DNA of 35,830 nucleotides from an uncultured bacterium (GTDB taxonomy: Bacteria > Actinomycetota > UBA4738 > HRBIN12). The stretch covers positions 1 to 35,830 of the forward strand of contig CBRGMI010000001.1 of NCBI GenBank assembly GCA_967797495.1. Direction: 5' to 3'. A model generated the notes under the pieces. The model was not told where the DNA came from. It did no database searches and worked only from the letters and a program-made list of their open reading frames with translations. Shown piece by piece: positions 1 through 35,830 of the stretch; position 1 is the first letter of the stretch, and each line of letters begins with the position of its first letter. The position numbers and the translations under genes were made by a program.

Positions 1-600
1 GTCGGGTGACCACGAGAAGCCGTCCACGGTCCCGAGATCAGAGGAGCATCGCGAGCCTCGCGATGACACGGCCACGACGCAGACCCGCTGAGCCGTAGGT
101 TCACCTGGGTGCTCAAGGGCGGGATCAACCGCCAAGGTGGAGACCCGGTAGGCGACTTCACCGCCGTCGGGCGACCACACCGCCGGGCCGAGGTCCTCGG
201 TCGAGCCCGCACGAACGAGCACGGTACGTTGACCCGAAAGTGTGTCGATGGCGAGGAGTTGATCTACCCGTGTGTAGTGCGTGGGCTCGGTGACGTAGGA
301 AGCGGCAACGATCCTGCTTCCGTCGGGCGACAACCCATAGGCGTAGATCGGCTCGCCCCCGAATGAGAGGCTCCGAGTGGTTCCCGGGCCGAGGATCTCG
401 ATCCCCGAGCTCAGTTGGATCACGAGCTGGCCCTCGGGGACCGTCACCTCCGGGGCCGGAGTGATCGCGGCTGAGGTCTCGGCGGTCTGCGGGTCGCTTG
501 TGATCGGGAGGCCCGCGGGGCTCGCAGACCCGGCTTGGCCCGGGGCTCCGCAGCCGCTAACGGTCGCGAGGATCGCAAGGCATAGCGGGGCGGCCCTCAT
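1..600 (-). CDS. secreted lipoprotein with PD40/TolB-like beta-propeller repeats (partial; 3' end lies beyond the left window edge)
   Basis: Absent from the supplied ORF track because its stop is outside the window. The reverse strand from ATG at 600 reads MRAAPLCLAILATVSGCGAPGQAGS..., a signal peptide with lipobox VSGC. Repeated SPDG blade motifs follow (LSPDGSRIV, VWSPDGGEVAY, FSWSPD). The frame stays open to position 1. Confidence 0.6.
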   Translation of the reverse strand, partial: MRAAPLCLAILATVSGCGAPGQAGSASPAGLPITSDPQTAETSAAITPAPEVTVPEGQLVIQLSSGIEILGPGTTRSLSFGGEPIYAYGLSPDGSRIVAASYVTEPTHYTRVDQLLAIDTLSGQRTVLVRAGSTEDLGPAVWSPDGGEVAYRVSTLAVDPALEHPGEPTAQRVCVVAVSSRGSRCSSDLGTVDGFSWSPD

Positions 601-679
601 CACCACACACGACTCGCTGCCAGACCACTCGGTTCCTGTGCTGCTGAGCAACGGGCGGACCCCCTGCTAGCGTCGGGCC

Positions 680-1957
680 ATGGCCGACGACGGGACCGAG
701 CGCTCTCGCCCGCGCTCGAGGATCCGGCGGATCGCGGTCGATGTCACGCCGTTGCGCGCGTCGCGCGACTTCCGTCGGCTGTGGCTGGGACTGCTCGCGT
801 CGACCCTCGGGTCGCAGTTCACGATCGTCGCGACCTACGTCCAGGTCTTCCGGCTGACCGAATCGACGGCCGCCGTCGGACTCCTCGGACTCGTCGGGTT
901 CGTCGGGCTCGTGGCGGGAACCCTCGGCGGGAGCACATTCCTGGACGCGTTCGATCGGCGGAAGATCCTGATCGCGTCCCAGCTCGGCTACCTGGCGTCC
1001 TCCGGACTGCTGTTTGCCGGCGCGCTGCACGGCGATCCGCCGCTCGCGCTGATCTACGTGGCCGTCGCCGGCGTCGCGGCCACGAGTGCGATCGACAGCC
1101 CGACCCGGAGCGCGATGACCCCCCGGCTGCTCGATCGAGGGCTACTTCCCGCGGCGGCCGCCCTCAACCAGATCGTCTGGAACGGGGCTGGTCTGATCGG
1201 TCCGGCGCTCGCGGGCGTGGTGGTGGGGACGCTCGGGTTCTCGTGGGCGTACGGGATCGATCTGATCTCGATCGGGCTGCTGCTCCTGGCTTCGATCTCG
1301 ATCCGGCCCATGCCCCCGGCCGACGGCGAGCGCACGGCGGTGGGATGGCGCGCGGTCCGCGAGGGGTTCGCGTTCCTGCGCGGACGGCAGGTCCTCCAAT
1401 CGACGTTCGTGATCGACATCATCGCGATGGTGTTCGGGATGCCACGGGCCCTGTTCCCGGTGTTGATCCTCACGCAGTTCGATCGGAGCGACACCGTCGT
1501 CGGCCTACTGTTTGCTGCGCCAGCGGTCGGCGCGTTCATCGGCGCCGCGACGACGGGGTGGGTCGGGCGCGTCCGGCACCAGGGACTCGCCGTCATCTGG
1601 GCCGTCGTGGTGTGGGGCGCGGGGATCGCCGCGTTCGGCCTGGTCGGCGCTCACCTGTGGCTCGGGGTGTTTTTCCTCGCGGTGGCGGGGGCGGCCGACG
1701 TGATCTCGGCGATCTTCCGAAACACGATCCTGCAGGTCACCGTCCCCGAGCACCTGCGCGGACGGCTGTTCGGCATCCACATCCTCGTGGTCACCGGCGG
1801 CCCTCGGCTGGGCGATCTTGAGGCGGGACTGGTCGCGGCCGCGTTCTCGCCCATGGCCTCGGTCGTCTCCGGAGGGCTGCTGTGCATCGCCGGCGCCGGC
1901 CTCGTCGCGTGGCGCGTGCCCGCGTTCCGCCGGTACCACGCCGGCGACCCAGGCTGA
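680..1957 (+). CDS. MFS transporter (EntS/MFS_3-like, about 12 TM segments)
   Basis: 425-aa ORF. After a charged N terminus it has RDFRRLWLGLLASTLGSQF and then repeated hydrophobic segments typical of the enterobactin-exporter-like MFS clade. Third-position GC is high. Confidence 0.85.
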   Translation: MADDGTERSRPRSRIRRIAVDVTPLRASRDFRRLWLGLLASTLGSQFTIVATYVQVFRLTESTAAVGLLGLVGFVGLVAGTLGGSTFLDAFDRRKILIASQLGYLASSGLLFAGALHGDPPLALIYVAVAGVAATSAIDSPTRSAMTPRLLDRGLLPAAAALNQIVWNGAGLIGPALAGVVVGTLGFSWAYGIDLISIGLLLLASISIRPMPPADGERTAVGWRAVREGFAFLRGRQVLQSTFVIDIIAMVFGMPRALFPVLILTQFDRSDTVVGLLFAAPAVGAFIGAATTGWVGRVRHQGLAVIWAVVVWGAGIAAFGLVGAHLWLGVFFLAVAGAADVISAIFRNTILQVTVPEHLRGRLFGIHILVVTGGPRLGDLEAGLVAAAFSPMASVVSGGLLCIAGAGLVAWRVPAFRRYHAGDPG

Positions 1958-1971
1958 CTAAGCTCGCGCCC

Positions 1972-3732
1972 GTGGCCCCACCGCGCGCCGACCTGGTCGA
2001 GCTCCGGGTGCTCGACGGTCCGAACCTGTACTTCCCCCGCCCCGCGGTCAAGCTCACGATCGCCGTCGGGGGCTGGCTCGAGGTCCCGGAGGAACGCCTG
2101 GCCGCGGCGCTCGAACGCGTGGGCGCGATCGGACACCCGGGCCGGGCGGGATCCGACCAGCGGCGACGGACGGTCGCCCGGCTGGCAGCTCGACTCACGT
2201 GGCGGCTCGCGACGGCCAGCGGCGTGCGGCTCGCGGTCCGCAGCCGCCCGGGTCCCGAACGCGACCAGGTCGTCGTGGCGTTCCCCTGGCGTCGGCGCGG
2301 GGCCGCCGAGGCGCTCGGTCGCGAGGTTGCGCCGCTGCTGCACGAGGTGGGCGGTCGCCGTTCGGCGGAGCGCCTCCTCGTCGAGGCCGCCGAACGGGTG
2401 GCGGCCGCCGAGCCTGGCACCGAGCCCGAGGTCCGCGACCCGGGCATCCCGGTGGTCTCGGTCACGGGGACGAACGGCAAGACCACCACGGTCCGGCTGC
2501 TCGCGCACATCGTGCGGTCGGCGCGCAGGACCGTCGCGTACTCGTCCACGGACGGGGTGTACCGCGGCGACGGAGAGCTGATCGAGGAGGGCGACTACTC
2601 GGGGTTCGGCGGCGCGGCGCGGGCGCTGGCCGAGGATCCGGACGTCGCGGTCCTCGAGACCGCGCGCGGCGGGATCCTGCTCCGCGGGATCGGCGTGATG
2701 CACAACGACGTCGCGGTCGTGACGAACGTATCCGAGGACCACCTGGGGCTGCACGGCATCCACACCCTGGACCAGCTGACCGAGGTCAAGGCGACGATCA
2801 CGCGCATCACGCGACCGGACGGTTGGGACGTGCTGAACGCGGACGACCCGCGTGTGCTCTCGATGCGTCGCGGCTCGACGGGACGGACGTGGCTGTGCTC
2901 GCACGACCCGTGGCACCCGGCGATCCGCGATGCGCTCGCCGGCGGCGGACGCGCGACGGTCCCGCTGGACGGTTGGATCACTGTGCTCGACGGTTCCGCG
3001 ACGCGACCGCTGGTCGAGCTCGTCGACGTGCCGGTCACGATCGCGGGCATCTCGGGCCACAACGTGATGAACGCGATGCAGGCGGCCTCCGCCGCGCTCG
3101 CGATCGGGCTGCCTGAACGCGCGGTCGTGAGGGGACTGAAGACCTTCGTCACCGATCCCGAACGCAACCCGGGCCGGGCGAACCTGTTCGAGCTCGACGG
3201 CCGCGTCGTCGTCGTCGATTACGCGCACAACGAGGCCGGGATGCGGGGGTTGACCGAGATGTGCGATGGCCTCCGGTGGGTCGTCGCGGAGATCTGGTTG
3301 GTGATCTGCGCGGCCGGCGATCGCACCGACCGGATCCTGCACGACTTCGCGTACCGAGCCGCACGCGGCTCCGACCACCTCGCGATCGCCGAACTGCTGC
3401 GCTACCTGCGGGGACGCGAGCGCGAGAGCATGATCGAGCGGCTGGTCGCCGGCGCGAAGGATGGCGGCGCCGTCGAGCTCGACGTCTACGCGGACGAGCT
3501 CGCCGGGCTGCGGGGGGTCCTCGCGCGTTCGGAACGCGGCGACGTGATCGGCGTGACCGCGCTCGGGATGCGGGCCGAGGTGTTCGCGTGGCTCGACGCG
3601 GCTGGCGCGAAACGCCTGACGCCCGCTCGCGTGAAGACGCTTGTCAGACGCGCAAGGACGCTCGCTTCAGGGGGCGCCGCGGCCCAAGGATCGAGGTCGC
3701 CCCGTCAGGCAGTTAGGGATCCGTCGAAATAG
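1972..3732 (+). CDS. cyanophycin-synthetase-like ligase with a CphA N-domain and a Mur-ligase-like M domain but no ATP-grasp domain
   Basis: In-frame GTG at 1972, 14 nt after the MFS stop. The N terminus LVELRVLDGPNLYFPRPAVKLTIAVG resembles VVETQVFRGPNYWSYDPAIRLLVDLG in the cphA of this window. M-domain motifs are present: VTGTNGKTTT P-loop, STDGVY, ETARGGIL, EDHLGLHGI, VLNADDP and VDYAHNEAG. The start codon is uncertain, and the track's ATG at 1882 lies inside the MFS gene. Confidence 0.8.
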   Translation: MAPPRADLVELRVLDGPNLYFPRPAVKLTIAVGGWLEVPEERLAAALERVGAIGHPGRAGSDQRRRTVARLAARLTWRLATASGVRLAVRSRPGPERDQVVVAFPWRRRGAAEALGREVAPLLHEVGGRRSAERLLVEAAERVAAAEPGTEPEVRDPGIPVVSVTGTNGKTTTVRLLAHIVRSARRTVAYSSTDGVYRGDGELIEEGDYSGFGGAARALAEDPDVAVLETARGGILLRGIGVMHNDVAVVTNVSEDHLGLHGIHTLDQLTEVKATITRITRPDGWDVLNADDPRVLSMRRGSTGRTWLCSHDPWHPAIRDALAGGGRATVPLDGWITVLDGSATRPLVELVDVPVTIAGISGHNVMNAMQAASAALAIGLPERAVVRGLKTFVTDPERNPGRANLFELDGRVVVVDYAHNEAGMRGLTEMCDGLRWVVAEIWLVICAAGDRTDRILHDFAYRAARGSDHLAIAELLRYLRGRERESMIERLVAGAKDGGAVELDVYADELAGLRGVLARSERGDVIGVTALGMRAEVFAWLDAAGAKRLTPARVKTLVRRARTLASGGAAAQGSRSPRQAVRDPSK

Positions 3733-5561
3733 CGCAGCGCGAGCGCCCACGCTTCCTTGCCGCACTGGGATCCGATCCGCCGGCCGCCGAAGTCGTCGGC
3801 CGGGATGTGGATGCCCCCGTACAGCCGGGAAACACCCGCTTGGTCGGCCGCGTCGTAGTACGTGGCCCACTCGAGGGTGACGTCCTCGCTGGGTCCGAGC
3901 TCCACCGCGAGCGAATCCGCGGGAACGGTCTGTTCGAACAGACCGCCGGGGAAGTACGGGTCCCCCGTGAAAGACGTCATGACCTCGGCGGCGGCCCGGC
4001 TGAACGTGCTGTGCCCGGACACGTAGCCGGCGAACGCCGGCGTGACGAACGTCGAGAGCTGGAACGGCACCCACTCGGTGGCGAGGATCCACCCGACCCC
4101 CGCCTTCTCGGTGGTGGGGTCCTCGGGATTCCCCCGCCACGCCCGGATCGCGATCTCCCTCACGTGGCCCGCAAGGTCCTCGTGGCGGGCGCCGGGAGCG
4201 CTCGACCGGCGGGTGATCACCTCGACCAGGCCGGGCACCAGCGGGAGACCTTCGGGGTCGTAGGAGGGCGCGTTCGGCTCGCTGGACTGGCCGTGCCCCG
4301 CGAGGTAACGGATCATCGAGATCGGCCGGACGGAGTCGTACGAACCCTTCAGACCCCAGGCGGCGATCGCCGCGTCGTGCACGGCGCCGTTGAGCGCGAA
4401 GTAGAGCTTCACGTCCCACTCGAGCCGGTCGACCTCGGGTCCGGTCCCGCCGATCCGGAACTCGAATCCGGGGGTGTCGGACACGGCGTTGGCGATCGTG
4501 TTCCAGTGACCGGGGGGCGTCTCCGAGGCCGGGCCGTCCGCCCAGAACTGGGCGAGGGCGCGCCCGAAGTCGCCCCGGAGAACCACATCGGGCGCGTACG
4601 GCTCACCCGTCGCGGGGTTCAGGTCGTGACCGTCGCCGTCGTTCGTGCCGAGCGTGTTGTCGCCGAGTTCGGACGGGCCGATGTCGATCCGGACGCCGTC
4701 GCTCGGATCGAGCTCGCTGCTGTAGCGGATCACGTCGACCGCGGCCCGCTCGTACGCCGCATCGGTCTCCCCGAGCCGAGGAGGCGGACCGGGATCGATC
4801 GGCGTCCCATCGGCCGCGGGGGGCAACGCGAACCCCTTCACGTGGCCCCACTGAGGCCCGACGAACCGCTGGACGCTGCCCGGGATCGGCAGACCGTTCT
4901 GGGCCACGATCTGCGCGAGCGCGAGCGGCTGCCAGCGGTTGGGATCCGCCATCTCCGTCCCGGGCTCGGCGACCACGAGCGGAGCGTTCACCGGGTGATA
5001 GTCGGTGTCGACGTACCGCTGCTGTTCGAGCGACCCGTCGCTCTCCCCGAACGCGATCGCCGCCGCCGCGATGCGGTTGCCGAGCGCCGCCGGCGAATCC
5101 CCCTCGGTGCTCACGAAATCGATCCGGTAGCACAGCGATCGCATCGTGGCGGCGAGCTCGTCGAACGTCTCCTGCAGGCCCGCCGCTCGCGAGTAGCGCC
5201 ACAGCAGGAGGCGATAGGCCGCGTAGCTGATCGATACCTCGCGCGCGGCTTGTACGTCGTCGGCCTGGAGCTTCTCTTGGACGAAGTACCCGTTCGCCCG
5301 AGAGTCGTAGGCGGCCCATGCGTCCCACATCGCCGCCGACGTGTGGAACAGGTTGCGAGCGTGCACGGTAGGCGCGGGAACGTCGCGTCGGATCGCATCG
5401 AGCAGCGCCTCATCCCAGACCCGAGCGACGGACCACCCTTGGAAGTCTCGGCGGTGGCAGTCGGCCATCAGGTAGTCGGCCGAGCTCGAGCCCGTGCAGC
5501 TCGGCAGGCCAACGGCTCCGGCCACCAGGACGCCGACGATCCAACGACGGGAACGCGTCAT
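3705..5561 (-). CDS. vanadium-dependent haloperoxidase / PAP2-superfamily protein, probable lipoprotein
   Basis: All three PAP2/V-HPO motifs are present: KGSYDSVRP (Kx6RP), YVSGHST (SGH) and SRLYGGIHIPADD (SRx5Hx3D). I chose the start MTRSRRWIVGVLVAGAVGLPSC (signal peptide plus Cys) at 5561, which forms an ATGA overlap with the upstream gene's stop. The 3' end overlaps the convergent ligase gene by 28 nt. Confidence 0.8.
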   Translation of the reverse strand: MTRSRRWIVGVLVAGAVGLPSCTGSSSADYLMADCHRRDFQGWSVARVWDEALLDAIRRDVPAPTVHARNLFHTSAAMWDAWAAYDSRANGYFVQEKLQADDVQAAREVSISYAAYRLLLWRYSRAAGLQETFDELAATMRSLCYRIDFVSTEGDSPAALGNRIAAAAIAFGESDGSLEQQRYVDTDYHPVNAPLVVAEPGTEMADPNRWQPLALAQIVAQNGLPIPGSVQRFVGPQWGHVKGFALPPAADGTPIDPGPPPRLGETDAAYERAAVDVIRYSSELDPSDGVRIDIGPSELGDNTLGTNDGDGHDLNPATGEPYAPDVVLRGDFGRALAQFWADGPASETPPGHWNTIANAVSDTPGFEFRIGGTGPEVDRLEWDVKLYFALNGAVHDAAIAAWGLKGSYDSVRPISMIRYLAGHGQSSEPNAPSYDPEGLPLVPGLVEVITRRSSAPGARHEDLAGHVREIAIRAWRGNPEDPTTEKAGVGWILATEWVPFQLSTFVTPAFAGYVSGHSTFSRAAAEVMTSFTGDPYFPGGLFEQTVPADSLAVELGPSEDVTLEWATYYDAADQAGVSRLYGGIHIPADDFGGRRIGSQCGKEAWALALRYFDGSLTA

Positions 5562-7138
5562 CCCGGCGGCTCCACCTGGACGATCCGATCGGCGGCGACG
5601 TCCTCGAGCACCGTCTCCTGTCCCCCCGGCCACCGGACGACCAGCTTGGTCACCCTCCGTGCATCGCCGAGGCCGAACTGGGAGCGAGGATCCTCGGACG
5701 ACAGGTAGCTCCCGCCGGCTCGGACCTCGCGGGTCAGCTCACGGCCGTCAGGCAAGGTGACGGTGACCACCGCGCCGGGGTGGAACCCCTCGAGCTGCAC
5801 CTCGAGCCAGTGCCCGGTCGCGCCCTCGTTGCGCAGGAGCGCGAGGGGACCGCCGATCGAGTTGATCGCGACGTCGAGATCGCCGTCGTTGTCGAAGTCC
5901 GCGACCGCGCTGCCTCGGGCGAGCATCGGTCCGATCGTCCCGAGGCCGACCGCCTCGCCGACGTCGTCGAAACGCCCAGGCTCGCCCTGCGCGGTGAGGT
6001 TGCCGAGCGCCTCCAACGGCTCGGCATCGGCAGCGAGGTCGGTGACCGGCACGTCCCCGTTGACCACGAACAGGTCGAGGTCGGTGTCCAGGTCCAGGTC
6101 CGCGAACGAGACGCCCCACCCGGTCGAGTCCCCCAGGTCGGCACCGAGATCGGCCCGCACGTCCGCGAACGAGGGGTTGACCAGATCCGAGAGCTGCCCG
6201 CGGTACACCGCGTGCATCTGGCCGCGAGCGTTGGTCACGAACAGATCCGGGAGGCCGTCGCCGTCGTAGTCGGCCTCGGCCACGCCCATCCCGGCGTTCG
6301 GATCGGCCACGCCGGCCCGGGCCGCGAGCTCCTCGAACCGGAACCCGAGCCCCGAGGGGTCGGCCCGGACACCCCCGGGCCACCCGACGTTCTCGTACAG
6401 GCGGTTCGGCTTCGTGTCATTGGCCACGTACAGGTCGAGATCGCCGTCGCGGTCGAGGTCCGAGAACGTCGCCCCGAGCCCGTACTCGAAGCCCACGACC
6501 TCGAGCCCCGCCTCCACGCCCACCTCCCGAAACGTCGTGCGACCGTCGCCCCCGGCGCCCTCGTTCAGGTAGAGCAGGTCGCGCACCCCGAGCTTGGTGT
6601 TCGGAAACCCCTGCGTCGCGCCCTCGATCGGCGCGTTGACGTTCGCGTATCCGGCCAGGAACAGGTCTGGCCATCCGTTCCCGTCGACGTCGCCGACGGC
6701 AGCACCCGCGTACCACCCAAAGGCCTGGACGCCAGCCGCCTCGGTCCCCTCCGTGAAGGTGCCGTCCCCCTTGTTCCACAGCAGCACTCCGACGGTCGCC
6801 GTCGTGACGTACAGGTCCGTGTTCCCGTCAAGGTCGAAGTCGGCCGCGACGCACCCGCTGCCCTGGACGGCGAGATCGGTTCCGGATCCCGAGCTGACGT
6901 CGACGAACTCGCCACCGACGTTGTGGAAGAGCGCGCTCCGCGGGAGGCCGCCCTCCTGTTGCCACCGATCGGCCTCGGACAGGGCGTACGAGTTCACCAC
7001 GAACAGGTCGAGCCAACCGTCCGCGTCATAGTCGAGCCAGCAGACCCCCCCTCCCATCATCGCCGCGGGATCGGGCGCGACGTCCCAGTGGAAGGCGCCC
7101 TGCCGGAAGTCGAGCCCGACCTCGGACGCGACGTCCAC
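5558..7138 (-). CDS. CRTAC1-family protein (FG-GAP/VCBS repeats with a C-terminal ASPIC/UnbV domain)
   Basis: Repeated DxDxDGxxD-type blades (DYDADGWLDLFV, DFDLDGNTDLYV, DVDGNGWPDLFL, DLDRDGDLDLYV, DYDGDGLPDLFV, DLDLDTDLDLFV, DFDNDGDLDV). The C-terminal part GHWLEVQLEG...GGSYLSSEDPRSQFGLG...VRWPGG is typical of ASPIC/UnbV. 7138 is the first canonical start (GTG). The true N terminus probably lies upstream (see finding at 7139-7345). Confidence 0.85.
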   Translation of the reverse strand: MDVASEVGLDFRQGAFHWDVAPDPAAMMGGGVCWLDYDADGWLDLFVVNSYALSEADRWQQEGGLPRSALFHNVGGEFVDVSSGSGTDLAVQGSGCVAADFDLDGNTDLYVTTATVGVLLWNKGDGTFTEGTEAAGVQAFGWYAGAAVGDVDGNGWPDLFLAGYANVNAPIEGATQGFPNTKLGVRDLLYLNEGAGGDGRTTFREVGVEAGLEVVGFEYGLGATFSDLDRDGDLDLYVANDTKPNRLYENVGWPGGVRADPSGLGFRFEELAARAGVADPNAGMGVAEADYDGDGLPDLFVTNARGQMHAVYRGQLSDLVNPSFADVRADLGADLGDSTGWGVSFADLDLDTDLDLFVVNGDVPVTDLAADAEPLEALGNLTAQGEPGRFDDVGEAVGLGTIGPMLARGSAVADFDNDGDLDVAINSIGGPLALLRNEGATGHWLEVQLEGFHPGAVVTVTLPDGRELTREVRAGGSYLSSEDPRSQFGLGDARRVTKLVVRWPGGQETVLEDVAADRIVQVEPPG

Positions 7139-7433
7139 GAACCGGAGTCCGGTCGCCTCCGAGGTGTCGGTCTTCGGCGTCGTCGGCTCGGCGGCGGGCT
7201 CCGAGGTGCAAGCGGCGAGGAGCAGGACGAAGACGCAGATCGCTATGGAGCGCGGCGTGGCCAGCGAGGTCGTTGGTGGACACCTCCCGAGCGTCGACGA
7301 GCGATGGGTGGCCGCAGGCAGGGGGACGCTATCGGCGTGCGCTCAGGCACGTCAAGGCAACACCTTTGACCCGTTTGGCGCTCTGACCCAGATGCGAGGG
7401 ATGCTTGCGGTTGGACGAGCGAAAGGGGAAGCG

Positions 7434-8138
7434 ATGCGACTGCAGGGCAAGGTGGCGCTCGTGACGGGAGCGAGCGGAGGGATCGGGGCCGCGGTGGCCC
7501 GGTCCCTCGCGGATGAGGGGGCTCGGCTGGGGCTGGCCTCCCGAAGCGGATCCGATCTCGGGCTCGAGAGCGCCGTCGCGCGCCCGTGCGACGTGCGCGA
7601 TCCGGCGGCGATCCGGGCGTTGGCCAACGAGGTCGTGGAGCGCTTCGGCACGCTCGACATCGTCGTGGTCAATGCGGGCGTCGGATCCTACGGACCGTTC
7701 CTGGATCTGCCGGACGACGAGCTCGACGAGATCGTCGACGTCAACGTGAAGGGCGCCCTGTACACGCTCCGAGCGACGCTCCCGCACCTCCTGCGCAGCG
7801 AGGCGGCCGACGTGATCACGATCGCGTCGGAGGCCGGCAGACGCGGCCTGCCGTTCGAGGCCGCCTACTGCGCGTCGAAGTTCGCGCAGGTGGGCCTCAC
7901 GAGAGCGCTCGACCACGAGCTCCGTCCCCGAGGCGTCCGATGCACGAACGTGTGCCCCGGCGGCGTCGCGACGGAGTTCGCGATGGGCCGGGGACGCACG
8001 CCCGACATGCCCGAGCTTGAGCACATGATGTCGGCGGACGACGTGGCGGAGGCCGTGCTCTTCGTGCTCACCCGGCCGAGGACCCATCGGATCCTCGAGG
8101 TCGCGTTCCGGCCGATGGCGGAGGCGTCGTGGGGATGA
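7434..8138 (+). CDS. short-chain dehydrogenase/reductase (SDR)
   Basis: ATG at 7434 is preceded by AAAGGGGAAG. Motifs: TGASGGIG cofactor motif, NAG, and YCASK (YxxxK) catalytic motif. Confidence 0.85.
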   Translation: MRLQGKVALVTGASGGIGAAVARSLADEGARLGLASRSGSDLGLESAVARPCDVRDPAAIRALANEVVERFGTLDIVVVNAGVGSYGPFLDLPDDELDEIVDVNVKGALYTLRATLPHLLRSEAADVITIASEAGRRGLPFEAAYCASKFAQVGLTRALDHELRPRGVRCTNVCPGGVATEFAMGRGRTPDMPELEHMMSADDVAEAVLFVLTRPRTHRILEVAFRPMAEASWG

Positions 8139-9127
8139 GCGAGAAGGTGCTCCGCTGGGGGATCGTGTCGACCGCGAACATCGGCGTCCGCAAGGTGATC
8201 CCCGCGACCCAGAAGGCAAAGCGATGCGAGGTCGTCGCGATCGCGTCGCGGGACGGCGAGCGAGCCGCGCGGGTCGCCGGCGACCTCGGGATCCCCCGAG
8301 CCCACGGGGCCTACGAGGCGTTGCTCGCCGATCCCGAGGTGGACGCCGTCTACATCCCGCTCCCGAACAACGACCACGCAGCGTGGACGATCGCCGCGGC
8401 CCGGGCCGGCAAGCACGTCCTCTGTGAGAAGCCGCTCGCGATGACCGCGGCCGAGGCCGGGCGGATGGTGGAGGCGTGCGCCTCCGAGGGCATCGTGCTG
8501 ATGGAGGCCTTCATGTACCGGCTGCATCCGTCGTGGGAGGCCGTCCGCGACCTCGTCGCCTCGGGCCGGATCGGGAGGCTGCGCGCCGTCCAGAGCTGGT
8601 TCTCCTACTACAACGACGACCCTCGCAACATCCGCAACCTGCCCGAACTCGGCGGCGGCGCGCTCTACGACATCGGCTGCTACTGCATCAACCTGTCCCG
8701 GATGCTGTTCGGAGGCGAGCCGACAAGGGTCGAGGCGTCGTTGACACGCGACGAGACAGGTACCGACGTGCTGACCTCGGCGCTCCTGGCGTTCGGCGAG
8801 GACGTCGCCACCTTCGCGTGCTCCACTCGCTCCGAACCCGACCAGCGCGTGCACATCTACGGCACCGAGGGCCGGATCTCGATCGGCATCCCGTTCAATA
8901 TCCCGCCGGATCGCCCGGCAGAGATCACCGTGACGTCGGGCGGCGACCCGCCGGCCAACCCCCACTCCGAGACGCTCACGTTCCCGGCGGCGGACATGTA
9001 CACGATCCAGGCGGAGCGGTTCGCGAACGCGGCGCTCGACGGTGAACCGCCGCCGATCCCCCCCGACGACGCGATCGGGAACTTGCGCGTGATCGAGGCC
9101 GTCTTCCGAGCGGGACAGCGCGCCTAG
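8135..9127 (+). CDS. Gfo/Idh/MocA family oxidoreductase
   Basis: LRWGIVSTANIG Rossmann N terminus and the EKP motif (VLCEKPLA). ATG at 8135 overlaps the SDR stop (ATGA). A GTG at 8129 is an alternative start. Confidence 0.85.
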   Translation: MSEKVLRWGIVSTANIGVRKVIPATQKAKRCEVVAIASRDGERAARVAGDLGIPRAHGAYEALLADPEVDAVYIPLPNNDHAAWTIAAARAGKHVLCEKPLAMTAAEAGRMVEACASEGIVLMEAFMYRLHPSWEAVRDLVASGRIGRLRAVQSWFSYYNDDPRNIRNLPELGGGALYDIGCYCINLSRMLFGGEPTRVEASLTRDETGTDVLTSALLAFGEDVATFACSTRSEPDQRVHIYGTEGRISIGIPFNIPPDRPAEITVTSGGDPPANPHSETLTFPAADMYTIQAERFANAALDGEPPPIPPDDAIGNLRVIEAVFRAGQRA

Positions 9128-9143
9128 TCGCCGGAGCCGAGCC

Positions 9144-10622
9144 TCACGCGAGCGAGTGGAACGTGGGCGCGAGCGCCGGGTAGAGCGCCCGGTAGCGCGC
9201 ATAGGCATCGTCGTAGGCCGACACGTCGCCCGACGGATCGACAACCTCGCCGAGCCGCACGAGCGCGCGGCAGGCATCCTCGACGTTTGCGAACCATCCG
9301 AGACCGACGGCGGCCAGCATCGCCGCGCCCTGCGCCGCTCCCTCGGATGTCGTGGTGGTCGCGACGGGTGCCTGGAGCACGTCCGAGAGGATCCGGCGCC
9401 AGACAGGAGCCCTGCTCCCGCCTCCGGTCGCGCGGATCGGCCCCGACACCGGGGCTCCGAGCGCCTTCGTCAGCTCGAGCGAATCGCGCAGCCCGAACGC
9501 GACGCCTTCGAGGACGGCTCGCGTGAGGTGCGCGCGGCCATGGTGGAGTGTGAGGCCGACGAACGCACCGCGCGCCGCTGGATCGGGATGGGGCGTCCGC
9601 TCCCCGCTGAGGTATGGGAGGAACAGCAGGCCGTCGCTGCCGGCCGGCACTGCGCCCGCCTCCTCGACGAGCTCGGGAAAGCCGACGCCCGGCGCCAGCG
9701 CGTCGCGGAACCACCGGAGGCTCCCGGCCGCCGAGAGCATGACACCCATCACGTGCCACCGATCCGGCACGCAATGGCAGAACGCGTGCAGGCGCGCCTC
9801 GGGCTCGACGACCGGTCGGTCCGTCGAGGTGAACACGACCCCCGAGGTCCCGAGCGAGAGCGAGACCACGCCCGGTTCGACGGCCCCCACGCCGACCGCG
9901 GCCGCGGATTGATCGCCGCCGCCCGCGACCACCGGGATGCCCGCGCGAAGGCCGGTCGCCTCGGCGGCCTCCCCCGTGACCGAGCCGGTCACGTCAGTGC
10001 CCTCGAACGTCCGCGGGAGCCAGGAGGGGTCGATCCCGAGGGCGGCCACGACCTCGTCCGACCAGTCACGCCGAGCGAGGTCGAACAGGAGCGTCCCGGC
10101 GCCGTCCGCCCGGTCCACCGCGTGATCCCCGGTGAGCCGGAGCCGAATGAGGTCCTTCGGCAACAGGACGTGTGCGATCTCGGACCAGACCTGAGGCTCA
10201 TGACGGCGCACCCAGAGCAGCTTGGGCGCCGTGAACCCCGGGAGGGCGTCGTTCCCCGTGATCGAGATCAGGCGCTCGCGACCGATCACGTCGCGGATCT
10301 CGTCGCATTCGGCCCCGGTCCGTTGGTCGTTCCACAGGATCGCGGGACGCAGGATCCGGTCACGGGCGTCAAGCGTCACCAGCCCGTGCATCTGACCCGT
10401 GAGCCCGACCGCCTCCACCTCGTCGCCGCCGGCCTCGCCGATCGCCGTCCGGATCGCGCCCACGGCGGAGGACCACCAGACGTTCGGGTCCTGTTCGCTC
10501 CAGCGCGGGTGCGGCGCCTCGAACGGGTACTCGACGGCCGCCGACGATCGAACGGCGCCCGAGCGACCCAGGATCACCGCTTTCGTGGCCGTGGTCGAGA
10601 CGTCCAACCCCAGGACGCTCAC
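9144..10622 (-). CDS. xylB: xylulokinase (FGGY family)
   Basis: LGLDVSTTATKAV, GLTGQMHGLV, ILWNDQR and GGGDQSAAAVG are FGGY/XylB signatures. The gene lies directly downstream of xylA. Confidence 0.9.
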   Translation of the reverse strand: MSVLGLDVSTTATKAVILGRSGAVRSSAAVEYPFEAPHPRWSEQDPNVWWSSAVGAIRTAIGEAGGDEVEAVGLTGQMHGLVTLDARDRILRPAILWNDQRTGAECDEIRDVIGRERLISITGNDALPGFTAPKLLWVRRHEPQVWSEIAHVLLPKDLIRLRLTGDHAVDRADGAGTLLFDLARRDWSDEVVAALGIDPSWLPRTFEGTDVTGSVTGEAAEATGLRAGIPVVAGGGDQSAAAVGVGAVEPGVVSLSLGTSGVVFTSTDRPVVEPEARLHAFCHCVPDRWHVMGVMLSAAGSLRWFRDALAPGVGFPELVEEAGAVPAGSDGLLFLPYLSGERTPHPDPAARGAFVGLTLHHGRAHLTRAVLEGVAFGLRDSLELTKALGAPVSGPIRATGGGSRAPVWRRILSDVLQAPVATTTTSEGAAQGAAMLAAVGLGWFANVEDACRALVRLGEVVDPSGDVSAYDDAYARYRALYPALAPTFHSLA

Positions 10623-10665
10623 GCCCGGCGACTTCCAGACGGCCGAACTCGGGATGCCTCGGGCG

Positions 10666-11829
10666 TCACCGAGCCCCGAGCAGGAGGTCGATCGTGAGTT
10701 GATCCAGCCGCTCGTACGGCTGGCCGCGCGCGGCCAACGCGCGCCGATCGAGCTCGAGCCGGCCGAGGGCCTCCGCTCGTTCCTGCGAGTACGGGCCGAG
10801 GTAGGGGGTCATCGACCCGTCGTCCTCGCCGATCTGCGCGACGAGCGCCTGGATCTCGGGGTCGGCGTTCCAACGCTCGGCCTTCTCCTTCAGGATCAGG
10901 TAGGTCCGCATGCATCCGCGCGCGAACGCCTTCACGTCCTCATAGTCCGACGTCCGATAGGCATGGGCGTCGAAGTGGCGGCTCCCGGCGTACCCCACGT
11001 CCTCGAGGAACTTCACGAGGAAGAACGCGGCCTTGGGGTTCGCGGAGCCGAACCGCAGGTCCTGGTCGTATCGCCCCGGTATCTGGTCGTTCAGGTCGAT
11101 GTGGAACAGTTTGCCCATCGACCATGCTTGCGCGACGTGGTGCGTGGAGTTGAGCCCCGCCATGTGCTCGTGCGCGACCTCCGGGTTCACCCCCACCATG
11201 TCCGAGTGCTCGAGCGTGGTGATGAACGCGAGCATCGCACCCGTGGTCGCCAGGTAGATGTCGCCCCGCGGCTCGTTCGGCTTGGACTCGAGCGCGAACC
11301 GCAAGTCGTACCCCTGCTCCTTGACGTAGCCGCACAGGAAGTTCAGCGCGTCCGCGTACCGGTCCAGGGCCAACAGGGGATCCTTCGACGAGTCGGTCTC
11401 CACACCCTCTCGACCCCCCCAGAACACGTACGTCGTTGCCCCAAGCTCCACCCCGAGGTCGATCGCGCGCATCGTCTTCTGGATCGCGAGCGCGCGGACC
11501 CGTGGATCGTTCGCCGTGAAGGCGCCGTCGCGGAAGACGGGATCGCGGAAAAGGTTCGTGGTCGCCATCGGCACAACCAGGCCGGTCGCGTCGAGCGCCT
11601 TGCGGAAATCGGAGACGATCTGCTCACGCTCGTGCGGGCTCGCGTCGATCGGGACGAGGTCGTTGTCGTGCAGGTTCACGCCCCACGCGCCGACCTCAGC
11701 CAGCAGCTCCACGAGCTGCACGGGCCACAGAGCCTCGCGCACAGGGTCCCCGAAGGGATCGATCCCGATGTTCCCCACGGTCCACAGGCCGAAGGAGAAC
11801 CGATGCTCCGGCCGGGGTTCGTACGTCAT
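10666..11829 (-). CDS. xylA: xylose isomerase (class I, actinobacterial type)
   Basis: 387 aa with [15 protein letters not shown]-like [27 protein letters not shown] and HIDLNDQ motifs. GGAGGTGG lies upstream of the ATG. Confidence 0.95.
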
Positions 11830-11853
11830 CGTGCCACCACCTCCAGACCGCTC

Positions 11854-13149
11854 TTACACGGCCCCTCGAGCGGCCCGCCGGCGCTTCGCGAGCGCGTCGA
11901 GCAGCACCGCGCCGAGCAGGACCAGGCCGGTGATCACGAACTTGGTGCCTGAGGAGAGCCCGAGCAGCCCCAGGCCGTTGTCGATCGACGCGATGACGAG
12001 CGCGCCGAGCAGCGCCGCGACGACCCGCCCGATCCCGCCGAACAGGCTCGCGCCGCCGATCACGGCCGCCGCGATCACGTTGAGGAGCAGTTCGCCCCCG
12101 CCCGAGCCCGTCGCCACCGAACGGAGCCTGGAGGCCAGGATGATCCCGCCCACGCCGGCCATGAACCCGCCGATCATGAACACCGCGATCCGGACACGGT
12201 CGACGCTGATCCCGGCCCTGCGAGCGGCCTCGGCGCTGCCGCCGACCGCGTAGACATGGCGTCCGAAACGCGTGCGCGCCGCCACGAACGACCAGAACAC
12301 GAGGAACACCAGGAGGATCACGGTGACCTTCGGGACGCCTCGGTCCTGGTTCGCGTACCCGATCGCCGCGAACGTCACCACGGCCAGGCCGACGGTCTGG
12401 GCGGCGATCACCACCCCGGGCTTCGCGTACAGACCTCCTCGGCGACGAGAGCGAGCGGTCTGGATCTGGGAGATCGCGTACCCCACCACCACGAGGACAC
12501 CGACCGCCCACCCCCAGAACGTGGACAGGAAGTCGTTCGCGATCCCGATGACCGTGTCGTTCTGGATGCGGATCGTCCCGGACGTCGAGTACTGGGTCGT
12601 CATGATGAGGACGACGCCCGACCAGATCAGCAGGCCGGCCAGCGTCACCACGAAGGAGGGCACACCGAACTTCGTGATCACGATCGCGTGCAGGAACCCG
12701 ATGATCGTCGTGACGGCGAGCGCGACGCCGATCGCCGCCCATGCCGGCCAGTTCGAGGCCTCGGGCCGAAGCAGGAGGGTCATAAGGACACCCCCGACGG
12801 CGCTCACGAAGGCGACCGACAGGTCGATCTCCCCGATCAGGAGCACGAACACGATCCCGATCGCGATCGTCGCCACCGCCGCCATCTGCAGGAGCAGGTT
12901 CGTGAAGTTGCGAGGCGTGAAGAAGGTGTCGTCGAGCATCCCGAACACCACGGCGATCACGACCAGGCCGATCACGATGGGGATCGACCCGAGCTCGCCG
13001 CCCCGGATGGCTTCCCATCTCCGGCTCAGGTAGGCGGCGACGGACTCCTGGGCAGTCGACGGTCCTGTGCCGAGGGCGGGCAGCTCGGTGGCCGACACGC
13101 CCGTCCCGACCTCGACCTCCGGCGTGGTGTCGCGCGGTTCGGTCGTCAT
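11854..13149 (-). CDS. xylH: xylose/sugar ABC transporter permease
   Basis: ATG at 13149 (MTTEPRD...) overlaps the xylG stop (ATGA). The protein has multiple TM segments. The upstream part of the 682-aa track ORF is an off-frame read-through of xylG. Confidence 0.85.
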   Translation of the reverse strand: MTTEPRDTTPEVEVGTGVSATELPALGTGPSTAQESVAAYLSRRWEAIRGGELGSIPIVIGLVVIAVVFGMLDDTFFTPRNFTNLLLQMAAVATIAIGIVFVLLIGEIDLSVAFVSAVGGVLMTLLLRPEASNWPAWAAIGVALAVTTIIGFLHAIVITKFGVPSFVVTLAGLLIWSGVVLIMTTQYSTSGTIRIQNDTVIGIANDFLSTFWGWAVGVLVVVGYAISQIQTARSRRRGGLYAKPGVVIAAQTVGLAVVTFAAIGYANQDRGVPKVTVILLVFLVFWSFVAARTRFGRHVYAVGGSAEAARRAGISVDRVRIAVFMIGGFMAGVGGIILASRLRSVATGSGGGELLLNVIAAAVIGGASLFGGIGRVVAALLGALVIASIDNGLGLLGLSSGTKFVITGLVLLGAVLLDALAKRRRAARGAV

Positions 13150-13925
13150 GCTTCCACCGGGGCGTCGGCCATCCCCGGTACGTGCGTCAGCTTCCCTGCC
13201 GTGATGGCGTGCACGACCTCCTCCTGGTTCGTCTGCGCCAGCTCGAAGAGCGCGACCCGCTGACCGAGTCTCAGCACCGTGATCCGGTTCGCGCACTCGA
13301 AGATGTCGTGCAGGTTGTGGGAGACGATGACCACGCCGAGGCCGCGCTCCGCCAGCCGGCGAACGAGATCCAGCACCTGGCGCGTCTGCGCGACCCCCAG
13401 GGCGGCGGTGGGCTCGTCGAGGATCACGAGCTTCGAGTTCCACATCACCGACTTGGCGACGGCCACCGCCTGTCGCTGACCCCCGGACAGGCCGGCCACG
13501 ATCTGGCGGACCGAGCGGAGCGAGGTGACGGAGAGGCTGTCGAGGGTCTCGCGCGAGGACTGCTCCATGCTCGGCTCGTCGAGCACGACCCCGGCACGGG
13601 TCCGTTCCCGGCCGAGGAACATGTTGGCCACCACGTCGAGGTTGTCCGCGAGCGCGAGATCCTGGTAGACGACCTCGATGCCGAGCTTGGCCGCATCGCG
13701 GGGACCGTGGATGGCGATGGGGCGCCCCTCGAACCGCACCTCGCCCTCGTCGAACGGGTGGATCCCGACCACGCTCTTGATGAGCGTCGACTTTCCGGCG
13801 CCGTTGTCGCCGACGAGCGCCATCACCTCCCCGCGCCTGACCTCGAAGTCGACGCGGTAGAGCGCGCGGACCGCCCCGAACGACTTCGAGACGCCGACGC
13901 ACTCGAGCAGCGGTGTGTCAGCCAC
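13146..13925 (-). CDS. xylG: sugar ABC transporter ATP-binding protein (single nucleotide-binding domain)
   Basis: Walker A GDNGAGKST, signature LSGGQRQ, Walker B LVILDEPT. GTG start is preceded by GAGGAGG. Confidence 0.85.
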   Translation of the reverse strand: MADTPLLECVGVSKSFGAVRALYRVDFEVRRGEVMALVGDNGAGKSTLIKSVVGIHPFDEGEVRFEGRPIAIHGPRDAAKLGIEVVYQDLALADNLDVVANMFLGRERTRAGVVLDEPSMEQSSRETLDSLSVTSLRSVRQIVAGLSGGQRQAVAVAKSVMWNSKLVILDEPTAALGVAQTRQVLDLVRRLAERGLGVVIVSHNLHDIFECANRITVLRLGQRVALFELAQTNQEEVVHAITAGKLTHVPGMADAPVEA

Positions 13926-13963
13926 AGGCCCTCCTCGTCATTCTCCGCAACGACCGGACCTTA

Positions 13964-13989
13964 CGGGAGCGCCGTTTCCGGCGCTCCCG
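13964..13989 (-). promoter_or_regulatory. intra-operon stem-loop between xylF and xylG
   Basis: Perfect inverted repeat CGGGAGCGCCG-tttc-CGGCGCTCCCG: an 11-bp GC-rich stem with a 4-nt loop, in the 87-nt xylF-xylG spacer. Confidence 0.5.
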
Positions 13990-14012
13990 CCTGGCTCGTC
14001 TTCCGTCTCCCG

Positions 14013-15221
14013 CTAGGCCGCGTTCTCCTGGCAGAAGTCGGTCTTCGCGACGTCCCCGGTGCAGATCTCCTCGATCGTCCGGAACCCGTCGGCGATCACC
14101 GTGTCCGCGATGTTGTCGATCGTCACGCCGATCGGGACCAGGGCCACGTAGGGAACGACCCCGTCCCCCGTGGGCGAGTCGGCCGGCGTGCCGTCCGCGG
14201 CGTTGATGCCGATGATCGAGACACCCGAACCCCCAGACGCGAGCGCCGACTGGTAGCTGGTCGCGGCGTCCTCGTAGCTGCCGCCGTCGCGAAGCGCGAG
14301 CGCGATCGCGGCCGTGACCCCTGCCTCGTCCTGAATCGGCTTGTAGACGCTCACCGTCTGGTTGCCGAGGGCGACGTTCTGGATCCCCTCGGCCGTCGCG
14401 TCCTGGCCGCTCACCGGGATCGGACCGAACCCCGCAGCTTCGACGGCGTTGATGGTCGATTGGGCGAGACCGTCGTTGGCGGCGAACACCGCGTCGACCT
14501 TGTTGTTCGCCGAGACCAGGATCTGCTCCATGATCGTCTGCGCCTCGGCATTGTCCCACCCGGGCACGAACTGATCGTCGACCAGCGCCCAGTCGCCGGC
14601 GTCGACGCGCGCCTCGACGGTCTCGGCGTAGCCGTCGCGGAACAGGAACGAGTTGTTGTCCTCCTCGCCGCCGTTCAGCATCACGACCTGCGGCTCGGGG
14701 AGCCCGAGGGCGTCGATCGCCGGCTCCATCGCGGTGGCCATCGCCTTGCCCACGGCGACGTTGTCGAAGCTCACGTACGCCACGCCGCCGGAGCCGCCCG
14801 TGTTGAACCGGTCGTACTCGATGACCTGGACGCCGGCCTCCTTGGCCTGGTCGATGATCGTGGCACCCGAGCCCGTGTCCAGGCTCGTCAGTACGATCAC
14901 GCTGGCGCCGTCGGCGATCGCCTGCTCCGCTTGCGACTGCTGCGTCGCGGAATCGCCCTCGGCGTTGACGATGTTGAAGTCCTCACCGTTGACCAGACCC
15001 GCGTCCTCGAACGATTGCGTGAAGAGCGGGAGGTCGTCGCCCTCCCATCGGTCGGACGAGGCGGTGTCGGGCAGCAACACCCAGATCGGGCCGCCGGAGG
15101 TCGCCGAGCCGGTCGTCCCTCCGGTGGTACCCGTCTCGCCTCCGTTGTCGTCGCTACACGCGGCGGCGACGAGCCCGAGCACGGCGACCACCACCAAGAT
15201 CGAACGAATGGTGCGATGCAT
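14013..15221 (-). CDS. xylF: xylose/sugar ABC transporter substrate-binding lipoprotein
   Basis: ATG at 15221 is preceded by GGGAGAAGGGGGAG. MHRTIRSILVVVAVLGLVAAAC is a signal peptide with a lipobox, followed by a Gly/Thr linker and a periplasmic-binding-protein type I fold sequence. Only the C-terminal 402 aa of the 706-aa track ORF are used. Confidence 0.8.
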   Translation of the reverse strand: MHRTIRSILVVVAVLGLVAAACSDDNGGETGTTGGTTGSATSGGPIWVLLPDTASSDRWEGDDLPLFTQSFEDAGLVNGEDFNIVNAEGDSATQQSQAEQAIADGASVIVLTSLDTGSGATIIDQAKEAGVQVIEYDRFNTGGSGGVAYVSFDNVAVGKAMATAMEPAIDALGLPEPQVVMLNGGEEDNNSFLFRDGYAETVEARVDAGDWALVDDQFVPGWDNAEAQTIMEQILVSANNKVDAVFAANDGLAQSTINAVEAAGFGPIPVSGQDATAEGIQNVALGNQTVSVYKPIQDEAGVTAAIALALRDGGSYEDAATSYQSALASGGSGVSIIGINAADGTPADSPTGDGVVPYVALVPIGVTIDNIADTVIADGFRTIEEICTGDVAKTDFCQENAA

Positions 15222-15383
15222 AGCTCCCCCTTCTCCCGAGCGAGGCAGAAACCGTCGGCGGACCCGTCCCCGCGACATCTGAAATCGGTGCCCGAGCCTA
15301 TGCCGGGGTGGTCGGAGGCGCAAGTCACACCACTCCGCGCTCAGGGAGTGCACCGGTGTCGACCGCCTGCGAAGCTCCTCCGC

Positions 15384-16338
15384 ATGAAGGCCGTGCGGAT
15401 CGACGGCCCCCGTCGCGTCGGGACGGTCGAGCTCGCGACGCCCGAACCGGGGCCGGGCGAGGTGTCGATCCGCGTGGATGCGGCGGCGATCTGCGGGACA
15501 GACCGACGGCTCGCGAGGATGGGGACGCCGGTACCGAGGATCCCTGGGCACGAGGTCGCCGGCGTTCTCCTGGACGGGACGGAGGTCGGCGTGCAGCCGA
15601 ACGTGGGCTGCGGTCGGTGCACGTCGTGCGCGCTCGGACTGGAGAACCGTTGCCCCGACCACGTGGACATCGGGATCCAGCGTGACGGCGGTCTCGCCGA
15701 GTGGATCGTCGTGCCCGAGCGCCACGCGGTGCCGCTCGACGGCTTCCCGTTCGACCTCGCGCCCTCGATCGAACCGCTCGCCTGCTGCCTCCACGCCGTG
15801 GCGATGCTCGGCGTGACGAGCGACGAGGTCGCCGTCGTCGTGGGCGCCGGCACGCTCGGGATCATCGGGATGTGGGCGCTCCAGGCGATGGGCGCGCGGG
15901 TGGTCGTCGTCCAACGATCCGAGGCTCGGCGCCGACTCGCGGCCGAGCTCGGCGCGGACGCGGCGCTCGGGCCCGGGGACGACGTCGCAGCGGCGCTCGG
16001 ATCGCCTCCGGTGGCGGCGCTCGTGACCGCCCCCGGGCGTCGAGGCCCTGTCGTGGGCCGTCGAACACGTCGACGTCGGGGGTCGGGTCCATGCGTTCGC
16101 CGGCTCCCGCGACGGCGCCCCCATCGACGCCAACCTCGTGCACTACCGACACCTCCGGCTGGTGGGGAGCACGGGCTCGACCGTCGACGACTACCGACGC
16201 GCGCGCGACCTGGCCAGTTCAGGATCGGTCCCGCTCGAACGACTGCCGTCGCGAACGGTCTCGCTCGACGAGGTCCCGGAGATCCTGCTGGACCCCCGCC
16301 CCGACCCTCGGACGCTGAGGATCGTGGTGAGACCGTAG
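15384..16338 (+). pseudogene. Zn-dependent medium-chain alcohol/polyol dehydrogenase, interrupted by a 1-nt frameshift near 16029-16038
   Basis: The N-terminal frame reads MKAVRIDG...ICGTDRR...PGHEVAG...GCGRCTSCALGLENRC...VVGAGTLG. After ...ALVTAPG it turns into Arg-rich nonsense. The +1 frame continues sensibly with VEALSWAVEHVDVGGRVHAFAGSRDGAPIDANLVHYRHLRLVGSTGS...RIVVRP* and ends at 16338. Confidence 0.7.
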
Positions 16339-16376
16339 GCTGACGCGGACCATGGCTCGTCGGACGCGGTTGCCGA

Positions 16377-17447
16377 GTGGCTGATCGTCCGGGGGATCCG
16401 ATCAGGATCGCGCTGATCGGGTACGGCCTCGCGGGCGCGGTCTTCCACGGGCCCCTCATGTCGTCCACCCCCGGCATGTCGCTCGACACGATCGTGACCC
16501 GGGATCCCGGGCGGCGGGCCCGCGCGAGCTCGGACCATCCGGACGCCGTGCTGCTCGACGACGTCGAGGCGTTGTGGGAGCGAGCGGCCGACCACGACCT
16601 CGTCGTCGTGGCGACGCCGAACCGCTCCCACGTGCCCCTCGGGCTGGCCGCGCTCGAGGCCGGACTCCCGGTCGTGATCGACAAGCCCATGGCGCCGACT
16701 GCCGAGGACGGCCGTCGGTTGGTGGCCGAGGCCGCCGAGCGCGATCTGCTCCTCACGGTCTTCCAGAACCGCCGATGGGACGGGGACTTCCTCACGGTGC
16801 GCCGGCTGCTCTCGGAGGATGCGCTCGGCCCGGTCGTCCGCTTCGAGTCACGGTTCGAGCGGTGGCGTCCGCAGGTCCGCGAGGGGGTCTGGCGTGAACG
16901 AGGGGACCCGCAGGAGGCCGGCGGCCTCCTGTTCGATCTGGGGAGCCACCTGATCGATCAGGCGGTCGTGGCGTTCGGCCCGCCACGAACCGTCTACGCG
17001 GAGGTCGACCGCCGGCGACCGTCTGCCGAGGTCGACGACGACGTCTTCGTCGCGCTCGAGCACGGGTCGGGTGTGCGGAGCCACCTGTGGATGAGCGTCC
17101 TCGCCGCGATCCGCGGGCCGCGGATGCGGCTGCTCGGGTTGCGCGCGGCCTTCGAGAAGTTCGGGCTGGACGTGCAGGAGCAAGCGCTGAGCGAAGGGGC
17201 GCTGCCCGACGATCCCGCGTGGGGGCGCGAACCGCCGGAGCGGTGGGGCCGCGTCTCAACCGGCGAGGTCGAACGCACCATCGAGACCGAGCCCGGGGCC
17301 TACCCCGAGTTCTACAAGGGTGTGGAGGCGTCGCTCCGAGCGGGCACACCGCCCCCCGTGGATCCGGACGACTCGGTCGCGGTGCTTGAGATCATCGAGG
17401 CCGCGCTCGAGAGCTCCCGGACCGCGCGGGTGATCACCGTCGGATAG
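16377..17447 (+). CDS. Gfo/Idh/MocA family oxidoreductase
   Basis: IRIALIGYGLAG Rossmann N terminus, VVIDKPMA (EKP-like motif) and FQNRRWDGDF, typical of the YdgJ/YhhX-like subgroup. Confidence 0.85.
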   Translation: MADRPGDPIRIALIGYGLAGAVFHGPLMSSTPGMSLDTIVTRDPGRRARASSDHPDAVLLDDVEALWERAADHDLVVVATPNRSHVPLGLAALEAGLPVVIDKPMAPTAEDGRRLVAEAAERDLLLTVFQNRRWDGDFLTVRRLLSEDALGPVVRFESRFERWRPQVREGVWRERGDPQEAGGLLFDLGSHLIDQAVVAFGPPRTVYAEVDRRRPSAEVDDDVFVALEHGSGVRSHLWMSVLAAIRGPRMRLLGLRAAFEKFGLDVQEQALSEGALPDDPAWGREPPERWGRVSTGEVERTIETEPGAYPEFYKGVEASLRAGTPPPVDPDDSVAVLEIIEAALESSRTARVITVG

Positions 17448-17459
17448 ACGGTCGGTCCC

Positions 17460-17798
17460 TCAACGGGGCCCGGCGGCATGGTCGATGCAGCGGACCGCCC
17501 ACGGGATCGCCTCCAGCCGAGCACGCCCGATCGGAGAGCCGCAGACGTCGCAGCGACCATAGGAGTCGTCGTCCAGCTTCTCGAGCGCGCGCACGACGTC
17601 GTCGAGCTTCGCGTCGAGCCGCTTCGCCGCGTCGACCTGCGCGATGCGCTCCACCGCCTGCGACGTGCCCTCGCCGACGCGCTTGCCGAACGACACGGCG
17701 CCCATCGGATCGCGGGGCGCGGCGGTGAGCGTCGCGAGCTCGGCCCGGAGCTCGTCGCGGGTGCGTTCGAGCACCTCCCGAACCCGTGAGGGATCCAC
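17460..17798 (-). CDS. TraR/DksA-family zinc-finger protein
   Basis: The C-terminal sequence is CDVCGSPIGRARLEAIPWAVRCIDH (CxxC-x17-CxxH), preceded by a coiled-coil-like region. The GTG at 17798 lies 5 nt after the cphA stop. The rest of the 257-aa track ORF overlaps cphA. Confidence 0.7.
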   Translation of the reverse strand: MDPSRVREVLERTRDELRAELATLTAAPRDPMGAVSFGKRVGEGTSQAVERIAQVDAAKRLDAKLDDVVRALEKLDDDSYGRCDVCGSPIGRARLEAIPWAVRCIDHAAGPR

Positions 17799-17803
17799 GG
17801 CGG

Positions 17804-20647
17804 TCAGACGCCGAGCAGGTCGGGATCGCCGCCGGATTCCTCGACCTGACCGTTGCCCTCGGTCGAGGCGAAGATCGTGGGGGCGGCGAGCGAGCGGCGG
17901 GATTCGAGCTCCCTGAAGACGTCGGTGGCGTGGTCGACGCACAGCACGACGAGGTCTCCCGGGCGCGACCGGTCGAGCGCTTTGCGGGCCGCTTCCATCT
18001 CGTCGACGACGATCTCGGCGTTCCCCGCGCGCGCGCCCGACGCGATCGCCTCGCGGACCCCCTCGAGGATGAGCGCAGCGGTCTCGCCGCGCCTGCGTCC
18101 TCGCGTGTTGCGATCCTCCCGGATGATCACGTCGTCGAAGTGCCGGGCGGCGACGCGCCCGAGCTGACGCATGTCCTCGTCGCGCCGGTCCCCCGCGGTC
18201 GCGACCACCGCGACGCGCAGGTTCGCGCTCCACGACGCCTGCCCCGGCCGGCCGCCGTTCGGCGCGTCGGTCGTGAGCCGCTCCACGAAGTCGCCGAGCG
18301 TCTCGAGACCGGCCGCGTTGTGCGCGTAGTCGATCAACACCTTGACGCCGTGGAGATCGAACACGTTCAGCCGCCCCGGCGCCTGGTAGATCGAGGTCGT
18401 GAACGAGCGCAGCCCTTGACGGATGTCGTGGAGGTGCGCGCCAGCGGCGTGCGCCGCGGCCGCTGCCGCCATCGCGTTCTGCACCATCATGCGGGCGCGC
18501 CCCTCGAAGGTCGCGGGGAGCGTGTGCACCCAGGCGATCGGCATGGTCCGGCGCCCCTCCCTGATCACCATCATCTCCCCGCGCGGACCCTTCTCGAGCA
18601 CGACCGCCTTGCCCCCGCGTCGCACCCAGCGATCGACGAGGTCGTTGCCTTCCCGCATCGAGAACAGGATCACGGAGCCGCTGCAGGCCTTACGCATCCC
18701 CGCGACGAGCTCGTCATCCGCGTTCAGGACGGCCCAACCGGTCTTCGGGACGGCCTCGACCACCACCTGCTTGACGGCCGCGAGCTGCTCGAGCGAGTCG
18801 ATGCCCTTCAGCCCGAGGTGGTCGCCGGTCACGTTCAGGACCACCCCGACGTCGTTCTTGCCGTACCCGAGACCCTCGCGGAGGATCCCTCCTCGCGCCG
18901 TCTCGAACACCGCGAAGTCGATCCGTGGGTTCTGCAGGACCATCTGCGCCGACTTCGGTCCGCTCGCGTCGGCGCGTTTGACCAGACGCTCGTCGATGTA
19001 GATGCCGTCGGTCGTGGTCATGCCCACCGAGCGGCCCATCCCCTTGAAGATGTGCGAGATCATCCGCGTGGTCGTGGTCTTGCCGTTCGAACCGGTGACG
19101 GCGACGATCGGGATCCGCGAGGGCGTGCCGCCGGGGAACAGCAGGTCGACGACGTCCTTCGCGACGAACTGGGCCTCGCCCTCGGTCGGGTTCGTGTGCA
19201 TCCGGAATCCCGGGGCGGCGTTCACCTCGACGATCGCGCCGCCCGTCTCGCGGACGGGCTCGGTGATGTCCGGCGCGAGGAAGTCGATCCCGGCCACGTC
19301 GAGCCCCACGACGCGGGCGGCCTCCTCCGCGATCTCGACGTTCTCCTCGTGCGCCTCCCACGTTCGGTCGATCGAGTTCCCGCCCGTGGACATGTTGCCG
19401 GTCGCCGCGAGCTTCACGAACGCCTCGGCGGCCGGCACGTCGTCCAGGCCGTACCCCTGCTTGCGGAGCAGCTCGATCGCGGCGTCGTCGACCCTGATCC
19501 GCGTGAGCACCTTCTCGTGTCCGATCCCGCGACGGGGATCCGAGTTGGCGATCTCGACCAGGTCGGAGACCGTGTGGGTGCCGTCGCCGACGACGTGCGC
19601 GGGGACCCGTTCGGCCACCGCGACCATCCGGCCTCCCACGACGAGGACCCGGTAGTCGTTGCCGGTCACGAAGCTCTCGACGACGACCTGCCCGCGACGG
19701 GCCTCGGGCAGCGCCCGCCGGAACCCCGTCCGGACGTCCTCCTCGGTCCGCAGGTCGAGCCCGACGCCGCGCCCGTGGTTGCCGTCGAGCGGCTTGGTGA
19801 CCACGGGGAACCCGATCTTGGTGGCCGCGGCGACGGCCTCGGCCTCGCTCTGCACGATCTGGCCGCGCGGCACCGGCAAACCGGCCGATGCGAGCAGCAC
19901 CCGCGTCACGTGCTTGTCGCCGGCGATGTCCACGGCGAGCGCGCTCGTCTTGGACGTCATCGTCGCGCGGATCCGCTGCTGGTACTTCCCCCAGCCGAGC
20001 TGGACCAGCGAGGCCTCGTTCAGCCGGATCCAGGGGATGTCGCGGCTGGCGGCCTCGTCGATGATCGCCTGCGTGGACGGGCCGAACGCACGCCGCTCCG
20101 CCAGCAGGATCAGGCGCTCGAGCTCGACGAGGAAGTCGAACTCCTCCGCCGGCCGCACGAGCTGGTTCACGAGGCGGACCGCCAGGTCGCCGGCGGCCAG
20201 GCCGACCCGCTCCTCCCAGTAGCCGTAGATCACGTTGTAGCGCCCGGCCTCGCCGGCGCTCCGGGTCTTGCCGCGGTACACGTGGGCGCCGGACTCGCGC
20301 TGGAGCTCGAGCGCGATGTGCTCGGCGACGTGCCCGAGCCACGTCCCTTCCCTCAACCGCTCGCCGAACCCGCCACGACGGCCGAGGGAGCACGAGTGCT
20401 CGGCGATGCCCGGGAGCATCTCCAACAGACCGTCGACGAAGCCCGGGATCGTGTTCGACGGCCAGTCCTCGAGCGCGCCGAGGTCGACGAGCAGCCGGAT
20501 CGCGGGGTCGTACGACCAGTAGTTCGGACCCCGGAACACCTGCGTCTCGACCACCTCGAGGTCCGGCGCGAGAGGACGCTTGGCCGCGGTCGGCTCGTCC
20601 TTCGCCCGCCGGCGGTCCGCTCGCGAGCGGGTCCGGCTGTCGCTCAC
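17804..20647 (-). CDS. cphA: cyanophycin synthetase (N, ATP-grasp G and Mur-like M domains)
   Basis: 947 aa from the GTG at 20647, which overlaps the cphB stop (GTGA). N domain: FRGPNYWSYDPAIRLLVDLG. ATP-grasp: KPLDGNHGRGV, GNDYRVLVVGG, EVNAAPGF. M domain: VTGSNGKTTT, ETARGGIL, NADD, DYAHN. Confidence 0.95.
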   Translation of the reverse strand: MSDSRTRSRADRRRAKDEPTAAKRPLAPDLEVVETQVFRGPNYWSYDPAIRLLVDLGALEDWPSNTIPGFVDGLLEMLPGIAEHSCSLGRRGGFGERLREGTWLGHVAEHIALELQRESGAHVYRGKTRSAGEAGRYNVIYGYWEERVGLAAGDLAVRLVNQLVRPAEEFDFLVELERLILLAERRAFGPSTQAIIDEAASRDIPWIRLNEASLVQLGWGKYQQRIRATMTSKTSALAVDIAGDKHVTRVLLASAGLPVPRGQIVQSEAEAVAAATKIGFPVVTKPLDGNHGRGVGLDLRTEEDVRTGFRRALPEARRGQVVVESFVTGNDYRVLVVGGRMVAVAERVPAHVVGDGTHTVSDLVEIANSDPRRGIGHEKVLTRIRVDDAAIELLRKQGYGLDDVPAAEAFVKLAATGNMSTGGNSIDRTWEAHEENVEIAEEAARVVGLDVAGIDFLAPDITEPVRETGGAIVEVNAAPGFRMHTNPTEGEAQFVAKDVVDLLFPGGTPSRIPIVAVTGSNGKTTTTRMISHIFKGMGRSVGMTTTDGIYIDERLVKRADASGPKSAQMVLQNPRIDFAVFETARGGILREGLGYGKNDVGVVLNVTGDHLGLKGIDSLEQLAAVKQVVVEAVPKTGWAVLNADDELVAGMRKACSGSVILFSMREGNDLVDRWVRRGGKAVVLEKGPRGEMMVIREGRRTMPIAWVHTLPATFEGRARMMVQNAMAAAAAAHAAGAHLHDIRQGLRSFTTSIYQAPGRLNVFDLHGVKVLIDYAHNAAGLETLGDFVERLTTDAPNGGRPGQASWSANLRVAVVATAGDRRDEDMRQLGRVAARHFDDVIIREDRNTRGRRRGETAALILEGVREAIASGARAGNAEIVVDEMEAARKALDRSRPGDLVVLCVDHATDVFRELESRRSLAAPTIFASTEGNGQVEESGGDPDLLGV

Positions 20648-21510
20648 TCCGAGGCCTCGCGTTCCACCCCGGGCGCCTCGGCGAGCAGCGCGCGGCCGCG
20701 CAGGTCGAACCAGGAGCCGTCGGGCAGCGAGTGCACCACCGCGCCCGAGACCATGATCGGCCGGTGGCCCTTGGCCTGGTGGGCGTCGGTCTGCACGCGG
20801 GAACCGTCGATCACCGTCACGGCGCCCTTGCCGACCACCTCCATCGTTCGAGCGGCGTAGACGATCGCGCTCGTGTCCTCGTCCAAACCGATGCCGAGCA
20901 ACGACGGTGACTGCGCGATCACGGCGAGCAGCCTCCCGAACCGGCCGCGCTGCTCGAAGTGTTGGTCGACGACGACGCCCTCCAGCACGCCGAGCCCTGC
21001 GGCGAGCTGCGCCATGCGTTGCTTGGGGGTCTCGCCCCCACGACCGAACGCCATCATGTGCGTCGCCATCGCGCTCGCGCCGGCCGAGGTCCCGGCGAGC
21101 ACCGCGCCGCGGTCGTGCGCCCGGTGGATCGCATCGGCGAGGCGGGTGCCGGCGACGACCGAGGACAGGCGGAGCTGGTTCCCGCCCGTGAGGAAGATCG
21201 CGGTCGCGTCGTGCAGGGCGGATGCGAGCTCGGGGTCCTCGGCCTCGGACCGCTCCTCGGGCCGCAGGCCGGTCACGCTGCCGATCCCGAGACCCTCGAA
21301 CAGCTCCCGGTAGCGTTCGGTGGCGACGTCGCCGAGCGAGGAGGCAGTCGCGATCAGCACGACGTGGCCTTCGGGCCCCCCGGCGAAGGTCGCGAACCGC
21401 GACAGGATCAGCTTGTCCCGAACCTTGTCCTCGGCGCCTCCGATCAGCATGACCGGGCCGGCGCCGCCGAGGGCGCGGAGCGCGGATGGGGGTTTCGGAA
21501 CGGGGGTCAC
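20644..21510 (-). CDS. cphB: cyanophycinase (peptidase S51)
   Basis: LIGGAEDK, FLTGGNQLRL, the nucleophile motif GTSAGAS, DQHF and GLDEDT match the CphB family. GTG start at 21510. Confidence 0.9.
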   Translation of the reverse strand: MTPVPKPPSALRALGGAGPVMLIGGAEDKVRDKLILSRFATFAGGPEGHVVLIATASSLGDVATERYRELFEGLGIGSVTGLRPEERSEAEDPELASALHDATAIFLTGGNQLRLSSVVAGTRLADAIHRAHDRGAVLAGTSAGASAMATHMMAFGRGGETPKQRMAQLAAGLGVLEGVVVDQHFEQRGRFGRLLAVIAQSPSLLGIGLDEDTSAIVYAARTMEVVGKGAVTVIDGSRVQTDAHQAKGHRPIMVSGAVVHSLPDGSWFDLRGRALLAEAPGVEREASE

Positions 21511-21525
21511 GGTGAGGGAAGTGTA

Positions 21526-21544
21526 GCCCGCGCCGTGCGCGGGT
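21526..21544 (-). terminator. short GC hairpin between the HesB-like gene and cphB (weak terminator or attenuator candidate)
   Basis: CCCGCGC-cgt-GCGCGGG inverted repeat with a 7-bp stem and no U-tract. It lies 37 nt downstream of the HesB-like stop and 16 nt upstream of the cphB start. Confidence 0.3.
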
Positions 21545-21580
21545 CATCGGGAGAGGGCCGTTTTGCGATCGGCGTTCGGG

Positions 21581-21868
21581 TCAGTGCGCCGACCGAACGC
21601 TGCGCTCGGGATCGCCGGGCGGCCGCAGGACGAGCCGGTCGTGGGGTTCGACCACGTCGACCGTGCCCTCGAGCCCCGACGCCACCCACAGCTCGAAACC
21701 GTGCTCGGTCACCAGCTCGTCCCCGTCCTCGCGCTCGTCCGTGAGATCGAACGCCACCCCGTCGCCCGTCCGATGGATCCGAACGGTGGCCGCGGGGTTG
21801 AACCTGCGGGCGGCATCGTGCGTGCGTTGCAGGATCTCGATGGCCCAGTCGGTGAACTCGAGCGTCAC
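21581..21868 (-). CDS. HesB/IscA-like fold protein lacking the C-terminal cysteine motif
   Basis: VTLEFTDWAIEILQR...VRIHRTGDGVAFDLTDEREDGDELVTEHGFELWV...GTVDVV follows the HesB/IscA pattern (xTLTxxA..., LRIxxxGxxFxLxDE, DDxVxExxGxxLxV). The GTG at 21868 is preferred because the longer track start at 21973 would overlap the small ORF upstream. Confidence 0.45.
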   Translation of the reverse strand: MTLEFTDWAIEILQRTHDAARRFNPAATVRIHRTGDGVAFDLTDEREDGDELVTEHGFELWVASGLEGTVDVVEPHDRLVLRPPGDPERSVRSAH

Positions 21869-21905
21869 GCGATCATCGTACGAGGCAGGGATCCGATCAC
21901 CGTGG

Positions 21906-22046
21906 CTAGAGCCGCAGGGCCCGGTCGCGCCGGTCGCCCCCGGATCGCCGCACGCCGTCCTCGCGGGAGTCACGGCCGAACGCCACCGCGGCCACCCACA
22001 GCAACGCCACGACGAGGACCGTCAGCACGATCTCGACCGTTTCCAT
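21906..22046 (-). CDS. 46-aa single-pass membrane protein
   Basis: The sequence is METVEIVLTVLVVALLWVAAVAFGRDSREDGVRRSGGDRRDRALRL. ATG is preceded by GAGGGGTGG at 4 nt. 43 of 46 codons end in G/C. It is below the size cut-off of the ORF track as a stand-alone ORF. Confidence 0.4.
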   Translation of the reverse strand: METVEIVLTVLVVALLWVAAVAFGRDSREDGVRRSGGDRRDRALRL

Positions 22047-22355
22047 CAGGCCACCCCTCGCAGCAGCCGGAAGCCGGCGCTCACGAGCCGAGCGCCGACG
22101 GCCGCCCGGATCGCGTCCCGTCGTCGCCGCATCGGCCGCCGGCGGCGACCACCTCGCGCGTCGTCGCGCAGGGACCCGGCTCGGATCCGACCCATCTCGC
22201 CGAACATCGACGGTGTGAGCATCCCTGCACCTCCCCTTCTCGGCCTTCTTGGTTTCTTCTCGGCTCGGCGTCTCCGAGGGCAGTAACCTTCGACGGATCC
22301 TATGTCGGTTAGCGTAACTTGTCAACCGATTTCGACGGTGTACACTCGGGGGATC

Positions 22356-22937
22356 ATGGCTGCGTTCGACTTCTCGCCGCACGGGGACACCCCCCCGGCA
22401 CCCGGAGACCTCGAGCTCCTCCAGCGGTTCCTCAACCTGCACGTCCACGACGCCGAGGGGACGCACCTCGAACCCCCCGCCGAGCAGATCCGCGGCTTCC
22501 TCGTCGAGCGGAACCTCCTCTCGGAACAGGAACGCTTCACCGACGCCGACCGTGAGACCTATCTCGGCCTCCGAGATGCGATCCGGAACCTGATCCTGGC
22601 CGGCGACGACGAGCCGGTCTCGGCGCGCGACGCCGACGTGCTCGACCGGATCGGGCTCGCGTCCGGCCTGCACCCGCACTTCCATGCCGCACACCCCCCC
22701 ACTCTGGAGCCGAGGGGCACGGGCGTGGCGGCTGCGTACGGCGCGGTCGTCGCGATCGCGTTCGTGAGCGCCTTCGACGAGAGCTTCGACCACCTCAAGC
22801 TCTGCGCCGACGAGACCTGCCGTTCGGTCTTCTACGACCGTTCGAAGAACCGCTCGGGGAGGTGGTGCTCGATGTCGACGTGCGGCAACCGGGCGAAGGT
22901 TCGCGCCTGGCGGGAGCGCCAGCGGGCAGACGGGTGA
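22356..22937 (+). CDS. CGNR zinc-finger (ABATE-domain) protein
   Basis: The C-terminal sequence is LKLCADETCRSVFYDRSKNRSGRWCSMSTCGNRAKVRAWRERQ, the zf-CGNR signature. I chose the ATG at 22356 (MAAFDF...). Confidence 0.85.
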   Translation: MAAFDFSPHGDTPPAPGDLELLQRFLNLHVHDAEGTHLEPPAEQIRGFLVERNLLSEQERFTDADRETYLGLRDAIRNLILAGDDEPVSARDADVLDRIGLASGLHPHFHAAHPPTLEPRGTGVAAAYGAVVAIAFVSAFDESFDHLKLCADETCRSVFYDRSKNRSGRWCSMSTCGNRAKVRAWRERQRADG

Positions 22938-23854
22938 CCTCGTTCGACCTGCGTCTGCGCGGTCCGGGCGGCGAGCCCGTCGACCTCGTGCGGACGCTCA
23001 ACTCCCACGGGTTCGTCGACCTGCCCCCGATGCGGCCCTCGGCCGACTACCGGTCGGTCGAGCTCACGCTTCGGGCCGGTCGCGGGCGCCCTCGGACCGT
23101 GCGGATCGAGGCCGGTCGCGCGGGGCGCGCGAGGGTCTCGGTCCTCGGACCCCCGGCGTCGGAGCGGGCGACCGACCGGCTCGCCGCGACGGTCCGTCAC
23201 GTCCTGCGCCTCGACGCCGACCTCTCGGCGTTCTACGCGGCCGCGTCCGGCGACCCGGATCTCGCGTGGGTGACGAGCGGGGCGGGCCGCATGGTCCAGA
23301 GTCCGACCGTGTTCGAGGACGTCGTCAAGACGATCTGCACCACCAACTGCACGTGGTCCGCCACGAAGCGGATGGTCCACGCCATCGTCGAGCACCTCGG
23401 CGAACGGGCGCCGGGCGCGGAACCGCACGGCCCGTGGGGCCGAGCCTTCCCGACGCCGGCCGAGATGGCCGAGGCCGGGGAGTCCTTCTACACCGACGTC
23501 GCGCGCACCGGGTACCGCGGCGCGTACCTGCTGCGGCTCGCGCGTTCGGTCGACGACGGGGAGCTCGACCTGGAGGCGTTCGCGACCGCGACGACGGACG
23601 AGTTGTCGGACGAGGAGCTCGAGGAGCGGCTGCTCGCGCTGCCGGGGGTCGGGCCCTACGCGGCGGCGCACATCATGATGACCCTCGGCCGGTACCACCG
23701 GCTGATCCTGGACTCGTGGACCCGGCCCACCTACGCGAAGAAGGTCGGACGCGCGAAGGTGACCGACGCCGGCATCGAGCGCCGGTTCCGCCGTTACGGA
23801 CCGTACGCGGGCCTCGCCTTCTGGCTGTTCCTGACGCGCGACTGGGTCGACTGA
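22934..23854 (+). CDS. AlkA-like DNA-3-methyladenine glycosylase II family protein (HhH-GPD)
   Basis: TICTTNCTWSATKRM, helix-hairpin-helix LLALPGVGPYAAAHIMM, and a following Asp (LILDSW). The GTG at 22934 overlaps the CGNR gene's stop (GTGA). Confidence 0.8.
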   Translation: MTSFDLRLRGPGGEPVDLVRTLNSHGFVDLPPMRPSADYRSVELTLRAGRGRPRTVRIEAGRAGRARVSVLGPPASERATDRLAATVRHVLRLDADLSAFYAAASGDPDLAWVTSGAGRMVQSPTVFEDVVKTICTTNCTWSATKRMVHAIVEHLGERAPGAEPHGPWGRAFPTPAEMAEAGESFYTDVARTGYRGAYLLRLARSVDDGELDLEAFATATTDELSDEELEERLLALPGVGPYAAAHIMMTLGRYHRLILDSWTRPTYAKKVGRAKVTDAGIERRFRRYGPYAGLAFWLFLTRDWVD

Positions 23855-23954
23855 ACCCCCACCCCGCCGAACGCGCGAAGGGTTGTCCCGCAGGCACGCC
23901 GAGCGCATACTGCCTCGGGCGCGCGGAGCCCCCACCCGCGGCCGCCTGAGCCAG

Positions 23955-23982
23955 CCAAGGGATGAGCCCCAAGGGATGAGCC
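23955..23982 (+). repeat. perfect 14-nt tandem duplication (CCAAGGGATGAGCC x2) in the MgtE-like gene leader
   Basis: 23955-23968 and 23969-23982 are identical. Degenerate copies follow (AAGGAATGCG, AAGGACCCGATGAGCG). The repeat ends 33 nt before the ATG at 24016. Confidence 0.9.
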
Positions 23983-24015
23983 AAGGAATGCGAAGGACCC
24001 GATGAGCGAACCGTT

Positions 24016-25254
24016 ATGGCGCTTCCACGTCGTGCGCGGCGTCTGTGGGCCTCCTGGCGCGCAGAGCAACGGACCCTGCGACAGGGTCTGGTCGCGCTCG
24101 CCCTCAGCACGCTGGCGGGGTTCGTCGCCGGGCTCACCCTGGCCCACATCACCGGGACGCTCCAGGAGCTGCCCGGCCTGATCGTGCTGATCCCGGCCGC
24201 GGTCGGGATGAAGGGGACGATCTTCGGGGCGATCGGCGCTCGGCTCGGCACCGCGAACGTCGCCGGTCTGCTCGAGCCGACGCTCCGGCCCGGCAGTGTC
24301 CTGCAGCGGAACGTCTACGTGGCGGTCGTGACGACGTTCTCGTCGGCCCTGTGGCTCGCGGTCCTGTCGGTGCTCGCCTCGGCGGCGTTCGGCGAGCCGT
24401 CGATCTCGCTGTGGCGCCTCGCGACGGTCTCGATCGTCGGCGGCGCGATCGGGTCGGCGCTGATCCTGATGATCACGCTTTCGCTGTCGGTCCTGTCCTA
24501 CCGGCGCGGCTGGGATCTGGACTCGGTGTCGACACCGATGGTCACCGCGCTCGGCGACATGACCACGCTCCCGAGCCTGTTCCTCGCGACGTACCTACTG
24601 CGCTCGGACCTGGTCGCCGTCCCCGCCGCCGTGATCTCGATCGCGCTGGCCGTGTACGCGGCGATCCGCTCCTACACGGTCGCCGATCGGGTGATCCGCA
24701 GGATCCTCGTGGAGATGACCGCGGTGATCCTGCTGACGCCGATCCTGGACATCCTGGCGGGGACGCTGCTGCGGGCTCGCCAGGAACAGCTGGTGGCGGT
24801 GCCGGTGCTGCTGGCGTTGATCCCGCCCTTCGTGTCGCAGGCCGGCGCCCTCGGCGGCATCTTCACGTCGCGCACCGCCTCCAAGCTCCAGATCGGTGTC
24901 ATCACGGCCCGCGGGCTCCCCGAGATCCCCGCGCTCGTCGACGCCTCGATCGTCTCGGCGCTGTCGATCGCCGTCTTCGCGATGGTCGGCGTCGTGGCGT
25001 ACGTGCTCGGCGTGGCGACGGATCTCGTGGGGATGCCCTCGTTCCCGACCCTGGTCGCCGGGACCCTCCTCGCCGGGCTCATCGTGACCCCGATCACGCT
25101 GGTCGCGGGGTACTACCTCGCGATCGGGACCTTCCGGTTCGGCCTGGACCCCGACGACCAGAGCGTGCCGATCATCACGAGCGTGATGGACCTCGCGGGC
25201 GTGGCCGTCGTTCTGTTCGTCATGACATCATTGGGCGTGCTCCCGAATGGATGA
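24016..25254 (+). CDS. MgtE-like divalent-cation transporter with two tandem MgtE membrane domains (SLC41-like)
   Basis: PGLIVLIPAAVGMKGTIFGAIGARLGT in the first half is echoed by LLALIPPFVSQAGALGGIFTSRTAS in the second. GDMTTLPSLF is also present. The protein is multi-TM and has no cytosolic CBS region. Confidence 0.75.
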   Translation: MALPRRARRLWASWRAEQRTLRQGLVALALSTLAGFVAGLTLAHITGTLQELPGLIVLIPAAVGMKGTIFGAIGARLGTANVAGLLEPTLRPGSVLQRNVYVAVVTTFSSALWLAVLSVLASAAFGEPSISLWRLATVSIVGGAIGSALILMITLSLSVLSYRRGWDLDSVSTPMVTALGDMTTLPSLFLATYLLRSDLVAVPAAVISIALAVYAAIRSYTVADRVIRRILVEMTAVILLTPILDILAGTLLRARQEQLVAVPVLLALIPPFVSQAGALGGIFTSRTASKLQIGVITARGLPEIPALVDASIVSALSIAVFAMVGVVAYVLGVATDLVGMPSFPTLVAGTLLAGLIVTPITLVAGYYLAIGTFRFGLDPDDQSVPIITSVMDLAGVAVVLFVMTSLGVLPNG

Positions 25255-26437
25255 CCAACCGAAGAGCGTGAAGGATCTGCTCATCGAGGCGAAGGATGCC
25301 TCCGAGCTGATGGTGGACCTCGCGTACGCGGCGGTGTTCTTCAACGATGACAAGCTCGCTCGGGAGGTCGAGCGCCTCGAGGAGCGGATGAACGGGCATC
25401 TCCGCCGCCTGCGCGAGGTCGCGATGCTCGCCGCCCGCAGCCCCGAGGACGCGGAGGCGATGGCCGGCGTCCTGTGGATCGCGGGCGCCGTGGAGAAGAT
25501 CGGAGACGCCGCCTCGGACATCGGGCGCGTCATCGAGGCCCGCCTCGGGATCCCCGACGCGCTGCGGCGCGATCTCCGGCACGCCGACGAGATGACCGCA
25601 CGGGTGAAGGTCCGGGACTCGGCCCCGGTGATCGGTCGTGCGCTGCGCGAGCTCTCGCTGCCGACCGAGACGGGGATGTGGGTGATGGCGATCCGCAGCG
25701 GGATCGAGTGGCAGTTCGACCCCGGCCCCGACGACGTGCTCTCGGAGGCCGACGTCCTGCTCGTGCGGGGCCCCGAGGAGGGCGTGACCCTGCTCCGCGA
25801 GCTCGCCGGCGCGCCGGCGCGACCCCAACCCGAGGACGACGACGCCCCGCCGCTGTACGAGCTCGACCGCGCGGTCGACATCCTGGTGGAGCTGAAGGAC
25901 CTGTCCGAGGCGGCCGTCGGCCTGGCGTACTCCTCGATCCTGTTCAACAACCGTGCGCTGGCCGCCGAGGTCGGGGCGCTCGAGGCCCGGAGCGACACGC
26001 TCCACGACGAGCTCGAGTCGTGGGTGCTCCGCGCGGCGCCGGAGGCCCGGAACCCGGACGAGCTGCGCGGGCTGCTCCGGCTCGGGAGCGCGAGCGAGTC
26101 GATGGCCGACGCCGCGCGCGACCTCACCTGGTACGTCGAGCACGGCGAGCCGCTCCACCCCGTCGTCCAGATCGCGCTCGAGGAGACCGAGGAGACCTCC
26201 GCGGAGACGATGGTCGAGGCCGGGACCCCGGCCGACGGCCGGAGCCTGAAGGAGCTCCGGCTCGAGACCGAGACGGGGATGTTCGTGCTCGCGGTGCAGC
26301 GGGGCGCCCGCTGGATCTACCGGCCGCGTGGACCGTTCGTGCTGCGCGCCGGCGACCGGCTGATCGCCGTCGGACCCGAGGAGGGCGCCGAGGCGCTCGA
26401 CGCGCTGTGCCGGGTCTCGGCTCCCGCCGCGTCCTGA
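25247..26437 (+). CDS. PhoU-like plus TrkA-C (RCK C-terminal) regulatory protein, internally duplicated
   Basis: There are two copies of a helical PhoU-like segment (DLAYAAVFFNDDKLAREV... and GLAYSSILFNNRALAAEV...). Each is followed by a TrkA-C-like segment (LRELSLPTETGMWVMAIRSG... and LKELRLETETGMFVLAVQRG...). The start overlaps the upstream gene by 8 nt. Confidence 0.75.
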   Translation: MDDQPKSVKDLLIEAKDASELMVDLAYAAVFFNDDKLAREVERLEERMNGHLRRLREVAMLAARSPEDAEAMAGVLWIAGAVEKIGDAASDIGRVIEARLGIPDALRRDLRHADEMTARVKVRDSAPVIGRALRELSLPTETGMWVMAIRSGIEWQFDPGPDDVLSEADVLLVRGPEEGVTLLRELAGAPARPQPEDDDAPPLYELDRAVDILVELKDLSEAAVGLAYSSILFNNRALAAEVGALEARSDTLHDELESWVLRAAPEARNPDELRGLLRLGSASESMADAARDLTWYVEHGEPLHPVVQIALEETEETSAETMVEAGTPADGRSLKELRLETETGMFVLAVQRGARWIYRPRGPFVLRAGDRLIAVGPEEGAEALDALCRVSAPAAS

Positions 26438-26487
26438 GCCCCGCGCCGGTCCTTGCCGCGTGCGGGTCGCGGACCTAGCCTGCCTGC

Positions 26488-27051
26488 GTGGACGCCTTCG
26501 TCTACCTGCGGGTTCGTCCGGGGAGGGTCGAGGACGTGGTCGCCCAGCTCGAGAGCGTGGGTGGCGTTCGCGCGGCGGTCGCGGTCGTGGGTGCCTGGGA
26601 CGTCCTCGCGGCGGTGCAGGGTCCCGATCTGCTCGGCATCTCGGAGGAGGTCGTTCGGGGGATCCATCCGATCGAGGGCGTCGAGCGGACCATGACCGCG
26701 CCGGTCGTCCCCCGCCACGTCTCCACGTTGCCGGGCGAAGACGGGACGCGGACGCCGATCCCGATGCAGGAACCCGGACCGGCGTGCTTCGTACACGTGA
26801 AGGCCTCGCCCGGTGCGGCCGCTCGGGTCGCCGACACGATCGCCGGGGTCGAGGAGGTCTCGGCCGTCGCGATGATCGCGGGCGAGCACGACCTCATCGT
26901 CGAGATCCCGTTCCCGTGGGAACAGGCGGCGCCGGTCATCGTGAACCGGCTCCTCCCCATCGACGGCGTCCAGGACACGCGAACCCTGGTCGCGATCCTG
27001 TTCCCCGGACCCGACGAGGAGGATCGCGATCAGTTCTCCGCCTGGAGCTGA
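26488..27051 (+). CDS. tandem Lrp/AsnC-type ligand-binding (RAM) domain protein without an HTH
   Basis: AFVYLRVRPGRVEDVVAQLESVGGVRAAVAVVGAWDVLAAV and CFVHVKASPGAAARVADTIAGVEEVSAVAMIAGEHDLIVEI are two AsnC_trans_reg-like units. No DNA-binding N terminus is present. Confidence 0.65.
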   Translation: MDAFVYLRVRPGRVEDVVAQLESVGGVRAAVAVVGAWDVLAAVQGPDLLGISEEVVRGIHPIEGVERTMTAPVVPRHVSTLPGEDGTRTPIPMQEPGPACFVHVKASPGAAARVADTIAGVEEVSAVAMIAGEHDLIVEIPFPWEQAAPVIVNRLLPIDGVQDTRTLVAILFPGPDEEDRDQFSAWS

Positions 27052-27086
27052 CCCGCCCTCCGCCCGATCGGCCGACGAGGTTCGCG

Positions 27087-28007
27087 TCAGACGCGGACGT
27101 CGGAGAACCGCAGGTGTTCCTCGGTGAGGCGGAGCTCCTCGACCTCGGTCGCTCCCTGAGCCCCCAGCCAGGCGAGCAGCCGATCCACGAGTCGCTCGGG
27201 TGCCGAGGCCCCGCTCGTGAGGCCGACCACCCCCGCGCCATCGAGCCACGCCGGGTCGACCTCGGTCTCGTCGTCGACGAGGTAGGCCGGGGTCCCGAGA
27301 TCGCGCGCGACCTCGGCGAGGCGGTTGGAGTTCGACGAGTTGTCCGAGCCGATGACGAGCACGACGTCGGAGCGACGCGCCACCTCTTTGATCGCATCCT
27401 GGCGGTTCTGGGTCGCGTAGCAGATGTCTTCGCGCGGCGGTCCCTGGATCGAGGGGAACCGTTCGCGGAGCGCCTCCACGATCTCGTTGGTCTCGTCGAC
27501 CGACAGCGTGGTCTGCGTGAGATACGAGAGGTTCTCGGGATCGAGCACCTCCACCGCGCGCGCCTCGTCGACGTTCTGCACCAGGACCGTGCCGCCGGGT
27601 GCCTGGCCCGTCGTGCCGACGACCTCCTCGTGACCGGCGTGGCCGATCAGCACGATCGTCCGTCCGTGGTCGGCGAACCGCCGAGCCTCCAGGTGCACCT
27701 TCGTGACGAGCGGGCACGTCGCGTCCAGGACCGTGAGCCCCCGGCGTTCGGCGTTCGCATACACCTGCGGCGCGACCCCGTGCGCCGACAGGACGACCAC
27801 GGCACCCTCGGGCACCTCGGTTTCCTCCTCGACGAAGACCGCGCCCTTGGCCTCGAGATCGCGGACCACGTGCGCGTTGTGGACGATCTGCTTGCGCACG
27901 TAGACCGGACGGCCGTGCGTCTCGAGCGCCCGCTCGACCGCCTCGACGGCGCGCTCGACCCCCGCGCAGTAGCCGCGGGGAGCAGCGAGCAGGACCTTGG
28001 TCGGCAC
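27087..28007 (-). CDS. ispH: 4-hydroxy-3-methylbut-2-enyl diphosphate reductase
   Basis: The three cluster cysteines are in context (GYCAGVERAV, ATCPLVTKVH, DICYATQNRQ), plus SDNSSNSNRL. Confidence 0.95.
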   Translation of the reverse strand: MPTKVLLAAPRGYCAGVERAVEAVERALETHGRPVYVRKQIVHNAHVVRDLEAKGAVFVEEETEVPEGAVVVLSAHGVAPQVYANAERRGLTVLDATCPLVTKVHLEARRFADHGRTIVLIGHAGHEEVVGTTGQAPGGTVLVQNVDEARAVEVLDPENLSYLTQTTLSVDETNEIVEALRERFPSIQGPPREDICYATQNRQDAIKEVARRSDVVLVIGSDNSSNSNRLAEVARDLGTPAYLVDDETEVDPAWLDGAGVVGLTSGASAPERLVDRLLAWLGAQGATEVEELRLTEEHLRFSDVRV

Positions 28008-28032
28008 GTCCCCATGCTACGAGACGGGGCGA

Positions 28033-28049
28033 TGTGACCCCCGGTCACA
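28033..28049. promoter_or_regulatory. 17-nt perfect palindrome TGTGACC-ccc-GGTCACA upstream of ispH (candidate operator or 5' hairpin)
   Basis: The arms at 28033-28039 and 28043-28049 are exact reverse complements. The palindrome lies 26 nt upstream of the ispH GTG. The half-site GGTCACA recurs at 28204-28210 in the same intergenic region. Confidence 0.3.
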
Positions 28050-28335
28050 GCCATGTCTGAGGGCGCTGGTACGGTCGTTCGGACACAAACGGACGTTCGA
28101 GTCCGGCCCTCTCCCCTCCCCCCTCGTCGTGCATCTACCTGCCATGGGTGGCCGACGCGCGGGGTGGGGACGAGCAGGGGCTCCACGACCGATGGCGTCG
28201 ATAGGTCACACGGTGTTCGAACTCGAGGAGGTGATCCAGCACCCACGACCTACCGCGAGCCCGCTCGGCACGCCCGCTCGAGCGCGGCGCGGACCCGGTC
28301 TCCAACCCGGTCCATCGCGGGGGTGACAACCACAC

Positions 28336-28767
28336 ATGATCAGACGACCCACGATGCGTCGCGCATTCGTCGCGGCGCTCGCGAGCGCCTCGCTGTTGGC
28401 CCCGGCTACGACGGCGGCCGCCACAGAGGCGCAGATCGTCCCCGTCCGCGTCTGCAACTACGACTGGCGAGCGGGGACCTGGCACATCAAGCAGCTCATC
28501 CGATGCGCCGCTCGCAGGTGGGACAGCCCCGGAACGCCGGGGCAGGCCATCTCGGTGGCGCGGTGCGAGTCCAACCTCAACCCCCACGCCTACAACTCGG
28601 GCGGGTACGCCGGGCTGTTCCAGCAGTCGACCCGGTACTGGCCCGGACGCGCCGAGCAGTGGGGACAGGACGAACGCTCGGTGTTCAACGGGAGGGCGAA
28701 CATCATCGTCTCCGTCCGCATGGCGCACGCCGCGGGCTCATGGAGCCCGTGGGTCGGCTGCGGCTAG
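28336..28767 (+). CDS. secreted lytic transglycosylase (SLT/lysozyme-like domain)
   Basis: Signal peptide MRRAFVAALASASLLAPATTAAA, then the catalytic-Glu context ARCESNLNPHAYNSGGYAGLFQQSTRYW. Confidence 0.75.
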   Translation: MIRRPTMRRAFVAALASASLLAPATTAAATEAQIVPVRVCNYDWRAGTWHIKQLIRCAARRWDSPGTPGQAISVARCESNLNPHAYNSGGYAGLFQQSTRYWPGRAEQWGQDERSVFNGRANIIVSVRMAHAAGSWSPWVGCG

Positions 28768-28777
28768 CCCTGTCGAC

Positions 28778-28817
28778 GCGGCCGGGACCGGGATCGAACC
28801 AACCCGGTCCCGGCCGC
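28778..28817. terminator. bidirectional GC-rich stem-loop between convergent genes
   Basis: GCGGCCGGGACCGGG-atcgaaccaa-CCCGGTCCCGGCCGC: a 15-bp perfect stem with a 10-nt loop. It starts 11 nt after the transglycosylase stop and ends 6 nt before the stop of the minus-strand gene. There is no U-tract. Confidence 0.7.
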
Positions 28818-28822
28818 CGGCG

Positions 28823-29152
28823 CTAGGCGCGGACCGGGCCGCCGGGACGGTTCGACGACTTGACGGCCGCGCGGACCTGCTCGAGCGAGCCGACCGCCAC
28901 CGCCCCCGGGATCGCGCGGTCCGAGATCACGCGCAGGGCCGGGTACGCCTCCAGCGCGCGCTCGACCAGGGTCGGGAACGATCCGAACACGACGAGGACG
29001 TGCGGACGATCGCCATGCAGCTGGCGGATCGCATCATCCTCCGTCGTCGCGCCGGGCGCGAGCTCCCATTCGGCCGAGACCGCCGCTCGCTTCAGCTCGG
29101 CGAGCGCGGATCGATCCCCCGCAACGCACAGGACCTTGAGGGCTCGACACAT
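28823..29152 (-). CDS. small receiver-like (pseudo-receiver) protein
   Basis: MCRALKVLCVAGDRSALAELKR...DDAIRQLHGDRPHVLVVFGSF...RVISDR follows a CheY-like beta/alpha pattern. The phospho-acceptor Asp position (end of HVLVV) and the conserved Lys are absent. ATG at 29152 is 1 nt after the corA stop. Confidence 0.4.
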   Translation of the reverse strand: MCRALKVLCVAGDRSALAELKRAAVSAEWELAPGATTEDDAIRQLHGDRPHVLVVFGSFPTLVERALEAYPALRVISDRAIPGAVAVGSLEQVRAAVKSSNRPGGPVRA

Positions 29153-29153
29153 C

Positions 29154-30140
29154 TCAGAGCCACTCGCGCTTGCGGAAGCTCCGGTACAGCAGGAAGGCGG
29201 CCCCACCCATCAGCGCGAGCGCGAACGGGTAGCCGAATTTCCAGTCGAGCTCGGGCATGTGACGGAAGTTCATCCCGTAGATCCCGGCGATCAGCGTCGG
29301 GATCAGGATGATCGCGGCCCAGGATGTGAGCTGCTTCGTCACGACGTTCTGCCGGTTCGCGACCTGGGCGAGCTGCAGTTCCCGCGCCGAGGTGAGCAGG
29401 TCCCGAACGTTGTCGCTCAGCTCCGTCATCCGGATGACGTGATCCAGGACGTCGCGGAAGTACGGCAGGAGCGCGGGCGTCACGATCGCCGGCGTCTCGA
29501 TCAACAGGTCGACGACCTCGCGCATCGGCGATGCGAGCCGCCGGAACCGCACGACCCGCTGACGGACCCGGAAGATGCGCTGCGCGAGCGAGCGCATCGC
29601 CGATCCCTCCGACCCCTCCTCCTCGGTCGCCACGTCGTCCTCGATGTCGTCGGCCGCGTCCTCGAACCGCTCGATCAGGTCGAGGTACCCGTCGACGATC
29701 TCGTCGAGCATCAGGTACAGGAGGAACCCGATCCCCTCCTTGGAGAGCTCCGGTGCGCTCTCGAGCCGCGCCGCCACCTTGGCGAAGTCGAACTTCGGCT
29801 CGCGGCGCACGGTAGCCACGTACAGGCCCTGTCCCGCGAACAGGTGCACCTCGCGATCGACGATCTCGCCCTGCTCGTCCTGGTCGATCCCGTGCGCGAC
29901 GAGGAACAGGTGCTGCGGGTAGAAGTCGACCTTGGCGCGCTGCCCCCAGTGGCGGCTGTCGTCGATCGCGAGCTCGTGCAGGTCCAGCTTGGCCTGCAGC
30001 TCGGTGAGCTCGTCGTCGGTGGGATCGACGACGTCGATCCACACGCGCTGATCGCGTTCCCGCGCCTCCTCGATCGTCCGCGTGTCGAACGGCATCTCGC
30101 GCTTGAGCGAGCCGTCGTGGTAGACGCGACAGGTGATCAC
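29154..30140 (-). CDS. corA: CorA magnesium/cobalt transporter
   Basis: YGMNF (GMN motif) lies between the two C-terminal TM helices, with a typical acidic cytosolic N-domain. Confidence 0.9.
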   Translation of the reverse strand: MITCRVYHDGSLKREMPFDTRTIEEARERDQRVWIDVVDPTDDELTELQAKLDLHELAIDDSRHWGQRAKVDFYPQHLFLVAHGIDQDEQGEIVDREVHLFAGQGLYVATVRREPKFDFAKVAARLESAPELSKEGIGFLLYLMLDEIVDGYLDLIERFEDAADDIEDDVATEEEGSEGSAMRSLAQRIFRVRQRVVRFRRLASPMREVVDLLIETPAIVTPALLPYFRDVLDHVIRMTELSDNVRDLLTSARELQLAQVANRQNVVTKQLTSWAAIILIPTLIAGIYGMNFRHMPELDWKFGYPFALALMGGAAFLLYRSFRKREWL

Positions 30141-30230
30141 GGCGGGGCGAGCCTATCGCAGCGCCTCCGTCGCACGAGCGTTCCAGGACGGCTCGGCGGG
30201 GACACGCGCATCGGCTGCGAAGATGGCCGC

Positions 30231-30998
30231 GTGGCGGACCTCGAACCGCTCCTCGCCTTCTGGCGGGCCCTCGACGACCTGTTCGAGCGCACGGAGGCTC
30301 GATGGTGGGGCGCCGTCGTCTCGGACGCTCGCTTCCCGGCGATCCAGGAGCCGAACTATGCGAGGGTCGAGACCCGACAGCCGGTCCGGCTCGAGGAGAT
30401 CGAGGGATCGCTCCTTCCCGCCATGCGCGCGAGCGGCAGCGAGCGCTCCCACGTCGTGGTCTTCCACCCCGAAGACCAGACGGACCTGATCGCCGCCGCG
30501 AGCACCCGCGGCGAACGGATCGTCTGGGACCTGGCGATGGTGGCCACCGGGCGCGAGGTCGAGCCCATGGGCGAGGTCGAGGAGGTCTCGGCGTTCGACG
30601 GGCGGTTCTGGTCCGACCACCGGGACTCGGCGCGGCTGTTCGACATCTCGGACGCAGACACGCTCGACCAGCTGCAGACGATGGAGCGCGACGTCCTGAT
30701 CCCGGCCGGCCGCCGCTGGTTCACCGTGATCGACGGCGGCCGTCGGGTCGCGCTCGCGGCGGTCCTGGTGCTCGAGCGCACCGGGTTCGTCGATCACGTC
30801 GTCACGTTCCCCGGCGCGCGACGTCGCGGGCACGCGGAGATGCTCACGCGGCGGTGCGTCTGGGAAGCCACAGGGATGGGCGCGGACCGCGTCTACCTGC
30901 TCGCCGAGCCAGACGGCGACGCGGTGCGCATCTACGACCGGATCGGGTTCGAGCGCGTCGGGTATCTCGCGAGCTGGCTGGCGCCCAGGGGCCCGTGA
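30231..30998 (+). CDS. GNAT-family N-acetyltransferase
   Basis: The C-terminal sequence VVTFPGARRRGHAEMLTRRCVWEATGMGADRVYLLAEPDGDAVRIYDRIGFERVG contains the acetyl-CoA-binding motif A (R/Q-x-x-G-x-A/G). The GTG at 30231 is chosen as the first sensible start in the frame, and the start is uncertain. Confidence 0.65.
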   Translation: MADLEPLLAFWRALDDLFERTEARWWGAVVSDARFPAIQEPNYARVETRQPVRLEEIEGSLLPAMRASGSERSHVVVFHPEDQTDLIAAASTRGERIVWDLAMVATGREVEPMGEVEEVSAFDGRFWSDHRDSARLFDISDADTLDQLQTMERDVLIPAGRRWFTVIDGGRRVALAAVLVLERTGFVDHVVTFPGARRRGHAEMLTRRCVWEATGMGADRVYLLAEPDGDAVRIYDRIGFERVGYLASWLAPRGP

Positions 30999-31018
30999 CC
31001 GGGCGCCGGTGGTGGGCG

Positions 31019-32569
31019 TCAGCGGCGACCGGCCATGCCGACCCCGATCTCGATCGGGCCCCCGAGGGTCCGCCCCAGCAGGGCCGCCGCCGAGCGGGCC
31101 TCCGCGACCGCGGCGTCCGGGTTGTCCGAGCCGGAGATCACGATGTTGACCGTGCCGTCGCGCGGGTCGGTCGCGACCTCGAGCCGGTCGCCCTCGGGCC
31201 CACGTCCGATCGCGTGCGCGATCCGCAGGAGGCCCACGAGCAGCACGACGGCCTCGCGCTCCGCGTCGGACAGGGCCGCGAACGCCGGGTACACCGGGCG
31301 CGGGTCCTTGCCTCGGTGGAACCGGACGAGGGAGGCGATCATGGCGATCTCGTCGGGGGGGAACCCGCGCAGGCCGGCGTTCTCGACCAGGTAGGCACCG
31401 TGCTTGTGCAACCGGGCCGGCGAGATCCGTCCACCGATCTCGTGAAGCCGCGCGGCGTGACCGAGCAGCTCGCGCTCGAGCACCCCCAGACCGTGAAGCT
31501 CGGCAATGTCGTCGAACAGCCGCTGGGCGATCCGGGCGACCACGTCCACATGCCGTCGGTTCTCACCCCATGCGCGGACCAGCCGGTCGACCGATCGACG
31601 CCGGAGCTCGCCCGGCGACGCGGTCGGGCGGGCGGCGAGCCCCAGCGCGTCGAGCACCGCCCCCTCGCGCAGGCCCCATTCGGAGTGCACGAGGCGCTTC
31701 GCGCCGAGCTCGGCGGCGGCGCTCGTCAGGATCCAACCGCCTGCCGGCAGGAGCTCCGCGCGACGCTCGTCCACCCCGGGCACGCGCAGGCGCTCGGCGA
31801 GCGACAGGGAGGCGAGCTCCCGGGTCAGGTCGCGGAGCTCGGACACGGTGACCTCGTACTGGTTGAGCGAGGCCGGCGGGGTCCCCCACCGGCGCGTCGC
31901 GAGGACCCGCGCGAGGGCGCCCGCCGTGCCGCCGCTCGCCACGCACCGAGCCGGCTCGGCCGCCGCGACATCCTCGACGAGCGGAGACACGGTCTCCTGG
32001 ACCGCGGCCCGCACCGCCTTGCGTTCCTCCCGCGTCGGCGGGTCGCGGGTGACCAGCAGGCCGGTCATGCGACCGGCGCCGATCGGGAGGCTCCTGCCCC
32101 ACCGCAGGCCCTCGGGGCCCGCGAGCGCGACCTCGAGGCTCCCCCCGCCCAGATCGAGGAGCAGCGTCGGACCCTCGCCGAGCGCGACGCTCGCCGCCAC
32201 GCCCGCGAAGGTGAGGCGGGCCTCTTCGCGCCCGTCGATGAACCGCACCTCCGTTCCGACCGCGCCCTCAAGCAGCGACGCCAGCGCGTCGCGATCGGGG
32301 CTGTCCCGCAGGGCGCTGGTAGCGAGCGGGACGACGTGGTCGGCCCCCATCCGGACCGCGAGGTCGGCGAGACGCCGAGCGGTCTCGGCGGCGCGGTCGG
32401 CGACGTCCTCGGGGATCCGGCCCCGCCCGGCGAGCACTCTCCCGAGGTTCAGGACGACGCGGTCGCGTAACACCGGGGTGAGCGAGCCTTGCGTGTCCGC
32501 ATCCGCGACGAGGAGCTGGAAGGTGGTGCTGCCCAGATCGAGCACGGCGAAGCGCGTGTCGGAGGCCAC
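31019..32569 (-). CDS. ppx: exopolyphosphatase / guanosine pentaphosphate phosphohydrolase (Ppx/GppA) with a C-terminal HD-like domain
   Basis: AVLDLGSTTFQLLV, LLLDLGGGSLEV and the ASKHA-fold pattern, plus the C-terminal HEIG...HKHGAYLV HD-type segment. The GTG start is 3 nt after the upstream stop. Confidence 0.9.
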   Translation of the reverse strand: MASDTRFAVLDLGSTTFQLLVADADTQGSLTPVLRDRVVLNLGRVLAGRGRIPEDVADRAAETARRLADLAVRMGADHVVPLATSALRDSPDRDALASLLEGAVGTEVRFIDGREEARLTFAGVAASVALGEGPTLLLDLGGGSLEVALAGPEGLRWGRSLPIGAGRMTGLLVTRDPPTREERKAVRAAVQETVSPLVEDVAAAEPARCVASGGTAGALARVLATRRWGTPPASLNQYEVTVSELRDLTRELASLSLAERLRVPGVDERRAELLPAGGWILTSAAAELGAKRLVHSEWGLREGAVLDALGLAARPTASPGELRRRSVDRLVRAWGENRRHVDVVARIAQRLFDDIAELHGLGVLERELLGHAARLHEIGGRISPARLHKHGAYLVENAGLRGFPPDEIAMIASLVRFHRGKDPRPVYPAFAALSDAEREAVVLLVGLLRIAHAIGRGPEGDRLEVATDPRDGTVNIVISGSDNPDAAVAEARSAAALLGRTLGGPIEIGVGMAGRR

Positions 32570-32572
32570 GTG

Positions 32573-33445
32573 CTAGCCGGGCGGCGCCGGCAGGTAGTGC
32601 GCGGCTACGATCCGTTCGCCCTCCCGGTCCAGGACCCAGACCGAGCCCTTGGCGATCCCGCGGGCGCCCTCGATCGTCGCGCCGCCGGCCTCGATCCGAT
32701 CGATCATCGACCGGATCTCGGTGCCGTGACCACAGACGACCGTCGGGCGGTCGCCGAACGTCGCGAGAGCACGCAGCAACTCGTCCACGCTCGCGCCCTC
32801 GCGCAACTCGGTGGCGACCTCGACCGGGAGCCCACGAGCTTCGGCGAGGGGCTCCACGGTCTGGAGGCACCGGACGAACGGGCTGGACAGGACGCGCTCG
32901 ATCTTCAGGTCGCGGAACCACCCGACGAGGCGGCGCGCCTGCTTCCTCCCCCGTCGGGTGAGAGGCCGCTCCTCGTCGGGACCGGACCACGCCTCGCGGA
33001 CCCCGGCCTTGGCGTGTCGAACGACGTAGAGCGCGGACGCGGAGGCCGGCGCGCCCGTCGCGACCCGCCGCAACATCGTGCGGTCGTGCGGATAGGTCAG
33101 CAGCCGCACCGCGTCCTCGACGGCGACCCATCGAAGCTCGTCCACCTCGCGGTTCGGAGCGAACCCCCCGCCGTCCGCATCCATCTGGAAGTACCGAACG
33201 ACCTTGACCCGGCCTCGACGGTCCAGGTAGGTCACGGCGCCGACGCTCGGCCCGAGGTGGCACCGCAGGCCGGTCTCCTCCTCCACCTCGCGCAGGGCCG
33301 CCGTCGCCTCGTCCTCGCCGTCCTCGAGTTTGCCCTTGGGGAACGACCAATCGTCGTACCGCGGACGGTGCACCAGGGCCACCGATCGGTCGCCCCGCTC
33401 GCCCCGCAGGACGATGCCTCCGGCCGCGCGGACGGGTCGGCTCAC
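32573..33445 (-). CDS. Nudix hydrolase fused to a SixA-type histidine phosphatase (MutT1-like)
   Basis: Nudix box GKLEDGEDEATAALREVEEETGL. The second half starts with LYVVRHAKAG (RHG-type motif) and contains VCGHG. The GTG at 33445 overlaps the upstream stop (GTGA). Confidence 0.85.
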   Translation of the reverse strand: MSRPVRAAGGIVLRGERGDRSVALVHRPRYDDWSFPKGKLEDGEDEATAALREVEEETGLRCHLGPSVGAVTYLDRRGRVKVVRYFQMDADGGGFAPNREVDELRWVAVEDAVRLLTYPHDRTMLRRVATGAPASASALYVVRHAKAGVREAWSGPDEERPLTRRGRKQARRLVGWFRDLKIERVLSSPFVRCLQTVEPLAEARGLPVEVATELREGASVDELLRALATFGDRPTVVCGHGTEIRSMIDRIEAGGATIEGARGIAKGSVWVLDREGERIVAAHYLPAPPG

Positions 33446-34956
33446 GCCCAGAAGCGGAGTCGCCTGCGGGACAGCGCCTTCCATGCCTTGGGCCACGCGG
33501 CTCGTGCCTCGGCGGCCGCCTGCGCCTCGATCGCGGCGAGCTCTCCCGCGACGAACGCGTCGGCTCCGCCCTGCGCCGCCTCCCGCAGCCACGCCCTCGC
33601 CACGACCGAATCCTGGTGGTCGCCGAGCACGTCCTGGAGGCCGGCCGCGGCCTTCGCGAACGCCTCGGCGCGCTTGCCGAACACCGGAGACACGGCCTCG
33701 GCCGCGTACCGAGCCCGCTTGGCTCGGATCCGAACGGCGTGCAGCGAGGCGTCCGATGCCTCCTCCCGGGCCACTTCGACGGCGTGCTCGAGATGTTGCC
33801 AGGGCCGCTCGAGGGCGGGCCGCAGCTCGCTCGCCGCGGGCGCACCTGCCGCGTCCTCGAGCACCCGTGGTTCGCGGGCGCCCTCGACGAGCTCGTCGAG
33901 CAGGTCCACGTACGTCTCCTCCCGGATCGCCGCCAGCAGCTGCTCCCGGGCCTCGGTCCGGGTCGACTCGAGCATCGTCACGAGCTCCTCGAGACCCTTC
34001 CGGTCGCCCCCCGGCAGCGCCGGCTCCCTCGAACGGAGCCGGTCGCGCAGGACCTCGGCATCGCGCACGGCCCCGAGCGCGTCGGCCACGCCTTTCAACC
34101 GGTCCCGCAGCGATCGACCCCACTCGGGGTCGAGCACGTCGCGGAACGTCCGCAGCGCCGAGCGGACTCGACGCGTGGCGACCCTCGCCTGATGGACGGC
34201 CTCGGGATCCTCCCCCAGACGAACGCCGGCATCGTGGCGGAGCAGCCGCACGACGGACGTGGCGAACTCCTCGCGGACCACGTCGGCCACGGTGGCGTCT
34301 TCGTCGAGCTCGGCCACCTCGACGTCCGGCGGCGACGCGGCGCGCGGACCGAGCGCTCGCACGAGCTTCGGCACGTTGTCGAGGGGGCCGGCGCCGGCCT
34401 GTTTCAACCGGTCGATGAGGATCTCCGAGAGGCCCTCATCGGCCTGCGGGTCGAGCTCGACCTCCAGCTCCCGGAACCTGCTCGCCACACGGCGCCCGTC
34501 CATCACCGACACCTCGTCGTCGGTCACCACGGCCAGCCGCCTGCCTTCGTCGTCGTCGATCTCGACGCCTCGGCGGACGGTCTGCAGCCGAGCCACGGGT
34601 GCCAGTTCCTGCCCGCGGACGTAGGCGCGGAGAAGGTCGGCGGCGGCGGTCGGCAGCTTCCTCGCGTCGTCGCCCTCGAAGTTCACCTCGGTGCGGACGA
34701 GCTGTGATCCGTTGGTCGGTGAGGGGAGCTTGACCGTCCATCCCCTCTCGTGGCCCTGGCCCTGCCGGTGTCGAAGGCTGCTCCCCCACCGAGCGATCCG
34801 GAGATCGGGGGTGTCCACGTAGACCGTGACGAGCCGCTGGGGCTCCATCCCGGTCGCGACCAGCCCGTCGCCGCCCAGCTCGGGAAGGCGGAACCCGGCG
34901 GGCGCCTGGAGCTTGGCCTCCCGCTCGAGGTTCGTCGACGCGGCGGCCGTGCTCAC
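33442..34956 (-). CDS. CYTH (triphosphate tunnel metalloenzyme) plus CHAD domain protein
   Basis: The N terminus has NLEREAKL (ExExK CYTH signature). The C-terminal half is helical and Arg/His-rich, with [16 protein letters not shown] and [11 protein letters not shown], typical of CHAD. The GTG at 34956 overlaps the ppk stop (GTGA). Confidence 0.85.
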
Positions 34957-35830
34957 GCCGTGCGCGACCCCGCGCGCTCGACCGCCAGCTCCTGGAGACG
35001 CTGCTGCGCGTCGATCCTGCGCTCGCCGCGCACCTTGGTCCACGTCCCGTCCGAGCCGAGCGTCCACGAGAGCATGTCGTCCTGCATCAGCACGTCGAGG
35101 ATCTCGTCGAGCCGTGCCGCCAGCGACGGGTCCGACACCGGCACGAGCGCCTCCACCCGCCGGTCGAGGTTCCGCTGCATCAGGTCGGCCGAACCGATGT
35201 AGTGGGTGGCCTCGCGCCGCTCGCCGAACCGGAAGATCCTGGAGTGCTCGAGGTACCGGCCGACGAGCGAACGGACGGTGATCCGCTCGGACAGGCCCGG
35301 GATCCCCGGGCGCAGGCAGCAGATCCCCCGGACGATCAGGTCGATCTCCGCGCCGGCCCGGGAGGCCTCGTACAGCGCGTCGACCATGTCGGGGTCCACG
35401 AGCGCGTTCATCTTCAACACGATCCGGCCGCCCTCCCTGGCCTGGCCCCGGATCAGGTCCACCATCTCCGGACGCAGGTACTCCGGGGCCACCAGCAGCC
35501 GGCGGTACTCGCGCTGCCGGCTGTAGCCGGTCAGCAGGTTGAACAGGTCGGTGAGATCGGCGCCGATCTCGGCGTCGGCCGTCAGGAGCCCCATGTCCTC
35601 GTACAGCCGGGCGGTCACCGGGTTGTAGTTGCCGGTGCCGACGTGGGCGTACCGGCGGACCCCCCTGGCCTCGCGTCGCACGACGAGCGAGATCTTCGCG
35701 TGCGTCTTGAGCCCGACGACCCCGTGGACGACGTGCACGCCCGCCTGCTCGAGCTCCCGTGCGTAGGTGATGTTCGCCTCCTCGTCGAACCGGGCCTTGA
35801 GCTCGACCAGCGCCACCACCTGCTTGCCGA
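34953..35830 (-). CDS. ppk: polyphosphate kinase 1, C-terminal part (5' end lies beyond the right window edge)
   Basis: [35 protein letters not shown] and [10 protein letters not shown] are PPK1 C1/C2 (PLD-like) domain signatures. The frame is open to the window edge. Confidence 0.9.

Follow-up and report, generated by a model that had tools for sequence, protein, structure and literature searches.

A gene on the forward strand of the window (the whole 35,830-nt stretch of actinobacterial DNA analyzed here) encodes a 586-aa paralogue of cyanophycin synthetase, labeled NM, that keeps the N domain and a complete M domain (core and lid) of CphA and has no ATP-grasp G domain between them. Across the relatives of NM, linkage to cphA1-cphB, the genes for a full-length cyanophycin synthetase and a cyanophycinase, is the defining genomic context. 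NM is conserved and lies beside the full-length synthetase in hundreds of species of soil bacteria, and it therefore appears to be an unstudied accessory to production of this nitrogen-storage polymer. The reading towards which we lean is that NM is an active ATP-dependent amide ligase, the "arginine-adding half" of CphA, working in trans on the chains that CphA1 makes.

Domain architecture of NM

The NM gene (1972..3732, + strand) was assigned using Pfam, NCBIfam and BLASTP, and its reading frame is real, running from GTG at 1972 to TGA at 3732. The longest open reading frame at this locus begins at 1882; the start was placed at 1972 because the N-termini of homologues (MAPPRADLVELRV...) agree with this position. 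All sequence motifs quoted in the first-pass annotation of this DNA were found to be present. A promoter/terminator scan of positions 1–4200 returned no promoters and a single terminator-like site, which was inside the preceding MFS transporter gene and at chance level.

The first-pass annotation had described the product as an N domain plus a Mur-like M domain without ATP-grasp, an architecture that was confirmed by Pfam, NCBIfam, profile-profile comparison and structure prediction combined with Foldseek. No ATP-grasp Pfam family was detected in NM at E ≤0.01 or in its residues 1–160 at E ≤10, and in AF2 models the N domain is followed directly by the M domain. The P-loop, GTNGKTT, occupies residues 166–172 (nt 2467–2487), closer to the N-terminus than the ~190 residues originally estimated; the accompanying estimate of ~510 for CphA was near the actual position of about 520. 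With the P-loop starting at residue 166, there is therefore no room for a G domain. No functional study of an N+M enzyme was found in the literature searched, in line with the earlier remark that no characterized enzyme of this architecture was known.

Residues ~159–545 of NM form a CphA-type Mur-ligase (M) domain, with 37% aa identity over 412 aa to the CphA1 of the window in BLASTP (E 2e-58). Specifically, the Mur-ligase core (Mcore) covers residues 164–374 (2461..3093, + strand; Pfam Mur_ligase_M, 71.3 bits, cut-off 24) and the C-terminal lid (Mlid) residues 401–529 (3172..3558, + strand; Pfam Mur_ligase_C, 30.4 bits, cut-off 28.4); with PF08245 and PF02875 both above the gathering score, NM belongs to the Mur ligase superfamily. 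Against the CphA1 equivalog TIGR02068, NM scored 344.3 bits, matching profile positions 476–846 only and not reaching the cut-off of 850. The best Mur model was MurE (NF001126; 92.3 bits, cut-off 373), with values of 32.8 (cut-off 800) for MurT and 38.1 (cut-off 162.65) for FolC; none of the NCBIfam equivalogs for MurE, MurF, MurC, MurD, MurT, FolC and CfbE reached its curated cut-off. The M domain aligned to SuCphA1 (7lg5) with 219.7 bits, while non-CphA chains reached 55 bits at best, and the top Foldseek matches of its model were CphA1 (E about 1e-23). In a phylogenetic tree, NM clustered with CphA, apart from E. coli MurC-F. The profile scores, the PDB alignment and the tree thus all bear out the initial view of this domain as CphA-like and not MurE-, MurT- or FolC-like.

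Closer examination of the M domain revealed all the residues of a CphA1-type domain, namely the P-loop Lys, the Mg ligands, the DH pair and the lid Arg/His. The catalytic pair D256-H257 is encoded at nt 2737–2742, the Mg ligand E229 is present, and R402 and H419 in the lid correspond to the ATP-contacting R731 and H748 of TeCphA1. The first-pass annotation had named missing ATP or Mg ligands as a finding that would speak against its assignment; every ligand is present. K170, T171, E229, D256, H257, R402 and H419 were invariant in 93/93 homologues. In addition, R232, N420 and R480 are CphA-specific, being common to NM and CphA1 and not found in E. coli MurC-F, and only six positions consistently separate NM from CphA1.

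Residues 1–150 (1972..2421, + strand) were assigned as a CphA-type N domain from hhalign, an AF2 model and Foldseek. The match to the CphA of the window is weak at the sequence level, with 12/40 identities in BLASTP (E 0.001). PF18921 was not detected in the N-terminal 160 aa of NM at E ≤10, nor in 26 diverse homologues, and an HMM profile of the NM N domain searched against all PDB sequences gave chance matches only, with no CphA among them. Since the homology was missed by these sequence-to-profile methods, profile-profile and fold comparisons were needed. Alignment of the NM N domain with CphA1 N domains in hhalign gave a probability of 80% (E 1.3e-5) over 118 collinear columns, which reproduced the N-domain pairings previously made by eye. 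The AF2 model of the domain (pLDDT 92) found only CphA1 or CphA2 among its top 15 Foldseek matches in the PDB (all with a probability of at least 0.99), the next match having a probability of 0.28. The N-terminal ~150 aa are thus a CphA N domain, as had been proposed, though a divergent one in sequence. When 1.84 billion representatives were searched with the domain in phmmer, 232 matches were obtained. Nearly all of the best 150 were fragments or N+M proteins of 550–590 aa; these 150 also included a 745-aa member extended at its C-terminus and a repetitive protein of 1091 aa matched by chance, but no CphA1 of ~900 aa.

According to structural papers, the N domain of CphA1 anchors the polymer and forms with the M core a groove holding the chain end. 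Cyanophycin occupying the M site sits between the N domain and M core (PMC9427784), and the GPNYWS loop of the N domain packs on the M domain (PMC9262961). The GPN loop of NM, at residues 16–18, is almost unchanged across diverse homologues, with G16 and N18 invariant. The CphA1 N domain can also carry a zinc endo-cyanophycinase motif, Cx19HxxEH, as defined in PMC9262961, which is present in 83% of CphA1 sequences and not obligatory. When this zinc-peptidase motif was sought in the N domain of NM, the aligned helix, ARLAARLTWRLA, showed no HxxEH, and no Cys loop was found.

These features bear on the alternative that NM is an ordinary Mur-family ligase (MurE/MurT/FolC/CapB-like) acting in cell wall or cofactor metabolism, with no more than a resemblance to CphA. 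Such a reading could draw on Pfam, which sees only Mur_ligase_M and Mur_ligase_C in NM, and on the name given to the protein at NCBI, "Mur ligase family protein". However, the CphA profile gave 344 bits against ≤92 for the Mur, FolC and MurT models, all far under their cut-offs, the fold of the N-terminal domain is that of CphA N and not of a Mur UDP-binding domain, and both the position of NM with CphA in the tree and its cphA1-cphB linkage point the same way, making an ordinary Mur ligase highly improbable.

Conservation and genomic context

A pattern scan of GTDB species genomes gave 382 confirmed matches, stretches encoding an NM relative, from which 80 species-level loci were examined; all 80 showed the same architecture and length. 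Relatives of 552–594 aa were also present in thousands of metagenomic proteins. NM occurs in Actinomycetota and Chloroflexota, and in members of the Terrabacter type the C-terminus bears a TPR protein-interaction domain. The dN/dS values of NM ranged from 0.13 to 0.36, with purifying selection on both domains, and the NM clade was monophyletic (92% bootstrap) and deep, lying outside actinobacterial CphA1. One might suspect NM to be a duplicated cphA1 in decay, without its G domain and without function, as NM is paralogous to a neighboring gene and as a "shorter cphA copy" in Tetrasphaera MAGs was expressed less than the longer copy (PMC10687191). This idea is effectively refuted by the conservation data, that is, by the selection on both domains, the invariant catalytic residues, the recurrence of one architecture and length across loci and metagenomes, and the depth of the clade.

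The full-length cyanophycin synthetase of the window, CphA1 (N+G+M, 947 aa; 17804..20647, − strand), scored 1172.7 bits with TIGR02068 (cut-off 850), matched the Pfam families Cyanophycin_syn, Mur_ligase_M, Mur_ligase_C, RimK, ATP-grasp and CPSase_L_D2, and carries the Cx19HxxEH motif. The gene for the cyanophycinase CphB (20644..21510, − strand; TIGR02069, 240.8 bits, cut-off 126.6; Pfam Peptidase_S51) lies upstream of cphA1, its stop overlapping the cphA1 start by 4 nt. The first-pass annotation used this CphA, 14 kb from NM, merely as a comparator.

Among the 54 species-level loci with enough flank, cphA1 (as cphB-cphA1) was found within 8 kb of NM in 43. The NM and cphA1 genes were convergent in 53/53 loci, with stop codons <70 bp apart or overlapping in eight of them. 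The NM-cphA1-cphB arrangement was also present in Kribbella, Terrabacter and a Chloroflexia MAG, whose proteins share 40–48% aa identity with NM. The CphA1 enzymes neighboring NM keep intact M domains, so that the idea of NM offsetting a degenerate M domain of the adjacent CphA1 was dropped.

Linkage to cphA1 that is this tight and conserved would also suit a structural or regulatory partner, in which NM forms a hetero-oligomer with CphA1 or binds granules, tuning polymerization, chain length and granule formation mainly by binding, with catalysis secondary. The N domain and M core retained by NM are the parts implicated in polymer binding by CphA1, and the TPR domain of Terrabacter-type members fits a partner of this kind. 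Nevertheless, we consider it distinctly unlikely, as the ATP, Mg and catalytic residues are all invariant in the 93 sequences, which is unexpected for a binding-only protein, and as the genes are convergent and so not co-transcribed.

On its other side, NM is preceded by an MFS transporter gene (680..1957, + strand; MFS_3 / EntS-like; Pfam MFS_3, 106.6 bits, cut-off 27), whose product scored 196.4 bits with the EntS enterobactin exporter model NF007792 and did not reach its cut-off of 324. The transporter gene ends at 1957 and NM starts 14 nt past it, as originally stated, and the two genes are probably in the same operon and co-transcribed. An MFS gene was located upstream of NM in 53 of 69 related loci, at distances between tblastn match ends of 12–676 nt, mostly <110 nt, and of 12–20 nt in the closest relatives. 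When the loci were separated by identity to NM, the pairing was observed in 42/43 at ≥65% and in 11/26 at 55–65%; the MFS partner was absent at NM in Kribbella and Terrabacter. The first-pass annotation had read a conserved MFS-ligase pair as a hint of export: the tight pairing held, but it is limited to a clade, and the hint is therefore weaker than implied.

The transporter is a reason to consider NM as a small-molecule ligase, making a soluble isopeptide (beta-Asp-Arg formed from free Asp plus Arg, for instance, or some other amino acid joined to a carboxylate) that the MFS protein would export or import and that could also be a primer or building block for CphA1. Both the directly upstream position of the MFS gene and the membership of its product in the EntS-like MFS_3 efflux family would be consistent with this. 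However, the MFS gene is missing in distant members (Kribbella, Terrabacter and about half of the 55–65% class) while the cphA1 link persists, NM keeps a polymer-anchoring N domain for which a dipeptide synthetase has no obvious need, and the CphA1 of the window, having the Cx19HxxEH primer-generating site, should need no external primers. On balance, small-molecule ligation is an unlikely function for NM.

Proposed function of NM

As a side-chain ligase, NM would bind cyanophycin chains whose last Asp is undecorated, (beta-Asp-Arg)n-Asp, phosphorylate the side-chain carboxylate of this Asp using ATP and couple it to Arg or a similar amino acid, for example Lys; extension of the Asp backbone would be beyond it. 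With the G domain absent, NM alone is predicted to be unable to make multi-L-arginyl-poly-L-aspartate from Asp, Arg and ATP; since it cannot extend the backbone, it would act in trans on the chains of the neighboring CphA1. It may accelerate side-chain addition or bring it to completion, or else alter the amino acid added, and the amino-acid specificity of NM is one property that cannot be read from sequence. Three observations weigh against the side-chain-ligase reading: there is no evident defect for NM to complement, since the M domains of CphA1 are intact; the MFS partner is easier to reconcile with a small molecule, transported as product or substrate, than with a polymer that is insoluble and intracellular; and cphA1 is >8 kb away in 11/54 loci and in the window itself (14 kb).

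If NM is active beside cphA1-cphB, a separate enzyme can perform the side-chain step, which might account for variation in the composition or kinetics of the polymer among non-cyanobacteria, including soil Actinomycetota and the phosphate-accumulating Tetrasphaera of wastewater. The "shorter cphA copy" of Tetrasphaera has been counted as cphA, and the number of synthetases will be overestimated in genome surveys that identify "cphA" by homology. For the making of tailored cyanophycin, an Arg/Lys side-chain ligase that is free-standing would be a useful tool, and NM offers a simple, testable system for chain-end recognition by an N domain and M core.

Comparison with known systems

Current accounts of cyanophycin synthesis recognize two types of enzyme, the three-domain CphA1 and the dipeptide-polymerizing CphA2 with its reduced M domain. 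NM has in common with CphA1 (TIGR02068; 7LG5, 7WAC, 7LGM, 7LGN) the N fold, the M core and lid, the P-loop, the Mg ligands, the DH pair and the CphA-specific residues. It differs in wholly missing the ATP-grasp G domain of about 325 aa, and so has no backbone extension, in having an N domain that lacks Cx19HxxEH and is too divergent for PF18921, and in forming a separate deep clade. Like NM, CphA2 (7TA5, 8FXH, 8FXI) is a CphA paralogue of accessory type in which one catalytic module is reduced and the N domain has no zinc-peptidase motif; the NM N-domain model matches CphA2 N domains with TMq values of 0.51–0.54. CphA2 is nonetheless the opposite truncation, having N, an active G and a reduced, inactive M domain and polymerizing beta-Asp-Arg, whereas NM is N+M without G; CphA2 is cyanobacterial, while NM is found in Actinomycetota and Chloroflexota. 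The second cphA copy of beta-proteobacteria was rejected as an equivalent of NM, since that copy consists of N, G and a partial M domain and lies upstream of cphA1. With the Mur ligases (MurC/D/E/F, MurT, FolC and pseudomurein ligases), NM has in common the M-domain fold and the ATP-dependent acyl-phosphate mechanism; unlike them, it is without a UDP-nucleotide-binding N-terminal domain, and its CphA-specific residues do not occur in E. coli MurC-F.

A further parallel is a group of N+M proteins, here called type X, whose genes immediately follow cphA1 in Proteobacteria, Acidobacteria and Myxococcota (e.g. Plesiocystis pacifica and Luteimonas lutimaris). Judged from the sequences, their architecture appears to be that of NM, an N-terminal region with the GPN motif preceding the M domain; an ATP-grasp motif was not seen in them, and precomputed Pfam annotation gave only Mur_ligase_M and Mur_ligase_C. 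Type X proteins are of similar size (545–590 aa) and, as NM, linked to cphA1, and G214, N364 and N399 are common to type X and NM, against CphA1. The two are nevertheless separate clades, a grouping of NM with X having 18% bootstrap only. The N-terminal region of type X is longer, with the P-loop about 170–240 residues from the likely start, and its genes are co-directional with and downstream of cphA1, whereas NM is convergent with it. Both NM and type X keep the Mur-like H363/N364, which are replaced in most CphA1s; because these residues are kept, NM and X could, more speculatively, be relics of an N+M ancestor that gained the ATP-grasp domain by a later insertion. Tentatively, NM and type X may together make up a third class of cyanophycin enzyme beside CphA1 and CphA2, a stand-alone side-chain ligase acting in trans that might have its own amino-acid preference, giving a mixed polymer, or re-decorate Asp residues left unserved by the M domain of CphA1.

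Domain architecture of the NM paralogue

NM, the N+M-only paralogue of cyanophycin synthetase, is encoded on the + strand of the window (G+C ~70%) by an ORF running from GTG 1972 to TGA 3732 (586 aa). Starting the frame at 1882 instead would make it run into the upstream gene; the start was placed at 1972 because 17 homologues begin at the matching position (M/VAPPRADLVELRV...). The only Pfam matches of NM were Mur_ligase_M (residues 164-374) and Mur_ligase_C (401-529); the full-length cyanophycin synthetase of the window, CphA1 (17804-20647, -), matched Cyanophycin_syn, several ATP-grasp families and both Mur domains. On the NCBIfam cyanophycin synthetase equivalog, NM scored 344 bits, covering profile positions 476-846 only, with MurE as the runner-up model (92 bits). 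NM shared 37% aa identity with the window CphA1 over 412 aa (BLASTP, E 2e-58), and its top match among PDB sequences was SuCphA1 (219.7 bits), the top non-CphA chain reaching 55 bits. A reading of NM as an ordinary Mur ligase was contradicted by the data.

Residues 1-150 are strongly conserved inside the NM family, and their homology to CphA escapes sequence-to-profile methods: PF18921 was not detected in this region of NM nor in 26 diverse homologues, an NM-family N-domain profile found no CphA chain among PDB sequences, and the 150 best matches listed from a search of 1.84 billion representatives included no CphA1 of full length. The presence of a CphA-type N domain was settled by profile-profile and fold comparison. 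When 60 non-redundant NM N domains were compared with 22 CphA1 N domains (four PDB sequences included) in hhalign, the two families aligned over 118 collinear columns (Prob 80%, E 1.3e-5), pairing the same elements that the first-pass annotation had matched by eye. For an AlphaFold2 model of residues 1-158 (pLDDT 92.1, pTM 0.88), the best 15 PDB matches were all cyanophycin synthetases (four organisms represented for CphA1 and two for CphA2; prob 0.99-1.00, TMq 0.48-0.63), after which prob fell to 0.28. The full-length model (pLDDT 70) matched CphA1 chains with an E of about 1e-23, followed by MurE at 1e-16, in alignments of ~885 columns to targets of ~870 residues that ran through N, a gap for G, and M. 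The profile-profile and fold results therefore give NM an architecture of N + M without G; the annotation had proposed just this, and Pfam, hhalign and the AlphaFold2 models with their PDB fold matches bear it out.

The Cx19HxxEH motif of the zinc endo-cyanophycinase site, which most CphA1s are described as having (PMC9262961), is missing from the N domain of NM. The window CphA1 carries this motif at residues ~86-110 (C-SLGRRGGFGERLREGTWLG-HVAEH), as in primer-independent CphA1 enzymes. Some longer NM proteins (745-758 aa), such as L086:7899-10175(+) from Terrabacter sp. BE26, L087 and the protein P0150, have a C-terminal TPR_5 domain, which suggests protein-protein interaction.

Active-site conservation and selection

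The M site of TeCphA1/SuCphA1 comprises P-loop Lys499/Thr500, Mg ligands Thr522/Glu558 and lid Arg731/His748 (PMC9427784), and D585/H586 is the pair whose replacement inactivates the CphA1 M domain (PMC9262961). Mapped onto these enzymes, the NM equivalents are K170, T171, S192/T193, E229, D256, H257, R402 and H419. All were invariant in 93 NM family members except T193, kept in 92, and position 192, which is Ser, Cys or Thr. R232, N420 and R480, common to CphA1 and NM, were also invariant and are missing from E. coli MurC-F. Only six alignment positions consistently separated NM from CphA1, and the NM active site is thus very CphA-like. A mainly structural partnership was weighed as a rival reading, against which the invariance of these catalytic residues speaks. 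Against six orthologues, dN/dS of NM was 0.13-0.36 in the N domain and 0.18-0.29 in the M domain; the possibility of a dead remnant was contradicted by the data.

Genomic context

The main new result is a conserved linkage between NM and the genes for CphA1 and cyanophycinase (cphB). In a survey of the 80 closest species-level NM loci, a true cphA1 lay downstream of NM in 53, in every case on the opposite strand, so that the two genes converge; where ~8 kb of downstream sequence was available, cphA1 was present in 43 of 54 loci. The gap had a median of ~1 kb, and in eight loci, including L052 and L075, the stop codons were <70 bp apart or overlapping (in L052, NM 7998-9698, cphA 9705-12473 and cphB 12470-13327). 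Throughout the surveyed loci cphB precedes cphA1, and the same NM to cphA1-cphB arrangement occurs in Kribbella, Terrabacter, an Actinomycetales MAG and a Chloroflexia MAG. Exceptions to close linkage were mostly the nearest relatives of the window, with a block in between as in the window itself. There, ~14 kb (3705-17447) separate NM from cphA1 and encode a VCPO/PAP2-like protein, FG-GAP/ASPIC, SDR, two GFO/IDH/MocA oxidoreductases, an FGGY sugar kinase, a xylose-isomerase-like protein and an ABC sugar transporter. Because NM and cphA1 lie tail-to-tail in many relatives, this block appears to have entered an ancestral NM/cphA1-cphB cluster by insertion. At 3705-3732, NM and the convergent VCPO/PAP2-like gene (3705-5633, -) overlap by 28 nt at their 3' ends.

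An MFS gene (680-1957, +) ends 14 nt before NM in the window, and we weighed NM as a small-molecule ligase tied to this transporter. An MFS gene lay directly upstream of NM in 53 of 69 loci, comprising 42 of 43 at >=65% identity and 11 of 26 at 55-65%; Kribbella and Terrabacter have a FabI-like reductase there and no MFS gene, and other, variable upstream neighbours were XdhC, M20 peptidase, aldo-keto reductase and amine oxidase. These counts therefore make cphA1-cphB the constant partner of NM and the MFS gene a clade-specific operon partner.

A short-chain dehydrogenase is a recurrent neighbour of NM. It lies just upstream in Kribbella, Terrabacter and L085 (L081:7210-7986(+), L086:7099-7860(+), L085:7214-7993(+)), best matching FabI-like (adh_short_C2), and a few kb downstream in the clade of the window (7164-8138(+), adh_short best). 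In two loci an M20-family peptidase lies upstream on the opposite strand, adjoining NM in a Chloroflexia MAG (L144:6682-7902(-)) and one gene off in an Actinomycetota MAG (L067:6026-7225(-)); such a peptidase might cleave dipeptides released when cyanophycin is broken down. Genes for a Ppx/GppA phosphatase (31019-32569), a NUDIX-histidine phosphatase fusion (32573-34123) and the C-terminal part of polyphosphate kinase (34953-35819), all on the - strand, lie ~10-15 kb from cphB-cphA1, and polyphosphate and cyanophycin, both storage polymers, are therefore served by genes in one region.

Distribution and phylogeny

The NM family is large: its metagenomic members, 552-594 aa long, number in the thousands. 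Source annotations call the protein 'Mur ligase family protein' or 'Mur ligase middle domain protein' and also, in error, 'cyanophycin synthetase'. Scanning GTDB species genomes with a sequence pattern yielded 382 confirmed matches, of which the best 80 were Actinomycetota MAGs (59-87% identity); the window has its nearest relatives among uncultured Actinomycetota MAGs from soil, a few of them labelled as Gaiellaceae or Solirubrobacterales. At 40-48% identity, more distant members came from cultured Kribbella and Terrabacter, Nocardioides MAGs and Chloroflexota MAGs, and the 120 proteins closest to the Kribbella NM were from many named Kribbella species. In a neighbour-joining M-domain tree with E. 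coli MurC-F as root, NM was monophyletic (92% bootstrap) and outside actinobacterial CphA1, with low support for its place relative to the CphA1 radiation (51% for NM+CphA1, 57% for CphA1 monophyly).

Predicted function

Backbone extension with Asp is the task of the G domain in CphA1, and the M domain then attaches Arg to the side chain of the added Asp. The M site takes only chains ending in undecorated Asp, the bound chain being flanked by the N domain and the M core (PMC9427784), and the GPNYWS loop of the N domain packs on the M domain (PMC9262961). Family-wide, the corresponding loop of NM is almost constant, and its G16 and N18 are invariant. With its conserved M site and N-domain loop, NM therefore keeps a complete M-site module and nothing besides. 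In the best-supported reading, NM would be an ATP-dependent side-chain ligase that stands alone and acts in trans on (beta-Asp-Arg)n-Asp ends made by the neighbouring CphA1, whose own M domain is intact. The first-pass annotation is confirmed in its observation and supported in its interpretation; its functional proposal was that an N+M-only enzyme could not build a backbone and could only decorate or repair existing chains or ligate an amino acid onto another carboxylate.

Comparison with known systems and other accessory CphA families

NM belongs to the Mur ligase superfamily and to the CphA M-domain lineage. It falls outside CphA1, having no G domain and a score of 344 bits where the cut-off is 850, and outside CphA2, in which the truncation is the opposite one. 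Neither a curated family for NM nor a study of its function turned up in the models and literature searched. Terrabacter, an actinobacterium that carries NM, is in the same family as Tetrasphaera, whose shorter cphA copy is therefore probably NM. In PMC10687191, this shorter copy is taken as a cphA copy, its domains undiscussed, and Fuser and Steinbuchel (2007) are cited on neighbouring cphA copies.

A second, separate N+M family (type X, ~545-590 aa) has its gene immediately downstream of cphA1 in Plesiocystis, Luteimonas, Rubrivivax, Steroidobacteraceae, Lysobacterales, Acidobacteriota and Thermoanaerobaculia (L157:7485-9200(+), L147:~9600-11250(-), L136:9333-11000(+), L141:9331-11106(+), L117:9347-11008(+), L093:9357-11225(+), L145:9419-11188(+)), and is abundant in metagenomes under generic names. 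Its 'DSRRLTGPN' N-terminal region is followed by a CphA-type M domain, and no ATP-grasp motif was seen in its sequences. Type X resembles NM, against CphA1, in sharing G214 (window nt 2611-2613), N364 and N399 (3166-3168); the His/Asn kept by NM and type X at 363/364 (3058-3063) is also found in E. coli MurC-F, most CphA1s having Met/Phe-Met. Judged from sequence, these common residues may reflect divergence before the CphA1 radiation or joint functional specialisation.

The beta-proteobacterial second cphA copy (Burkholderiales and Nitrosomonas) is of another kind, N+G+partial M, lying upstream of a full-length cphA1 and aligning to CphA residues ~29-700 only, as in Nitrosomonas europaea (L119:4315-6267, with cphA1 at 6597-9164) and in similar pairs at L091, L100, L101, L105, L112 and L126. 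Accessory CphA paralogues thus have at least three architectures. Among them NM is a conserved N+M-only member of the cyanophycin synthetase family, tied to cphA1-cphB, and its predicted role as a trans-acting side-chain ligase can be tested directly with the cyanophycin assays and cultured carriers already available.
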